From: a virus | Taxonomy: Duplodnaviria; Caudoviricetes | Virus record (IMG/VR): IMGVR_UViG_3300022602_000027 | Length of the DNA stretch: 64,000 nt | Reading direction: 5' to 3' (one strand) | Shown: positions 1 through 64,000 of the stretch, piece after piece | Layout: every line of letters begins with the position of its first letter | Numbering within the stretch: position 1 is the stretch's first letter | Position numbers and translations under genes: made by a program | The notes under the pieces: model-generated | Told to the model about the DNA's origin: nothing | Databases searched by the model: none | Seen by the model: the letters and a program-made list of their open reading frames with translations, nothing else

Positions 1-149
1 TAGTGCAAGCAGAAGCAGACGGACTTACAGATACAGTAACGGACATAGATGTAATGACCCTGGACGCTTAAGGGTTATTACAACAGGGGTTGACAAGGCT
101 CCTGTTTTCAGTTATAATACATACTTAAATTAATTAAACAGGAGCGACA

Positions 150-833
150 ATGTTCAAATTACTTTCTACAGCAAACCCCAAAATACAAAAGGGCACCAAG
201 CTGGGCTATCTCAGCTTTATCCTGCATCTTGCGCCTAGTACTTTAAGCGGCAAGAACACTTGCCCTAAGGCTACACCCGGTTGCATCGCCGCTTGCCTTA
301 ATACAGCAGGCAGAGGCGGTATGTTTAAAAAGGGCGAAACGACTAATGCTATTCAAAAGGCACGTATCCGCAAGACTAAACAGTACTTTGATGAGCGCGA
401 GCAGTTCCTAGCAGACTTAGAAGCAGATATCCGCAAGGCTATTAAATTTGCGGCCAAGCAGGGTTTGACACCCGTATTCCGTTTGAATGGTACTAGTGAC
501 TTGAGTGTAGAAAAGTGGGGCATTATTGAAAAGTTCCCTACTGTACAGTTCTATGACTACACTAAGGTCTTAGGACGTAAGGTTAGCCACTTGCCTAACT
601 ACCACCTTACATTTAGTAAGGCAGACGGCAATGACGCTGATGTTGCAGAAGCATTGTTGCAGGGCATGAGCGTGGTGGCAGTGTACGATGAAATTCCTGC
701 GGGCGTTCCTAGTGCAGACGAAACAGACTTGCGCTTTTTGGACCCTAAGGGCATTATGCTTGGCTTAAAGGCTAAGGGTCGTGCTAAGAAGGACTACAGT
801 GGATTTGTTATCCGCATTAAGGAAGTGGCGTGA
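150..833 (+). CDS. GP88-like phage protein (radical-SAM-like Cys motif)
   Basis: CPKATPGCIAAC, FRLNGTSD, FYDYTK, DETDLRFLD and GLKAKG motifs typical of the phage GP88 family; own promoter and RBS. Confidence 0.75.
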   Translation: MFKLLSTANPKIQKGTKLGYLSFILHLAPSTLSGKNTCPKATPGCIAACLNTAGRGGMFKKGETTNAIQKARIRKTKQYFDEREQFLADLEADIRKAIKFAAKQGLTPVFRLNGTSDLSVEKWGIIEKFPTVQFYDYTKVLGRKVSHLPNYHLTFSKADGNDADVAEALLQGMSVVAVYDEIPAGVPSADETDLRFLDPKGIMLGLKAKGRAKKDYSGFVIRIKEVA

Positions 834-1057
834 AGACTAACGAAGTGATACAGTGGGTAGGAACGACATTCATCTTAATGATGTATGCCATAATGAACTT
901 CTTTCCTGAGTTCTATCCCTGGAACATTGTTACAGGCCTAGCAGGGGGCATCTGCTTCTTTGCTTGGGCGTGGCGTGTGGCTAATAGACAACAAATGATA
1001 ATCAACGGTGTGGCAATAGCCCTATGCTGTCTAGGGTTATATAAGGTGTGGGGTTGA
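830..1057 (+). CDS. Small membrane protein (about 3 TM)
   Basis: Hydrophobic 75 aa; GTGA overlap with upstream stop. Confidence 0.7.
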   Translation: MKTNEVIQWVGTTFILMMYAIMNFFPEFYPWNIVTGLAGGICFFAWAWRVANRQQMIINGVAIALCCLGLYKVWG

Positions 1058-1114
1058 CAAGAGCAAGGGTTGGCACTATAATAGAGTTATTGTTAAACAA
1101 AAGGAGCGAAACTT

Positions 1115-1348
1115 ATGCGTACAATATCAACACTCAGGAATGGCAACATCTATCAGATGGACATCAAAGAAGCCATTGAGATCGTAGAAGCTTACAAACG
1201 GGCTAACGGCCATCCTGGTATGTTGGAAGCGGTAATGGAGATGGGTGACTTGGTTGCACTGGATGAACTACCCACTATCCAGAAGGTTGCTTATCGCAGG
1301 TTTATGAAGGATATGCAGGCTCTGTTCGCACCCAAAGAAGTGGCGTAA
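1115..1348 (+). CDS. Hypothetical early protein
   Basis: Promoter 1054, RBS 1103. Confidence 0.75.
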   Translation: MRTISTLRNGNIYQMDIKEAIEIVEAYKRANGHPGMLEAVMEMGDLVALDELPTIQKVAYRRFMKDMQALFAPKEVA

Positions 1349-1358
1349 ATGCAACGAT

Positions 1359-1381
1359 CAACCCTACACTCTGTAGGGTTG
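1359..1381 (+). repeat. Promoter-associated stem-loop CAACCCTAC-ACTCT-GTAGGGTTG (copy 1)
   Basis: Perfect 9-bp inverted repeat directly upstream of the -35 at 1383; related copies at 2298-2320 and 7317-7339. Confidence 0.85.
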
Positions 1382-1437
1382 GTTGACCAAAAGTAGGATC
1401 AGCAGTATAATAAACACTTAGCAACAAAGGAGCACAT

Positions 1438-1509
1438 ATGGAATGTACACATTGTCGCAAGTGGCGCTGGAATGGATTTAAGAGCTGTCCTACAGCACCA
1501 AAGTCCTAG
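1438..1509 (+). CDS. 23-aa Cys/Trp-rich micro-ORF (MECTHCRKWRWNGFKSCPTAPKS)
   Basis: Below ORF-track cutoff; own promoter (1383/1406) and AAGGAGC RBS at 1427. Confidence 0.5.
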   Translation: MECTHCRKWRWNGFKSCPTAPKS

Positions 1510-1576
1510 TAAAAAAAAAGGGTATTATAGCCCGGGGTTGACAAATGGTTAAACCGGTGCTATAATAAAGACATAG

Positions 1577-1773
1577 ACAGTTAGAAAAGCATTAAAGGTT
1601 ACCTACACCACTAGGCGCCTAGAGAGATGGAAGCGTACCGACGGGTACCTGGTATCTAGGGCATGAAGGCTTCGAGCAACGGTGGATAAGGCAGGCAGTA
1701 ATGACGAAGGCACTAGCACTATAGACGGTATAGAGCAAGTAGTCCGGAGTTCCTTTAGTTCTTCTCTAACTGT
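1577..1773 (+). ncRNA. Unknown structured ncRNA, copy A
   Basis: Starts just after promoter 1538/1561; 22-position terminal helix 1577-1598/1752-1773; internal GACG(G)-loop hairpins; homologous to 2361-2564 with compensatory changes; no RBS or ORF. Confidence 0.75.
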
Positions 1774-1776
1774 TAG

Positions 1777-1947
1777 AGTGAAGGGTACTGCCCAAAACTT
1801 GGTGAGGATTGCACGGTAATACCGTCGGTACATGGCTAACGGAGACGTTCTGTTAGTTACACCAGTCCAAAGGATGCCAAGAAGTGGAGCCCAGGGAGTA
1901 AGCAACCTGTGGGTTCCGGACAAAGGGAAGCTTCAGTACATTTCACT
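1777..1947 (+). ncRNA. Additional structured domain (copy A locus only)
   Basis: Closing helix AGTGAA..GTACTG/CAGTAC..TTCACT; hairpins ACGGT/ACCGT, TAACGGA/TCTGTTA, GGAGCCCA/TGGGTTCC. Confidence 0.5.
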
Positions 1948-1961
1948 GTAACAGTTACACA

Positions 1962-2013
1962 GGGTGTTGGCCTGAGGGCTGAACATTAAACGAGGTGCTC
2001 GCTCAGCCCGCCC
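1962..2013 (+). ncRNA. Conserved ~52-nt three-way-junction module, copy A
   Basis: GGGTG...CGCCC closing stem, TTAAAC linker; homologous to 2576-2627. Confidence 0.6.
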
Positions 2014-2085
2014 AATCTAATTTGTGGTTGACTTTTGAAACTTTTGGTGTTACAATAGTATTTTAAACAGTAAGGAGCGAAACTT

Positions 2086-2286
2086 ATGTATGATATCGTA
2101 TCAAACCCAATCCCACGCAGTGGGTTCTATGCTACACCTTCAGACTTCAAAGAGCTGACTGCTGTCGTAGAGGCACTGAGCCCACAGGAAAAGGCCTTGG
2201 TCTATCCCTACATGATGATGGCGTTGAACACTTGCAACAAGGCAGTAGAAGACAAGATTTTGAACAGAGAGATATTTTGTAGTTAA
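2086..2286 (+). CDS. Hypothetical early protein
   Basis: Promoter 2028, RBS 2074. Confidence 0.75.
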   Translation: MYDIVSNPIPRSGFYATPSDFKELTAVVEALSPQEKALVYPYMMMALNTCNKAVEDKILNREIFCS

Positions 2287-2297
2287 AAAACAACAAT

Positions 2298-2320
2298 CAA
2301 CCCTACACTCCGTAGGGTTG
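2298..2320 (+). repeat. Promoter-associated stem-loop (copy 2)
   Basis: CAACCCTAC-ACTCC-GTAGGGTTG abutting the -35 at 2322. Confidence 0.85.
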
Positions 2321-2360
2321 GTTGACAAACAAGAAGAAAGAGACTATAATAGATACATAG

Positions 2361-2564
2361 ACAGTTAGAAAAGTGTTAAAGGTTACCTAGGCGTGCTAGG
2401 TAGTATAACCCAGCGGAAGTGACGTATCTCCGACGGGAGACCGCAGTTATACTACACGAAGGCTTCGAGCAACGGCACAGCACCTAGCAGTAATGACGAA
2501 AGCACAGAACGGGAAGACGGATCCCAAGTATGTAGACTGGAGTTCCTTTAGCGTTTTTCTAACT
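2361..2564 (+). ncRNA. Unknown structured ncRNA, copy B
   Basis: After promoter 2322/2345; uninterrupted 20-bp terminal helix (3 G-U) 2363-2382/2545-2564; TAGTATAAC/GTTATACTA and TCTCC-GACG-GGAGA stems. Confidence 0.75.
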
Positions 2565-2575
2565 AGCTGGTTACA

Positions 2576-2627
2576 GGGTGCTGGCCTAAGGGCCTAGCAT
2601 TAAACGAGGAGCTTGCTCTGCCCGCCC
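2576..2627 (+). ncRNA. Conserved three-way-junction module, copy B
   Basis: Homologous to 1962-2013 with stem substitutions. Confidence 0.6.
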
Positions 2628-2638
2628 AATCGATTTAT

Positions 2639-2701
2639 GCCCGGGAATCCACGCCAAGATCGCAACTTGGGGCAGTGAGCAGGTGAAACTCCTGCGAGGG
2701 C
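2639..2701 (+). ncRNA. Small structured element with GNRA-type loops
   Basis: GCCC/GGGC closing stem, CCAAG..GCAA..CTTGG and GCAGG-TGAAACT-CCTGC hairpins. Confidence 0.4.
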
Positions 2702-2771
2702 GCCAATGGTTGACATACTGTCGAAATGACAGTATAATATGTTTTTAACGTAAACAAAAGGAGCGAACTTT

Positions 2772-3257
2772 ATGGGTACAAGAAGCATGATCGGTATTGA
2801 GAATCCTAATACTGGCGTTGTCAAAAGCATCTATTGTCACTGGGATGGCTATCTACAGCACAATGGCTCAATCCTCAACAAACATTACAGCAACAGCCCT
2901 AAGGTCAATAACTTGATCGCACTGGGTGACTTGAGCTCATTGCGAGCAGAGATTGGTGAGAAGCACAGCTTCAGCCGTTTGGACACTGATCTAAGCGATG
3001 CAGAGTGGGACAAGCTCTACGGCGATATGTGTACATTTTACACACGCGACAGAGGCGAGACTGCACCTTACAAGCGTTTTGATAATGCTAAGGCCGCAGT
3101 GGACTACTACGATGGCAGCTGGTGCGAATACTTTTACTTGTTCAAGTACGATGAGGACTTGGAAACAGGCAAGTGGTACTTCCGTACACGCGAGTCAGGA
3201 CGTTGGAAGCGTTTGAGCACAGCATTGAAGCAGTTCAAAGAAGACGAAGTAGCATAA
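2772..3257 (+). CDS. Conserved phage hypothetical protein (MGTRS...IYCHWDGY type)
   Basis: Promoter 2710, RBS 2760; motif familiar from many phage early proteins. Confidence 0.8.
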   Translation: MGTRSMIGIENPNTGVVKSIYCHWDGYLQHNGSILNKHYSNSPKVNNLIALGDLSSLRAEIGEKHSFSRLDTDLSDAEWDKLYGDMCTFYTRDRGETAPYKRFDNAKAAVDYYDGSWCEYFYLFKYDEDLETGKWYFRTRESGRWKRLSTALKQFKEDEVA

Positions 3258-3320
3258 ACCAGAGGTGGCCCCGCTGTTAAGCGTACACATAGCAGGGGGC
3301 TACTAGACTAAGGAGCGAAC

Positions 3321-3587
3321 ATGACAGGCTTTCAAAGTAAACGAGCAATGGCTAACTCCAAAGGAGCAGGTATGAAAACAGTAAGAGTTGAAACACTATT
3401 AACACAAGAGATTGAAGTTCCTGATAACTGGGAGCGTGAGGATGTGCTAGACTTCCTAGCTGAATACCAATCATTCCGTGGAGCCTTCCAGGGTGTAAGC
3501 AATGAAGAGCAGACAGCCCGCATCGTTGACTTGGGCGTAATCGAAGAAACCATTAAAGAACTAGGAGAAGAAGCATATGACGACTAA
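3321..3587 (+). CDS. Hypothetical early protein
   Basis: RBS 3312; possible second start at 3372 behind AAGGAGC. Confidence 0.7.
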   Translation: MTGFQSKRAMANSKGAGMKTVRVETLLTQEIEVPDNWEREDVLDFLAEYQSFRGAFQGVSNEEQTARIVDLGVIEETIKELGEEAYDD

Positions 3588-3786
3588 ATTGAGTGATGTA
3601 GCCTACGATATTGAACAGCTATACATTGAAGGCTACAGGCCCGTAACCATTGCATCACAGCTGGAAATTCCATTGAGTATGGTTTATGATTGGCTAGAGT
3701 CTGTTAACGTAGAAGCAGACGGCGGATTTGTAGATGTAACCAATATGAGCGATGACGATATCAAGTACATGCTCAACAGCGATTAA
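3577..3786 (+). CDS. Small acidic protein, possible HTH
   Basis: GYRPVTIASQLEIPLSMVYDWL resembles a helix-turn-helix; GGAG RBS. Confidence 0.6.
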   Translation: MTTKLSDVAYDIEQLYIEGYRPVTIASQLEIPLSMVYDWLESVNVEADGGFVDVTNMSDDDIKYMLNSD

Positions 3787-3789
3787 AAC

Positions 3790-3835
3790 ACTAGTTCGCT
3801 CCTAGTAACCCGTGGGGGGACGGGCAAATCCCCCC
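3790..3835 (+). ncRNA. Anti-RBS hairpin followed by possible H-type pseudoknot
   Basis: ACTAG-TTCGCTC-CTAGT (3790-3806); CCCGT-GGGGGG-ACGGG-CAAAT-CCCCCC (3809-3835). Confidence 0.55.
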
Positions 3836-3942
3836 AATCCTTTCTAGATATCCTTATGGATTGTAGGGTTATCTAGAAAGCGGTTGACAGCAGAGCGGTT
3901 TGAGCTTATAATTGAGTTATAGTTAAACAAAAGGAGCGATAC

Positions 3943-4209
3943 ATGAACATTAGCACACTAGAACAGTATGTGGAGAACAAGAACAAGTGGCGAGCCGTAT
4001 TCAACCAAAAGCCTTTGAGCTTGTTGAACAAGCAGGATCGCCAGGCTATCGCTGATGGCATTGACAGCGAGATGAGCCCAGAGAACCTTACCTGCGATGG
4101 CGAACTGCCTCGCTCAGTAGTTCAACTCAAAATGCGTAATCTTACTCGTTGTGCTGAGGAACTGCTCAGCATTGATCCTTCAGTAACCTTTTACGAAATG
4201 GGAGTCTAA
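3943..4209 (+). CDS. Hypothetical early protein
   Basis: Promoter 3884, RBS 3933. Confidence 0.78.
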   Translation: MNISTLEQYVENKNKWRAVFNQKPLSLLNKQDRQAIADGIDSEMSPENLTCDGELPRSVVQLKMRNLTRCAEELLSIDPSVTFYEMGV

Positions 4210-4210
4210 C

Positions 4211-4411
4211 ATGACAATGCAGATTACCTATGCAGAACTAAAAGAGTTCATTGAGACCTTAACACCCGAACAGTTGGCCCTACCTGCCATGGTCTATGCA
4301 GGTGATGTCGATGACGCCATGACAGTGTTCGGAACCTCATTCAACTCTGACGAAGAGATGGGTGAGAGCATGCCGGATATCCCAGTTGAACAACCATTTC
4401 TTTTAATCTAA
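4211..4411 (+). CDS. Hypothetical acidic protein
   Basis: Tightly coupled ORF with GGAG upstream. Confidence 0.7.
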   Translation: MTMQITYAELKEFIETLTPEQLALPAMVYAGDVDDAMTVFGTSFNSDEEMGESMPDIPVEQPFLLI

Positions 4412-4420
4412 GGAGCGAAT

Positions 4421-5002
4421 ATGCCTAATTGGTGCAATAACACAGTTCAAATCAATCACGAAGACCCTGCCAAGATGTATGACTTGGTGCTGGCGATTAA
4501 CGAGGGTAAGTTCTGCAACTACGCCAAGCCCGTGCCTAAGGATCTGCATATCGTAGCGGGTCGGGTAGGTGATGATAACAATCCAGAGCAGATTGCGCTC
4601 GTAGAAGCGGAAGAACGCAACCTAGCCACATACGGTTACAAGACTTGGTATGACTTCGCAGTAAATGAATGGGGCACCAAGTGGGATGTTGATGCTTACG
4701 ATACAGTAGAGTATGACAGTGAGCACGACAAGAACGGCGTGACATTTGGATTTGATAGTGCTTGGAGTCCCCCAACTGGCGTTTACGAAGCCCTGTTAGA
4801 GCAAGGCTTCACTGTTAAGGCTTACTACTACGAGCCTGGCATGGCGTTCTGCGGTCAGTTCGACGAAGACGGTGACGAGTGCTTTGATATTGGCGGGTTG
4901 ACTAGTGAAACAGTCAAAGACGCTATCCCAGAGGCCTTGGACGAAATGTTTGGGATTAGTGAAACGATTGCTGAATATGAGGAAGAAGAAAATGAAGACT
5001 AA
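4421..5002 (+). CDS. DUF1281/YubB ferredoxin-like domain protein
   Basis: MPNWCNN start, WGTKWD, F.SAWSPP and YYEPGMAFCG motifs. Confidence 0.8.
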   Translation: MPNWCNNTVQINHEDPAKMYDLVLAINEGKFCNYAKPVPKDLHIVAGRVGDDNNPEQIALVEAEERNLATYGYKTWYDFAVNEWGTKWDVDAYDTVEYDSEHDKNGVTFGFDSAWSPPTGVYEALLEQGFTVKAYYYEPGMAFCGQFDEDGDECFDIGGLTSETVKDAIPEALDEMFGISETIAEYEEEENED

Positions 5003-5123
5003 TAGGGAAAAGAACTTGGCACACGATGCCAAAATGCAGGATAAGATACGCCCTAAGAAAGAATGGAATTGGGAACCGTTGGCTGAAGTGATTCGCCAAT
5101 GGAAGGCTGGTGCGAATGAGTAA
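4992..5123 (+). CDS. Small hypothetical protein
   Basis: Start re-assigned to ATG 4992, overlapping the upstream gene end. Confidence 0.5.
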   Translation: MKTNREKNLAHDAKMQDKIRPKKEWNWEPLAEVIRQWKAGANE

Positions 5124-5397
5124 ACTGAATTTCTTTAGTCGGCCCTGGGTTGCCTTTGATGCGGCCAACAAGGAGCATCGTAGGATTTACAATCAGTTCA
5201 AAAGGACAATGAGTTGGGGACACAATCCCTACAGATTTATCCTGCCCAAAGACCCTGGTTTTGATTTGGTTTCGATGATTGAAAAGTCAGTACTTTCGTA
5301 CTACATGGACAAAGAGTTTGGGCTACCTTTGCCCGTAGAAACTGATCGAAAAGATGTCCAAAATGTGCAGAATTTGGTTGACAAGCAGGCAGATTGA
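5116..5397 (+). CDS. Hypothetical protein
   Basis: Overlapping start; C-terminus (LVDKQAD) is encoded by the next promoter. Confidence 0.65.
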   Translation: MSKLNFFSRPWVAFDAANKEHRRIYNQFKRTMSWGHNPYRFILPKDPGFDLVSMIEKSVLSYYMDKEFGLPLPVETDRKDVQNVQNLVDKQAD

Positions 5398-5465
5398 GTA
5401 TACAATAGACTTATGCGTTAGAGATAATGCATACATTTTTTAACAACACACACAGAGGTAACAAC

Positions 5466-5822
5466 ATGGCTACAGATAAGACTTTTAATGTTTTTGGAGT
5501 TTCTAAATTGAACGGTGAGTACAAGGTGCGCTTTGCCAATGACGTGATGCGTATTAAGGTCCTGGCTAAACACGGTCACGAGGATATTACGCTCGTTGAC
5601 TTGGAGAAGTCAGTGACTAAGTATGAGGGTATTAAGGCTATTGCCTCTATGCCTGAGTTTGCCAATGCATCAGCACAGGCGGCTATCACTGAGTACTTGG
5701 AGGAAAAGGCTCCTAAGGCTACAGCAAAACCTGCACCTAAGGCCAAGGCTACAGCGCCTAAGGCTAAGGCAGTTACACCTGCTAAGGTTGCAGTAACAGA
5801 GGACGAAGACGCTCCTTTCTAA
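5466..5822 (+). CDS. Hypothetical protein with Ala/Lys/Pro-rich tail
   Basis: Promoter 5378; AGAGGT RBS before ATG 5466; PKATAKPAPKAK repeats suggest nucleic-acid binding. Confidence 0.75.
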   Translation: MATDKTFNVFGVSKLNGEYKVRFANDVMRIKVLAKHGHEDITLVDLEKSVTKYEGIKAIASMPEFANASAQAAITEYLEEKAPKATAKPAPKAKATAPKAKAVTPAKVAVTEDEDAPF

Positions 5823-5826
5823 GCCT

Positions 5827-6009
5827 ATGTTCCTACAGTACGAAGTATGGGCTATCACCGACCAGCATGAAGAGCTGGTCGAGTGTGTACCTACCCTAAA
5901 GGAAGCAGAAGAGATAGCAGAGAACGAACGTGAATTTTGCGATGAGGTTTACATCGTAGAAGACGCAGATGGGGACTTGAAAGAGATTAGACGATTCCAG
6001 GGCCTATAG
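5827..6009 (+). CDS. Small acidic hypothetical protein
   Basis: 60 aa ORF whose TAG stop lies inside the tRNA 5' end. Confidence 0.6.
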   Translation: MFLQYEVWAITDQHEELVECVPTLKEAEEIAENEREFCDEVYIVEDADGDLKEIRRFQGL

Positions 6010-6076
6010 CTCAGTTGGTTAGAGCAGAGGACTCATAATCCTTTGGTCCCTGGTTCGAGTCCAGGTGGGCCCACCA
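6000..6076 (+). tRNA. tRNA-Ile2 (CAT anticodon, lysidine type; Met less likely)
   Basis: Acceptor GGGCCTA/TGGGCCC + ACCA, D arm GCTC/GAGC, anticodon arm GAGGA-CTCATAA-TCCTT, GGTTCGAGTCC T arm; pattern resembles enterobacterial ileX. Confidence 0.9.
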
Positions 6077-6080
6077 ATTA

Positions 6081-6110
6081 GAAGAGTGTTGTTTTCGCGC
6101 AACACTCTTC
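6081..6110 (+). terminator. Hairpin after tRNA
   Basis: 11-bp stem GAAGAGTGTTG/CAACACTCTTC. Confidence 0.6.
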
Positions 6111-6200
6111 TCTCACGAATAACCCTACAAAAAATAAGTTATTGACACTGGGTCCAAAATGCTGTATAATACATACTTACAAAGCAAAAAGGAGCGCACA

Positions 6201-6473
6201 ATGTTAACAGCAAAGCAAAGCATCTACGCACAAGTAGCAAAAGCAAAGTTAATTTTTAATAAAAAACTTAAGACATACAAATTAGTTTGTGCTTTTAATG
6301 TTTACGAGACAAAAAAGCAGTTTAACAATGTAGTTTATAAATTTCCTGTACAAGCAAAATGCGACTATGTTAGCGGGGACTTACTTGCTACTAATTTAGC
6401 GCAAGACTTAACTGTTGCGCTTAATAGTGCTAAAAAAGTTATGCGTACAGACAACATTGTAATAGTAGAGTAA
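6201..6473 (+). CDS. Basic hypothetical protein (TC/CC-depleted)
   Basis: Promoter 6142, RBS 6191; start re-assigned to 6201. Confidence 0.72.
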   Translation: MLTAKQSIYAQVAKAKLIFNKKLKTYKLVCAFNVYETKKQFNNVVYKFPVQAKCDYVSGDLLATNLAQDLTVALNSAKKVMRTDNIVIVE

Positions 6474-6551
6474 TTTAGTAAACTAATACATAGCGCACTT
6501 GACATTTTGGAAAACGTGTGTTATACTACACGTACACTAAAAGGAGCATGT

Positions 6552-6752
6552 ATGCAAAAGCGTTTTGTAGTTGTAGCACAGGAATTGTACGTAAATGAAG
6601 CTGGAGAAAATACTAGCTATAACGGACATACGGCAATGAACTATTACATAGAGGACACTAAGACAGGCGAGGTGCGCTTGCTAGACGAGTGTATACTGTG
6701 TGACATGGAAGTGTTTACTAAACGCGATTTTAACGCATTGGAGGTAGTATAA
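6552..6752 (+). CDS. Hypothetical protein (TC/CC-free, no Pro)
   Basis: Promoter 6499, RBS 6543; start re-assigned to 6552. Confidence 0.72.
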   Translation: MQKRFVVVAQELYVNEAGENTSYNGHTAMNYYIEDTKTGEVRLLDECILCDMEVFTKRDFNALEVV

Positions 6753-6753
6753 T

Positions 6754-6945
6754 ATGACAAGCAATTACGCAAAAGCGTTTGAACTACGCAAAGCAATTAA
6801 ACTACTAAACGAAGCAGACGCTATTGTACAAGCGGCACTAGGGGCTAGCGACAACTGCTACGAAGTGCATTGTGCGCTAGAGGACTTAGAAAGTACACTA
6901 GAGGACTATGCGGACAATTTGATTGAAATGCAAATAACTGAATAA
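6754..6945 (+). CDS. Helical hypothetical protein (TC/CC-free, no Pro)
   Basis: GGAGG RBS; coupled to upstream stop. Confidence 0.72.
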   Translation: MTSNYAKAFELRKAIKLLNEADAIVQAALGASDNCYEVHCALEDLESTLEDYADNLIEMQITE

Positions 6946-6954
6946 GGAGCGAAC

Positions 6955-7302
6955 ATGCAGACAACAGGCAACAAACTAACAATTAAAAACATTACACAAG
7001 AAGACGACAGCTTAACTACGCACTACACATGCAATGAGCGAGTGGTGCTGGCTGGAGACAGTATTTGGGACTGTACACTAACAGAAGTTACAGTTACGGA
7101 CATTGTGGTACATGCTTATGAAGACTACAAAATGGTTAACGTATACTACGACGTTGACGGCGTAGAGGGTACTGAAGTTGAAGACAGCTGGCGCATGTAC
7201 ACAGACAGTGGCATGGAGGAAGCTATTAGCGTATTGTTGGGAGACAGCATTAGCTTTACAGAGCAGGGAATGCAAGAGGACGGCATAGCTAGCATGGAGT
7301 AG
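6955..7302 (+). CDS. Acidic hypothetical protein (TC/CC-free, no Pro)
   Basis: RBS 6946. Confidence 0.78.
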   Translation: MQTTGNKLTIKNITQEDDSLTTHYTCNERVVLAGDSIWDCTLTEVTVTDIVVHAYEDYKMVNVYYDVDGVEGTEVEDSWRMYTDSGMEEAISVLLGDSISFTEQGMQEDGIASME

Positions 7303-7316
7303 CATAAAAACAACAA

Positions 7317-7339
7317 TATCCCTACACTCTGTAGGGGTA
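7317..7339 (+). repeat. Promoter-associated stem-loop (copy 3)
   Basis: TATCCCTAC-ACTCT-GTAGGGGTA upstream of the -35 at 7351. Confidence 0.8.
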
Positions 7340-7410
7340 TTATACAGGGGTTGACAAATGGGCCCAATCCCTGTATAATACGAAGTATAGTAACTAACAA
7401 GGAGCGAACC

Positions 7411-7743
7411 GTGGGATACTTTACAGATTGTGATTTTGATTCAACCCTGGACATGATTGATTGTGTTAATGAGGTTGTGGAGCGTCATGTACGCAAGATG
7501 GAACGATGCACACCAAACGAACTGGGCTTGGACATGCGCTGTGGCCCTGTCTACATCGACCGCGATGAAGAAGTGATTGCTGTAAGCCACTCTAGTGCCA
7601 TTGACTACTATGGCGGCTTTGAGTATATCAAAGAGGATGAGGGTCGGAAGACTTGTGGGGATTATACATTCTTTACAACCGAGTCCAGCCGTGTACAAGA
7701 CTGCTTTGATCATTTGAACGAAGTTGACAACGAGGAAGAATAA
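7411..7743 (+). CDS. Acidic hypothetical protein
   Basis: Promoter 7351, RBS 7401, GTG start at 7411. Confidence 0.75.
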   Translation: MGYFTDCDFDSTLDMIDCVNEVVERHVRKMERCTPNELGLDMRCGPVYIDRDEEVIAVSHSSAIDYYGGFEYIKEDEGRKTCGDYTFFTTESSRVQDCFDHLNEVDNEEE

Positions 7744-8237
7744 TGAAGCGAGCCTTAGTCCTAGCCTTGTTCCTAGCCAACGGTGCCTGGGCTAAGGCTC
7801 CTGTAACCATCACCGGCCCTCAGATTATGGTAGGCGCCAAGTTACCTAACCAGACCAAGAAGGATGAGGATTGCCTAGCCTATTCTATCTTCCGTGAAGC
7901 CGGCAACCTAAACGAAGCAGGGCAGTATGCCGTGGCGCAGGTACACATCAACCGCGCCCGTGAAGGTAGCTGGGGCCCGCACCTATGCCAAGTGGTGCAT
8001 GCCAAGGCTCAGTTCAGCTGGACCAAAGAACGATATGTGGCTTGGACTAAGGATCAAGCCAAGCGGTATCATGCCATCGCCCACGCGGTGATATCAGGTG
8101 TTGTAGGTGTGCCACAGATTGCATCAACCGAGATCCTGCACTATCACGCCAACTATGTGCATCCAAAGTGGGCGGATTACGGGCAAAAGGTTGCGGTTGC
8201 AGGGCCACACATCTTCTACAAGGATGTGCCCTATTAA
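7743..8237 (+). CDS. SleB-like cell wall hydrolase (Hydrolase_2)
   Basis: Signal peptide; CLAYSIFREA..., AVAQVHINR, QFSW, LHYHANYVHPKWA and HIFY motifs. Confidence 0.85.
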   Translation: MKRALVLALFLANGAWAKAPVTITGPQIMVGAKLPNQTKKDEDCLAYSIFREAGNLNEAGQYAVAQVHINRAREGSWGPHLCQVVHAKAQFSWTKERYVAWTKDQAKRYHAIAHAVISGVVGVPQIASTEILHYHANYVHPKWADYGQKVAVAGPHIFYKDVPY

Positions 8238-8301
8238 CCCTATTGGTTGACGGGTTATCGGTTTGGTGCTATAATTAAAACATATTAACAAGGAGCGAAC
8301 G

Positions 8302-8532
8302 ATGTTACATTTTGCCAAAGAACACTACGTAGAAGTTTTATGTATGCTGGGCGGGTTTGCTTGGGGCTGGATATTCCACTCTATCCTCAACGGCATCTTT
8401 GCTCCTATTATGCGCCTGTTCCAAACAGCCAAGGTCAAGGTAGAACGGGTGCCAGTTCCTGTTCGCGTAGAGCCTACCCTGGAGCAGGACAGCAAGTTGG
8501 TTGACATGTTCAAGCGCCGCAAAGCTGGTTGA
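8302..8532 (+). CDS. Small membrane protein
   Basis: Promoter 8247, RBS 8292, N-terminal TM segment. Confidence 0.7.
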   Translation: MLHFAKEHYVEVLCMLGGFAWGWIFHSILNGIFAPIMRLFQTAKVKVERVPVPVRVEPTLEQDSKLVDMFKRRKAG

Positions 8533-8587
8533 CATCCTGCCCAAAAGGCTGTATAATATACATATACTGAAAACTTAGGAGCGAACT

Positions 8588-8833
8588 ATGTTACAAGAAG
8601 ATCAATACTGCCGTATAGTATTTGAAGGCAAAGAATACGACTCACGCCACGGTGGCCCATTCGATCGTGGCTCAGCAGACTCGTGGTACGGTCGAGGCAA
8701 GGACCCGCATTTCTATCAGGAAGGTACAGGTACTAGCCAGCGAGTTGAGCGCCTTAATGCCCAAGAGTTGGAAGCCTATTATGCGGGCTATGCCTACAAT
8801 GAGATGCATGGCGGTAAAAAGAGCTGGGATTAA
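8588..8833 (+). CDS. Conserved phage hypothetical protein (RHGGPFDRGSADSWY)
   Basis: Promoter 8529, RBS 8578. Confidence 0.78.
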   Translation: MLQEDQYCRIVFEGKEYDSRHGGPFDRGSADSWYGRGKDPHFYQEGTGTSQRVERLNAQELEAYYAGYAYNEMHGGKKSWD

Positions 8834-8896
8834 ATGGTTGACAAAAGGCCCAAAAGGCCGTATAATAGAGTTATAGTTAATTAATAGGAGCGAACT

Positions 8897-9091
8897 ATGA
8901 AATTCAACAGAACTAAGCAGGTCAAAGAAGCAGCCAAATTCCTCAGCGAAATGATCGGTGTAGACATCAAGGACTTTGACGCAGAGTACATCGAAACCTT
9001 GGCCATGGACTGCCAGTGCAACTATGAAGGCATCTGCGAAATCCTAGGCTTAGAATTGCCTGAAAGCCTTAGGCCTGTAATGGTTGACTAA
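8897..9091 (+). CDS. Hypothetical protein
   Basis: Promoter 8838, RBS 8887; ends VMVD in the next -35. Confidence 0.75.
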   Translation: MKFNRTKQVKEAAKFLSEMIGVDIKDFDAEYIETLAMDCQCNYEGICEILGLELPESLRPVMVD

Positions 9092-9145
9092 CCAGCCAAA
9101 AGGCCGTATAATACTTGTATTAGTTAATTAATTGGAGCGAACCAA

Positions 9146-9502
9146 ATGAAATTACACATCACTACCCAGTACATGGAAAACTACGGTGCCCACGATTGGG
9201 ACGGAGAAGGTGCTTGCCCCCAGCGTTGGAAGTTTAAGGGCGGTGAGGACTACTTCTATCAACTAGGTGCAGAAACACCCTCCGATGAGCACCTTGCTGA
9301 GTTGGTTCAAGCACTCCGCCCACGCTTTGAATACTCCGATGACTATGCCAGCAACACCTTAGTTGGCTACGGTGTGGTGGCAGACGACTACAGGACCGAG
9401 TTTGAGCAGAGCCAGTTGGACTATGAGGGAAGCATTGCTCACCCTGCTGTGATGTTGCAACCCTTGCCCGATGTTGTTGATTCTTACTACTATGGAGCTT
9501 GA
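9146..9502 (+). CDS. Conserved phage hypothetical protein (TQYMENYGAHDWDG)
   Basis: Promoter 9084, RBS 9134. Confidence 0.78.
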   Translation: MKLHITTQYMENYGAHDWDGEGACPQRWKFKGGEDYFYQLGAETPSDEHLAELVQALRPRFEYSDDYASNTLVGYGVVADDYRTEFEQSQLDYEGSIAHPAVMLQPLPDVVDSYYYGA

Positions 9503-9503
9503 T

Positions 9504-9686
9504 ATGAGAAGTAAACTTAACCAATTCTGCGATGTGATTGTAACCATTACCGGATTCTTGCTCATCTACGGTGTAGTAGGCGCCCTAGATGAAAGCCCTG
9601 ACGAAAACCTAGTGACTTTGTTTGCTATGGGACTCTGTGGCTTAATTCTTACATTTGCCGGTATTAATGGCTTGACAAGACGTTGA
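9504..9686 (+). CDS. Two-TM small membrane protein
   Basis: Start re-assigned to ATG 9504 after GGAG; two hydrophobic segments. Confidence 0.65.
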   Translation: MRSKLNQFCDVIVTITGFLLIYGVVGALDESPDENLVTLFAMGLCGLILTFAGINGLTRR

Positions 9687-9729
9687 ATTGAGACTATAAT
9701 AAGACTTTAAACACACACAGGAGCGAACT

Positions 9730-10017
9730 ATGTCAGTCAAACAAATCAATACCTTAATCTTCCAAACAGACTTAACCAACGATGAGCTCTCCAGCATCAT
9801 CGACGCTGTCAAGTTCAAGCGAAGCCAATTGGCACAGCGAGTCAAGTTTTCAATCCGCAAGGGCGATAACGTAGAATTCACATCCAGCAAGACAGGGCGC
9901 ATCACCCGCGGTTTTGTGGAAAAGGTTGCTATCAAATATGTCACAGTCAACACCGGAATGGGCTTGTGGCGTGTGCCGGCCAATATGCTCACAGTGGTTG
10001 ACAAAGAAGCAGTTTGA
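9730..10017 (+). CDS. Hypothetical protein, possible SH3/KOW-like C-terminus
   Basis: Promoter 9672, RBS 9720; GDNVEF..GFVEKVAIKYVTV..WRVPANML. Confidence 0.72.
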   Translation: MSVKQINTLIFQTDLTNDELSSIIDAVKFKRSQLAQRVKFSIRKGDNVEFTSSKTGRITRGFVEKVAIKYVTVNTGMGLWRVPANMLTVVDKEAV

Positions 10018-10412
10018 GCTTATAATAGTATTTTAAACAGTTAACAAAGGAGCGACACTATGTTAAAAGAATTAGATACTAAAGAAGCAGGCATCTTTGC
10101 ATTCGCGGCGGCTATGGATGCTCAGCGCCGTAATTCAAACAATAAGAGCCTTTACTCCCAAGAGCAGGTTCGCAGGGCAGTTACAGCAAGAGACTTGATT
10201 GATACAGCCTTTGCCTACACTAAACTCTACATCAACTATCGCAAGACATTCATTGCCGTTAAGGCAGAAGGTGCTCGCCGTAAAGATAGCATGGCACGAG
10301 AAGTCCTAGCCCTGTTTGAAAGCAATGGGTATGGTGTTGTATCTACGCCACAAGGGCTTATTGTTCGAATTGACAAAGAAGCAGTTTGAGACTATAATAG
10401 TATTTTAAACAG
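9998..10412 (+). repeat. 43-bp direct repeat (9998-10040 / 10370-10412) flanking one gene
   Basis: TTGACAAAGAAGCAGTTTGAG(CT/AC)TATAATAGTATTTTAAACAG; 41/43 identical. Confidence 0.9.
10060..10389 (+). CDS. Hypothetical protein
   Basis: Promoter 9998, RBS 10049. Confidence 0.75.
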   Translation: MLKELDTKEAGIFAFAAAMDAQRRNSNNKSLYSQEQVRRAVTARDLIDTAFAYTKLYINYRKTFIAVKAEGARRKDSMAREVLALFESNGYGVVSTPQGLIVRIDKEAV

Positions 10413-10429
10413 CAAATAGGAGCGACACT

Positions 10430-10774
10430 ATGCAAGGTTTTTCAAAAGAGCAGATCATTTCTACAGTACAAGGCGCAACAGAGCAGGCTGTTGAAGCGGC
10501 CAAGGCCATGTACGCTAGAGTAGGCGAGCGTGACGCATGTGGGTTTGGATGGGTTGACATCTACGTAGAGCGCACCAACTCTAAAGAAGCCAAGGCGCTG
10601 ATCGAAGCAGGATTTCGTAAGAGCTACAAACCAAAATGCCTTACACTTTGGGATCCAGCTGGTTTGCCTACACAGAGCATTTCAGTTAAGGAAGCAGGCG
10701 CACGGGCGTTCGCTGATTACTTCCGTAACATGTTCCCAGAGGCTAAGATCTACGCATCCAGCAGAATGGACTAA
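10430..10774 (+). CDS. Conserved phage hypothetical protein (ACGFGWV...QSISVKEAGA)
   Basis: Promoter 10370, RBS 10419. Confidence 0.78.
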   Translation: MQGFSKEQIISTVQGATEQAVEAAKAMYARVGERDACGFGWVDIYVERTNSKEAKALIEAGFRKSYKPKCLTLWDPAGLPTQSISVKEAGARAFADYFRNMFPEAKIYASSRMD

Positions 10775-10782
10775 GTCAAAAG

Positions 10783-10802
10783 ACTAGGGGGCAACCCCTA
10801 GT
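10783..10802 (+). terminator. GCAA-tetraloop hairpin
   Basis: ACTAGGGG-GCAA-CCCCTAGT; weak U tract. Confidence 0.5.
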
Positions 10803-10838
10803 TGTGTTATAATTACATTTTAACAATAAGGAGCGCGA

Positions 10839-11729
10839 ATGACTAAGGTTGTAACCAGTGCAATGCTAATGAATGCACAAGCAGAAGTAACCAGTTTAGA
10901 AACTGACAAAGACTACCTAAAGGCTAAGGCTGTAGCATTGGCCGCAGAGTCAGATGAAGACATTATGAAACGTTTGGGCGAGCGTTTTGAGATCTTAGAA
11001 GACATGACTCGTGCTGTCAAAGCAGGCGATGTTAGAGCTATGATTGTAACAGGACCCCCAGGTGTAGGTAAGAGCTACGGTGTGGAGCGAGTACTGTCAA
11101 AGCATGATGTGTTCGCTGATATTGCCGACGACAAGAAGCTGAAGAAGTACGAAGTAGTCAAAGGTGCTATGAGTGCTATCGGCTTGTATAAGAAGCTGTA
11201 TGAGTATTCGGACAAGAAGTCTATCCTAGTGTTCGATGACTGTGACTCAGTACTGTTAGATGACTTGAGCTTGAACATTCTAAAGGCTGCCTTAGACTCG
11301 GGTAAGAAGCGTATGATCCATTGGAATACAGATGCTCGTAGCCTTAAGGATAACGGTGTGCCCAACTCATTCGAGTTCAAAGGCGGTGCTATCTTTATCT
11401 CAAACATCAAGTTCGATCACGTTAAGAGCAAGAAGCTTCGCGATCACTTAGAAGCACTAGAGTCACGTTGCCACTACTTGGACTTGACTATTGATACTGT
11501 ACGTGAGAAGCTACTACGTATCAAGCAGGTAGTTACTGAGCACGGCATGTTGGACTCATACGACCTAGCGGATAACGAGAAGCTAGAAGTAGTAGAGTTT
11601 ATCAATGCCAATGCGGAACGTATGCGTGAGCTCAGCTTGCGTATGGTGCTTAAGGTAGCAGACATCCGTAAGAGCATGCCAGCTAAGTGGCAGAGCGTAG
11701 TAGAAGTTACATGTATGCGCGGCCGCTAG
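10839..11729 (+). CDS. AAA+ family P-loop ATPase
   Basis: Walker A GPPGVGKS, Walker B ILVFDDCD, LESRC arginine-finger-like motif. Confidence 0.85.
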   Translation: MTKVVTSAMLMNAQAEVTSLETDKDYLKAKAVALAAESDEDIMKRLGERFEILEDMTRAVKAGDVRAMIVTGPPGVGKSYGVERVLSKHDVFADIADDKKLKKYEVVKGAMSAIGLYKKLYEYSDKKSILVFDDCDSVLLDDLSLNILKAALDSGKKRMIHWNTDARSLKDNGVPNSFEFKGGAIFISNIKFDHVKSKKLRDHLEALESRCHYLDLTIDTVREKLLRIKQVVTEHGMLDSYDLADNEKLEVVEFINANAERMRELSLRMVLKVADIRKSMPAKWQSVVEVTCMRGR

Positions 11730-11788
11730 GGCTAGCGTACTGTAGGGCTAGGGCACGACATTAACTATTATAATATGCCCTAGCAGGA

Positions 11789-11886
11789 GAACAACTGACG
11801 TGATTCGCTCCCACTAGGTTGTTCGGTAGTTTGATCCTAGGAACCGTAAATCCGATTCGCTCCCGGTTGTTCCTAGGATTTTTTTT
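11789..11886 (+). ncRNA. Candidate antisense sRNA with two AUUCGCUCC loops complementary to the early RBS
   Basis: Hairpin 1 (11789-11824) and hairpin 2 (11834-11879, 11-bp basal stem) each expose ATTCGCTCC; T-tract 11879-11886; TATAAT at 11769. Confidence 0.75.
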
Positions 11887-12109
11887 GGTTGAGAGGCGGT
11901 GAGAAATCTTTTCTCGAGAGGTGGGGCCGGGGCATAGTCAACAACACAACACACAATACAGCAACAGCGCATGGGTACCGAGGTCAAATCACCACCTCAA
12001 AAGTTTAAGTACTTCTTTTATATTTTTTGCGCGGCAATTTTTTTCAACCCACAGGACCCATTTCGGGCAAAGTCCCGCTAAATATATTACTAACTTATAG
12101 GAGCGCATT

Positions 12110-12289
12110 ATGGCAGCTAAACCATATCTACACACTACAGAAATCGATTTCTTGAAAAACATCTACAAAACCATTGTAGTTGATCCTACAGCTACAGGCA
12201 CTATTGTTCGCCGTGTTGCGCATGGTATTAATGTTGACGGAATCGAAGGACCAAACGGTTTATTCACTGTAGTCAAAGTCGGACGTTAA
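12110..12289 (+). CDS. 59-aa hypothetical protein
   Basis: Below track cutoff; CTAAATA late-type element upstream, GGAGCG RBS at 12100, terminator downstream. Confidence 0.65.
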   Translation: MAAKPYLHTTEIDFLKNIYKTIVVDPTATGTIVRRVAHGINVDGIEGPNGLFTVVKVGR

Positions 12290-12307
12290 TTTAATCGTAG
12301 CCCACTC

Positions 12308-12330
12308 AAAAGGACTCTAGCAGTCCTTTT
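12308..12330. terminator. Intrinsic terminator, possibly bidirectional
   Basis: AAAAGGACT-CTAGC-AGTCCTTTT. Confidence 0.7.
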
Positions 12331-12348
12331 CTTACGATAACTATTACT

Positions 12349-12465
12349 ATGATATATGATAACTTATTTTGGTTTGTGCTTACATGTGTGCTTACACCCA
12401 TATCCAGCTTAGTGTGCTGTTGGCTTGGTGTTATACTACAGGATTTTCTCGGGCTAGAACGCTAA
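12349..12465 (+). CDS. Possible 38-aa single-TM peptide
   Basis: MIYDNLFWFVLTCVLTPISSLVCCWLGVILQDFLGLER; no clear RBS. Confidence 0.3.
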   Translation: MIYDNLFWFVLTCVLTPISSLVCCWLGVILQDFLGLER

Positions 12466-12533
12466 GTACTCCGCAAAATTTTTTTGCGCTCTAAAAATTT
12501 GACTACTGTAGACCCATTCAGCTATAATAGTGT

Positions 12534-12746
12534 ATGGATACTTCTTTACTCATTACCAAGCTGTTAGCCGCTATATTATCACTGCTAGACTCTGCCAACT
12601 TGCGTAATCGTGTATATGAACAGTCAGCTCGTATAGAGTCTTTAGAGCTAGCCATAGAGGACATAGAGCGTATTAGTGCTTCAACCGCATCAGAGTCAGA
12701 GCGATTAGACTTAATTAAAGGTATTTGTAGTCGTATTACTCAGTAA
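12534..12746 (+). CDS. Coiled-coil hypothetical protein
   Basis: Hydrophobic N-terminus followed by heptad-like helix. Confidence 0.5.
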   Translation: MDTSLLITKLLAAILSLLDSANLRNRVYEQSARIESLELAIEDIERISASTASESERLDLIKGICSRITQ

Positions 12747-13179
12747 CGGGCTTTGGTATACTAGTAGCGTATTCACCATTGGGAAACGGTTCGAAATCAC
12801 TGCCCGATTCAGGACTTGGATCTTTAGCTTGCGGGCTATTGCCATACTTAACGATCATATCCCATTCTGCATCAGATATCTTATATGCTTGTCTAATAGC
12901 TAGGCTAGTCAGCGGGAATTGTTCAGCTACTTTGAGCAATTCAGCACAGCGTTGACTATATGTTAGTGACGCAGGATCTTGATACATCATTTGTCCAGGA
13001 TTGCGTATAGTCCTGACAACCATAGCCAGCACATCACCGGGAATCATCAGCAGGCCTGCTAGACGTTGCACGAGGCCGGGTGGTTTTCCTTGGCTAGCCG
13101 CATCCTTCTTGAACGCTTGCCATATGTTGGCATAGTCCTTAAGGGTGGGGTTTTCTGTGATGAATTCTTTTGCTCGCAT
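12736..13179 (-). CDS. Putative internal head protein
   Basis: MRAKEFITE N-terminus resembles the T4 capsid-targeting sequence; CTAAATA late promoter upstream. Confidence 0.6.
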   Translation of the reverse strand: MRAKEFITENPTLKDYANIWQAFKKDAASQGKPPGLVQRLAGLLMIPGDVLAMVVRTIRNPGQMMYQDPASLTYSQRCAELLKVAEQFPLTSLAIRQAYKISDAEWDMIVKYGNSPQAKDPSPESGSDFEPFPNGEYATSIPKPVTE

Positions 13180-13272
13180 TGTATATTTAGTGTTGGGCTA
13201 CTGGCATCAGAACGCTAGTTTGCGTTTTCCGCTGGGCTTCGCCTAGTAAAATTTTGCTTGCCGCTTCGCGAG

Positions 13273-14334
13273 TTAAATTTTTGCGCTGTCCGCCTGCGGA
13301 GTTGCTGGATCTGGCTCGGCAGATTTAGTGTCAGCTACGTGTCCATTTAGGGGGCTTAGTGCTTCAACACCCGGGGCTGTTTGCAGTGAGTTCATTAGTG
13401 CGTCTAACTGCTCTTGTCCGCCTGCTTGCCATGTTTTCATTGGGCCTGTAAATGTGCCCTGTACTTGACACAGGCCCTTTTTGCCCTGATACTTATAGGC
13501 AAAGTCCGCATTGATTTCAAACAAACCAATGTCTTTGCTGAGTACGCCCGATGATAGCTTGTAACTGTACACTACTGCACCGCCTAGGCTTGTTTTAGTA
13601 GTGCCTATGCTGGATCCTTGCAGTTTGAATCCCAGCTTTTTAAAGTAGTCAACTTCTTCTTTGCCGCCACCTGTAGTCAATGCGCCCTTGCTAAACTCAG
13701 CCAAGTCTACCCAAATACCTAGGTTACCTTGATCGTCTGCTGTGGTAGGATCTGCTTCATCTTTAAACGCTAGGGCTATAAATGCGCCGTTGTACTCCCA
13801 GCATTGTGCAACTTTAACTGTGTCCAAACGGTTTAGTAACTTGGCAAAATCACCGTTGGGGCTGGCCACTGATAAACTTAACTGTCCTACTAGAGGTTTA
13901 ACGCCGGGCATGGGTGTGTAGTCTTGTTTGGTATTGCCTATGTTGTCTGTGTGCTTGCCATTGACGGTTTTGTACGCTGAGCCACCACCTGTAGGTCCAC
14001 CACCTCCCGCAGAACCAGCACTTACATAAGCACCTTCTGGAGCTCCTACTGCTGTGCTCTTTGTTGCAGGATCTAGCCAATCACCAATCTTATCACCGGC
14101 ATACGCACCTAGCGCACCCCCGGCTACAGCACCTAATCCGCCACCTAGGGCACCGCCTGCTACTGCTCCTAGAGCACCTCCAGCTAGTGCGCCCACAGTG
14201 CCTTCGCTGACCCATTCTGAGGTAGTTTGTTGAGTCTTGTGCAGTGTGTTAACTGTGGGTATGTAGACTTTTTGATCGCCTTTTTCCAAGTGCGCCATTT
14301 CATCCATTAGTTGTCTTAGTGATTTGCCAGCCAT
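13273..14334 (-). CDS. Glycine-zipper-containing virion protein
   Basis: GALAGGALGAVAGGALGGGLGAVAGG stretch; late promoter ATAAATA upstream. Confidence 0.65.
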   Translation of the reverse strand: MAGKSLRQLMDEMAHLEKGDQKVYIPTVNTLHKTQQTTSEWVSEGTVGALAGGALGAVAGGALGGGLGAVAGGALGAYAGDKIGDWLDPATKSTAVGAPEGAYVSAGSAGGGGPTGGGSAYKTVNGKHTDNIGNTKQDYTPMPGVKPLVGQLSLSVASPNGDFAKLLNRLDTVKVAQCWEYNGAFIALAFKDEADPTTADDQGNLGIWVDLAEFSKGALTTGGGKEEVDYFKKLGFKLQGSSIGTTKTSLGGAVVYSYKLSSGVLSKDIGLFEINADFAYKYQGKKGLCQVQGTFTGPMKTWQAGGQEQLDALMNSLQTAPGVEALSPLNGHVADTKSAEPDPATPQADSAKI

Positions 14335-14411
14335 TGTAATTCCCGTTTAATTCATTTATTTATTATAATATACTGGGTGAATTAAGATAAATACTCTAAA
14401 CGGGATATCTT

Positions 14412-14786
14412 ATGAACGCAGAACAATATCGTGCTCTAGTGCGCAAACTAGAAGCTATTAATGAAGATCCAGCGGGAACACCCCCTGCACCACCGGGACA
14501 ACAAATGGATCCATCAATGCCATTTTACCCATCAATGCCTGCGGCTCAACCAGCGGCGCCTATTAGTCCAGATAAAGTATGGGCACAGTTAAAATTTGAA
14601 GATAAAGCTATGATTATGAAGATTCTTCAAGAGCCTAATAATCAACTGCCTAACAGTCCTGCGGCCAATGCTCTAATTGCACAGGCTAATACAATGGGAT
14701 ATCCTGCTAGTTCAGCAACACACATGTCAGCAGGCGCTGGATCAGTTCGTGGTAGAGGAAATCAAGGACAAGGAGGTCCAGTATGA
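14412..14786 (+). CDS. Pro/Ala-rich putative internal head protein
   Basis: MNAEQYRALVRKLEAINE leader shared with the next gene. Confidence 0.65.
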   Translation: MNAEQYRALVRKLEAINEDPAGTPPAPPGQQMDPSMPFYPSMPAAQPAAPISPDKVWAQLKFEDKAMIMKILQEPNNQLPNSPAANALIAQANTMGYPASSATHMSAGAGSVRGRGNQGQGGPV

Positions 14787-15775
14787 ACGCAGAACAATAT
14801 CGTACCCTAGTCCGTAAACTAGAAGCTATTAATGAAGCCCCTGAAGACGATCAAGCGGCTGCCGCGGCAGCTAGTGATGCAGGTAACTTACCTCCTCCTA
14901 CAGCACAACCAGCACAACAGGGTGCTACTAATATAGATGCTTACAAGCCTACAGATGGACTTAAAGATGTTCCAGGTAACTCAAAGTCACAGGCTATTCA
15001 AAATGCCATTAAGATGGGACTAAAGCCAGGTGCTAAGTTCCGTTGGTGCATGAAGTATAAAGTACAAGGTGGTACTAAACAACATACAGATCCTAAAAAA
15101 GATACTCTTCCTTATACACGCACTCCACAATCACAATACGATGTTCCAAATACACCGTCAGGCAGACTTCAAGCTGGCTTAGGTAATTTAATTGAGACTC
15201 AACTATCCGAGGCATTGACTAAACTACGCCATCGTCTAAATGAAGCAGAAGGATTAGCCTATGGTCAACCAGATCCAGATAATCCTGGATTCATGTGGGT
15301 TCCAGCAGATGGTACTAGCCCATTTGGTACTGAAGGTAATCCAAAGCCAATGGTACATACTGGTACTGGAGGGTATGTAAATGCCAAGATGGTTCCTGTT
15401 TCTCAACCAGTACCTAGACCCATTGTTGCTCCAGCAGATGAACCTGCACCAGCTCCATTGTCACCGGCTGACACAGGTGATACTGGATCCAGTACAGTAG
15501 CGCATGTTGATGCTAACACACCTACTACTTGTACTATTGAAGATCAAGCACGTATCAAGTATATGCCTACATTTAATCAGGCTTATGCGGCGGCTAAGAA
15601 AGCAGGCTGTCCAGAGTTCATATGGTGCCAAGTACTTAAGGTACCTAGTCAACAACATGCAGACCCTATAGGTCCAGATAACTCGGGTGCTAATGATATA
15701 GACAGTATAGTAAACGGTAATCCAGGACGTACTGATCCTGCGGCTACTACTGCTTACTTTAACAGTAGAAAATAA
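14783..15775 (+). CDS. Putative internal head/virion protein with two F-x-WC repeats
   Basis: Same leader; internal LIE/LSE/LNE possible prohead-protease sites. Confidence 0.7.
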   Translation: MNAEQYRTLVRKLEAINEAPEDDQAAAAAASDAGNLPPPTAQPAQQGATNIDAYKPTDGLKDVPGNSKSQAIQNAIKMGLKPGAKFRWCMKYKVQGGTKQHTDPKKDTLPYTRTPQSQYDVPNTPSGRLQAGLGNLIETQLSEALTKLRHRLNEAEGLAYGQPDPDNPGFMWVPADGTSPFGTEGNPKPMVHTGTGGYVNAKMVPVSQPVPRPIVAPADEPAPAPLSPADTGDTGSSTVAHVDANTPTTCTIEDQARIKYMPTFNQAYAAAKKAGCPEFIWCQVLKVPSQQHADPIGPDNSGANDIDSIVNGNPGRTDPAATTAYFNSRK

Positions 15776-16024
15776 CTAGTTCCAGTTAAGTAGAAATAAA
15801 GTACGATGCTTGTCGTACTTGAAAGCTACACCAATATGATAACATTCTGTAGCTCTATGCCAGGCCCAACGTTCATACTTTGGGCCTGTATAGTTTAGTA
15901 GCCATTGTTCTACATCCATTACACCCGATACCCAATCCAACTGCTCACCTATAACTCCGGGCCATGCTACATCTGCAATAAACTCAAAGCCATGTATATC
16001 TGGAAAATACCTAGCTAGACTCAT
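15776..16024 (-). CDS. Hypothetical protein
   Basis: GGAGA RBS; Trp-rich 82 aa. Confidence 0.7.
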   Translation of the reverse strand: MSLARYFPDIHGFEFIADVAWPGVIGEQLDWVSGVMDVEQWLLNYTGPKYERWAWHRATECYHIGVAFKYDKHRTLFLLNWN

Positions 16025-16036
16025 TAATTTCTCCGT

Positions 16037-16064
16037 AAAAAAAGCACTGTTTCCAGTGCTTTTT
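16037..16064. terminator. Bidirectional-type terminator
   Basis: AAAAAAAGCACTG-TTTC-CAGTGCTTTTT. Confidence 0.7.
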
Positions 16065-16072
16065 GTTTTGCC

Positions 16073-19000
16073 TTACGCTTGAGCTTCACCCCAACGTAGA
16101 ACCAAGTTTTGGTTAATTGGGCTACCTTGTGTAATGTAAGCATTAATAAACAAGATATCACAACCATTTGGATAACATCCACGTCCACCGATTGGAGTAT
16201 TAGTCAATTCCTTGAATAAGCTCAAATCCAATGAGTCTTTGTTAGCAGGAGCGTTAATGTATGAGAATACAGTTTCGCCTGGTAGTGCGTATGTAGCACG
16301 GCTAAAGTTCAATGTAGTACCGCCAGTGACTAATGGAACTGCTGCCAAAATAGCTTGGTTAACAGTAATACCATAGTAGGTTGTACCAGTTGGGTTTTGT
16401 CCACCAGTAATGCTTGTACCAGCTAGGTTAACTAGACTATACACACCTGTACCACCTGTTGTACCACTTATCTGTCCAGTAATATATGTGTTAGATGGAA
16501 TAGTACCACCAGTTACTAGGCTACCTGTTGCAATAGCACTACCACTTGTAAATGTAATACTTGCTGAAATAGCTGTAGCTGTAATACTTGTTGATGGTGT
16601 TGTTTGACTAATACTTACTACCCATGATGAACCTGAACCAGTACCGCCACCAATAACTGACACAATGTATGTGCCTGTTGCTACGTTAGTACCTGTTAGT
16701 ACCATGCCAACTGCTAGTGAACCAGCACTAACTGTTGTAGCTGTTAGTGTTGTACCGCTGATTGAACCAGCTGAAATGGTTGCTGTAGTACCTACTGAAA
16801 TTGTACTTGTGAATACGCTAGTGGTATTTACTAGTGTGCTTACACGAGTCAATCCATATAAGCTAGCAGTTGAACTTGGGAAGAAAATGTCATCGCCCGC
16901 AAGCACTGAGCCTGAGCTAGCTAGAGTTGGATTACTAGTTAATGGAATGCTAGTTGCGTTAGCTGATAGCATAACTGGCACAGTTAAGAAGTTGTTAACA
17001 GCATTTTGGAATACCATTGAAGTACCAGGAGCAACTTGACTAAAACTTGGTTGTCCAGTTGGGTTGGCAATTGAGTTCATGCTAGCAAACTGAATGTTGC
17101 TGATTGTTGGCATATTACTTGGATTAATAATACCTTCAATAACTAGGGCCGCGTTACCAGCACCACTACCCGCACTAGATTCTAGTGTTTGTAGTAGGAA
17201 TGACGCACGGTTAATAAGTTCACGTGCTCCTAAATCGCCTGGTAAAGCATTGCTAACTGACGGTGCTAAACGAATAGCAAACGCTGTAGTTTTCTTAGTT
17301 GAAATATTAACGTTAGGCTGTGAGTAGTTGAAAATGTATGAACGATCTGAGTCAAATCCACCGTCTTCAATAAACGCCGCACCCCAGTGACTTACGATTG
17401 GGCTAGCTGTACCGTTAATCAATATAACACCAGTTGATGTTGTATGAGTTGCGGCAGAACCTGCTGTAAATGTACGTTGACCACCTGATGCCCATGGATT
17501 AATAGGTTGTGCTCTTGATAAACCTGTTAGCGCATTAGTGTACATGTAATTTAATGTAGTTGGAGCTACTGCGGCAACTTGAGTCATTAGTGTAGCTGTA
17601 CCATAGTTAGCATAACTAGTTGCTAATGTAATAGCAGGAGCGGCTGTGTAACTAGTAGTATTAATTGTACCTGTAAATGTACCAATACCTGTAATATAGT
17701 ATGTGGTGTTAATTCCAAGATTACCAATAAGGTTAGCATATGGATTAGTAAACACAATTGGTTGTCCAATTACCATACCACTTGTACTTGCAAGAATAAC
17801 AGCACCACTTGTACCTGTACCACTTGATGTTACAGTTAAACCAGCTGTAGTTGTTGCAGTAGCATAGGTATTAATTTTACCTGTGTAAGTGATAATTTCA
17901 TTATCAACAAGAACTGCTTGAGTATAACCATTTGCTGGAACTGGGAAGTTAGTAGCATCCTGAACTGTCATAACAGTATCTGTTGTACCTAATGCTAGTG
18001 TAGTTGTACTTACGTTACTTGTGCCAACTGTGTTAGTACGAGCACTTTCGTTTTGCACTTCATAGCGTACTGGTAAGTTACCAGCTCGCATCCAAGCTTC
18101 GTTGTTTAAGTTGTTGTTACGTAGGCGATGTACTGTTACGTACTTACCTTCTGGTCCACGCATCATCCAGTCAATAAATCCAGCACCGTACCATGTCCAT
18201 TGCATAGCAACCATCTGCATCTTTGTTGGAATAATTTGGAATCCGCTAGGGTTGTAAGGACCGTTTGATCCGTCCATACGATCTATATTCCATTGGCTTT
18301 GCGGAACAATACGATCAACAGTTTTAGTAATTTTAATACCAGAAACGTTAGCATATCCACGATATTGTGGGTTAACATACATTAATGTATCCGAAACAAC
18401 TTGGGTTACTAAGTGAGTCATTCCGCGAATAACAATACGATCACCTGCCCATAGTTGACTACTGAAACGTGTGTTAATACCGATAATCTGTCCTGAACCA
18501 ACTACAACTGATACTGTACCAGCTAATTGGAATGTTGAACTACGACGTCCTACTCCAACTGTTTGTCCGTCATATTGAAAGAATACACCGTTTTGTTCAT
18601 CAAATGTTCCTGAACGCACAGTAGCACCTGTCCAATAGTTAATGCTTAATAGCGCAGGATCAGTAACCACTGCACCAGTTACACCGCTACTTGTACCTAA
18701 TCCAGTACCAGCTGGAACAACAACTGTACGCTCATCAATAATACCCATTACGGTATAAGTGCCGTTATATCCAGTAGTTAAAATACCGCTTAGAGTAACT
18801 GTAGAACCAAGTTGGCATCCATGATCAACGTCATCAGTTGTAATAATAATTGCTGGAGCAACAATAGCTGAAGCTGCCACTGCACCTGTTGTTAATGAAC
18901 TAATTGCAACGCCGTTAACAGCATTATAGTATGATGATGCTAGGGTAATAGCTGTTACACTAGTTCCGCCAGTTTGTACATAATAAACACCGTTTGGTAA

Positions 19001-21382
19001 GTTAGCAGGTACTGAAGAACCTGAAATAATAACTTGGCTACCTTGTACATACGTACCGCTAGCTACAGTAATTGTACTAGAACTAGCCACTGCTGTAATT
19101 GATACACTTCCTTGATATACTGTTGTGTTAGCTGTAACTGCACGAACGAAATAGTTTGGAGCCATTAACAAGCCAGTGTTGAAGTTAATTGCCTTACCAG
19201 ATTGGTAACGAATATATTTCTTACTCATACGAATCGCTTGTGATCCGTGTGCTGGTAAACCTGTACCTAATTGTACACCACCGTCAAATGGTCTATGTGA
19301 ATAGAAGCTATCTGGACGAGCATAAATCTGTGCAATAATAGTTCCTGTGATTACACCATTGGCACGTGCTGTGTATGTAAATGTTGAGTTAGATGGTGTT
19401 GTTTCAACAAAGTACGGACCACTAACTAAAATGTTGTTGTTGTAACCTGAATCACTTGACTGAACTACGTTAATTGTGTCGCCTGGAGTAAATCCATGTG
19501 GACTATATGTGTTAACTGTAATTGTAGCCGCAGTTCCAATGCCGTTAATTGCTTGTGGGCTAGAAATATTAACTGTAGAAATACTACCTGTATAAACTAC
19601 GTTATATGTACCAGTGCCGCCTGAACCTGTACCAAATGAAACAATAGTAACACCACTTGGTACACCTGAACCACTTACTCCTTGTCCTACTGCAAATGTA
19701 CCGGTAACAGAGCCACCGATAGTTAACAAGGTTCCAACCAGTGTACTTGATGTTGATGTTGCAGTATTACCTGGAGTTGTATAAGTAAATGTTGGATTAT
19801 TAATTGCTACTGCGGCTAAGTATCCGCTAGATACAGTTGATAAAGTAATGTTAACACCTACAGAGCAAGATAATGATCCAGTTGCTGTTGCAACTACAAA
19901 TGGTGTTGTACCGCTAGAAGTTGCTGTTAAAATTGCATTACGACTATCAATAATTTGGTATACATAATAAGTTGTTGATGTTGCTAAGTTACCAAAGTTA
20001 CCTGAGCCGCCTGTTACAACTGCTTCACCAACTGTCATGTTAGCAGTTGTACTAAATGTTACATAGTTGTTGGTTGCGTTAGTTGCAGTAATTGTTGATG
20101 TATAAACAATATTGTTTGATACAGTAATTGTACCGTTTACGCCTGGAGATGGAATACTAGAAATATAATATTGTGTACCCGATGTTAATCCACCAAAGCT
20201 AGCACCACCGACTACATACATATTTCCGCCAATTGCGGCAGTTAGTGTTGGGTTAGTACTACCACTACTTGTAGTTACTACAGTAGCTGTACGACTATCA
20301 ACAATAGTTTGCACGTAGTAAGTTGTACCTGATGTTAATCCACCAAAACTTGTACCAGAGAAATACAATGGCATGTTAGCATACATACCTTGTGTACTAC
20401 CAAATGTGATATAGTTAGCGTTAGTTGTACCGGCTAAGTTAGCTTGTCCAGTAGCAACCGCGTTAGTTTGAACTGTATTGAATGTAATTGCACCACCAAC
20501 TTGCATACCAGTTGTGTTTGATACTGTGATTAAGTTACCACTAGAGTTAGTAGCTGTAGCTGTAGCGGCAACAACTGCATTGATGTTTGATCCTGTATAG
20601 AATCCACCTTGGCGTAACTGAATAAACGGAGTGTAAATGTTGTCGCCGTTATTGTAACCTACTTTACCTTTAGCGTAGTAGGTAAATGTTGTTGTACTAG
20701 GTGTTGTATAAACAATAAATGATCCTTCAGCACGGTCAAATCCTTGATATGCTGAGTTAAATCCTTTAATTGTAAAAGGTTGCCCTGCTGTATAACCGTG
20801 TGCCACTGATGTTGTAATTGTAATCAACGATTCACTAGTTGCTAAACCACCTGAACCTGTTGACGCATCTGTAGTAGCGGCTGTTACTGTTAAATCTGTA
20901 CCAGGGATTTCATAAATTGCTGGATAAGCACGTTGCTGACTGATAGTTAACCACTTAGTAGGTTGCATACCATATTCAAAGTCAGCATCTAGTAATGATT
21001 GCGGAGCGGCAACACGAATACGTTCAAAAGCATCTGTGCCAGCTTCTGGCATACGTGTGTACTGGAACGGTTGTTCATATAGAATTTGAATAACATCTGA
21101 ACTTGCAATGCTATTGGCTGAAATTAGCGCAATTGCCGCACTACTTAGTTGAATAGTAGTTGTACCGTCTGTATTATCAAGTGCGCTGACAAAGTTTAAG
21201 TCATTTGCGCGGTTAAAAGTTACAGTAGTTCCAACAAATGTGTTATCTGCAAAATTATAAAGGATAACGTTTTTAGTGGTATCTGTAATCACTAAAAGTT
21301 GTTGTAAATCATATTTTCCAGGTACTTCAATTGTACCTGATGTAGCGTTAAAAACGTACTGTCTAAGTTGTGCTTTTGCCAT
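16073..21382 (-). CDS. Large T/S/G-rich virion structural (tail fibre/baseplate-associated) protein
   Basis: 1769 aa; repeated beta-rich modules (ITITTSVAHG, GGLTSGTTYYV); IRYQSGK and RWGEAQA motifs seen in T4-like aquatic phage virion proteins. Confidence 0.75.
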   Translation of the reverse strand: MAKAQLRQYVFNATSGTIEVPGKYDLQQLLVITDTTKNVILYNFADNTFVGTTVTFNRANDLNFVSALDNTDGTTTIQLSSAAIALISANSIASSDVIQILYEQPFQYTRMPEAGTDAFERIRVAAPQSLLDADFEYGMQPTKWLTISQQRAYPAIYEIPGTDLTVTAATTDASTGSGGLATSESLITITTSVAHGYTAGQPFTIKGFNSAYQGFDRAEGSFIVYTTPSTTTFTYYAKGKVGYNNGDNIYTPFIQLRQGGFYTGSNINAVVAATATATNSSGNLITVSNTTGMQVGGAITFNTVQTNAVATGQANLAGTTNANYITFGSTQGMYANMPLYFSGTSFGGLTSGTTYYVQTIVDSRTATVVTTSSGSTNPTLTAAIGGNMYVVGGASFGGLTSGTQYYISSIPSPGVNGTITVSNNIVYTSTITATNATNNYVTFSTTANMTVGEAVVTGGSGNFGNLATSTTYYVYQIIDSRNAILTATSSGTTPFVVATATGSLSCSVGVNITLSTVSSGYLAAVAINNPTFTYTTPGNTATSTSSTLVGTLLTIGGSVTGTFAVGQGVSGSGVPSGVTIVSFGTGSGGTGTYNVVYTGSISTVNISSPQAINGIGTAATITVNTYSPHGFTPGDTINVVQSSDSGYNNNILVSGPYFVETTPSNSTFTYTARANGVITGTIIAQIYARPDSFYSHRPFDGGVQLGTGLPAHGSQAIRMSKKYIRYQSGKAINFNTGLLMAPNYFVRAVTANTTVYQGSVSITAVASSSTITVASGTYVQGSQVIISGSSVPANLPNGVYYVQTGGTSVTAITLASSYYNAVNGVAISSLTTGAVAASAIVAPAIIITTDDVDHGCQLGSTVTLSGILTTGYNGTYTVMGIIDERTVVVPAGTGLGTSSGVTGAVVTDPALLSINYWTGATVRSGTFDEQNGVFFQYDGQTVGVGRRSSTFQLAGTVSVVVGSGQIIGINTRFSSQLWAGDRIVIRGMTHLVTQVVSDTLMYVNPQYRGYANVSGIKITKTVDRIVPQSQWNIDRMDGSNGPYNPSGFQIIPTKMQMVAMQWTWYGAGFIDWMMRGPEGKYVTVHRLRNNNLNNEAWMRAGNLPVRYEVQNESARTNTVGTSNVSTTTLALGTTDTVMTVQDATNFPVPANGYTQAVLVDNEIITYTGKINTYATATTTAGLTVTSSGTGTSGAVILASTSGMVIGQPIVFTNPYANLIGNLGINTTYYITGIGTFTGTINTTSYTAAPAITLATSYANYGTATLMTQVAAVAPTTLNYMYTNALTGLSRAQPINPWASGGQRTFTAGSAATHTTSTGVILINGTASPIVSHWGAAFIEDGGFDSDRSYIFNYSQPNVNISTKKTTAFAIRLAPSVSNALPGDLGARELINRASFLLQTLESSAGSGAGNAALVIEGIINPSNMPTISNIQFASMNSIANPTGQPSFSQVAPGTSMVFQNAVNNFLTVPVMLSANATSIPLTSNPTLASSGSVLAGDDIFFPSSTASLYGLTRVSTLVNTTSVFTSTISVGTTATISAGSISGTTLTATTVSAGSLAVGMVLTGTNVATGTYIVSVIGGGTGSGSSWVVSISQTTPSTSITATAISASITFTSGSAIATGSLVTGGTIPSNTYITGQISGTTGGTGVYSLVNLAGTSITGGQNPTGTTYYGITVNQAILAAVPLVTGGTTLNFSRATYALPGETVFSYINAPANKDSLDLSLFKELTNTPIGGRGCYPNGCDILFINAYITQGSPINQNLVLRWGEAQA

Positions 21383-21411
21383 TTAATTCTCCGTGGTTTT
21401 GTATTTAGCTA

Positions 21412-22446
21412 TTAGCCCATAGCGGCAGCATAAGCTAGGGCGATCGCTCTAATATTTGTCCCGCCAACGTATAAGTTTCCATTAATGTAAGTAGTGCCGG
21501 TTATTCCAACACCGCCTGCAACTTGTAAAGTATTGCCTGAACTATAGCTAGTACCTTGTGCTGTTCCTGCTAATGTTATTGTTGCGCCAACATACATACT
21601 TTTTGCCGTATATATTCCGCCTTGTGATACGATAGCACCAAATGGTGGATTAAGTGGATTAGCATCAGTTGTATTACCTATAACTAAAGGCGAAGTTAGT
21701 GTACCTATTGTTACAATATTTGTAGAACCAGCGGCGGGTGCGGCACCTAAATTAATTAATGCTTGTGCGGCAGTTGTTGCTCCAGTTCCACCGTAAGATA
21801 TGCCAACTGCTGTACCATTCCACACACCGGTACCAATAGTTCCTACAGATGTTAAACTACTGTTTACTACGTTTGTAGCTAATGTAGTTCCGGGTAGCGT
21901 ACTTGCATTAGGTGCAGGGCTATTTGCCCAAGCAAACGCAGTTCCGTTCCACTCTAAGAATGTTCCAGCACTTGCTGGTGTTGCTACAAATCCTAAACTA
22001 CCATTAGATTCTAAGAAAACTAGTGCGTTGCTAGTACCGCCTAATGGGCCAGTAACTGTAGTAGCTGTAGCTGCCGATACGGCAGTGGTTGCAGTAGTAG
22101 CTGATCCAGCACTTGCGGCAAATGTAGCATTTGAAATAGTACCTGTAATGGTTCCGTTAATTACTGAAACATTGCCGTTAACAGTAAGCCCCGTTAATGT
22201 ACCAACAGATGTTAAACTACTGTTAACAATGTTTAATGGTAATGTTGTCCCAGTCAAAGAACTGGCTGCTGTAGGTGTTGCGTATAGTGTTGGGTATAAA
22301 AGACTTCTATATGGTGTAACACCGTCACCAAATTTAAAAAGGAGTGTATCTGTTTCTAAGGCAGGCTCACCAGACCCCAAAATAGGGTTTACCGCAGTCC
22401 AGTTTGCGGATGTATCTCGTCTTATTTTTATCTGCGTATTCGCCAT
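21412..22446 (-). CDS. Tail fibre protein with Mtd/hyaluronidase-type N-terminal domain
   Basis: IKIRRDTSANWTAVNPILGSGEPALETDT..KFGDG motif. Confidence 0.8.
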   Translation of the reverse strand: MANTQIKIRRDTSANWTAVNPILGSGEPALETDTLLFKFGDGVTPYRSLLYPTLYATPTAASSLTGTTLPLNIVNSSLTSVGTLTGLTVNGNVSVINGTITGTISNATFAASAGSATTATTAVSAATATTVTGPLGGTSNALVFLESNGSLGFVATPASAGTFLEWNGTAFAWANSPAPNASTLPGTTLATNVVNSSLTSVGTIGTGVWNGTAVGISYGGTGATTAAQALINLGAAPAAGSTNIVTIGTLTSPLVIGNTTDANPLNPPFGAIVSQGGIYTAKSMYVGATITLAGTAQGTSYSSGNTLQVAGGVGITGTTYINGNLYVGGTNIRAIALAYAAAMG

Positions 22447-22476
22447 CGTTAATCCTTGATTACCCTATATTTATCG

Positions 22477-23079
22477 TTAAGCTAGTGAGGCGCCCATAGC
22501 CATTGCAAATGCTTTAATATTTGTTCCACCAACTATAACCACTGGTGCAGTTACAGTTCCTGTAAATGTAGGACTGGCTTTTGGAGCCTTAAGATTATCA
22601 CTTGTAGTTGTAGCATATCCGGCTAATGTTGTACTTAAACTTGAACTAGTTACATATGAACTTAGTGCTGTTGTAATTGCTGTATTCATACCAGTTGTTG
22701 TGGTATATGAACTTAGTGCTGTACTAATTGCTGTATTCATACCAGTTGTTGTGGTATATGAACTTAGTGCTGTACTAATCGCTGTATTAACTGCGGTGGT
22801 TGGTTCGTAAGCGGCTAATGCGCTAGTTATTGCGGTATTTCTGTTAGTAACTTCTGTGGAAATTGCGGTTGAAAGTGCAGAATTTGTAGCGTATGCGGCT
22901 AGTGCGCTGGTTACGTATGGCTGACTAGCAATCTTAGTTCCGCCTTGTGTAACACCGTCCATTAGGCGTAATGTACCATTAGTTACATCATAAACTATAT
23001 CGCCGTTGGTGTACGATAATCTATCTAAATCTACTGAATCATAGGGGATTAATTTAACGCTGTGTACACTTTTGCTCAT
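22477..23079 (-). CDS. Fibre-like virion protein with 17-aa repeats
   Basis: NGDIVYDVTNGTLRLMDG N-domain; TAISTALSSYTTTTGMN repeats. Confidence 0.7.
   Translation of the reverse strand: MSKSVHSVKLIPYDSVDLDRLSYTNGDIVYDVTNGTLRLMDGVTQGGTKIASQPYVTSALAAYATNSALSTAISTEVTNRNTAITSALAAYEPTTAVNTAISTALSSYTTTTGMNTAISTALSSYTTTTGMNTAITTALSSYVTSSSLSTTLAGYATTTSDNLKAPKASPTFTGTVTAPVVIVGGTNIKAFAMAMGASLA
22654..22788. repeat. 51-bp coding tandem repeat (~2.6 copies)
   Basis: Units start at 22654, 22705 and 22756. Confidence 0.9.
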
Positions 23080-23117
23080 GGCAATACTAGTCCTATATAA
23101 CTAGTATTTACCCGTTT

Positions 23118-23561
23118 TTAGTCTTTGCGGTAGTACTGATAATTTACAGTAGTTTCGTTTTCTTTGTGTACTGTAGCGCCGTTTTTCAAGTGAAATCGGC
23201 GAGCCATTGGTGTTTGCGGGCTTAGTGTAACAATGTTTTTAACATCTTTATGCTCACCTAAGATCCATTCTGCGGCTTTCTTAATTAGAGTTTGTCCTGC
23301 GCCTGGACTGTAACTCCAAATGGTGTAAAATACTGCTGTATCTTTTGACTTGTCCATATTAACTAAATCTTCTTCAGTTTTAGGGATATCAGTCAACCAT
23401 TGTAAACATGTTGCCGCTAAGATCTCTTCCCCAGCCTTAAGGATTAGAATTTCAGCGGCATCATTAATACGTTGTTCTAATGGAATGTGAGGACGCACAG
23501 GATCATCCTTGACTACTTTAGTCAAAGGATCGTCGATTGAGCGTAAGTGATATAGTTCCAT
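23118..23561 (-). CDS. GNAT-fold protein resembling malonyl-CoA decarboxylase C-domain
   Basis: TAVFYTIWSY..G.G..LIKK...IVTLSP. Confidence 0.55.
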   Translation of the reverse strand: MELYHLRSIDDPLTKVVKDDPVRPHIPLEQRINDAAEILILKAGEEILAATCLQWLTDIPKTEEDLVNMDKSKDTAVFYTIWSYSPGAGQTLIKKAAEWILGEHKDVKNIVTLSPQTPMARRFHLKNGATVHKENETTVNYQYYRKD

Positions 23562-23595
23562 TATATACGTACTTATCTTTTTTATTAAAAAATGC

Positions 23596-25029
23596 TTAGA
23601 TATCGTCGCCCGGCAAGTTGTTTAACAAATCTCTTAGCTTGCTACTTGCAACTTCTGCACGAACTTTTGGTACTGCCGCTCCTGCCATTGGATCTGCAAT
23701 CTCTCCAGTCGATGCATTAACTGTTTGACGTTGTTTGATACTATTCAATAATGTGCTACCTGCTGATTGACTATTGTGATTACCATAACCTTCTTCTTCA
23801 GTTAAATCAGTAATACGCAAACTATCAATATTAAATTCTAAGTCAATTTTCATACCAACACCACTTGATGAACGTGTTTTCATCAGCTGTAATTGATAAC
23901 GTCCACGTTCACGCATAGCACGACTTGTAAAGATACCAAACACGTTATCTGCTGTTTGAATTTTACTCAAACCACCCGAGATATGACTGTGATCAAACTC
24001 AACTTCTTCAACAGCACCACGATTTAACTGTGCCGCTGTAACAAACACACAGTTCTTTTCCACCGCTAAATTTCGCAATTCTTCAGATACATACTTGTCT
24101 TTAATAAACAAATCTGCTGGACTAATTTTCTTTGAGTTAGGCATTAACAAGTCAAGATAGTCAACTAACAACACATCAACTTTACGTCCTAATTTGATTT
24201 CATACTCTTTTAAGAAGCTTCGAATGTCATTAGTAGTTTTGCCACTTGGCATGTATTTTACCTGGTAAGATCCGGATTTTTTACCAATCATCTTAACCTT
24301 CATTTCTACATCATCTAAGTTCTTGAAAATCTCTCTAGTGGCCATTCCAGTTACCATTGCATCCATACGCATGGACACTAGTTCTTCTGAAAGTTCTAAG
24401 GTTAAGTAGATTACATTCAACCCAGCAAGTGCCCAATTGATGCCTAAATTTGCTAAAAATAGTGATTTTCCTGCGCCTGATCCGCCTGCAAAAATATTCA
24501 ACTCACCACGGTTCATGCCACCAAATAATTTGTCATCCATAGCTTTCCAACCAGTGGATACTTGTCCGTTGCTGTCTTTAATCTTCATCAGACGAGCACG
24601 TGGGTCTAAGAAATAATCAGTGCCCATGTCCTTGGTCAAGCCCACTTGTACCGCGGCTTTAATCTTTTCTTCAACTGGACCGTACTCACCTTTTTCTAAT
24701 AAGTCGGCTGATTCTAAGATTGCTCGCTCAAGTCCTTTATGTCGAATAAATGTTTCAAAGTCGCCTAACAACCAATCAAAATGCTCTTCACGTAGTTCTG
24801 TTGCAACCTTAAAATTTGCATTAGTAGCGGCATTTACAATGTCAATTGTGGGCATTACATTGTGTTCTTCTACATACTTGTTCATAAACTCTGCAGAATC
24901 TTGCAAGCGTCTATCAAACAATGTATGATCAAAAATGCTTTGACAGCGAACAAATGTTGCCGCATCTGCTAGCATCATTTCTAAATATAATTTTTGTATA
25001 TCGTAACCGTAATCTGTATTTTGTGCCAT
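23596..25029 (-). CDS. gp41: Replicative DnaB-like helicase (T4 gp41-like)
   Basis: Walker A AGGSGAGKS, LELSEE, VDYLDL, TAAQLNR and QLMKTR motifs. Confidence 0.92.
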   Translation of the reverse strand: MAQNTDYGYDIQKLYLEMMLADAATFVRCQSIFDHTLFDRRLQDSAEFMNKYVEEHNVMPTIDIVNAATNANFKVATELREEHFDWLLGDFETFIRHKGLERAILESADLLEKGEYGPVEEKIKAAVQVGLTKDMGTDYFLDPRARLMKIKDSNGQVSTGWKAMDDKLFGGMNRGELNIFAGGSGAGKSLFLANLGINWALAGLNVIYLTLELSEELVSMRMDAMVTGMATREIFKNLDDVEMKVKMIGKKSGSYQVKYMPSGKTTNDIRSFLKEYEIKLGRKVDVLLVDYLDLLMPNSKKISPADLFIKDKYVSEELRNLAVEKNCVFVTAAQLNRGAVEEVEFDHSHISGGLSKIQTADNVFGIFTSRAMRERGRYQLQLMKTRSSSGVGMKIDLEFNIDSLRITDLTEEEGYGNHNSQSAGSTLLNSIKQRQTVNASTGEIADPMAGAAVPKVRAEVASSKLRDLLNNLPGDDI

Positions 25030-25046
25030 ATATTATTATAATTCCT

Positions 25047-26006
25047 TTAGATATTAATTGCAATGTGTTTGACAGGATCCCATTTCCAATGCCATTGTCT
25101 TTGCTTTATATGATATAGTACTGATCCAATACTACTACTAGGATCACCTGGATTTGGCAAGCTCCAACGGTACTTAAACATAGGTTCAACTACAGTTTGA
25201 TTTGCCCGACTATTCATAGCACATCCGCCCATATAGACCAAACAGTCAGCATTAGTGAATAATTTAGCAGTAGTCATTACTAGTTCAACTTGTTCTTCAA
25301 AAACTTGTTGAACTGCCGCGGCTAAGTCACATTGTTCTTGTAGCGTAGTTAATTCATTGTTATCCCAATGTAGTACTCCACGATGAAAATTAGTGTTTAG
25401 ATCTAATACTGTACCAGAATTAAAATAACTTCTAACATAGTTTAAAAAATTAGCCGGGTTACCTTGCTCGGCCATTTTTTGTAGCAAGTGTTCGTCTTTA
25501 ATTGGAGTTAACCCAACAAACTGGGTGAACGCACTATAAAATAATCCTAAACTATGTGGATAACTTCTGCTCCAAACTTTAGTCATTTCGCCATGTTTGC
25601 AATTCCAGATGGTTGCACATTCAAATTCTCCAATAGCGTCTAATACAACTACGGCACAGTGGTTAAATGGACTAGTATAATATCCAGCGGCGGCATGACT
25701 AGCATGATGTGGAGTATATTTAAATTTTGCATAATGTAGTCCCCACCTTGTTTGGTTCCAACTTGGTAGTGAAGTTAAATCGAGTGCTGTTTTGTATTGT
25801 CCTGCACGAATTTGTCTTGCTTTTTTAATCCAAGGGCGTTCATACCAATAAATTTGATCAGGTGCGCCATGATATGTAATTGCATCATAGTGTAGTTTAC
25901 TATCTAAATCGTCGTTGTGACTTGTTTCAAATCTAACTAATTTTTCTCTATCAAACACGGCTAAACTACTACCGTGATTAAGAGCATTTATTCCCCAGCT
26001 AATCAT
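25047..26006 (-). CDS. Carbamoyltransferase (NodU/CmcH family), N-terminal domain only
   Basis: HHASHAAAGY, VVLDAIGE, SLGLFYS, GGCAMN and PGDPSSSIG motifs; no YrdC-like C-domain. Confidence 0.8.
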   Translation of the reverse strand: MISWGINALNHGSSLAVFDREKLVRFETSHNDDLDSKLHYDAITYHGAPDQIYWYERPWIKKARQIRAGQYKTALDLTSLPSWNQTRWGLHYAKFKYTPHHASHAAAGYYTSPFNHCAVVVLDAIGEFECATIWNCKHGEMTKVWSRSYPHSLGLFYSAFTQFVGLTPIKDEHLLQKMAEQGNPANFLNYVRSYFNSGTVLDLNTNFHRGVLHWDNNELTTLQEQCDLAAAVQQVFEEQVELVMTTAKLFTNADCLVYMGGCAMNSRANQTVVEPMFKYRWSLPNPGDPSSSIGSVLYHIKQRQWHWKWDPVKHIAINI

Positions 26007-26119
26007 TTGTAGATAAAAGGATCACGTTTCCGTAATTCTTCTAGACGTTTTTTAAATGCTTGTCGTTCCTTGTACCAATGTAAAGGATACAAAATAAAAT
26101 TAATTATTCGTTGAACCAT
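26003..26119 (-). CDS. 38-aa peptide (…KKRLEELRKRDPFIYK)
   Basis: Overlaps the primase stop region; its TGA overlaps the carbamoyltransferase ATG. Confidence 0.6.
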   Translation of the reverse strand: MVQRIINFILYPLHWYKERQAFKKRLEELRKRDPFIYK

Positions 26120-27072
26120 TTCTTTGCCCTCAATTGTATCTTAAGATTGTTTGATTCTTTAGCTGACGCTATCAACCAAAGTGTTGCTAGTTTGCCTAGT
26201 TTAATTACAGCATCGTTAATGTCTTTAACACCTTCGGGCCAGTCCGGCATACTAACACTCCAACCATATTCTAGCGCCTGCTCTAGTGTTGCCTGTCCTG
26301 CTTTATCTCTATCTGGTACTAGCACAATTTCTTTACCTAACTGCTTTAACAACCAATTTTGACTGTCTTTAATTTCTGCACCTAGTAGCGCACATCCATC
26401 AATACTTATTGCATCAAACGGGCCTTCTGCTACAATCACGAACTCTCTATCATTTCGTTGTCTGTCTAGATTAAACACATAGCCCGGTTGTTGTTCTGAC
26501 AAATATTTAGGCTGTGCATCTGAATTAATTGCACGAGCAGTCCAACCTACAATTTTATTTTCAAATATAAATGGAATGATTAGTCTGTTACTAAATCCAA
26601 CTTTAGGTGTCCAGTAGAACGGAAAGTCTTCAGGAAACAAATGTCGACTTATCATGTATTCTAATACAGGTAGCAATTTTTCTGGAGGATTTTCTAGCAA
26701 ATCGATGATAGATAAACTGTCCATTGGCAACGCACGTTCATCAAACTTTGGAATAATTGTGCGAACTTCTGCTGTATTATTTTGATCTAGTCTAAGTGCT
26801 TCAAGCCGCAATTGATTGATAGTGTCATCCGGAATATTTAAATTCCGCATGAATTTATTCATATTTTTGCTTATATGTCTACCAGGTTGCCAACTGCATT
26901 TGAATCCGCAATTAAAGCAATGATAACTAACAGCATCACCGGCATTGACAATAAACCCACCACGTCCTCGAGTGTCGTCACAACAAGGTGCGTTGAAACT
27001 TATCCAACCGCTAGGGGTTGTTTTACGTTTAGGTGGTAGATAAGTTAGGAGTGTATCCGCAATTAGACTCAT
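26104..27072 (-). CDS. gp61: DNA primase (Zn-finger + Toprim)
   Basis: CC...HCFNC zinc site, EGPFDA, VPDRDKAG and KDIND motifs. Confidence 0.85.
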   Translation of the reverse strand: MSLIADTLLTYLPPKRKTTPSGWISFNAPCCDDTRGRGGFIVNAGDAVSYHCFNCGFKCSWQPGRHISKNMNKFMRNLNIPDDTINQLRLEALRLDQNNTAEVRTIIPKFDERALPMDSLSIIDLLENPPEKLLPVLEYMISRHLFPEDFPFYWTPKVGFSNRLIIPFIFENKIVGWTARAINSDAQPKYLSEQQPGYVFNLDRQRNDREFVIVAEGPFDAISIDGCALLGAEIKDSQNWLLKQLGKEIVLVPDRDKAGQATLEQALEYGWSVSMPDWPEGVKDINDAVIKLGKLATLWLIASAKESNNLKIQLRAKKWFNE

Positions 27073-27089
27073 TCCTAATTATAGCAGAT

Positions 27090-28193
27090 TTAATTTGAAC
27101 TTGCAACGACTTTGGTAATCGATCCGTATACTGTTGTAGGATCTTGTTGGCTACCATATTGCCAAACATCTGGATATTGCCAACGTATGCGCATGTAATT
27201 ATAGTGCCCGGCTGTGCTTGCCACAGATACATTGTTAAATGATACTGTAGTTGTAGTTGCAGTAGTACAACTAAAAGTTTGAAATTGTGGTGCGTTACTC
27301 CAAGAACTTTGAGCAATAGTCATGTCCTCTGTTCCTTCGACCCAAATAGTTCCAATGAAATTATTTAGATATATGTCAAAACTCATATATTCAGTGGGCT
27401 CAGCTTCATAAAAACTGCAAGGAATAGCAGGTGTTTGTTGAGTAACATTGCCCATAAAGTTAATCTCGCCTACAAACTCATCATATACTCGATCATCTCT
27501 AAACACAGGCATAGCATCACCTAATAGTTCAATTTTACCAGCACCTGTAAAATTACTATCTGCGTACAATAGGATATTATTTCCAAATTGATCAACAGCA
27601 GTTACACTATAACTTAGATATTGATCATCTAATTCGTTTAAGTCATCTAATGGAATAGTAATTTGTGCTAGCCCTTTAATGATATTAGAAATACTAACTC
27701 CAGTAGCTGATGTAACTGTTTGATTAGGGAAAGTTACAGTTAATGTAGTTGTGCCTGAATCAACATCTGAACTTATACTGCTAACCACTACTGGACCTAC
27801 AATGCTAGTTCCGCTAATAGTGTAACTAACCGCAAACCCTGCCCCTGCAATATTAGCTGTTGGTACAGTTAATGTTGTTGTAGTACTTTTTCCGTTAGTG
27901 GCATTTACAGTAACACCAGTGGCTGTTGCACTAGTAGTTAGAGTTGGCTGGTACGGACTGTTTTTTAGAGCCTTACCGCTAGCATCCATGATGTTAACTT
28001 CAATATCTTGTAGCGTAGTTAAGTCGATGCGTTTTTGATCAGCGTTTTGTATATCAAACTGAATGACATTATCAATGCCACTATAAATTTTTAGTCTTCT
28101 TGCGTATGCCACTTTGTTCTCCACAGTGAATCCCGCCAAATCAGCCAATAGTATAACTCTATTAGGGTATAAATAACTTTGAACTTTTTGCAT
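27090..28193 (-). CDS. Virion structural protein (BppU-like N-terminus)
   Basis: KIYSGIDNVIQFDIQNADQK; Thr-rich insertion. Confidence 0.55.
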   Translation of the reverse strand: MQKVQSYLYPNRVILLADLAGFTVENKVAYARRLKIYSGIDNVIQFDIQNADQKRIDLTTLQDIEVNIMDASGKALKNSPYQPTLTTSATATGVTVNATNGKSTTTTLTVPTANIAGAGFAVSYTISGTSIVGPVVVSSISSDVDSGTTTLTVTFPNQTVTSATGVSISNIIKGLAQITIPLDDLNELDDQYLSYSVTAVDQFGNNILLYADSNFTGAGKIELLGDAMPVFRDDRVYDEFVGEINFMGNVTQQTPAIPCSFYEAEPTEYMSFDIYLNNFIGTIWVEGTEDMTIAQSSWSNAPQFQTFSCTTATTTTVSFNNVSVASTAGHYNYMRIRWQYPDVWQYGSQQDPTTVYGSITKVVASSN

Positions 28194-28220
28194 TAACGGA
28201 AACCTTTAATAGTAGTATTT

Positions 28221-28595
28221 ATGGCAAAACTAAGAGACAACATCGAACAAAATCTACCCTTTATCAGTGTCTTGAACTACGGAGGCAACGAATATGTAGG
28301 AATTGTGATCAACCAGGATCAGTACGTAACCAGCTTTTACGACCTCAACGCCCTGCACACTCCAGAAGAAAAAACTAAATTTTTAGAAATAGGTGAAATA
28401 TGGTGGTGGGAATCAAATAGACAATTCCCAATTAGCATATTTTGTCGAGATCAAATAGGCCCGTTTAATTATGCTATTAAAACATTTAACAGCAAAGATA
28501 CCCGAGTTATCTTAGGGCCGGTAGTTAACTTAATGAACTTAACTATGAAACGTGTAAAACGTAAATCAGTTCAATTAGTCCGTAGAGTTAAGTAA
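28221..28595 (+). CDS. Hypothetical protein
   Basis: 124 aa ORF divergent from the previous gene. Confidence 0.7.
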   Translation: MAKLRDNIEQNLPFISVLNYGGNEYVGIVINQDQYVTSFYDLNALHTPEEKTKFLEIGEIWWWESNRQFPISIFCRDQIGPFNYAIKTFNSKDTRVILGPVVNLMNLTMKRVKRKSVQLVRRVK

Positions 28596-29144
28596 CCCTT
28601 CGCAAATTAAATTCATCTGCACAACAATTACATGTGCGTAGGCAATAGCATGTGCCTTCTTAAAATAATACTCGTCATTCTCCGGTTTCGTCCAAATCTC
28701 GCTCATCACCGTAGTCCAATCTTTCCCAATCAGATAACGTTTTGCGGGGCGAATCATGGCCAATACTGCGCCTAATTGTTCTATCGAGGAAGGCTTCATT
28801 TGTCTCAATATAGATCCGTGCCCATTCACGTGAAAGAGTTTGTTGACGAAGTCGTCTTCTAGTAATAGATCCCATAAGGGCTCTGTCTCCAATAGTTTAG
28901 TAAGATGTTGTTTGTTTTTAACACCTTCATACACGCTAACATTTAGGAAATCTATCTTAAAATATCCTCTATCTTCAGCAGTTTTGTAATCAATAGTACT
29001 TAGTCCAGTTACAGGATTATATGGTATGCTTTGCACATACACACCTGTGTTATGCTTTTTATCTGTATCAAGTCGTGCATCTATATGTTTTAGCACATCT
29101 AAAACTTTTGTTCTATCTGCAAAATCTAAATCAATATCTGGCAT
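28575..29144 (-). CDS. Miniature DNA polymerase III alpha (DnaE)-like protein
   Basis: MPDIDLDF, FKIDFLNV, AMIRPA and FKKAHAIAYA motifs in only 189 aa. Confidence 0.8.
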   Translation of the reverse strand: MPDIDLDFADRTKVLDVLKHIDARLDTDKKHNTGVYVQSIPYNPVTGLSTIDYKTAEDRGYFKIDFLNVSVYEGVKNKQHLTKLLETEPLWDLLLEDDFVNKLFHVNGHGSILRQMKPSSIEQLGAVLAMIRPAKRYLIGKDWTTVMSEIWTKPENDEYYFKKAHAIAYAHVIVVQMNLICEGLLNSTD

Positions 29145-29848
29145 TATATATTGCTCTCTTTGATTACTTGTTTAACTAATTCTGTATCTGCAGGTAGTTT
29201 TTTAAATTTACTTAACCAGAATGGAACATCCATTACTGCACTAACTGCCGTTAGTTGTTCGTCATTAAATTTCTTTAACATAGCTTTGCCGTTATTGCTA
29301 TTTAATACAACCCAAGGACTAATTTTACCATCTTTAATATCAAAAGTAGCACGACTTAAACTAACATACAGGAAATAATGATTCCATTGCGCTTTGTTAT
29401 CATTGCCCCATGATAGCATATGACTTATACTTCTTTCAAGTGCTGTCTCAACTGCTTCTGTTTTTATTAAATGCACAACATAGTCATCATATAACGCATC
29501 TCTGCACCAGTGATCTAGTTTAACACCACTAGTAACCACATAATCAATAAAACGATCAGGATAAAGCGGGTTGACGTTACTAACAAAACTGCCAAACTTA
29601 ACAAAAGCATTATAGTAAGGACTTCTTGCAAAATCATCATATGTTTTATTACCTTTATTATTTTGTGTTGTTTGATAAAATCTATTATAAGTATCGTAAC
29701 CTAATACCACATGCTTTTCTGACTTAGCCAAGTGCCTACGTTTTTGTTCACAGACATGGACTGCAAGAGTTTTTTCCTGCATAAATCCCTTGTTGCAATA
29801 CTGACAAACATAAGGTTGATTAATCATGGATTTTAAATTTATAAGCAA
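29144..29848 (-). CDS. C2H2 zinc-finger hypothetical protein
   Basis: CQYCNKGFMQEKTLAVHVC. Confidence 0.7.
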   Translation of the reverse strand: MLINLKSMINQPYVCQYCNKGFMQEKTLAVHVCEQKRRHLAKSEKHVVLGYDTYNRFYQTTQNNKGNKTYDDFARSPYYNAFVKFGSFVSNVNPLYPDRFIDYVVTSGVKLDHWCRDALYDDYVVHLIKTEAVETALERSISHMLSWGNDNKAQWNHYFLYVSLSRATFDIKDGKISPWVVLNSNNGKAMLKKFNDEQLTAVSAVMDVPFWLSKFKKLPADTELVKQVIKESNI

Positions 29849-30344
29849 TGCTTATCCTTTGTTCGGTACAATAAACAGTTGGTTCTAATGCACAATGAAA
29901 TAACGTTGAATCAAACACTACTGCTGAGTTAGTCGATGGAAATACTGATTTTATTACTCTAGGCGGATTTGTATTTTCTATAAAGATTAAATGTCCACCA
30001 TAGTGAGGAGCCCAGTCTTTATGCAAAAAATATACTAAACTACCAAAATTGTCAAGACTTTCATCTTGATGTACCCATGCAGTTTGTCCATGTGCTTGTC
30101 CATTTCCGTATAGTCTAGTAGTTGATACTTCTTTGTTTAAAATATTTTCAATTTTATTTTTAAATATTTTTTCAATAACTTGAGATTCTTTTAATTCTTT
30201 ATACCAAAATCTACGCACAGGAATAGGAGTGATTGCAGATGCTTTTGCGGTAAAGGTCCAATCAAACTTGTTAAATTCTGACCATACGATTTCATAATCT
30301 TTGTCTGATAGGAAATTATCAAATTCGTATATTTCTTTCAACAT
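29820..30344 (-). CDS. 2OG-Fe(II) oxygenase (P4H-like)
   Basis: HQD...GGHL...HCA...R.SIA. Confidence 0.85.
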   Translation of the reverse strand: MLKEIYEFDNFLSDKDYEIVWSEFNKFDWTFTAKASAITPIPVRRFWYKELKESQVIEKIFKNKIENILNKEVSTTRLYGNGQAHGQTAWVHQDESLDNFGSLVYFLHKDWAPHYGGHLIFIENTNPPRVIKSVFPSTNSAVVFDSTLFHCALEPTVYCTEQRISIAYKFKIHD

Positions 30345-30829
30345 TATTTTAATTTTTTAGCAATGGTAGCTTCATCCCAACCGTGCGCTCTTGCTAGATC
30401 CTTAATTTCTTTATCTGTACTTAAACTAACCAACAATTCAATTTCGTCAGTTTTTCTATCGGGCATTAATTCTTCCAATAGCTTGGCTTTTTTGCCGCCT
30501 TTTGTATCACGTTTCTTATTTGGAATCCATTCGTGAAAGAATTGTGTCTTTTTATCATAGCTACACATACATAGCAACTGCCACAATAAGTTTGGATGAT
30601 TTTGTAAACTTGCCCAATGCTTATTGTAATATTCGTTGACTGTTAGTACAAAATGTTCTTGTATCTCTCTCTTGTTACTTTTTACACTACTGATATAACG
30701 ATTGAGATTATACATGTCACCTTTGATCTCTTTACGCTCATCTTCACTAGCTTCTGCCCATGCAGATTTTGCGCCTAAATCAACTAAAGGTATTATTTCT
30801 TTAAAGAGGTCTATGTGTTTGTTCGCCAT
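30344..30829 (-). CDS. Probable clamp-loader small subunit (gp62-like)
   Basis: YNLNRYIS...VNEYYN..L.HP.L.WQLL..FHEWI pattern; replication context. Confidence 0.5.
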   Translation of the reverse strand: MANKHIDLFKEIIPLVDLGAKSAWAEASEDERKEIKGDMYNLNRYISSVKSNKREIQEHFVLTVNEYYNKHWASLQNHPNLLWQLLCMCSYDKKTQFFHEWIPNKKRDTKGGKKAKLLEELMPDRKTDEIELLVSLSTDKEIKDLARAHGWDEATIAKKLK

Positions 30830-31079
30830 TATTTTCTTTGCATAATTCGTATAATATTATAACACGATCAATCGCTTTTTGTAAAGTCTCATTGGTGTGA
30901 GCAGTTTTTCGAATATCGTGCCAAAGCTGGGCTTGTCTAAGCTCTTCATCTCTTGTTTGTTTTTTATAACTAATACCGATTAGTATCCGTTCAGTTTCGC
31001 CTTGTTTTCGAGCATAGATACTATCACCGCCGTCCGGACTTTCATATATGTAAACAGCACCCGGTTCAAGTTGTCCCAT
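30801..31079 (-). CDS. Hypothetical protein (YIYESPDGG)
   Basis: Coupled ORF in operon. Confidence 0.7.
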   Translation of the reverse strand: MGQLEPGAVYIYESPDGGDSIYARKQGETERILIGISYKKQTRDEELRQAQLWHDIRKTAHTNETLQKAIDRVIILYELCKENNGEQTHRPL

Positions 31080-31705
31080 TACTGATCCTTTGGTACTAGA
31101 ATTGCGTCAAACGCTAGAACAGTTCTATGTCCTACTCCTTTCCACGGGTAAACGGTATGGGGTAAATGGCTAGGGAATAATATTACTGTGCCTGGAGTTG
31201 GAGTATATTTCCATACATCCTGCATAATAAATTTACTAACATCTTTAGTATGCGGCAATCTAAATAATATTTGCCCATCAGTAGGTAAACTACCTTCTGC
31301 AAATTCAGGAGCACTGATGTATATATTTCCACTCAAATGTCCGCCTGGATGGCTATGCATTTCCTGATAATCACCTTGAAATTGTCTTATGGTCCATGCA
31401 CTAACAATTTGTGGGCGGCATAATTTTAATTCTTCAGTTCCGCTTTGCTGGATAATAATTTCCATATATCCTTTGCAAATTGTTTCTAACCATGTAGTTA
31501 ACCATCCAACATCTATGCCTAACTGATTCGGGTATACTTGAACTTGTTGTCCACCTCTAATGCTCAGTAATGGATTTTTACTGTCATTTAATTCTGGGTG
31601 TTGATGTAGGCTTTCAACTAGGCTATACATTTTACTAAACTCAACTGGCGGCACTTGATCAATAGCCAGTGTCATTGGTTGAAAGTAAGCAACTCTTAAT
31701 GTCAT
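31079..31705 (-). CDS. 2OG-Fe(II) oxygenase (HxH type)
   Basis: HSHP..LSGNIY..G..ILFPSHLPH.V..R. Confidence 0.85.
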   Translation of the reverse strand: MTLRVAYFQPMTLAIDQVPPVEFSKMYSLVESLHQHPELNDSKNPLLSIRGGQQVQVYPNQLGIDVGWLTTWLETICKGYMEIIIQQSGTEELKLCRPQIVSAWTIRQFQGDYQEMHSHPGGHLSGNIYISAPEFAEGSLPTDGQILFRLPHTKDVSKFIMQDVWKYTPTPGTVILFPSHLPHTVYPWKGVGHRTVLAFDAILVPKDQ

Positions 31706-32208
31706 AATAATTTATCCAATTGAATTATTTCGCTTTGACGGCTAATTTCTTTGACAAAATACGCACAATCTGGCTTTTCTCCAAAGCGAGTAGGAGTAGC
31801 TAATAATTGATTATTTTTCATTTTAGGAAAATACCATTTGACGTCATTATAGAAATTTACAATTTGTATTTTCTTAAACTCTACCCTAAACGAGCTTAGT
31901 GGGTTAAAAATTAATGCTTCAAATCCTCGATCATTTAAGCTAGTTAAGGGTAAAATTTCGATGTCACAACCGCTTTGACTATCGCCTACTGCTATACTCC
32001 AATCAATAGGCATAGCTACTTCGTCTTCGCCGATTCTTAAAACCATTGCAGGCGAATTGAAGCTTTCTAAGAATATTAAAGGCATAAACATAAAATCTGG
32101 GTCTGCTGGTGAACTATTATCTAGTACTGCAAAACGAGTATTTTCGTCTACTTCTTCAGGTAAATTGTTTAATGAGAATGTTTCGTTATCTAATGTTAAT
32201 ATCTGCAT
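31702..32208 (-). CDS. Hypothetical protein
   Basis: Coupled ORF after uvsW. Confidence 0.7.
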   Translation of the reverse strand: MQILTLDNETFSLNNLPEEVDENTRFAVLDNSSPADPDFMFMPLIFLESFNSPAMVLRIGEDEVAMPIDWSIAVGDSQSGCDIEILPLTSLNDRGFEALIFNPLSSFRVEFKKIQIVNFYNDVKWYFPKMKNNQLLATPTRFGEKPDCAYFVKEISRQSEIIQLDKLL

Positions 32209-32214
32209 GATTCC

Positions 32215-33684
32215 TTATTTTTGCCAATCTACTTTTTCTAAAGTAAATGGATATTTGGCATCCTTGTAAAATTTCTTCCTCGTTGTGAGGTGACGTTTTG
32301 CAAATTTACAAGTCGAAGTTAGATCCCAGATCTGGACGAAATCTTTGTCCTCTGCTTTCCTAATACCGCGTCCAATAGATTGTATAACGCGGACAAAGCT
32401 CTTTCCGGGTTCCAGAAGAACCAAATTAAAGATCCGAGGAATATTAATACCCACAGCGGCCACACCATAAGTCGCCACAGTAATTTTATTATCACTTGTT
32501 GCATGTTCTTTATATTCCTCTTTTCTCTTTGTTCCTTTAACTTCGCCTGAAATAAACACAGCGTCGTCTATCATTTCTGTTAATAATTTGCCTGTATCAA
32601 TCCTGTTAACTAGGATTAGTGTATTGCCTGATTCCGATAAGCCTTTAACGAGTTTACTAATATATGTCATCCTGTCTTTGTTAGTGACAAGATATTTTAA
32701 TTCTTCTTGATAGGATCTAAATTCTGGTAAATCTATCATTTGTAGCACGTTTACATGAAGATTACTTAATATACCCATCTCCTGTAGCTGATGTGCTTTA
32801 ATGCCGCCTACTACTGGTCCGATTGATGCAAAAATAGGTTGTGCTTCAAAATCATCTTTAGGAACTGTACCAGTTAGTCCCCAACGTATAGGAGCATTAC
32901 ATAAATTCTGTGTAAGTAAATTCTTAAGAACTTCTGCTTTTGCCATGTGAACTTCATCAACAATAACAGTAGCAACACCATCTAAAAACTCTGCCAATGT
33001 TACTGCTAATTCTGCGTCCCAGTTCTTACTTTTCTTATCTAGGATGTTTAAACTTTGCCAAGTACAAATGGTATGCTTGTGATTTAACATCTTTCTATCA
33101 CCGTAATACACACCTACGTCTAATCCAACGTTGACAAAGTCTTCTTCTGTTTGTGTAACTAAATCCTTGTTAGGCACAATTACAATAGTACGTCCATATT
33201 TTTCTGCACAATGACTTAATGTTGCTGTCATAATTGTCTTACCGGCACCTGTAGCAACTTCTTGTAGTGCTTGTGTGTTTTCAAAGAATCGATTTACAAC
33301 TTCAACTTGATCGTCACGTAGTACAATAGGTTGCCCAGCAAATCGGTGTCCTTCGGGCCATACTTTACCTTGATCTGCCCAGTAATGAGTTGTTATAGGA
33401 TCAAACGAAATTTTCCCTGCATTTCTTAAATCTTCAACGTCTTCAATTTGAATGTGCATATCATATAATATTTCCATGCACTTTTCTAGCTGACTTAGAT
33501 AGCCGTTGCCACCAAGTCCAAACATACTAACTTTACCATCCCAACGTCCTAACTTATATGCAGGACGATATCTAGCAGTAGGATCTTCATATTTGAAGGT
33601 GTTGGCTAATTTTTTTCGTGCGTCTAGAGATAAGTTTTCAAACTTAATATTAACTTCATCTCTAATAACTAATCTTACTGCCAT
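32215..33684 (-). CDS. uvsW: UvsW-like SF2 helicase
   Basis: ATGAGKT, DEVH, GLTGT and QSIGRGIR motifs. Confidence 0.92.
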   Translation of the reverse strand: MAVRLVIRDEVNIKFENLSLDARKKLANTFKYEDPTARYRPAYKLGRWDGKVSMFGLGGNGYLSQLEKCMEILYDMHIQIEDVEDLRNAGKISFDPITTHYWADQGKVWPEGHRFAGQPIVLRDDQVEVVNRFFENTQALQEVATGAGKTIMTATLSHCAEKYGRTIVIVPNKDLVTQTEEDFVNVGLDVGVYYGDRKMLNHKHTICTWQSLNILDKKSKNWDAELAVTLAEFLDGVATVIVDEVHMAKAEVLKNLLTQNLCNAPIRWGLTGTVPKDDFEAQPIFASIGPVVGGIKAHQLQEMGILSNLHVNVLQMIDLPEFRSYQEELKYLVTNKDRMTYISKLVKGLSESGNTLILVNRIDTGKLLTEMIDDAVFISGEVKGTKRKEEYKEHATSDNKITVATYGVAAVGINIPRIFNLVLLEPGKSFVRVIQSIGRGIRKAEDKDFVQIWDLTSTCKFAKRHLTTRKKFYKDAKYPFTLEKVDWQK

Positions 33685-34877
33685 TTGCCAATAACCTTAT
33701 TTTCAAACAAAACTTCTTTGTCGGACCATTCAACTATACAATCACAACAATTAGAGTATACAGCAGTTTTACCATGTCGTAAACCCATTTTGGTGTCTAG
33801 TGCAATAACACTCATAGGTTGCCAAGTATTTTTAAGAAAAAATTTAGGTAGCTTACCACTCATTACAACTGCTACCTTAGTGTCTTTACCTAAATTAGTA
33901 TTATATGATTTGTCTTTGATTAATTGATTAAATTGTTTTCCTACTTCGTCATTAGGTAATCTAAAATACACGCCAATACCATCAAAAATTCCATTTTTTT
34001 CTAAGGCATCATTTAGCATTTCTAAATTTTCTAAATATTTAGAATCAATAAACGTATCAAAGACTACTAGCATTGGAAGACGTTTTAAATTTATTAATGA
34101 TGCAATAACTGACGGCAAATCATAATCTTCCTTACCAATCCATACTTTTGTTTTAGTGCGGTTAGCAATAATTTCAGTTAAATTTTCACCAATTTTACGT
34201 GGAGCTTCGAGTGAGTACTGATATCGCATACTACGGTCAGCAATGATGTTATGATCAATAGCAGTTTCAATACCTAAGTCAGCAGTAATGTGTTTTTGAA
34301 AGTTTTGCCCAGGCATATTGGCAATTAAAAACTGATCAAAAAATGTATTACTCGACCATGATTTTATGGTGTTATAGTGATTTTTTATAGTTTCATCGAT
34401 ATCAAAATTTAATGGTGTAAATGCCTCAACTAGTTTTACAATATTTTTTTCAGTTAAGTCTGCCCAGTATTTCTTACCAGTATTTGATACAATTAGGTTT
34501 TCACAAGTGCGAGTTAAGTCTTGTAAAATTTTACGAATTTGTGATGAAAATGTAAATTCTATAACCATTACTAGTTCATCTTGTGAATTCTTTTCAAGAT
34601 ATATTTTTTTTACTTGTTCAACATACCTAAATGTTTTTGACCAAGTTGGCGCAGTAGTTGCTTCATCAATAGCCTCAGAAAAATTTGATAATTTCTTTTG
34701 ATACTCTTTAAGAATTTTAATTAATAGACGTCCTTGATTCTCTGTTATGAAGTAATTTGCTGTAATAGACTTGTATAGGTTGTTAAGTATATCAAAATCT
34801 TTTTTAGGGAACAAATTCTTAGCATAATCATCTGGGTGATCAATAATTTGTATTAATAGGTTATCTACTGTAGTCAT
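33675..34877 (-). CDS. Hypothetical protein
   Basis: 400 aa; own sigma70-like promoter. Confidence 0.75.
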   Translation of the reverse strand: MTTVDNLLIQIIDHPDDYAKNLFPKKDFDILNNLYKSITANYFITENQGRLLIKILKEYQKKLSNFSEAIDEATTAPTWSKTFRYVEQVKKIYLEKNSQDELVMVIEFTFSSQIRKILQDLTRTCENLIVSNTGKKYWADLTEKNIVKLVEAFTPLNFDIDETIKNHYNTIKSWSSNTFFDQFLIANMPGQNFQKHITADLGIETAIDHNIIADRSMRYQYSLEAPRKIGENLTEIIANRTKTKVWIGKEDYDLPSVIASLINLKRLPMLVVFDTFIDSKYLENLEMLNDALEKNGIFDGIGVYFRLPNDEVGKQFNQLIKDKSYNTNLGKDTKVAVVMSGKLPKFFLKNTWQPMSVIALDTKMGLRHGKTAVYSNCCDCIVEWSDKEVLFENKVIGKWQ

Positions 34878-34884
34878 ATTAGTT

Positions 34885-34913
34885 AGTGTACACTGACAAA
34901 GTTATAAATGCAA
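34885..34913 (-). promoter_or_regulatory. sigma70-like promoter TTGCAT-N17-TACACT
   Basis: GG prefix as in the early promoters; drives the uvsW operon. Confidence 0.65.
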
Positions 34914-34921
34914 CCATTTAG

Positions 34922-34954
34922 AAAAAAATAGGCCTCAATATTATTTAAGGCCTA
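34922..34954 (-). terminator. Terminator after uvsY
   Basis: TAGGCCT stem followed by a T tract on the - strand. Confidence 0.6.
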
Positions 34955-34978
34955 CGGTATACCTTTTGGGCAAATTGA

Positions 34979-35434
34979 TTATAATGTTGCGTCTTCCATA
35001 CCAGCAACACGCAATTTTACAATATTTGTAATTTGCCATTGCTTCTGATCAAGTGCTTTGGTAATACCCAACCACTTGTTGCGTAGAAGAGCAAATTCGT
35101 TGATAATTTTTTCAAAATCGACTACATCTGATTCGCCTTCAACAAACTTTTCACAATCTCGTGAGCTTAGAGCACGTTGATAGTTTTCTAAGTACTTACG
35201 AAAGTGTTGGCTTTTAAGACGACGTAGTTCAATATTGAGATATTCTAAGATTGCTTCAATTTCTTGCAGTTGACTAAATCGTTGTTCGACAATACCGGGC
35301 ATACTTGCCGCGGCACGTTCAACATTACCACTAATACGGCATTCTAATCTTGCATCTTGTAACTCTGCATTAAAATAGTCTGCCGCATCTGGAATATTTG
35401 AAATATCTTTAGCAACCTTAGCGTACCAACTCAT
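34979..35434 (-). CDS. uvsY: UvsY-like recombination mediator
   Basis: ALSSRDCEKFVEGE and KQWQITNIVKLRVAG; next to uvsX. Confidence 0.85.
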   Translation of the reverse strand: MSWYAKVAKDISNIPDAADYFNAELQDARLECRISGNVERAAASMPGIVEQRFSQLQEIEAILEYLNIELRRLKSQHFRKYLENYQRALSSRDCEKFVEGESDVVDFEKIINEFALLRNKWLGITKALDQKQWQITNIVKLRVAGMEDATL

Positions 35435-35667
35435 TAAAACTCCAGTTCGTCGATATCATCATTGTCTTCACTATCCTCATCGAGGTAGTATTCAATTGCG
35501 CTATCTAAAACAGGATCTACTCCCATAGAACCCTGCATGATTCTATCAGTAGTACCAAAGTCTGCCAATAGATCTACATAACGCTCTGCTACTACTTCGA
35601 CTTGTTTCTTATCGATATAATCAGAAAATAGTACCCAGATATCACCAATTTGTTGTTCATTCAACAT
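35434..35667 (-). CDS. Small acidic hypothetical protein
   Basis: Coupled between uvsX and uvsY. Confidence 0.7.
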   Translation of the reverse strand: MLNEQQIGDIWVLFSDYIDKKQVEVVAERYVDLLADFGTTDRIMQGSMGVDPVLDSAIEYYLDEDSEDNDDIDELEF

Positions 35668-36715
35668 CTTCTTCTTTCTCCTCAGGAATGGTTGTTGTTT
35701 CAGAAGTTTTCAAATGAAATTTATTCATTATCATATCTAATTTATCATCTTTCCATTCTTTTCGGTAGAATTTGAATTCCTCACCTGTCTCTGGATCAAC
35801 CCACTTCAAGCGGTTACCTTCTTGTTTTAATATGCCGGCTTTTTCGCACATATCAACCATACCTGAATAAGGATTCATACCTGTTTCGTATGGAATCTTA
35901 ATTTGCACAGTTTCAAAAGGCTTTGCGTAACGAGTTTTCATAATCTTACAAGCGGCACGAATACCCATTACATCTGACACTTTGTTACCATCCTCATCCT
36001 CTTTGAGTTTGAGTTTTTTCATAGCAACAACAATACTAGATGCGTAAACAAAACCTTGTCCACCTGAAATCTTGTCGTCTGGATCGAACATATCTTGGCT
36101 TGCGTATGTGTGATTTGTACAAACCATACCTACGTTATAATTACCAAACATGTTAACACAATTACGAACAAGAGCGGTTAGTGCTTTAGGCTTACGACCC
36201 ATGTCACCTTTCAAATCACCCGCTTCAAACTGATTAATATCAGTAGGTGTCAAAAGCATACCAAGGCTGTCTATGACAAAGAGGACCTTCGGACGGTCAG
36301 TCATTTCCTTGTATTCTTTCATGAATTCGTGAATGGTTTTTGCTACATCATCAATCATTGCCATGTTGAGTTTGAGCAACTTATCTTCACTTGTATCAAC
36401 ACCAAGTGCCTTTAACCATGCTTCATCTAACGCATTTTCTGTATCAACTAAGATAACATAAATGCCTTGAGCTTGTGCGTTGCGTACTAGGTTACCTGAA
36501 CAGATAAATGATTTTCCTGCACCTGATTCGCCGGCAAATACAGTAACTTTGCCAAGCGGAACACCTTTGTGGAAATCTCCACTGATTAGATAGTTCAGGG
36601 TATAATTACCTGTACTAACCCAATCTGTAGGATCATTAAATCCTACACCTAAACCATCAATTGACTTGGTTAGGGTTTTTCTAAACTTTGATAAATCGAA
36701 GGCTTTTGTAGCCAT
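35657..36715 (-). CDS. uvsX: UvsX/RecA recombinase
   Basis: AGESGAGKS, DTENALD, IDSLG and SGGQG motifs. Confidence 0.93.
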   Translation of the reverse strand: MATKAFDLSKFRKTLTKSIDGLGVGFNDPTDWVSTGNYTLNYLISGDFHKGVPLGKVTVFAGESGAGKSFICSGNLVRNAQAQGIYVILVDTENALDEAWLKALGVDTSEDKLLKLNMAMIDDVAKTIHEFMKEYKEMTDRPKVLFVIDSLGMLLTPTDINQFEAGDLKGDMGRKPKALTALVRNCVNMFGNYNVGMVCTNHTYASQDMFDPDDKISGGQGFVYASSIVVAMKKLKLKEDEDGNKVSDVMGIRAACKIMKTRYAKPFETVQIKIPYETGMNPYSGMVDMCEKAGILKQEGNRLKWVDPETGEEFKFYRKEWKDDKLDMIMNKFHLKTSETTTIPEEKEEDVE

Positions 36716-36736
36716 ATTGAATCTCCTAAATGATTA

Positions 36737-36756
36737 TAGGGGACCGAAGTCCCCTA
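36737..36756 (-). terminator. cUUCGg hairpin after gp32
   Basis: TAGGGGAC-TTCG-GTCCCCTA on the - strand. Confidence 0.55.
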
Positions 36757-36765
36757 CCCGTGTGC

Positions 36766-37740
36766 TTACTTCTGACGATTGCGAATCATTGCCAAGATGT
36801 CTTGGGCACGTGAATCACCGCCTGCACTTGCTTCAGCTTTTGGTGCTGATGGAGCAGGTGCTGCCTTAGCCACTGGTGCCTCATCTGGATCGATGCTGTC
36901 ATCAACTGGCGCACTTGCTTTAGGAGTTGCTTTTACAGGATCGCCAGTTGCTTGGCCAATACCTGCTGGTTTGAAATATTGTCCCCAACGGTCCATGTCA
37001 TATGGTTCGCCGTCAACTGATGCTTCAAACATTTCTTTAATAACTTTCAACTCAACTTCACCTGGTTTCTTAGGCAAGAAATCTGACAAGTTATACAATC
37101 CATGTTGCTTAACTGCCGCTTGTTCGGCATCGCTTAGTGGACGCTCACGACGTGCCCAACTTGAAGTTGAGTAGTCAGCATAACCACCTTTAGATGTTTT
37201 CTTCATGCGATAGTCTAAGCCATTGATATAATCAGTTGGCAAATCTTCCAACTCTGGATCCACTAATGCGGCACGAATTGATTGGAAAATTTGAGGTCCA
37301 ATGATAAATCTACGGATTGGGTTTTCTGGAGTTTCTTTTTCTTGAAGTCCGTCTTCTACAACGAAACCTTGGAAAATATAACTACGCTTTTTCCAGTACT
37401 TACGACCCATATCTTCCAATGCTGGATCCTTAAACCAAGGACGCACTTCTGTCAAGATTGGACATGTGTCTCCATACATTTCCATGCATGGTACTTGTAC
37501 TGTGATGTTTTTGCTTTCAGATTCGCCTTTGATACCTGCAAAGGGAAGTTTGATCATTGCACGTTCAACCCAGAAAAATGTGTTATCTGTGTTGCCGTCT
37601 GGTAAGAATCGCAGAACGGATTCGTCACCTTCTTTTAAGTTCCAGAATGCGTAAATTGAATTATCGCCCCCAGTTCTTTCTCCTGAACCTTTTTGCTCAG
37701 ATGCTTTTAGTTTTGCTCGAATTTCAGCCAAAGTTGCCAT
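36766..37740 (-). CDS. gp32: Single-stranded DNA-binding protein (gp32-like)
   Basis: LRFLPDG, CMEMYGDTCP, YWKKRSY and YADYSTS motifs; between recombination genes. Confidence 0.88.
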   Translation of the reverse strand: MATLAEIRAKLKASEQKGSGERTGGDNSIYAFWNLKEGDESVLRFLPDGNTDNTFFWVERAMIKLPFAGIKGESESKNITVQVPCMEMYGDTCPILTEVRPWFKDPALEDMGRKYWKKRSYIFQGFVVEDGLQEKETPENPIRRFIIGPQIFQSIRAALVDPELEDLPTDYINGLDYRMKKTSKGGYADYSTSSWARRERPLSDAEQAAVKQHGLYNLSDFLPKKPGEVELKVIKEMFEASVDGEPYDMDRWGQYFKPAGIGQATGDPVKATPKASAPVDDSIDPDEAPVAKAAPAPSAPKAEASAGGDSRAQDILAMIRNRQK

Positions 37741-37892
37741 AATATTTCTCCTTTAATATGCCTTTGTTTGCTTTTTATTTGCCTGTATGTTTTACGTCCT
37801 GTAAAACAAAAAGTGCATATACTTTGTAGTATACGCACTTTTATTTAGTATCGCAAGAAGAATCTTGCCTAAAATATGAGTATTTTACTCAA

Positions 37893-40460
37893 TTATCTAT
37901 AATGTACCAAACTGACAATTCGTTTCAAATCATCGTAGCTGGTTGTCTCAGCAACTGACTCTTTGCCGACTGATACGTGTACATCTTGCGGATTTCCTGG
38001 TTCTTGATGATGTCCCATTTGATGTCCGTGATCAACTGGTTGGCTTGGATCTAATTTGTCAATCATTGTAATAACTTGTTTGACATGGTGTGGAGTAGCA
38101 CCTTTGAACGCACCATTTTTAAAATCTTTTAAAATTTTAATTTTAGCTCTCATTCCGCCAATTGTAAAATTCTTTTCTTGTGGATTAAAGAAACCGGTAA
38201 TTGATTTCATCATTTCTTCAATTGGAGCATCATGACGAGCTTGTGGTTTCGTTGGCATATCGCAACCACATTCTTCCATTGCTTCACCTAATGTCATTAC
38301 TCTATGTCCAAAATCTAATTTAGTGTTTAAATCAGCGCCTGCTTCAAAAACTCTAATTAGTTTTGCTTTAAGTTTTGCCATGCTTTCTGCTACAGGAGGA
38401 GCCGGAGGCATTGCACCTGTTTCAGGAGCAGTAGGTGCTTCTGCGGGAGGTGCACCTGCTTCTGGTCCTGGAGGAACTTCACCTTCTGGAGGCATTGCAC
38501 CTGCTTCTGGTCCTGGAGGAACTTCACCTTCTGGAGGAGCACCTGCGCCCATATCAGGGGGAACTTCTTCACCGCCTACTGGAACTTCTGGGCTAACATC
38601 TAATGCCTTGCTGGCTATTAATTCTTGTGCAATATCTTTTGCTCTAGGTGCAAAAGGTTCTTGAATTTCACCATCTGCAACATCTTTTAGATATAACTTA
38701 ATTGCAGTGCCGGCATCATCGTTATCAGATAAACCTTTTAAGAATTTTTCTGTAAATTGTTCGCTATCAATAATGCCTTTTAAACTTGCTACAGCATTGA
38801 TGCCATCAACACCTGGCTTTAATCCACCAGCCATTAATTGTTTTAATTGTTCAATAGCTTGTGTTCTTTTAGCAACATCTGGACTAAACAAGTTGTTATT
38901 GCCAATTGCAGTTTCTTCGTCTTCATTCATTAAGCTATCTATGAATGACTCAAATTGATCTTCTGGTAAGTTTGGAACATGGTGTTGTCCTAAACTTCCT
39001 CGAATATCATTTTTCATACGATTTCTTCTATCAGCTGTAAGTTTTCCTTTTGAGCTGCCTTTACTAGATATACTACCATACCCCCAGTTTTCAGGATCGT
39101 TGTGATGTTTAGGTAAATTATTTCTAGTATCTAATGGATCTGTCCATACAGTATCTCTATCAAATGTAGAGCGTTTTTGTCCAGGATCTTTTTTAGGTCT
39201 TTCTTTCATCCCGTACCCGTAATCTATATGATCGTAATCGTCGCTATCGCCTTTCTTTTGAGTAAACAGTTTACCTTTATACTTAGGATCACGCCACTTA
39301 GCAGATTCTTCCATGTCTTCATAATCTTTAGGATCATGTTCATTGTAGTGTAAGTGTTCTAATGCTTCTTGACGGCTCCAGTGATACTTACGCATCAAAT
39401 GTTCAATCTTTGCACTTTCATCATCGTCATCGTGATGATTTTCATCTAATAAATCATCTGGTGATAATTCTTTAACTGGAATTTCGCTTTCGTCTACTAA
39501 ACGGAAAATGTATGGGAACGCTGTTTTTAAATCTTCGTTAAATGTGCGGATTGTTAAACGATCAATCCAGTCATTCATAATTTCTTCTGGAATCATTTGA
39601 TCTTCTGCATCTTCAAATGATTCTGCAAATGCTTCATAATACGAAGGACGTTGTAGCATGGCTACTTCTTTTTTAACAGCTTCAATGCGTTCCATTACAC
39701 GTGGTGTAATGTCATTCATAGCTTCTGCTAAATTACCGTTGCGTGTAACATAGCCTTTGAATTTACGTAATTGTGTTAGTTCTTCTGAAAGGTTTGAAAT
39801 GTGTTGTCCAATTGAATCGTAAGGATTGCCACCATGTTTTAAATGTTCTGCCATTGCACGAGCACCGTTAAGGTGTTTGAATGGATATTTAAAACGCTCA
39901 CCGTCTGCATTTTCAACATAGATGCTGTCAATGTGCATTGTACGTCCAGCGGCAACTTCAGGATTAACAGGTTGACTGTGTTTAATAACTAGGCGAGCTT
40001 CGCCTAAATCTTGATAGCTCATACGAGCATTGCCGTACATCTTACTTTCCATAACAGGTTGTTGCGATTGCATAACTGGTTCTTCCTTAGGTTTCGCTTG
40101 AAAATTATAATCTCGTTTGTCTAGATGATCCTTGCCAATGTTTTGCACATGGAATTTTAATAAGCGATTTTTAGCAAATTGTCTAAAACTGCGAATAAAT
40201 CTAAATGCGCCATAGTGCTTGCTGTCAGCTAATTTTCCACTGATTTGCACAATGATGCCGTCATCTTCGTCTAGTGTAATAGCAATCGTTCCTAACTTTT
40301 CACCACTCTCTTCGTATTCAAACTCAAAGAATCGTGCTTTAGGAATATCGGTTTTTTTGCTTAAAACACCAGCATTTTCATCGCCAATCTTAATGTTAGG
40401 AAAACGTGTTTCAATTTTCCCATACAAATCCTTGGCTATACTATCTAAATTCTTGTTCAT
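37893..40460 (-). CDS. Large acidic virion/prohead-core-like protein
   Basis: Start re-assigned to ATG 40460 after a TAAATA promoter; Glu-rich with Pro-rich linker. Confidence 0.65.
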   Translation of the reverse strand: MNKNLDSIAKDLYGKIETRFPNIKIGDENAGVLSKKTDIPKARFFEFEYEESGEKLGTIAITLDEDDGIIVQISGKLADSKHYGAFRFIRSFRQFAKNRLLKFHVQNIGKDHLDKRDYNFQAKPKEEPVMQSQQPVMESKMYGNARMSYQDLGEARLVIKHSQPVNPEVAAGRTMHIDSIYVENADGERFKYPFKHLNGARAMAEHLKHGGNPYDSIGQHISNLSEELTQLRKFKGYVTRNGNLAEAMNDITPRVMERIEAVKKEVAMLQRPSYYEAFAESFEDAEDQMIPEEIMNDWIDRLTIRTFNEDLKTAFPYIFRLVDESEIPVKELSPDDLLDENHHDDDDESAKIEHLMRKYHWSRQEALEHLHYNEHDPKDYEDMEESAKWRDPKYKGKLFTQKKGDSDDYDHIDYGYGMKERPKKDPGQKRSTFDRDTVWTDPLDTRNNLPKHHNDPENWGYGSISSKGSSKGKLTADRRNRMKNDIRGSLGQHHVPNLPEDQFESFIDSLMNEDEETAIGNNNLFSPDVAKRTQAIEQLKQLMAGGLKPGVDGINAVASLKGIIDSEQFTEKFLKGLSDNDDAGTAIKLYLKDVADGEIQEPFAPRAKDIAQELIASKALDVSPEVPVGGEEVPPDMGAGAPPEGEVPPGPEAGAMPPEGEVPPGPEAGAPPAEAPTAPETGAMPPAPPVAESMAKLKAKLIRVFEAGADLNTKLDFGHRVMTLGEAMEECGCDMPTKPQARHDAPIEEMMKSITGFFNPQEKNFTIGGMRAKIKILKDFKNGAFKGATPHHVKQVITMIDKLDPSQPVDHGHQMGHHQEPGNPQDVHVSVGKESVAETTSYDDLKRIVSLVHYR
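38451..38537. repeat. 45-bp coding tandem repeat (PPEGEVPPGPEAGA)
   Basis: Units at 38451 and 38496. Confidence 0.88.
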
Positions 40461-40470
40461 GTTATATTTA

Positions 40471-42072
40471 TCATATACCCGACGATATGAATATAGGCAA
40501 CGGTGGCTCAAACTCTGGATCTTCTGCCCAGTCGCTAGTTACACGTATGCGCTCAAATACATCTGGATCCCATTCTGATAGCACTTCGCTCATGCGTACA
40601 ACTAGCAATGTTGCTGATACTAAATCGTCATGTTGTCCTTCTTTAGCTTTAAAAGTTATATTATGGGCAATATAAGTTTTAAGCTCTGAAATTAAAGGAC
40701 GACTATGAACTGTCATCTTATCTTCTTCTATTAGGAATTTAACCTTAGCGCAAGCCGCAATTTTTGACCCATGCGTAGTGTTAAATCCTTTACGATATTT
40801 CTTAACATTACCTTTGCGTACAGCTTCTGTAAGCATTACTCCCGGGAACGTTTCTTCACCTAAATTGTCAATAACTACTAGGGCACTTTCACCGACTGTG
40901 TTATTTTCCACACTCCAGTAAATGTAATTGTATGCTTCTCCACCTACTTCATCATTAATATATTTTAATATATCACGCAGTATTTTAACCTGCTGTTGAA
41001 TAGGGGTTATATTATGTTGCCACTCTGCTACTTGTATCATAGAGGGCATTTCAAATACTTCAATAGCACCATAGTCGCCTCCGGTGCCTAGACTAGGATC
41101 TAATGCGGCTAGATAAACTTTACCTTCTTCAGGCTTTTTATACCATCGAACTTGCCCCATTTTAAACAAGGGCTCTCGTCCAACCATATCAATAAGTTTA
41201 AGTGAATTAATTAGTGTTTCATCGTATACTAAGAACTCACAACCGTATTCACGACGGAAACGTTCTTCACCGATACGTCCCATCTCAGTCTTTTTCCATT
41301 CTTCTCCACGATCTGGATGTTCCCACCAGTCTGCTTTAAATCCATGGAACCCGTTACGTCCTAATCCGTCTTCACGTGTGTCGCCATATTCATCAAATTT
41401 ATCCTGCGACTCTTTCCAAATAATAGCAAATGTATCTTCGTCACTGTTTGGTGTTGAAGTAATAATTGCTCGTCCACCAGTTGCTAGTGTTGGCGATATT
41501 GATGTCCAAAACTCTTCTGCAATATTAGGTTGCAAGAATGCAAACTCGTCACAGTATAGTAGGGAAATTGACATACCACGACCAGTATTGCCGGTAGTAG
41601 TAGCTGATACAATTCTTGATCCATTTTCAAACTCCATTGAGCCTTTGTTATAGTTTACCACACCTGCCCTAATATGGTCAGGACATAATTCGTATCCATA
41701 GCGGATGCGTTGCATAATTTCTTGTGCGCCTGTATATTTGTGCGCGGCAATTAGAATTGTTTGATCCGGATGAAACATAGCATACCACAACAAGTATGCC
41801 GACGCACAAGTTGTTTTACCACTTTGACGCGGTAGCATATTAATATTAAAACGAAAATCGTGATATGCGTCTAACAATCTTTCCTGATATTCATAGGGTT
41901 CAAATTTTATCTTACCTTTAACAGGGTGCTGAATATGAAAGAAGTTTTTAGAGAAATAGTGATAACCATTTTTGGGGTCAGCACAGGCTAGAAGGTCCTG
42001 GACCTGCTGTTCTGTAAACTTTTCTTTGGTGTGAGCCTTTTTTGTTAAGACCCCGTCGAGACTTTTTGTCAT
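40471..42072 (-). CDS. gp17: Terminase large subunit
   Basis: PRQSGKT, YCDEFAF, TSTPN, ALDPSLG and HDDLV motifs. Confidence 0.95.
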   Translation of the reverse strand: MTKSLDGVLTKKAHTKEKFTEQQVQDLLACADPKNGYHYFSKNFFHIQHPVKGKIKFEPYEYQERLLDAYHDFRFNINMLPRQSGKTTCASAYLLWYAMFHPDQTILIAAHKYTGAQEIMQRIRYGYELCPDHIRAGVVNYNKGSMEFENGSRIVSATTTGNTGRGMSISLLYCDEFAFLQPNIAEEFWTSISPTLATGGRAIITSTPNSDEDTFAIIWKESQDKFDEYGDTREDGLGRNGFHGFKADWWEHPDRGEEWKKTEMGRIGEERFRREYGCEFLVYDETLINSLKLIDMVGREPLFKMGQVRWYKKPEEGKVYLAALDPSLGTGGDYGAIEVFEMPSMIQVAEWQHNITPIQQQVKILRDILKYINDEVGGEAYNYIYWSVENNTVGESALVVIDNLGEETFPGVMLTEAVRKGNVKKYRKGFNTTHGSKIAACAKVKFLIEEDKMTVHSRPLISELKTYIAHNITFKAKEGQHDDLVSATLLVVRMSEVLSEWDPDVFERIRVTSDWAEDPEFEPPLPIFISSGI

Positions 42073-42086
42073 AACACTATTTACCG

Positions 42087-42114
42087 AAAAAAATAGACCC
42101 CTTAGGGTCTATTT
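42087..42114 (-). terminator. Intrinsic terminator
   Basis: AAATAGACCC-loop-GGGTCTATTT with T tract on the - strand. Confidence 0.7.
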
Positions 42115-42146
42115 GGCACCTTGGACAGGGTGCTAACTGCGACGAA

Positions 42147-42851
42147 TTACTTCTTCATTTTTTCTGTTTCACGGCGAGCTTTATCACTCATGTTAGTTAC
42201 TTTGCCACGGCCGTCTTTGTTTGTAGCCTTGCGCCATGGAGTTTCTTCTTTCCATTTAGTAACTTCACCCTTTTCGTTCTTTTCTTCCGTACGTTCTTCT
42301 TTAATAGCCTGGTACATTTGACTTAAACGATTTACTAATGACTCATCATACTGACTTGGTTCACGCAATGGGTTTGTTCCTGAAGCACGGGCAACTGGGC
42401 TAATTTTGCCCTTGCTGTTCATATCATCGCCGCTGAATGTAACTGCATCAACACCGTGTGTATGATGTCCAGATCCACCGTACGCTGAATTACCCCATTC
42501 CTCGTGTTCGTCATCAATAACTTCTTCAACATCAGTCGGAGCAGTGGTAAATGGACTGTCATTACTTTGCCCTTCGTTGTCATTGCCCATGATAGGTTCT
42601 TCGTGCCCATGTTGATTATGGCCAGCATGTTCTTCACCTTGCTCAATGTTGCGCAACATATTCATAATGCTACGAAGTCCGCCTTCGCCTTGTCCGTTAA
42701 CATTAATAGTCATTGAAACATTGTCTTGCTGTCCTTGAGGACCTGCAGAAATAATTGCACCGGGAATTGGCATTGTGCCACATTCATCAACTTCAATTGC
42801 CTTTCCTTCCTGGATAGCATCCATCTTTGCGATTAAGTCTTTAAAATTCAT
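42147..42851 (-). CDS. Putative head internal/core protein
   Basis: MNFKDLIAKMDAIQE leader; acidic, low complexity. Confidence 0.6.
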   Translation of the reverse strand: MNFKDLIAKMDAIQEGKAIEVDECGTMPIPGAIISAGPQGQQDNVSMTINVNGQGEGGLRSIMNMLRNIEQGEEHAGHNQHGHEEPIMGNDNEGQSNDSPFTTAPTDVEEVIDDEHEEWGNSAYGGSGHHTHGVDAVTFSGDDMNSKGKISPVARASGTNPLREPSQYDESLVNRLSQMYQAIKEERTEEKNEKGEVTKWKEETPWRKATNKDGRGKVTNMSDKARRETEKMKK

Positions 42852-43483
42852 TATCTTGCTCCCTTCATTGGATCAGTAATCTTATTTTGTTTTGTTCCAA
42901 TAGGACTAGCATGAGCTGTTTCCAACTTAGCTTGTTTTTCTTTACGATATTCTGGAGCAAGACCAGGAACGTCTTTAGCTAGGATCTGATCATTATATCC
43001 TTTGACTTGCGTACCTTGATGTTTTTCTTTGCCTAATTCTTTTAGTAATTGATATTTGTATTCGTCATTAACTAAGTTACTATGATTGCTAGGTTCTTGT
43101 TCTTTACCAACTAGAGCTTTACCACTTTTTGTATCATACTCGTGATTTATTTCATATTCTCTTTCTTCTGCTATGCTTCGAACTTTAACATGATTATGCG
43201 TAATTCCTAGTCCTGTAGCAACACGGTCACGAATTTGTAACCCAGTTGCTGGATAGTCTGTAGAAACATCATACACAGTCATTTGTGTATTTCTGTGCTC
43301 TGGAAATTCTGCTTGACGCTCTTGAATTGGAGTTGTTTTGCCAGAAGAAACTGACTGCACGTGGAATTCAGCAAGAGAGGCTTTGATTTGCTCTACTGCG
43401 TCTTTGGCGTGATCGCCAGCAATTTTAATCTTAAATTCATAGATTTTTTTGCTTTCTGTTAAGTATTCTTTAAATGATTTCAT
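42851..43483 (-). CDS. Putative head protein
   Basis: MKSFKEYLTE leader; late promoter. Confidence 0.65.
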   Translation of the reverse strand: MKSFKEYLTESKKIYEFKIKIAGDHAKDAVEQIKASLAEFHVQSVSSGKTTPIQERQAEFPEHRNTQMTVYDVSTDYPATGLQIRDRVATGLGITHNHVKVRSIAEEREYEINHEYDTKSGKALVGKEQEPSNHSNLVNDEYKYQLLKELGKEKHQGTQVKGYNDQILAKDVPGLAPEYRKEKQAKLETAHASPIGTKQNKITDPMKGAR

Positions 43484-43504
43484 AGTATGATCCTAGTCAT
43501 ATAT

Positions 43505-43987
43505 TTATTTTAAATTCTTCAATTTTTCTAACAAGCTATTACGATCTGTAATAATAACACCGTCGCCTTGAAGTGTTACACCCTCATCAGAGTTATTAGC
43601 ATCTTGATCTAATTTCTGCTTTTTCAGCTGTAAATCGATCATCTTTAACTTTTTATCTAGTTTAGCAGTTTTAGCAGTAATAGCGTTGCCTAACATACTT
43701 GCGGCTACTTCAAACAAACGTCCGCTATAACGTGCTTCTACGTTCATACCTAAGTCCATGATGTCTTCGTATGCTTCTGTAGCTTTTTTAGCAAGCTCGT
43801 CTAATTCGCTATCGCCTAAATCACCTAAACCCTTAACTGGCGGAAGTGCGGCTGATATTTTATCAAACTCAGCCATGTCTCGTAGAAACGGTTTAGCTAC
43901 ATCAGCTTTAGCCTGTTTTTTTTCTTCGTCCTTGACAATCTTTTTGCTTTCGGGAAGATTGAGAACCTCTTCTAATCGTTTAGTCAT
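43505..43987 (-). CDS. gp16: Terminase small subunit-like protein
   Basis: ARYSGRLFEVAASML..coiled coil..DRNSLLEKL resembles gp16; position near gp4 and gp17. Confidence 0.6.
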   Translation of the reverse strand: MTKRLEEVLNLPESKKIVKDEEKKQAKADVAKPFLRDMAEFDKISAALPPVKGLGDLGDSELDELAKKATEAYEDIMDLGMNVEARYSGRLFEVAASMLGNAITAKTAKLDKKLKMIDLQLKKQKLDQDANNSDEGVTLQGDGVIITDRNSLLEKLKNLK

Positions 43988-44001
43988 AATATTACTTATG
44001 C

Positions 44002-44430
44002 TTAGATTTGACTGAAGATATCATTTTCATTAAGAATCCTAAATTTAATACCTTGTTGTTTGCACCATAAGTTAGCAGCCGCCCATTTGGCTTGATTTTT
44101 AACAAATTGTGCTTGGTTGAATTTATTCTTACCTACACGTTCTAGTATAGTTTGACTAGCTGGTTTTATTTCTATCAGCTCTACGTGCATTTTATTATTT
44201 TTGTCCATGTACTGAATGAAAAAATCAGGAACATAAACAGTTTGACGTTCAGTTAGGGGATCTCTGTAGGGAATTTGTACAGCTTCACTAGCCCACTTAG
44301 CTACATTCTCGTTAGTATCACAGAAGTTCATAAAACTCCATTCCCAACTTGAACGATATGTTGGAGTTTTAGTTCCAACATATTTTTCAGGGTGTTTCAT
44401 TGTGAACTTGCCGCGAGCAAATTTAGCCAT
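44002..44430 (-). CDS. gp4: Head completion nuclease (gp4-like, TnsA-type PD-(D/E)XK)
   Basis: YRSSWE..F..CD..WASE..YVPDF..IEIKP..Q. Confidence 0.88.
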   Translation of the reverse strand: MAKFARGKFTMKHPEKYVGTKTPTYRSSWEWSFMNFCDTNENVAKWASEAVQIPYRDPLTERQTVYVPDFFIQYMDKNNKMHVELIEIKPASQTILERVGKNKFNQAQFVKNQAKWAAANLWCKQQGIKFRILNENDIFSQI

Positions 44431-44431
44431 A

Positions 44432-44791
44432 TTACACTAAAATGTTACGTGCTTCAAACGTGGCAGTATTGATAGCAGTTCTATAGCCTAACTGGCTAGT
44501 TTTTTCTCTGTAGGAATTTAGAACTTGAGTAATTACTTGCCCAAGCTGTATTTCAGTTAGTCCTTTTAATTTGTCTAGTAAACTAAACACACTAACATTT
44601 TCTACTCTAGCTTGATTAAGTAAGATAATAGCAGTTGAATTTGCACTTGAATTATCAAATCCACGTTTAATAAAAAATCCAACAGTAGCATCTATTTCTG
44701 CCGCAGGAAAACTTACTTGCTTTGTAAAATAATTATCAAAAACTAATTTAACTCCGCCTGTCTGCGATATAGGTAAATTTCCAGTAATCAT
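44432..44791 (-). CDS. Hypothetical structural-module protein
   Basis: Coupled ORF. Confidence 0.7.
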   Translation of the reverse strand: MITGNLPISQTGGVKLVFDNYFTKQVSFPAAEIDATVGFFIKRGFDNSSANSTAIILLNQARVENVSVFSLLDKLKGLTEIQLGQVITQVLNSYREKTSQLGYRTAINTATFEARNILV

Positions 44792-45795
44792 TAATTAGCA
44801 CCTTTAGGGTTAGCAGTAGTACTGTTATTTGTATTTGTCTGCGGAAACGATACCCCAGGAATTCCGTTAACAGTATTAGTTGATGTTGGGGTTAGTGCGC
44901 CAGGTGTTCCTGAATTTGCTGTAGGAGCTTGGGTATTCTGAGCATTAGATATTTGTGTAATTACACTAGATAAGATTGACCCTTTGGCACTTTCAATATC
45001 TAATGTTTGTACAAAGCTAGGATCAATAACCGTTGGATCTGGATTAACTCCACCTAGTGTACTTGGGCTAACATCATAATGACTTTGTCCAAATCCTTCT
45101 ACGCCGCCTGCAGGATCTTGTGCAGGATCAGTTGAACCAATATCATACGTTACTGCTTCATACATAATTTTCATATCAAATTCACGAGGCTTACCGTCAG
45201 AATAATCAACTTTATTGTGAGTCCAACTAGTAATAATAGGATTGCTTAGAGTGTATTGAACATACTCGTGTCGAGCCATTTGATATATTTTTATATAACT
45301 AAAAAACGGATCTGTACTACCGTTGTCTAATCCGTATGATGTTGGAGTAAAATCAAATTTCTTTGTTGCATTTCTATCATAGGCACCGTTTACTTTTGCT
45401 GATAAAGAATCAGCAAAATAATAAGCATAATAATTTTGCCACAATTGATTAATTAATCCCATATTATCATCGTGAAATTTAATAGTTATTTCACCAGGCT
45501 TATGATAATATTGTACTACTTTTTTTCTGTTGTATTGATTTAGCGTTTCTGTTTGCACAGTATAGCTTGGTAAATCAATACTTTTAACTAGCATATTAAT
45601 TTCTTGCCCGTAACGCTGTATAAGATTAATATTTTGTAAGGCACCTGAATTAATTCCAAACGCTACATGAAACTGAAATCCAAACTTAGGCGCTAATCTA
45701 AATTGATCAGCATTAAACAGATCTGCGGCATGTTGCCAATCGCGCAAATATACGTTTGGATTAGATTTTAAATTTTGATCGGCTGTGAATCCCAT
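44791..45795 (-). CDS. Tail tube-like baseplate/tube junction protein (gp48/gp54-like)
   Basis: VKSIDLPSY..ETLNQYNRK..ITIKFHDD tube fold next to the tube gene. Confidence 0.65.
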   Translation of the reverse strand: MGFTADQNLKSNPNVYLRDWQHAADLFNADQFRLAPKFGFQFHVAFGINSGALQNINLIQRYGQEINMLVKSIDLPSYTVQTETLNQYNRKKVVQYYHKPGEITIKFHDDNMGLINQLWQNYYAYYFADSLSAKVNGAYDRNATKKFDFTPTSYGLDNGSTDPFFSYIKIYQMARHEYVQYTLSNPIITSWTHNKVDYSDGKPREFDMKIMYEAVTYDIGSTDPAQDPAGGVEGFGQSHYDVSPSTLGGVNPDPTVIDPSFVQTLDIESAKGSILSSVITQISNAQNTQAPTANSGTPGALTPTSTNTVNGIPGVSFPQTNTNNSTTANPKGAN

Positions 45796-45843
45796 AGTAT
45801 TATTTATTTAAATAATTAAGTGCGTAGTTAATGAACACTCAAT

Positions 45844-45866
45844 AAAAAGCCTGCAACAGCAGGCTT
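45844..45866 (-). terminator. Terminator after tail tube gene
   Basis: AAGCCTGC stem with T tract on the - strand. Confidence 0.7.
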
Positions 45867-45870
45867 AGTA

Positions 45871-46503
45871 TTAACCTAATGCGTTTTTACTACTATTCGC
45901 GCCGGGTGTTTGTACTGACTTAGTAGCGCCGATTGCTGGAACAGGAGCAGTTTGTACTGCATTGTCAAAGCGGATTGATAAGTCAATCATTACCGGACCT
46001 TGTTCTTTATAATCTAATGTTTGCCAGTTAGTTGATTCAACATAGCAACCATAACATTCCCATGTTTCTAAAACATTAGGGGTTTGCGATCCATTGCCGC
46101 CGTCTAACATTTCAATACGCATTGTGAATTTGTAATCACCAGCCGCAGCCGCTGAACTTTGTTCAAAGAAGTCAAATTGTTTCTGATTTTGTTCACCAAC
46201 TAAGCGACTAACATTACCGCTAACATCGTCACGCAATTTAACTGCAATAGGTTCCCAAGCTGGCTTGCCAGCATAGTGAATCTTACTATTGTAAATTTCA
46301 ATAACGTTATCTTGGAATTTAACGTTAGGACGACTTGCATCTGAAACTTGTTTTGTTAGTTCTGTTGTAGGAGTGCTTACACCAAAGTTTTCAAACGAAA
46401 TACGAAATCTGTATTTCAACTTTGGCATCAACATGCCTTGTGATGCCGCGCTCTGGTCGCTAGCTAAGGGTACTGTAAAGTTTGATAGTGCCGCAATTGC
46501 CAT
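45871..46503 (-). CDS. gp19: Tail tube protein
   Basis: PKLKYRFR, YAGKPAW and F.YD.A-like motifs; follows the sheath. Confidence 0.85.
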   Translation of the reverse strand: MAIAALSNFTVPLASDQSAASQGMLMPKLKYRFRISFENFGVSTPTTELTKQVSDASRPNVKFQDNVIEIYNSKIHYAGKPAWEPIAVKLRDDVSGNVSRLVGEQNQKQFDFFEQSSAAAAGDYKFTMRIEMLDGGNGSQTPNVLETWECYGCYVESTNWQTLDYKEQGPVMIDLSIRFDNAVQTAPVPAIGATKSVQTPGANSSKNALG

Positions 46504-46516
46504 TATATTCTCCTAA

Positions 46517-49500
46517 TTATTTGCCCAATCCTGCGACTGCGCCAGTGTTTTCTAAACGCAATGGAATGTAAATGAATTCCACTGCTTTAACTGGTTCAAT
46601 TGCGATGTCAACATACAACTCGTTAGCATCAATTCTGCTTGGAGTGTTGTTTGAAGTGTCACATACAACTAGATAGTCATATAGAGCACGTTCACCTGTT
46701 AAGTTAAGCAATAATTTTTCAATTTGTTGTTTAATTTCGTTACGTGTAATTGTATCGTTAGGTTCAAAAATGTATGGCTTAGCAATAGCATTTAATTGGT
46801 AACGTAAGTAAATTACTAAACGTGCAACGTTGATACGATCTAATGAACTAGCAACCAATTGACGTGTGTACTGTCCATAAGCTACTAATCCTGTACCGCC
46901 AATGTATGTAATTGGATTTACATGAACTGCGGCTAATGTATCACGCTGTCCTGTGTTTAAAGCAGTTGGATTAAATTCTCCTGTTTGTCCGTCAACATAA
47001 CCTACGCTACTTGCATTAGTTACACCGCCACGACGTACACCAGCTGGTGCAAACCATGGATAGCTAACATTGTCACTTAACGCGATTGTACGCAACATGA
47101 TATGACTTGGAGGAACAACGATGTCATTACCGTATAAGTCTGTTGTAAATGCCCATGGATAGTAAACTGCTGTGTTAGCGTCTGTTGTTACTAAACCTGC
47201 TTCGCCATCGCCAGTTGCATTGTTTACGTTGTTACCCCAGTTGCTTAAACTTGTAGCATCTGGTGTTAAGCGAGCTGGAGCATCAGCAACAATAAATGAT
47301 AGTAAACCGCGATCGTTATTTAGACTTACTAACGATGGCAGTGTTTCTAAATAACCTGGGCAACTGATAATATCAAATACGCGGCTGTCTTCATCGCGGA
47401 TTTGTTGATTACTATTAATCAATGCGTCTAATGCTTGAACAACAACAGCACGTTGAGCTTTACGTCCAAACTGTCCAACACCGCGATAGTCGTTTGGTGC
47501 GGCACTTACCCAACGATCTGGATAGTAGTAAGTCATGTATGGCTTGCCAGACATTAATGTATTTTGTGCGGCTGTGTTAACATAACCAGTTACATATTTC
47601 TTAACGTTAAATCCTGAACGACGTGTGTTCCATAGCAACATACCCTTTGGATATAGTGCTGGATTAGGAGCATCAAAGTCAACAAAGTCACTAGTAATCA
47701 ATGTACCTGATGTAGCACCTGCAATGTTCTGTGGACTTGCGGCACCTGTTTTTGCACTGGCACTATTTGTACTATCATCGTACCAACGTGCATCAGCAAA
47801 AATAATACCGTTTTGTGTTGTATGGTCTGCACTATTAACTAGTACCCATACTTTAGTTAAACTATTCCACTTGTAAAGTTGTGGCCATGTTTCTGTATTA
47901 CTTGAGTTTAACCATAAGTCACCATTTTGTAAACTACCACCTGTTGAGTTTGTAGTTGGTTGTGTAGCACTAATAATAGGACCATTAATATCTGTATTTG
48001 TTGCGGCATTAGAATATCCTACACCTTGGTTAACAACTACTTTACCAGCTGTTGAGCAATAACCTCTCCAGTATGTACCGTCATTAATCATGATGTCTAA
48101 ATCAGTAATAACTGTATCGTACCACAATGTACCATTTGCAGGAGTGGTTGTTGGTGCAGTTGCACTTGGTAATACTAGCGGAGTTGCACTAGCAATTGAA
48201 GCTGTATTAGCCCATGCTGTAACAAGATATTTTCCATCGCTACCAGTTGAGCTAGGATCTTGATAGAAGTTGCTAATACTAATTGTGCCTGAAGTAGTAA
48301 ATGCTTTATTAATTGGAGTATTTGTGCCGTCAGTAAAGCGAATGTCACCACCTTGTGTATGTGAAAGCACAATTTGATTGTTTGCATTAATTGTAGCTGT
48401 AACATTAGTTAATGTTTGCGCGGCATTATTAATTGCTGTAGCAAATGCTTGCGCATCAGTTGTAGCATTTCCTGTTGCTGTAAATGTAATTGCAGAACCA
48501 CTAACTTGTGGAGCTGCCAACATAGTTCCGCTACCAACTTGACTTGAAGAAAACGCTGTAACTGTATTGCTACCAGATGTAAATGTGCTAGCTGTAATTA
48601 CATTTGATGTTACTGTTGTAGCACCAGTTGATGTGCGTTGATAAATTTTGTAGTTAGCTAATGCAGGAGTTGCTTCTGTATCATTATATTTGATATAAAC
48701 TTGTCCAACTGGAATATTAGCACCACCGCCAGTTGCATCCAATGTGGCCATAGCTGATTGATTGTTTGGATATAACTGTGTTATAGCTTGTTGAATCCAG
48801 CTAGCTGTTGTGCCATTGTAATATTGAATATTAAAGTTAGCACCTAAGTTAACTGTTGTTGTTTTAATCCATAAACTACCTGTTGGATATCCATTTGTAC
48901 CTGAATATGTACCAGCTGAATAGTTACCATATTGTGGAACTTGATAATGTGGAGCAATAGTCAATGTTGGAGCATTGTATGTTCCAGCTGTCATACCTAA
49001 AGTTGTTAAACTTTGTGTACCAGCGGCAATAACTACTGCAACACCTGTTGAGTAGATGTTTAAGAATCCGTTTTGTACACTGGCTGTAATACCTGCGGTA
49101 GCTAATGCCGAACTAGCGTTAATTGCAGTTGCTAGTGTTGATAATGAAGTACCAGCATTGGTAATTGTGTTTGCATTGATAATGATTGTTTGACCACTTG
49201 TCAATGTTGGACTTGCCGCTGTTGAAGTAATTGTTGGCCATGATTTAACCCAAGCTGTTGTACCAACTTGAACCCATGCACTATTGCTTACAGCAATAGT
49301 TGATCCACCTGTACCATCATTGGCTGTGTTGTATGTCTTAAACCATAGGATGTTTGTGTTTGTAGCGGCTGAACATGCTACAACTGCGTAGTCGCCTGGA
49401 CTACCGTAACTGGCTAAAGGAGCATCATAAACATCTAATCCATCATTACCAGTCGCTGAGCTCAAATATTGTGTGCTAGTAATAACTGACAAGTTGTTAA

Positions 49501-50005
49501 TAGATTGTTGTTCTTGGAATGTTTGTCCGTTAGTTACAGTTGCGGCACTTGCGTTCCACTGGAATACACCGTAGTTTGTAGCTGTAGTATTCCACCAGTA
49601 TTGTCCAGCTGTTGGACTACCTGTTGGGATTGAAGCTGAACCTTCTAATTGAGCTAAGTCAACGTTAGCACGTACTACGTATGCTTGATTGCTTACACCT
49701 AAGAAACTGTAGGCAGCTTGTAGACCATATTCATTAACTTCACCAGCATTAACTGGATTGTCTTCTGCATCAGTTTGGAAGTAAGGTACACCAAATGTAG
49801 CGCCTAAGTCTGCTTGACTTGTTAATAGATATACTGCGCCAGCATTTGCTGTAAGTGTTCCTGGAGCAGTTCCTGTTCCAGCTGAATTCATTTTGTTCGC
49901 TTGCGTAGCGACTACGATTAAAGGTACGGTACCGGGTGCGGCTGGTGTGTAGAACGATTCGTCTACAACGGTTACGCTTACGCCTGGTGAACTTAATTGA
50001 GCCAT
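46517..50005 (-). CDS. gp18: Contractile tail sheath protein (expanded, 1162 aa)
   Basis: SPGVSVTVVDES N-terminus; PWFAPAG..RG, INVARL, FEPND..TR and EFIYI C-terminus. Confidence 0.92.
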   Translation of the reverse strand: MAQLSSPGVSVTVVDESFYTPAAPGTVPLIVVATQANKMNSAGTGTAPGTLTANAGAVYLLTSQADLGATFGVPYFQTDAEDNPVNAGEVNEYGLQAAYSFLGVSNQAYVVRANVDLAQLEGSASIPTGSPTAGQYWWNTTATNYGVFQWNASAATVTNGQTFQEQQSINNLSVITSTQYLSSATGNDGLDVYDAPLASYGSPGDYAVVACSAATNTNILWFKTYNTANDGTGGSTIAVSNSAWVQVGTTAWVKSWPTITSTAASPTLTSGQTIIINANTITNAGTSLSTLATAINASSALATAGITASVQNGFLNIYSTGVAVVIAAGTQSLTTLGMTAGTYNAPTLTIAPHYQVPQYGNYSAGTYSGTNGYPTGSLWIKTTTVNLGANFNIQYYNGTTASWIQQAITQLYPNNQSAMATLDATGGGANIPVGQVYIKYNDTEATPALANYKIYQRTSTGATTVTSNVITASTFTSGSNTVTAFSSSQVGSGTMLAAPQVSGSAITFTATGNATTDAQAFATAINNAAQTLTNVTATINANNQIVLSHTQGGDIRFTDGTNTPINKAFTTSGTISISNFYQDPSSTGSDGKYLVTAWANTASIASATPLVLPSATAPTTTPANGTLWYDTVITDLDIMINDGTYWRGYCSTAGKVVVNQGVGYSNAATNTDINGPIISATQPTTNSTGGSLQNGDLWLNSSNTETWPQLYKWNSLTKVWVLVNSADHTTQNGIIFADARWYDDSTNSASAKTGAASPQNIAGATSGTLITSDFVDFDAPNPALYPKGMLLWNTRRSGFNVKKYVTGYVNTAAQNTLMSGKPYMTYYYPDRWVSAAPNDYRGVGQFGRKAQRAVVVQALDALINSNQQIRDEDSRVFDIISCPGYLETLPSLVSLNNDRGLLSFIVADAPARLTPDATSLSNWGNNVNNATGDGEAGLVTTDANTAVYYPWAFTTDLYGNDIVVPPSHIMLRTIALSDNVSYPWFAPAGVRRGGVTNASSVGYVDGQTGEFNPTALNTGQRDTLAAVHVNPITYIGGTGLVAYGQYTRQLVASSLDRINVARLVIYLRYQLNAIAKPYIFEPNDTITRNEIKQQIEKLLLNLTGERALYDYLVVCDTSNNTPSRIDANELYVDIAIEPVKAVEFIYIPLRLENTGAVAGLGK

Positions 50006-50118
50006 TGTGTTATCTCCATGATGACATACTGTTAATGTATTTATGGCTTTTGGACTTTTTGTACGAGTTATAGCGCCAGAAAAAGGGGTAAAAAAGGTGC
50101 GATTTTTTAAATATACAC

Positions 50119-50448
50119 ATGAGACCTTTATGCAACATGTGCGGTACTAGACCCTCGGCTATTAACTATCGTAAGCAAGGACGCATTTACTATAGACGTA
50201 AATGTGAAGGGTGTCTCGGTGGTAGGGGAGTTGCACGATGGTATCAGGCAGGATACCGTATTAAAAACGCTTGTGATAAATGCGGATTTAAATCACCCTA
50301 CAAAGAAGTATTTGCTGTATTCCATGTTGACGGAGATCTAAATAATTGCCGTCACTCTAATCTTAAGACTGTGTGTGCAAATTGTCAACGAGTCCTTCAT
50401 AAAGAGGGAGTTCGCTGGAGGCAGGGCGACCTAGTGCCTGATTTATAA
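50119..50448 (+). CDS. Zn-finger HNH-like protein
   Basis: CNMC, CEGC, CDKC, FHVDGDLNN..NLKTVCANC. Confidence 0.78.
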   Translation: MRPLCNMCGTRPSAINYRKQGRIYYRRKCEGCLGGRGVARWYQAGYRIKNACDKCGFKSPYKEVFAVFHVDGDLNNCRHSNLKTVCANCQRVLHKEGVRWRQGDLVPDL

Positions 50449-51070
50449 CACTCTTAATTTGAGTATATAAGTCGTCAATAGTTTCGTTATTATCTAAAGT
50501 ATAATCAAACTTAGTACCAACCCATGCTGTTTCGCTAGCATGAATTCCTACATTTTCTAATATACGTTTGCTAGTTGCCCAAGTTATATTCCCGTCTGGG
50601 CCTCTATTGGCACTTACTGCGGCATCATACCAGTCGGGTTCTGGACCACGAACAACACGTACTACAATACCGCCAGCGGCTTTAATTGATTTAATTTCAT
50701 TAGGAAAACGGCAGTCACTAATAACTATGTCATCTTTCGAGTTGCGTAGTTTATTCTCTAATGCGGCAATCCAAATATCGTCATGAAAAGCCTTGCGACA
50801 AACTTCAGTACCCCAGTATTGTAATACCCAACGCGGTGTTAAATTAGGCATGTTTAAGCGTTCTGCCCACCAAGGATCTACTTGTTCGCGCCACTCACGG
50901 GCTTGTTTTGTGCGTCCTTCTAGCATAGTGCGGTCCCATCCAAACACTTGTGCTACTGCATCTTTGAGTGAATTTGCAAACGATTCTCGTCGAAATCCGT
51001 GGAAGTTTGTCAAGTAATCAGCAATAGTATCTTTGCCAGAACCAATAAAACCGCATACGCCAATAATCAT
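50363..51070 (-). CDS. gp1: Deoxynucleoside monophosphate kinase
   Basis: GFIGSGKDT, PRWVLQYWGTE, ISDCRFPNE and HASE motifs. Confidence 0.9.
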   Translation of the reverse strand: MIIGVCGFIGSGKDTIADYLTNFHGFRRESFANSLKDAVAQVFGWDRTMLEGRTKQAREWREQVDPWWAERLNMPNLTPRWVLQYWGTEVCRKAFHDDIWIAALENKLRNSKDDIVISDCRFPNEIKSIKAAGGIVVRVVRGPEPDWYDAAVSANRGPDGNITWATSKRILENVGIHASETAWVGTKFDYTLDNNETIDDLYTQIKSVINQALGRPASSELPLYEGLVDNLHTQS

Positions 51071-51093
51071 AAGAATCCCCTGTAAGTAGTGCT

Positions 51094-51123
51094 AGTATAT
51101 AACACTTTTATTACAGGGGTCAA
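51094..51123 (-). promoter_or_regulatory. sigma70-like promoter TTGACC-N18-TATACT
   Basis: Upstream of dNMP kinase; CCCCTGTAA inverted repeat around it. Confidence 0.55.
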
Positions 51124-51130
51124 ATTTTTA

Positions 51131-51919
51131 TTAGCCAGTTATGAAGTAATAACCAGTACCACCGGCTACTAATGTTTCCAATTCTTTATCTAATTTTTCC
51201 AATTCTTCTTTGGCTTCAGACAGCATAGCTGTACCGTTAAGTGTAATCGGACTGCCTGGTCCTGCAACTGATGCAAACTTGCTACGAGCTTGTCCTAACA
51301 TTTGTTTACATAATGCTAGTGTGTAAGTTTCTAGCCAGTGACGAGCTTGATAGTCTTGTAGTAATACCCAGTCTGGACGATAGTTATAGCATTGTACAAG
51401 TATCTGTTCACCTTGTGCAAAAGGACGTTGGAGGATATTTAAAATATGAGTAGTTGGCTTCCAAAGGAATTCAATATAACTACCAAACATACGTCCAACT
51501 AGTTTTTGATAGCCAGCAAAAGCATCATAAGTTGCTAGTCCGCCCATCATGCTACCTGACATCATATATGTATTGGTATATGCCAAGTTAAAGGGTTCAA
51601 ACAAAGTACCACCAGCACCAATACCGGTACGGCTACCAATAGCGCGGCGAAATACTTGACGTACTGTAATAACTTCATCAGGTAATCTGTATTCATTTTG
51701 ATCCTGTATAAGCTCTAAAAACATATAGCTTTCTTCTACAGCATTTGAACTGCGCTGACGGTATCTGCTAAGAGCACGATCTAAGCCCATTTCGTAATGT
51801 GCATCATCTAGTTCAACATCAACCATGCCGTCACCCAGCATTTTTCTACAGTAGTCAAATACTTTATTTCGCTCTACTACAGAAGTACTTTGTGTGCTTG
51901 ATGGTAAGGAATCGGCCAT
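51131..51919 (-). CDS. gp13: Neck protein (gp13-like)
   Basis: LGDGMVDVEL and ALCKQMLG..RSKF..GPG..ITLNG pattern. Confidence 0.82.
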   Translation of the reverse strand: MADSLPSSTQSTSVVERNKVFDYCRKMLGDGMVDVELDDAHYEMGLDRALSRYRQRSSNAVEESYMFLELIQDQNEYRLPDEVITVRQVFRRAIGSRTGIGAGGTLFEPFNLAYTNTYMMSGSMMGGLATYDAFAGYQKLVGRMFGSYIEFLWKPTTHILNILQRPFAQGEQILVQCYNYRPDWVLLQDYQARHWLETYTLALCKQMLGQARSKFASVAGPGSPITLNGTAMLSEAKEELEKLDKELETLVAGGTGYYFITG

Positions 51920-51964
51920 TTTTTACTCTCCTAAGTATATTTAGCTATCGATAAATATGTTACT

Positions 51965-53428
51965 ATGCCAAGATTAAGTCTATATAAACCGGAAAAAGGC
52001 AATGACTATAAGTTCATTGACCGCCAAGCTAGCGAAATGTTCACAGTAGGCGGTACAGACGTCTATTGGCACAAATATTTAGGTGCTAATACTAGTGCTG
52101 AAAATGCCACTGCGGACCAACCTAATTACCCAAGTGCAAAACTAACAAATATACAAGATTTGTTATTTTTAGAAAACCGCGATCGCACCTATGATACAGA
52201 GATTTATCGAGGACGTGGAATTTATAACGTTCAAAATATTGATTTTAACCTAAGTCAATTTGGTCTTTTTATTGACAATGACACGCTGTATATGAGTGTG
52301 CATATTAATGATATCATTAAAACATTAGGACGTAAACCAGTTACAGGAGATGTAATAGAGTTACCCCACTTACGAGATGATTTTGCTATTAATGATTTAA
52401 ACGTAGGATTACCGAGATATTATCAAGTAACAGACGTTGGTCGTGCTTCAGAAGGTTTTTCAGTTACTTGGTTCCCACACATCTACAGAATAAAATTAAA
52501 ACGTGTTGCTAACCAACAGCAATTTGCACAAATTTTTAGTGCGCCAGCAACTGACGTTAATGGCGATCCAGTAGTTGGAGCAAACACTACATTAGCTGAT
52601 TTGTTAAGCACTTACAATACTACATTAGGTATTACTAATCAAGTTGTAGCTCAGGCAGAAGCCGATGCTCCAATGAGCGGATATGAAACTAGACAATTTT
52701 ATACACTAGCAGTTGATCCTAATACGGGTAAACCAATTGTTAAAACAGCAGACGAATCAGATTTAGATGCTAGTCAAATAAGTTATCTTGCAAATGAAAA
52801 CGCCGGAGTACCAGTGCGTACTGGTTATACTGGATATTTAATTGGTGATGGCTATCCAGTTAATGGTTATGCATTTGGATTTGGAATTCAGTTTCCTGAA
52901 AATCCCGGGGTAGATGATTTCTTTTTACGTACAGACTTTTTGCCCAACAGATTGTTTCGATTTGATGAAAAGTCTAGTGCTTGGATTAAAGTAGAGGATG
53001 CTGTACGTATGGACATGACACAAACTGATTCACGTAGCACACTCAAAACTGGATTCATTAATAACAACAATTACACTTACAATGGACAAGTTGCTAGTGA
53101 TGTTGTAACATTAACATCTGGTTCTACTACTGTGTTTACTAGAATTTTATTTGCTACCGGAAGTGCAGTACCATATGTTGTTCTTAAACAAGGTATAACA
53201 ACAATGGCGTATGCATTAAGTGATTATCCAACTACATTGTATAGCACCTATACATACACAAGTCCGGCAAATACAACATCGGCTTGTTTAAAAATTACTT
53301 TACCTGTAATCAATGACGAACAACAAACCATACCAGTTGGCGGACAATGGACTGTAACACTATATAACACAAGAGAAGCAGAACGACAAAGCCTGTCAAC
53401 TGCTCTTAAACCTAAGGCGGACTTCTAA
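51965..53428 (+). CDS. gp14: Neck/head-closure protein (gp14-like) with C-terminal extension
   Basis: LSQFGLF, P.TGDVIELPHL and RLFRFD. Confidence 0.7.
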   Translation: MPRLSLYKPEKGNDYKFIDRQASEMFTVGGTDVYWHKYLGANTSAENATADQPNYPSAKLTNIQDLLFLENRDRTYDTEIYRGRGIYNVQNIDFNLSQFGLFIDNDTLYMSVHINDIIKTLGRKPVTGDVIELPHLRDDFAINDLNVGLPRYYQVTDVGRASEGFSVTWFPHIYRIKLKRVANQQQFAQIFSAPATDVNGDPVVGANTTLADLLSTYNTTLGITNQVVAQAEADAPMSGYETRQFYTLAVDPNTGKPIVKTADESDLDASQISYLANENAGVPVRTGYTGYLIGDGYPVNGYAFGFGIQFPENPGVDDFFLRTDFLPNRLFRFDEKSSAWIKVEDAVRMDMTQTDSRSTLKTGFINNNNYTYNGQVASDVVTLTSGSTTVFTRILFATGSAVPYVVLKQGITTMAYALSDYPTTLYSTYTYTSPANTTSACLKITLPVINDEQQTIPVGGQWTVTLYNTREAERQSLSTALKPKADF

Positions 53429-54894
53429 TGCAATGGTTTTATGACGGACAAGTAAGACGATATCTTACACAAACAATTCGTGTTTTCAGTAACTTTGTAG
53501 TCAAGTACGGTGACGGTACATTGCATCCAATTCCTGTAATTTACGGTGATCAAGATCGTCAAGTTGCTAGTATATTAAATCAGAATTCAGAAAATTCTAT
53601 TGCAACTGTGCCTAAGATTGCTATCTATATAACTGGTTTAGAATTAGATCGTAATCGATTATCAGATCAAACTTATGTAGGTAAACTTAATTTTCGAGAA
53701 AGAGACGTTAATAGCGTTACTGGAAAATATACTACTAACCAAGGACGAAACTATACCGTAGAACGTCTAATGCCAACTCCATATAATTTAAAAATGAAGT
53801 GCGATATATGGGCATCAAGCACGGATCAAAAGTTACAAATACTTGAACAAATTCTAGTATTGTTTAATCCAAGTTTAGAACTACAAACTACAGACAACTA
53901 CATTGACTGGACTAGTTTAAGTGTATTAAATTTAGTTGATGTAACATGGAGTAGTCGTCAAGTTCCACAAGGAACGGACTCTGCAATTGACGTAGCATCA
54001 TTAACATTAGAAGCACCTGCATGGATCAGTCCGCCAGTTAAGGTTAAACATCTTGGAGTTATTACTAAAGTTATTACTAGTTTATACGGCTCAGAAGGCA
54101 CATATCCTAACGGGTACATTGACGGATTAGGCATTGACCCTGCACTACAGGGTAACAGCAATAGCACTAATTTTAGCGACTTGTTGGCTACAGAAGTAAC
54201 TACGATTACTGGTTATACTATTCAAGTATATAATGGGCAAGCTAGATTGTATGACAGTACTGATGGTTTTGTGCCATACGAACCTAGTTTAGATATTCCA
54301 GCATCTACAGGAACACCTGTAGATTGGATGAGTTTATTTGCACAATATCCAGGGCAATATGTTGCAGGGTCTAGTCAAATATACCTACAACAAACCACAG
54401 GAACTTATGTTATAGGAACTATTGCTGTTAACAGTCTAGATTCAACTATATTACAAGTTAATTACAATCCAGATACTTACCCTAGCAATACAGGCATTGA
54501 CAGTAACGGATTGTTATCAACTGATCCTGGTTATAATGCCGCAGGCAGTTATCGTGCCAACAGCCCAGGAACATTTGATGCTATTATAAATCCACAAACA
54601 TTTGTTCCTAATGCTCCTACAGCAGGAACTCGCTATCTTATCATAGAAGATATAGGAAATAGTATCAACGCAAATCCAGCAACAGCATGGGGCAGTTTAG
54701 TTGCAGTTACCAATGATATTATTGAATACACAGGTTCTGCATGGCAAGTTATTTTTAATGCCGTTCAAGAATCAGACACTATGATATGGCAGACGAATAT
54801 ATACACTGGAGTTCAATACTTATGGAACGGAGTTTCATGGGTTAAGAGCTTTGAGGGTGAATATAAGTCTGCACAATGGAAAATCATACTATAA
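53428..54894 (+). CDS. gp15: Tail terminator/sheath stabiliser (gp15-like)
   Basis: VERLMPTPYN, QILEQILVLFNPSL and WISPP. Confidence 0.82.
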   Translation: MQWFYDGQVRRYLTQTIRVFSNFVVKYGDGTLHPIPVIYGDQDRQVASILNQNSENSIATVPKIAIYITGLELDRNRLSDQTYVGKLNFRERDVNSVTGKYTTNQGRNYTVERLMPTPYNLKMKCDIWASSTDQKLQILEQILVLFNPSLELQTTDNYIDWTSLSVLNLVDVTWSSRQVPQGTDSAIDVASLTLEAPAWISPPVKVKHLGVITKVITSLYGSEGTYPNGYIDGLGIDPALQGNSNSTNFSDLLATEVTTITGYTIQVYNGQARLYDSTDGFVPYEPSLDIPASTGTPVDWMSLFAQYPGQYVAGSSQIYLQQTTGTYVIGTIAVNSLDSTILQVNYNPDTYPSNTGIDSNGLLSTDPGYNAAGSYRANSPGTFDAIINPQTFVPNAPTAGTRYLIIEDIGNSINANPATAWGSLVAVTNDIIEYTGSAWQVIFNAVQESDTMIWQTNIYTGVQYLWNGVSWVKSFEGEYKSAQWKIIL

Positions 54895-55325
54895 AAGAAT
54901 CAATAGTTTGTAGCGGAGCATTGTTTTACGCTAAATCTACACGACGATTCCTTTTACTGCAAAAAGCCCACGGTAAACACGAGGGCACTTGGGGGCTAGT
55001 GGGTGGTACTAACATTGTTGGAGAAACTCCATGGCAGGGGTTACAGCGTGAAATTACTGAAGAAATTGGTGTACACCCAAAAATAATTAAAACAATCCCC
55101 TTAGAAACATTTGTTTCAAACGATAGAGTTTTTAACTTTCACACATACTTGTGTGTAGTCGAAGACGAATTTGTGCCAACTTTAAGCGATGAGCACCAAG
55201 GGTGGGCGTGGGCTATTATAGATCGTGCACCTAAACCCCTGCATCAAGGATTGCGTAATAGTTTTTCAAGCAAAACTATTCGTACAAAATTACAAACAGT
55301 ATTTGATTTAGTGGAGCTAATCTAA
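54876..55325 (+). CDS. Nudix hydrolase
   Basis: GG...GETPWQGLQREITEEIG Nudix box; LSDEH. Confidence 0.88.
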   Translation: MENHTIKESIVCSGALFYAKSTRRFLLLQKAHGKHEGTWGLVGGTNIVGETPWQGLQREITEEIGVHPKIIKTIPLETFVSNDRVFNFHTYLCVVEDEFVPTLSDEHQGWAWAIIDRAPKPLHQGLRNSFSSKTIRTKLQTVFDLVELI

Positions 55326-55945
55326 TGGATTCAAGAATTGATAACATATACGTTACCCCAATATATGTTGCTACTATTACAGAGCAAGAGGGATTCAATT
55401 TAATACAGCAAGAAGCTAAAAAAGCAATTGAAGCTTCTAAATTTTCAAGCAGAGAAGAATGGGGTCCAACTCATTATCTTTCTTCTACTACTTTTATTAA
55501 TGATGTTATTAAAGAACAAAACATGCAGATATTTTCTGCGGTAATGCATTCTCATTTAAAAGAGTATATGGATATTGTTGGGTTTGCCATGAGACCTTAT
55601 ATGGTAACTAGCTGGTTTAGTCTATTCCAACAACATCAATATGGGCAAATTCATACTCACGGAAACGCTGATGTTAGCGGTTGTTACTATGTAGAAACTT
55701 CAGGTGACGATGGAGATTTCTTTTTTGAAGACCCAAGACCGTCTAATGAAACTAGTTATGTGTTCAGCGGAAGATACATGTCTGGTCGTCGAGGATATAA
55801 ACCAAAGGTAGGACAAATGTTAATGTTTCCCGGTTACTTACCTCACGGTATTAAAACAAATACTAAAACTACAGATAGAGTTAGTTTAAGTTTTAATATT
55901 AAATTTATAGATCCACGATGTGAATTAAAGCAGAACAATGGTTAA
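55325..55945 (+). CDS. 2OG-Fe(II) oxygenase (HxH type)
   Basis: HTH..VSGCYY..MFPGYLPHG..RVSLSFN. Confidence 0.87.
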   Translation: MDSRIDNIYVTPIYVATITEQEGFNLIQQEAKKAIEASKFSSREEWGPTHYLSSTTFINDVIKEQNMQIFSAVMHSHLKEYMDIVGFAMRPYMVTSWFSLFQQHQYGQIHTHGNADVSGCYYVETSGDDGDFFFEDPRPSNETSYVFSGRYMSGRRGYKPKVGQMLMFPGYLPHGIKTNTKTTDRVSLSFNIKFIDPRCELKQNNG

Positions 55946-56591
55946 AAAAATAGGAATTTTTGGAGATAGTTTTTCAGACCCAACGTGGAATGATAATAGT
56001 TACCAATCATGGCCTGAAATGTTAGCCGACCAATATCAAGTTACTAATTATTCTAAAAATGGATCTAGTCTTTGGTATTCTTATCAAAAATTAAAAAAAC
56101 ATATTTCAGAATTTGATGCTTGCGTTTTTGTTGCTACAATATGGGGAAGATTTTATCTAGAAGGATTAGATAAGCATTTAAATATTAATACAAATACATG
56201 GCCAACACAGCACGGTGTTAATTTAGGACAAACTTATTATGAATACTTTTTTTCGTTTGAGAGAGAACAAGTATTTCATAACTTCATGATTAACGACATA
56301 TTAAATTTAAAAAATGTTATTTTTATTCCAGCATTTCAAGAATGTGTAATTGATAACAAAGGTATTTCTCTTAATCATTATGCTAATGCTGAACTTCATC
56401 ACTATGGAGTATTAAATTATCAAGGTCCAGATGACAGAAAATGTCATCTTACTATTGAAAACAACAAGACAATTTATAAAAAAGTCTTAAATGCTATTGA
56501 ATCTAATTTAAATAGCATAGAGTTTTCAATGGACGAATTTATTCCGCCGTCTGAGCCGTTTAATTTTTATCTAAATCGAAACATAAAATGA
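55938..56591 (+). CDS. SGNH-hydrolase-like hypothetical protein
   Basis: IFGDSFS, NYSKNGSS and CHLT. Confidence 0.6.
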   Translation: MVKKIGIFGDSFSDPTWNDNSYQSWPEMLADQYQVTNYSKNGSSLWYSYQKLKKHISEFDACVFVATIWGRFYLEGLDKHLNINTNTWPTQHGVNLGQTYYEYFFSFEREQVFHNFMINDILNLKNVIFIPAFQECVIDNKGISLNHYANAELHHYGVLNYQGPDDRKCHLTIENNKTIYKKVLNAIESNLNSIEFSMDEFIPPSEPFNFYLNRNIK

Positions 56592-57199
56592 CTATAAAAA
56601 TTATAGAAAATTTAATACCATTAACTTGGCAACAAGATTTATTTGCATCTGCCAAAGAATGTTTCTATATCTATAAAGAAAATACATCTTATAAAGTTGA
56701 TGAGGCTACTTTTATTCAAGGAATGGATATTTTTATCGATGAAAATACCGTTGATACTTTACAGTTTGTTCATTATATAAACTGGGGAGCTCGTGATCAC
56801 AATCACATGTACCCTTTTATGAAACCATTAATTCATATGTTAGGGCAACAGCTAGGAAAAAAAATTAATAGAGTTCATAGAATGAAGATTAATCATACAT
56901 GTCCCCAACCAAATTTTACTGAAAATAATTATAATATTCCACATACAGACGATCCAGACCCTAAAAAATTTACAGCTATCTACTATATTAATGACAGTGA
57001 CGGTGATACATTTATTTTTAATGAAATGTATAATACAGAATGGCAAACAAAACCGATTGAAAAATTAACTATAGCAAGACGAGTTACTCCTAGAGCAGGA
57101 ACTGCTGTAGTATTTCCGGCAACACAACTACATGCTAGTTCAAATCCAATTAATACTAAAAGTAGATGGGTCCTAAACATTCTATTTGAGATTGAATAA
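56588..57199 (+). CDS. 2OG-Fe(II) oxygenase (HxD type)
   Basis: PHTD..YYINDSDG..HASSNP..R. Confidence 0.87.
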   Translation: MTIKIIENLIPLTWQQDLFASAKECFYIYKENTSYKVDEATFIQGMDIFIDENTVDTLQFVHYINWGARDHNHMYPFMKPLIHMLGQQLGKKINRVHRMKINHTCPQPNFTENNYNIPHTDDPDPKKFTAIYYINDSDGDTFIFNEMYNTEWQTKPIEKLTIARRVTPRAGTAVVFPATQLHASSNPINTKSRWVLNILFEIE

Positions 57200-57801
57200 T
57201 GAATATTGATCGATGGTTTCCTACTGTTATTAGTTGTTCTGATGATAATTTGACAGATAAGTTAGATATCTATCGTTCTTACTGCGAGGAAATAACTAAC
57301 GGTATTCCTCTTAGTAGACCATTTACTGGATCTCAACTAGTAAGTACGTTTAATCAACCAATGCCACAGTATGATCGTCCTATAGAAAAAGATTTAAGAT
57401 TTAACGAGTTATTTGATCTTATACTTGAAAAAGGATCAATGTTTGCAGAATTTTTAGGTTACAAATATAACTTAGAAATATCTCATGCTTGGGTTAATAA
57501 AATACAAGCCAACGATTACCACGAATTACATAACCATGCCCTAGGAGGTAATGCATTAATATCAGGAGTGTTCTATGTATCTGCGCCCTCAAGTGCATTT
57601 CTTAGATTTAGAGACAATATTGAAACATATAGTCCAGTTCCTCCTACAGCGCATACTCCTTACAATAACAAACATGCCACATATCAGTGCTTACCTGGAA
57701 GATTAATTCTTTTTAAATCTGATGTATTACATGGATACGATTCGCATCTTTCAGATGATGTAAAATATAGTATTGCTTTTGACTTATCGGTGAAATTATG
57801 A
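57199..57801 (+). CDS. 2OG-Fe(II) oxygenase (HxH type)
   Basis: HNH..ISGVFY..ILFKSDVLHG..SIAF. Confidence 0.85.
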   Translation: MNIDRWFPTVISCSDDNLTDKLDIYRSYCEEITNGIPLSRPFTGSQLVSTFNQPMPQYDRPIEKDLRFNELFDLILEKGSMFAEFLGYKYNLEISHAWVNKIQANDYHELHNHALGGNALISGVFYVSAPSSAFLRFRDNIETYSPVPPTAHTPYNNKHATYQCLPGRLILFKSDVLHGYDSHLSDDVKYSIAFDLSVKL

Positions 57802-58424
57802 TTAACAAAGACTTCGCGTTTATTAAACCATTTGGGCCTGTTATATACAGTAATCTTCTTAATCCAGACGTAGTTAACGTATTGAATGAATGCAAAACGG
57901 TATCAGAATATATTGGTGATGATATTGGTTATATGCTTGCTGGAGCGATTAATTCTCAACTGAGATTAGTTAGAACCGCAGAACAAGAACAAATAATATA
58001 CGATCATATTTTTGAACATTTTGCTGCCTATATGGATAGAGATCCCGAATCACTTAAAAAAGAATATAAAATACCCAACAACGGTATCTGGTTAAATGTG
58101 CAACGAGCAGGCGAATTTAACCCGCCTCATCACCACGATGGACATTTTTCAGGGGTAATTTATCTAGAAGTGCCTCCTGAACTTGCAGAAGAAAATAAAA
58201 AGAAACCTGTAGGATTCCACTTACACGGCGAAATAAGTTTTTATTATGGCGACGATATTGGATGTCAAACGTATTTTCATATGATGCCAAGAGTTGCGCA
58301 GATGGTTATATTTCCAGCAAAGCTACAGCACGGAGTTCACCCTTTTTATAGTGATGTAAGACGAGTTTCAGTTGCATTTAACCTTTATAAACTTGCCGAA
58401 CCAATGCTGTTAGTTGATTCATAA
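57798..58424 (+). CDS. 2OG-Fe(II) oxygenase
   Basis: NPPHHH..FSGVIY..FPAKLQHGV..RVSVAFN. Confidence 0.85.
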   Translation: MINKDFAFIKPFGPVIYSNLLNPDVVNVLNECKTVSEYIGDDIGYMLAGAINSQLRLVRTAEQEQIIYDHIFEHFAAYMDRDPESLKKEYKIPNNGIWLNVQRAGEFNPPHHHDGHFSGVIYLEVPPELAEENKKKPVGFHLHGEISFYYGDDIGCQTYFHMMPRVAQMVIFPAKLQHGVHPFYSDVRRVSVAFNLYKLAEPMLLVDS

Positions 58425-58481
58425 CTATCTCCAACGGTAAAAAATACTACTAAATACCCTACAATTAAGGAATGAATTACT

Positions 58482-59270
58482 ATGGATTCAAATTTACCAA
58501 TCGAACACTCACAAGAAACTCCAGTTGCGGTTAAACCAAAACGCCCTTTAGAAATTATCTATTTGGAAAATGTTGCCCGCTCAGACACATTTGCTAATGT
58601 ACTAGGGGATACTGATAAACCAGGTTGGGAATTTGGAAGAATGACTGACGAAACCGAAGATAAAGATACTGCTATTATGTTCTGGCAACAAAATATGCAA
58701 CGTAGTAGTTGGTGTTCTGAAGTTTTATGGTATGAATTATTAGCTAAATTAGAAGAAACTCATCCAGCTACAAAAAATTATCAATTTAAAGTAAAAGATG
58801 TTACCTGCGGCGGAAAAACTTTTGGCCAAGATGGCGGTATTCATACTGATTACGACTTTCAATTTACAGAAGAGGGTGACGGTTGGATGACTGTTTGTTT
58901 CTTTCCTAATAAAGAGTGGAATCCAGAATGGGGCGGAGAGTTTCAATTTTTTAATGACGCAGGGGATGTAATTGCAAGTTATTATCCAAAACCTAATACT
59001 GCGCTTGTATTTGATTCTAATATTCCGCATAGAGGTTTAGCTCCAACTCGTAATTGTAACAGATTGCGCAAATGCTTAACTTTTAAAACTTTTGTACATA
59101 AACAATGGTTTTTAGAATCCAATCCAGATGTAAAAATGATTGACGGTAGTGTTGTTCCCGGGCTAGTTAGTACACCAACAAGAACAGACATGGGTAATAC
59201 TAATTCTCCTGAACCAGCGGCAATTTTTACAGATCCAACGGCACCAGCTAAGAAAAATATTGTAGGTTAA
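58482..59270 (+). CDS. 2OG-Fe(II) oxygenase (P4H-like)
   Basis: IHTD..WGGEF..FDSNIPHRG..R. Confidence 0.87.
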   Translation: MDSNLPIEHSQETPVAVKPKRPLEIIYLENVARSDTFANVLGDTDKPGWEFGRMTDETEDKDTAIMFWQQNMQRSSWCSEVLWYELLAKLEETHPATKNYQFKVKDVTCGGKTFGQDGGIHTDYDFQFTEEGDGWMTVCFFPNKEWNPEWGGEFQFFNDAGDVIASYYPKPNTALVFDSNIPHRGLAPTRNCNRLRKCLTFKTFVHKQWFLESNPDVKMIDGSVVPGLVSTPTRTDMGNTNSPEPAAIFTDPTAPAKKNIVG

Positions 59271-59272
59271 TT

Positions 59273-59482
59273 ATGGATCCAGGAATAAGAAGAACACATT
59301 TTCCAGATAGATTACTATTTGTTCCTATTAAGATTAGAGACGAACGTCTTGCAATTTGTAACAAATGTCCTAATAATAAAAATTTAGAATGCGTAGTAAA
59401 TGGAAAACCTGTATACTCTATGGTCACTAAAAAGAATTTAATGTGTCCCTTAGGATTTTGGTCTACACATTATGGCAGTTAA
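59273..59482 (+). CDS. Small Cys-rich protein
   Basis: RLAICNKCP..C..CPLGFW. Confidence 0.7.
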   Translation: MDPGIRRTHFPDRLLFVPIKIRDERLAICNKCPNNKNLECVVNGKPVYSMVTKKNLMCPLGFWSTHYGS

Positions 59483-60200
59483 AATTGGTTGGTGTCCATG
59501 GCCTGAAAAAACACATTTAACTAATGACGGCCCTACTACTTATTACGGTCATGCCGAAATATTAGCTATACCTCCTCAGAAATTAGATACTTGGGATAAC
59601 AGTCATTCAGGGTTTACTAAATGCCCTGCTTTTAGTACATACGTTTCTAACACCTACATGATTTTTTCTAACATTGATGTTGAATTAACTTGGGATGCTA
59701 CTAACAAAGTATTAAACAGTAATTTACCCCAACATGCATATAATACTCATATTAATTTGCATTATCAAGATTTTGTACCAGATGTAGATCCTCCAATTGT
59801 TGCTTTAATGTCTAGTATGTTGTTTGTGGCCGACCAGCCAGTTGTAATGGAAATGACACCTCCTTACAATCATATCGACCCAGCATGGCGTATGATGCCC
59901 GGGTCTTTTAATATCTATAATTGGTTTAGACCAATTATACCTACTTTTGAAATGTTACATACAAAAGTATCTATTAAGCGTGGACAACCATTAATGTATG
60001 TTCGTTTTAAAACTGAAAATTTTAAAGATAATATTGTATTAGAACGTATAGAACGTACAGATGAACTAGAACATTTAGTTAATAGTTGTTTGTCAGTTAA
60101 AACATATCAACCATCCTTAAGTTGGCGTATTGCTAACTCTTTAAATCCCATTAGACCTAGGAAACTTTTAAAATCATGCCCACTAAAGAAATGGCTTTAG
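59472..60200 (+). CDS. Hypothetical protein (possible dUTPase-like beta fold)
   Basis: KCPAF..MPG..IKRGQPLMYV pattern seen in oxygenase clusters. Confidence 0.55.
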   Translation: MAVKIGWCPWPEKTHLTNDGPTTYYGHAEILAIPPQKLDTWDNSHSGFTKCPAFSTYVSNTYMIFSNIDVELTWDATNKVLNSNLPQHAYNTHINLHYQDFVPDVDPPIVALMSSMLFVADQPVVMEMTPPYNHIDPAWRMMPGSFNIYNWFRPIIPTFEMLHTKVSIKRGQPLMYVRFKTENFKDNIVLERIERTDELEHLVNSCLSVKTYQPSLSWRIANSLNPIRPRKLLKSCPLKKWL

Positions 60201-61417
60201 ATCTATTTAGACCGAAGACTTTAGTAGTTGTTGGTGCAGGAACTGCCGGGATACAAGGGGTATGTCATTATCTTGCGTATCTAGCCAGTCATGGTTGGAT
60301 AATAACTCTTATTCATTCTCCTAAAATTAATATATTAGGCATAGGAGAAAGTACCAATCCTCCATTTGTAGAAGCATTAGAGGATGGAGCAAATTTTAAT
60401 ATACTTGATGATACAGAAAAACTAGATGCTACATTAAAATTTGGAACCCATTATGTAAATTGGAGGGACAATCCCTTTACGGTTCCTGTGCTTACTGGAC
60501 ATGCCGCTTTGCACATTAATACTTTTAAATTAAAAGAGTTTGCACTTCCACGTTTAAAATCAATATGGGGAGACAAATTTCAAATTATCGAAGGAACAGT
60601 CTCTGTATTAGAAAATTACGAAGAATCAGTACGTGTTGTAGTCGACGATAAAGATTATTATTTTGATTATGCTGTTGATAATCGAGGATTTCCAGATTCG
60701 TATGATGACTATAATATAATTGAAGACAATCCAGTTAATCATGCACTCATCCACAACACCCCTGAACGACTTGATTTAAATGCTACACTACACCAAGCAA
60801 CACCAGACGGATGGATGTTTGGTGTTCCGTTAACATCGAGAACTAGTTATGGGTATTTGTTTAACGACAAATTAACCACAGTAGAACAAGCAAAAATTAA
60901 TTTTAGTAAAGAAATTAATGTACCTGTTGAAGAATTAAACAATATAGAATATAAATTTAAATCATATTATGCAAACAAAGTCTTAGATAAAAGAATTATT
61001 AAGAATGGAAATAGGGCTGTATTTTTTGAGCCTATGTTTGCCAACAGTTTATGGTTGTATAAAAATATTGATAAGGCATTTATTAGTTACATGAAAGGAT
61101 TTTTTACAGAAGAAAAAACAAATGAAATATTCAATAATATATCTCAAGATGTAGAAGAGTTAATTTGTTATTTTTATCATGGCGGCAGCATTTATAACAC
61201 AGAATTCTGGCAACTTGTTAAGCCCTATGCTAGTAAAAAATTAGAAAATAGTAGATCTTTTAATGTTATGAAAAGTCTAATGCGTCGACAATATAAGTTT
61301 AAACAATTTGATCCAACAGTAAACGAATACAGTTGGGTGTTTGGTGAAAAACACATGTTTAGTATAGATGAAAAATTAGGTTATAATTATTTTTCTGCCC
61401 CAGATGAAAACAATTAA
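60191..61417 (+). CDS. Flavin-dependent halogenase-like protein (divergent)
   Basis: GAGTAG, GIGEST, ATLK, GWMFGVP and FFEP. Confidence 0.8.
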   Translation: MALDLFRPKTLVVVGAGTAGIQGVCHYLAYLASHGWIITLIHSPKINILGIGESTNPPFVEALEDGANFNILDDTEKLDATLKFGTHYVNWRDNPFTVPVLTGHAALHINTFKLKEFALPRLKSIWGDKFQIIEGTVSVLENYEESVRVVVDDKDYYFDYAVDNRGFPDSYDDYNIIEDNPVNHALIHNTPERLDLNATLHQATPDGWMFGVPLTSRTSYGYLFNDKLTTVEQAKINFSKEINVPVEELNNIEYKFKSYYANKVLDKRIIKNGNRAVFFEPMFANSLWLYKNIDKAFISYMKGFFTEEKTNEIFNNISQDVEELICYFYHGGSIYNTEFWQLVKPYASKKLENSRSFNVMKSLMRRQYKFKQFDPTVNEYSWVFGEKHMFSIDEKLGYNYFSAPDENN

Positions 61418-61440
61418 ATATCACAAATATAGGAAATAGT

Positions 61441-63027
61441 ATGCCAAGTATAGACAAAATTGTAGTTTTAGGTGGAGGTTCAGCTGGGTGGATGACAGCC
61501 GCAACACTTAAACATCATCTTCCCAACAAAGAAGTATATGTAATTGAAAGTCCCAACATACCAACTGTAGGAGTAGGTGAAAGCACTATTGGTCAAATCA
61601 ATGCTTGGCTACATGATTTAGATATTAAAGACGAAGATTGGATGGTTCATTGTGATGCTAGTTATAAACTAAGCATCAAATTTACTGACTTTTACAAAGA
61701 AAATTCAGGAGGATTTCATTATCCATTTGGACTTCCACATGTCGATGGCACTATATTTGGAATTAATGACTGGTACTTTAAGAAAATGAAGTATCCAGAA
61801 ACTCCTAACAGCGATTACGCTTATACTTATTATCCAGCTACTATGCTTTCTGAGGCAAATAAAATTATCACAAATGAAGATAATAAAATGCCGTCATGGA
61901 GATTTAGCAATGATACTGCTTATCATTTTGATGCGGCAAAATTTGGTGCATGGTTAAGAGACGGGTATTGCAAGCCTCGAGGAGTTATACATATTCCTAG
62001 CGAAGTAATTAGTGTACAAACTAATGATAAAGGTGTTGAGAGTCTTACATTAACTGACGGTAGTTTAGTTACTGCTGATTTGTTTATTGATTGCACAGGA
62101 TTTAAGGCAATGCTAATTGATAAAGCATTAGGAGTTCCTTTTATACCCTTTGATCATATGTTGCCTAACAACAGTGCATGGGCTACAAGAATTCCTTATC
62201 AAGACAAAGCAAAAGAATTACAACCATATACTAATTGTACTGCTATTGAAAACGGTTGGGTTTGGAACATTCCTCTTTGGAGTCGAACAGGAACTGGGTA
62301 TGTTTACAGTGATAAGTTTGTAAGTGATGCAGATGCCTTAGAACAATTTAAAAATTATTTACGCAGACGTGATCCTGTTGTTATTCCAGAAGAAATAATT
62401 GATACTTTAGAATTTAAAAATATCAAAATGCGCATTGGTATACATAAAGAAATTTATTCTAAAAATGTATGTGCTATTGGTTTAGCGGCTGGATTTATTG
62501 AACCTTTAGAAAGCAATGGATTATTTACTGTACATGAATTTGTTACTAAATTAGCAAAAACTTTGCGAAGAGAAAGTATTAGTCAGTGGGATAAAGACAC
62601 GTTTAATACTAGTTGCCGTAGAGATTTTAAAACATTTGCACAATTTGTTTCATTGCACTACGCTCTAAGCCAAAGAGATCAAACAGCATATTGGCAAGCA
62701 ATAAATGAAAAACAATTTAGTCTTGACATGGTTAATGACAATATAAACAAATCCGGGTTTGAAGATTTAATGTTTAGTAGAATGAATGGCAATACATACA
62801 CATTAGATTTAGGCGGAATACCTGCTATTGCTGCCGGCATGGGATATTTTCCATTAGACGAAAGTAGTGTTAAACGCAGTATGTATGTTAATAATCATAC
62901 AATGTTACGTGAAGTTATAGAAAATACACTCGAACGCTGGAAAACACAAGAAGCAGAATGGCAATCTATTGTCAACGAAGCTCCTACCCTACTTGAATTT
63001 TTATCTGAAATGTATGCTTCTAAGTAA
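61441..63027 (+). CDS. Tryptophan halogenase family protein
   Basis: GGGSAG, VGEST, ASYKLSIKF, FIDCTGF, GWVWNIPL and FIEPLES. Confidence 0.9.
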   Translation: MPSIDKIVVLGGGSAGWMTAATLKHHLPNKEVYVIESPNIPTVGVGESTIGQINAWLHDLDIKDEDWMVHCDASYKLSIKFTDFYKENSGGFHYPFGLPHVDGTIFGINDWYFKKMKYPETPNSDYAYTYYPATMLSEANKIITNEDNKMPSWRFSNDTAYHFDAAKFGAWLRDGYCKPRGVIHIPSEVISVQTNDKGVESLTLTDGSLVTADLFIDCTGFKAMLIDKALGVPFIPFDHMLPNNSAWATRIPYQDKAKELQPYTNCTAIENGWVWNIPLWSRTGTGYVYSDKFVSDADALEQFKNYLRRRDPVVIPEEIIDTLEFKNIKMRIGIHKEIYSKNVCAIGLAAGFIEPLESNGLFTVHEFVTKLAKTLRRESISQWDKDTFNTSCRRDFKTFAQFVSLHYALSQRDQTAYWQAINEKQFSLDMVNDNINKSGFEDLMFSRMNGNTYTLDLGGIPAIAAGMGYFPLDESSVKRSMYVNNHTMLREVIENTLERWKTQEAEWQSIVNEAPTLLEFLSEMYASK

Positions 63028-63586
63028 TTTTTTATATGAATTTCATTGGGATGAATTTAATATTCATCGAGATGCTCTTATAGAGCATTGTTTAAAAAAT
63101 GAAAAACCTAATACTATAGAATCAAATATTGCTGTAGATGCAAAAACTAATCTTTGGGAAAGCACATTTCATTTTTTAGAAGATAATAATCCGGCAGTTG
63201 TTGCACTAAAACTATGGATGGTTTGTGCTGTTGAAGATTTTATCTGTCGATCTAATCATAAAAAATATAAACTTGCAATAACAGAGTGTTGGGCACATCT
63301 TACAAGGACTAACGGATGGCATGCTCCTCACGCTCATCCAGGTAGTACATGGTCTGGAATATTTTATGTTGATGAAGGTGATAAAAATTGCGGGGGTACT
63401 ACTTGTTTTATTTCGCCATTTAATGTTGAACGTAAACCTGGATTAGATTTCTTTCAAAATGAATGCCGGGTAGTCACCAAACCCGGCATGATGATTATAT
63501 TTCCTAGCTCTCTTATTCACTACGTGCAACCTTACATAGGCACAGCACCAAGAATTACGATAGCATTTAATTCTATCTGTATTTAA
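63014..63586 (+). CDS. 2OG-Fe(II) oxygenase (HxH type)
   Basis: HAHP..WSGIFY..FPSSLIHYV..RITIAFN; start re-assigned to ATG 63014. Confidence 0.85.
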   Translation: MLLSNFLYEFHWDEFNIHRDALIEHCLKNEKPNTIESNIAVDAKTNLWESTFHFLEDNNPAVVALKLWMVCAVEDFICRSNHKKYKLAITECWAHLTRTNGWHAPHAHPGSTWSGIFYVDEGDKNCGGTTCFISPFNVERKPGLDFFQNECRVVTKPGMMIIFPSSLIHYVQPYIGTAPRITIAFNSICI

Positions 63587-64000
63587 TTATTGATTAACAA
63601 TATTTGGAATAGTGCTCGGAGCGGCTTGATTATATCCTGATCCAGGATTAGTAGGTACAACAACATCAGGCTGTCCTGCACCGGGTGGTGTAGTTAACAT
63701 AGCAGGTTTAGGAATAGCTGCCTTAACACTAGCAATATGTTGAGCCCATTCGCCATTAGGGCTAATGGTACCAGTTGACATTAACTCTCTATAAAGCATA
63801 TCCATTTGATCGTTCACTCCAGCATACGCTCGCATACGTTGCATATAAAACGGCTCTACGGTATTACCAAATTGATCTCGATTAGCCGCATGTGGATCTT
63901 CAAAAGTACCGTCTGGCAATAATAAGAAATAAGTTTCTGTGTTATCAGGACAGTCAGTCCAATACAAACCAGTGTGCGTTTCAAATTGTTCAGCTTCGCT
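63587..64000 (-). CDS. Virion-associated hypothetical protein (5' end outside window)
   Basis: Frame stays open to 64000; RMRAY..V.DQMDMLY..W..HIASVKAAIPKP motif seen in tail-region proteins. Confidence 0.65.
   Translation of the reverse strand, partial: SEAEQFETHTGLYWTDCPDNTETYFLLLPDGTFEDPHAANRDQFGNTVEPFYMQRMRAYAGVNDQMDMLYRELMSTGTISPNGEWAQHIASVKAAIPKPAMLTTPPGAGQPDVVVPTNPGSGYNQAAPSTIPNIVNQ

Follow-up and report, generated by a model that had tools for sequence, protein, structure and literature searches.

A conserved hairpin element of uncultured jumbo phages carries loops complementary to the ribosome-binding sites of early genes

The early gene block and its ribosome-binding sites

The DNA analysed here, a stretch of 64,000 nucleotides referred to below as the window (IMG/VR record IMGVR_UViG_3300022602_000027), comes from an uncultured freshwater jumbo phage, and the DNA datasets that match it are lake and other freshwater metagenomes. 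The first 12 kb of the window form a block of small + strand genes, among which about 20 host-type promoters are distributed (Table 1). These promoters share A-rich leaders ending in (A)AGGAGCGAAC, and the repetition of a host-type promoter and leader between small early genes meets the criterion for early promoter cassettes of the PeSL type. Several of the promoters have a small inverted repeat in the spacer, and many early ORFs terminate within the next promoter. Toward the end of the block lies the gene of an NrdC.10-like AAA ATPase, and the hairpin element described in this work follows it.

Nineteen early starts are preceded by a ribosome-binding site (RBS) with a common extended motif, hereafter the tag. 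Its core GGAGCG occurs 27 times on the + strand of the window and 5 times on the - strand, and two of these five are the hairpin loops described below. Most of the tagged RBSs stand behind perfect TTGACA-17-TATAAT promoters, and the tags lie 20-35 bp downstream of the early promoters. The tagged leaders are unstructured (mean dG -2.2). In total, about 60% of the early ORFs are tagged.

Some further features of the window were recorded. A tRNA scan of the window returned only a tRNA-Met (6000-6076). Three direct-repeat pairs with 76-91% identity (1347-1421/2286-2360, 1560-1605/2344-2389 and 1959-2022/2573-2636) show that a region of about 900 nt, which lacks convincing ORFs, has been duplicated. 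The adjacent + strand genes at 14412-14786 and 14783-15775 are 93% identical over their first 56 nt (14411-14466 and 14782-14837), pointing to tandem paralogy or to a recent duplication of the 5' end.

Table 1. Features of the early region and of the hairpin element (positions in the window)
Feature	Position	Strand	Description
Early promoters (about 20)	90-10412	+	sigma-70 host-type consensus, within 11 kb; 13 are perfect TTGACA-17-TATAAT
Tagged early RBSs (19 motifs)	141-12107	+	GGAGCG(A/C)(A), 3-8 nt before starts; sites begin at 141, 1103, 2074, 2760, 3312, 3933, 4412, 6191, 6946, 7401, 8292, 8578, 8887, 9134, 9720, 10049, 10419, 10830 and 12100
Third anti-tag site	3792-3836	+	small hairpin ACUAG-UUCGCUC-CUAGU (3792-3808), then G6/C6 hairpin (3813-3836)
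NrdC.10-like AAA ATPase gene (phrog_1250)	10839-11729	+	directly upstream of the element; anchors it in relatives
Variable spacer hairpin	11747-11784	+	9-bp stem GCUAGGGCA/UGCCCUAGC, 20-nt loop; between ATPase stop and hairpin 1
Hairpin 1	11789-11825	+	7-bp outer stem GAACAAC 11789-11795 / GTTGTTC 11819-11825; internal loop; 3-bp inner stem GUG 11800-11802 / CAC 11812-11814; 9-nt loop AUUCGCUCC 11803-11811
Hairpin 2 (intrinsic terminator)	11834-11886	+	11-bp outer stem 11834-11844 / 11869-11879; 5' bulge GUAAAU; inner stem CCG 11852-11854 / CGG 11864-11866; loop AUUCGCUCC 11855-11863; U-tract 11880-11886
G-rich/TATA-like motif, window copy	11918-11940	+	degenerate: GAGAGGTGGGGCCGGGGCATAG
Non-coding block	11955-12075	+	about 110 nt, about 70 nt after the U-tract; conserved in at least 15 relatives; contains AGCGCA, TGGGTACCGAGGT, AAATCACCACC, AGTACTTCTTTATAATTTTTT, CGCGG, CAGGACCCATT and CTATATAC; no Rfam match

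Structure of the hairpin element

The element is co-directional with all early genes and consists of two hairpins. In both, a G-C pair closes the loop AUUCGCUCC atop a 3-bp inner stem, followed by an internal loop and a longer outer stem, and both loops are unpaired in the MFE and centroid structures (ViennaRNA). Hairpin 2 meets the criteria for an intrinsic terminator, namely a stable G+C-containing hairpin followed by a U-tract on the transcribed strand; the scan revealed no other strong + strand terminator between 3836 and 11886. A long U-tail of this kind is common among sRNAs that bind Hfq. The folding energy of the + strand element is unexceptional (z = -0.8), and therefore the case cannot rest on thermodynamics; the - strand of the same region has a z of -2.7.

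The 9-mer ATTCGCTCC is present in three copies in 64 kb, against 0.25 expected, and none of 100 shuffles reached three. Two of the copies are the hairpin loops, and the third is an RBS (- strand, 4412-4420). On the whole + strand of the window, the word TCGCTCC has three copies only, two of them in the loops and one in a third hairpin at 3796, and all three sit at the 3' ends of early units. The first early unit ends at the third site, whose local fold is less certain; the 17 nt of its small hairpin repeat the leader at 8881-8897 in inverted orientation. The same arrangement is present in three relatives (L122, L136 and L143).

The loop AUUCGCUCC complements GGAGCGAA(U), which precedes the 19 early starts. 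When duplexes were predicted between the loop and the 28 nt around each start, 19 of the 33 early + strand ORFs paired with the loop at -11 to -15.5 kcal/mol, and for the same tagged sites the predicted duplexes with the 16S anti-Shine-Dalgarno (anti-SD) sequence reached -6.5 to -10 kcal/mol.

The variable spacer hairpin between the ATPase stop codon and hairpin 1 includes a TATAAT (11769-11774) that has no -35 box and is absent from the promoter-scan list, and relatives show unrelated hairpins or none at this position. Because the spacer is not conserved in relatives and the TATAAT lacks a -35 box, a dedicated promoter is unsupported; neither the promoter scan of the window nor the comparison of the spacer across relatives yielded a conserved promoter for the element. 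The criterion for an independent sRNA gene (an own promoter and a discrete small transcript) is not met. A separate sRNA gene is improbable because no conserved promoter was found, and an origin in the 3'UTR is the likelier assignment.

Most claims about the locus made in a preliminary description, which was drawn up from sequence alone, could be confirmed. It had reported two hairpins with unrelated stems and an identical 9-nt loop on the inner stems of Table 1, which held in both sequence and fold; an 11-bp stem followed by a U8 terminator, which held when the T7 run is counted together with T11879; and a loop that is the reverse complement of a tag, with GGAGCG before 19 early starts, which also held. 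The claim that late genes use GGAGA and would escape largely held: the sites of genes past 12.5 kb are mostly GGAGA, AGGA or the like, behind TAAATA-type motifs, yet 4 of about 60 later ORFs reach -11 kcal/mol with the loop. The claim that the whole early block and all early RBSs would be hit held in part, about 40% of the early ORFs being without a tag. On the other hand, what was proposed as a separate sRNA is better regarded as a 3'-UTR/terminator element of early transcripts, tied to the 3' end of the ATPase gene.

Two observations concern the DNA downstream of the element. For the conserved non-coding block (Table 1), a role as an origin, as a further ncRNA or as a promoter region for middle or late genes is conceivable. 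In addition, most relatives have a G-rich motif and then a TATA-like word (GAGGGGGTCGGGGCATATA) at 40-70 nt past the U-tail.

Conservation of the element in uncultured jumbo phages

No near DNA match to the locus or the element was found in cultured phages (INPHARED). The nearest protein kin are the jumbo phages PA5oct, Atu_ph07 and Phosso, with 30-49% identity (30-40% for structural proteins). The corresponding locus of PA5oct has neither tag nor hairpins, and the four published ncRNAs of this phage map elsewhere in its genome (PMC7318152). Relatives in IMG/VR are found on contigs of up to 383 kb. Among 185,579 bacterial and archaeal genomes, the element was matched once, on a 9.5-kb contig of an Ignavibacteria MAG (L346, VGVV01000021.1), which is probably a mis-binned phage contig and offers no host clue without checking. 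A comparison of positions 11650-12150 with all 4227 families of Rfam 15 gave no match at the gathering score or at E<=10, and no description of the element or of the GGAGCGAA tag was found in the open literature searched.

An exact-pattern scan of IMG/VR for two loop copies 30-60 nt apart gave at least 120 matches, of which about 50 are expected by chance (a rough estimate) and many are coding repeats. The architecture of the window (hairpin, optional middle hairpin, hairpin, T-run) is shared by 48 matches, representing 37 distinct sequences, whose stems are unrelated to each other yet complementary and whose loops are fixed. A pair of TTCGCTCC words 40 nt apart in one relative (G003) was considered as a second element and rejected; the pair is the complement of two + strand GGAGCGAAUC sites, one of them directly before an ATG.

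Further loci were collected via the ATPase protein. In more than 100 distinct IMG/VR jumbo-phage contigs, the NrdC.10-like ATPase gene is immediately followed by the element, with 1-4 hairpins. Of the relatives whose ATPase is at least 69% identical, nearly all have it directly 3' of the ATPase stop codon. In many relatives hairpin 1 overlaps this stop codon (...CGC GGT TGA), and the GA of TGA opens the loop region. CCG-AUUCGCUCC-CGG and the U-tract are kept in relatives, the latter after the last hairpin and on the + strand in nearly all members. Some relatives have further early cassettes downstream of the element.

A whole-element alignment (MAFFT/RNAalifold) misaligned the outer stems and was replaced by a loop-anchored inner-stem alignment and constrained folds. 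In this alignment of 95 hairpins the loop is fixed, and each of the inner pairs, three in number, varies among CG, UA and GC. The inner stem is paired in 95.7% of cells compared to 80.2% in shuffles, with 39 double-change cells compared to 4.6, and none of 500 shuffles reached either observed value; further out, the following four positions are mainly unpaired and constitute the internal loop. At ATPase-oriented loci, TCGCTCC has 205 distinct contexts on the + strand, and in 94% of them at least 5 pairs enclose the word; the mean dG is -14.3 kcal/mol compared to -7.6 kcal/mol with shuffled flanks. The element is real and conserved, and as an RNA family it is undescribed.

Covariation of loop and tag

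Loop and tag were tallied in 150 distinct contexts. The site tag GGAGCGA occurs with the loop TCGCTCC (class A) in 70 contexts, and the tag GAGGGC with the loop GCCCTC (class B) in 23. The tag GGAGCAA is combined with the loop TTGCTCC in one context (L191) and with the loop TCGCTCC in two, and in one context the tag GGAGCGA is present without a loop at the ATPase locus; the remaining contexts have too few called starts or neither feature. No contig among the 150 contexts mixes classes A and B.

Class B comprises about 30 distinct contigs (L189, L260, L269-L303 and L319) with 1-4 hairpins after the ATPase gene, the first of which often overlaps the stop codon. Their loops are NGCCCUC, mostly UGCCCUC, and an unbiased count of 7-mers upstream of starts identified GAGGGCA as their commonest site. 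In L191, whose ATPase is 63% identical, three hairpins have GAUUGCUCC loops and the commonest site is GGAGCAAAU; GGAGCAA is found at 18 of 33 called starts, and its 24 + strand copies compare with 3 complement copies, all of which are loops (UUGCUCC). The class-B and L191 motifs fall in hairpin loops in unconstrained folds. In two other lineages (L304-L342 and L192-L198), the sites are of the ordinary GGAGA type and the ATPase gene is not followed by hairpins. A pattern search for more L191-type elements was unsuccessful, as 18 of 19 matches were coding repeats, and L191 remains a singleton.

In the ATPase tree, class B forms one clade (SH-aLRT 98) that contains one loss lineage, and class A is paraphyletic around it. 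The independent events are consequently few, about two coordinated switches and two to three joint losses, and must not be read as 150 independent observations. The switch from A to B alters 4 of 7 positions on both loop and tag. The predicted energies of the matched duplexes are -13.9 kcal/mol (A loop/A tag) and -14.2 kcal/mol (B loop/B tag), whereas those of the crossed duplexes are -5.4 kcal/mol (A loop/B tag) and -6.1 kcal/mol (B loop/A tag), so that the model predicts the A and B pairs to be orthogonal. The L191 switch is not orthogonal, the class-A loop pairing with the L191 tag at -13.1 kcal/mol. In three relatives that are 94-100% complete (345-383 kb), clustering of the tag is confined to the block that immediately precedes the element. 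Loop and tag have thus co-evolved in the related phages; their physical pairing is inferred from this covariation, and there are no binding data.

There are two exceptions. In one contig (L185, IMGVR_UViG_3300027973_000032, 6798-6850), two perfect hairpins have 7-nt UCGCUCC loops and the early sites are mostly GGAGCA(A/C), unlike the loops; no loops matching these sites were found elsewhere in its 110-kb fragment. This is a minimal element, possibly of a system in transition or decay. In the other exception (L261/L262), position 6 of the tag is mixed G/A.

A finer pattern was seen among clade-B members. The base counts at the variable loop position (U 46, A 23, G 17, C 13) correspond roughly to those at the variable site position (A 125, U 24, G 8, C 3), and single genomes (L270, L290, L301 and others) bear differing loops (UGCCCUC, AGCCCUC, CGCCCUC). 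The sites are split in parallel, GAGGGCA being the most frequent and GAGGGCU the next, which may hint at sub-regulons.

Strand and transcript evidence

The overlap of hairpin 1 with the ATPase stop codon in many relatives means that a + strand RNA with anti-tag loops must exist. In addition to this overlap, the common direction, the U-tract and the absence of another strong terminator make it very likely, as an inference from sequence, that the + strand anti-tag RNA exists as the 3' end of early transcripts. Folding energies and G-U pairs of the + and - strands, compared across the family, do not single out a strand.

Four lake metatranscriptomes contain low-depth contigs over 10474-11868 and none at 11948-13000; one contig of 151 nt matches 11718-11868 without mismatch. 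These contigs are compatible with an end at the terminator, but the data are shallow and strandless, and carry-over of DNA is not excluded.

Comparison with known regulators

In architecture, the closest known RNAs are the cuckoo sRNAs of alphaproteobacteria (RSs0680a-d/CcsR and alpha-r14/NfeR1; PMC4615179), in which 2-4 adjacent hairpins share an anti-SD-like loop motif on variable stems; similarly, there are two hairpins here and 1-4 in relatives. On the other hand, the cuckoo loop is CCUCCUCCC, a generic anti-SD, whereas the phage loops (UUCGCUCC or UGCCCUC) complement the SD core and a private extension. Moreover, the cuckoo RNAs are encoded on the bacterial chromosome and the element by a phage, whose targets would be a whole temporal gene class with a co-evolving tag. 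Membership of the cuckoo family was rejected, the loops being AUUCGCUCC and not CCUCCUCCC and no Rfam model matching. In the UCCC-loop sRNAs of Firmicutes (RNAIII hairpins, RsaE/RoxS, LhrC), C-rich loops pair with the SDs of several mRNAs and block initiation (PMC2790875, PMC4132741), and the anti-SD of the icaR 3'UTR pairs with the SD region of its own mRNA, also blocking initiation (PMC3868564). Unlike the phage element, these RNAs have a generic G-rich SD target, no dedicated tag and no tag-loop co-evolution, and they share no sequence with it.

Among phage RNAs, c4 of P1 and P7 (immI) shares a transcription unit with its targets, and its loops pair with sites that include the RBS. Its specificity depends on how loop and target differ between P1 and P7. 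The role of c4 is the immunity of a temperate phage, exerted through a single operon (icd-ant), whereas about 20 separate early genes are tagged here in a lytic-type jumbo phage. The c4-like criterion of RBS-complementary loops with compensatory loop/target differences between relatives is met, which indicates a mechanistic likeness and not membership; homology to c4 was rejected, no Rfam match being found. In phage T4, post-transcriptional early shut-off via RBSs is based on the proteins RegA and RegB, of which RegB cuts GGAG in early SDs (PMC3014915); here, the discriminating agent would be an RNA and not a protein. Neither RegA (PF01818) nor RegB (PF10715) had a match in the three 94-100% complete relatives, which is weak evidence, as control genomes were also unmatched.

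Proposed mechanism and alternative explanations

The functional claims of the preliminary description fared unevenly. That anti-RBS loops pair with a shared early tag is supported at its core by the covariation of loop and tag in relatives, the pairing itself remaining inferred; the check it had set, that loop and RBS should co-vary in related jumbo phages, was passed. That an sRNA switches the early genes off is still an inference. The claim that no system like it had been described failed: cuckoo RNAs, UCCC-loop sRNAs, the icaR 3'UTR and the P1 c4 RNA work similarly. The novelty of the element lies in its being encoded by a phage, in a private tag that marks an entire temporal class, and in tag and loop having evolved together into orthogonal pairs.

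By a modest margin, we favor the reading in which the anti-tag hairpins that end early transcripts pair with the tagged early RBSs and repress their translation; pairing, repression, action in trans or in cis, and processing are all inferred. In this reading, the two hairpins of the element and the hairpin at the third site would be anti-tag modules at the 3' ends of early transcripts. A private extension of the Shine-Dalgarno core (GGAGCGAA) tags about 60% of the early genes, and the loops present its exact complement, UUCGCUCC. The loops would pair with the tagged sites over 8 bp at about -13 to -15 kcal/mol, more strongly than the 16S anti-SD does on the same sites, and the duplex would mask these sites from 30S subunits, resulting in less translation of early genes. 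Repression is inferred by analogy, from the position of the duplex and from the known systems discussed above. Transcripts of the early block would all end in the only strong terminator and each would carry the hairpins; because every transcript carries them at its end, stable 3' fragments should build up as early mRNAs are made and decay, and a delayed, self-timed shut-off may follow. The loops may act either in trans, after the stable 3' end has built up, or within the same polycistronic RNA. A point against this reading is the unfavorable stoichiometry of 2-3 loops to about 20 strongly transcribed targets.

Other explanations of the same observations were considered. The pairing may be real and its outcome not repression but nuclease protection, stabilization or circularization in cis, or another coupling of translation and decay. 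This explanation has the same support from complementarity and covariation, and the tagged genes lie upstream, co-directional and without a strong terminator in between, so that loops and targets can share one RNA. However, known loop-exposed anti-SD motifs mostly repress (cuckoo and UCCC sRNAs, icaR 3'UTR; PMC4615179, PMC2790875, PMC3868564), and an 8-bp duplex across the SD core is expected to block 30S binding; we regard a non-repressive outcome as unlikely. Alternatively, the - strand could be the active one, its loops GGGAGCGAAUC mimicking early RBSs and titrating a site-binding protein in the manner of CsrB/RsmZ. Such a mimic would co-vary with the tag exactly as a complement would, so that covariation cannot separate the two, and the - strand folds at least as well. 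Nevertheless, a decoy is very unlikely: there is no - strand promoter-like site to the right of the element, and a - strand terminator is lacking, since hairpin 1 is not preceded by an A-run; transcription of the - strand would continue antisense into the ATPase gene; the stop codon overlap requires a + strand RNA; nearly all members have their U-tract on the + strand; and, as a weak negative, no RegA-like protein was found in the three near-complete relatives. The criterion for a CsrB/RsmZ decoy, GGA motifs in the loops of the transcribed strand, is not met, the gene-sense strand showing CUCC.

A further possibility is that a phage repressor, or another protein that binds DNA, recognizes the motif as a double-stranded operator, which would be placed in opposite orientations at the leaders and at the element. 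A site that reads the same in both orientations would also yield the observed covariation, and the tags lie at a distance from the early promoters where a roadblock could act. However, an operator would leave unexplained why the inverted copies are always in hairpin loops with covarying stems, why these copies, 1-4 in tandem, always lie on the transcribed strand where early units end, and why the SD core is always in the tag at SD spacing from the start codon, and this explanation too is very unlikely. Finally, the hairpins could be ordinary terminators whose loop likeness is a functionless relic of inverted promoter-RBS cassettes. In favor of this, the early block is built of shuffled promoter-leader cassettes, and the small hairpin of the third site is an inverted copy of a leader. 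This explanation is all but excluded by loops that stay invariant while the stems diverge completely in more than 100 contigs, and by a loop and tag that were switched jointly at 4 of 7 positions in clade B and lost jointly twice.

Implications

If the anti-tag pairing is real, the element would be an RNA counterpart of T4 RegA/RegB in uncultured jumbo phages that form a large group, widespread in fresh and marine waters, and the early genes would be a rare case of a temporal gene class defined by a short RBS tag. The A and B tag/anti-tag pairs make this idea directly testable, and since the early promoters have the E. coli-type consensus, reporter tests do not require the unknown host in culture. 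Compact translational switches could be built from the orthogonal pairs. In addition, the element is a new structured RNA family outside Rfam, and the synteny anchor provided by the ATPase gene aids the annotation of phage metagenomes.

A bolder reading, which we consider a little less probable than its negation, is that these jumbo phages run a private translation address system: an extension of the Shine-Dalgarno sequence specific to each lineage would mark the early gene class, a multi-hairpin RNA ending the early transcripts would bear the corresponding anti-tag, early timing and shut-off would be achieved by RNA alone, and the code would drift between lineages into orthogonal pairs. If this were true, orthogonal tag/anti-tag pairs would insulate co-infecting relatives from each other.
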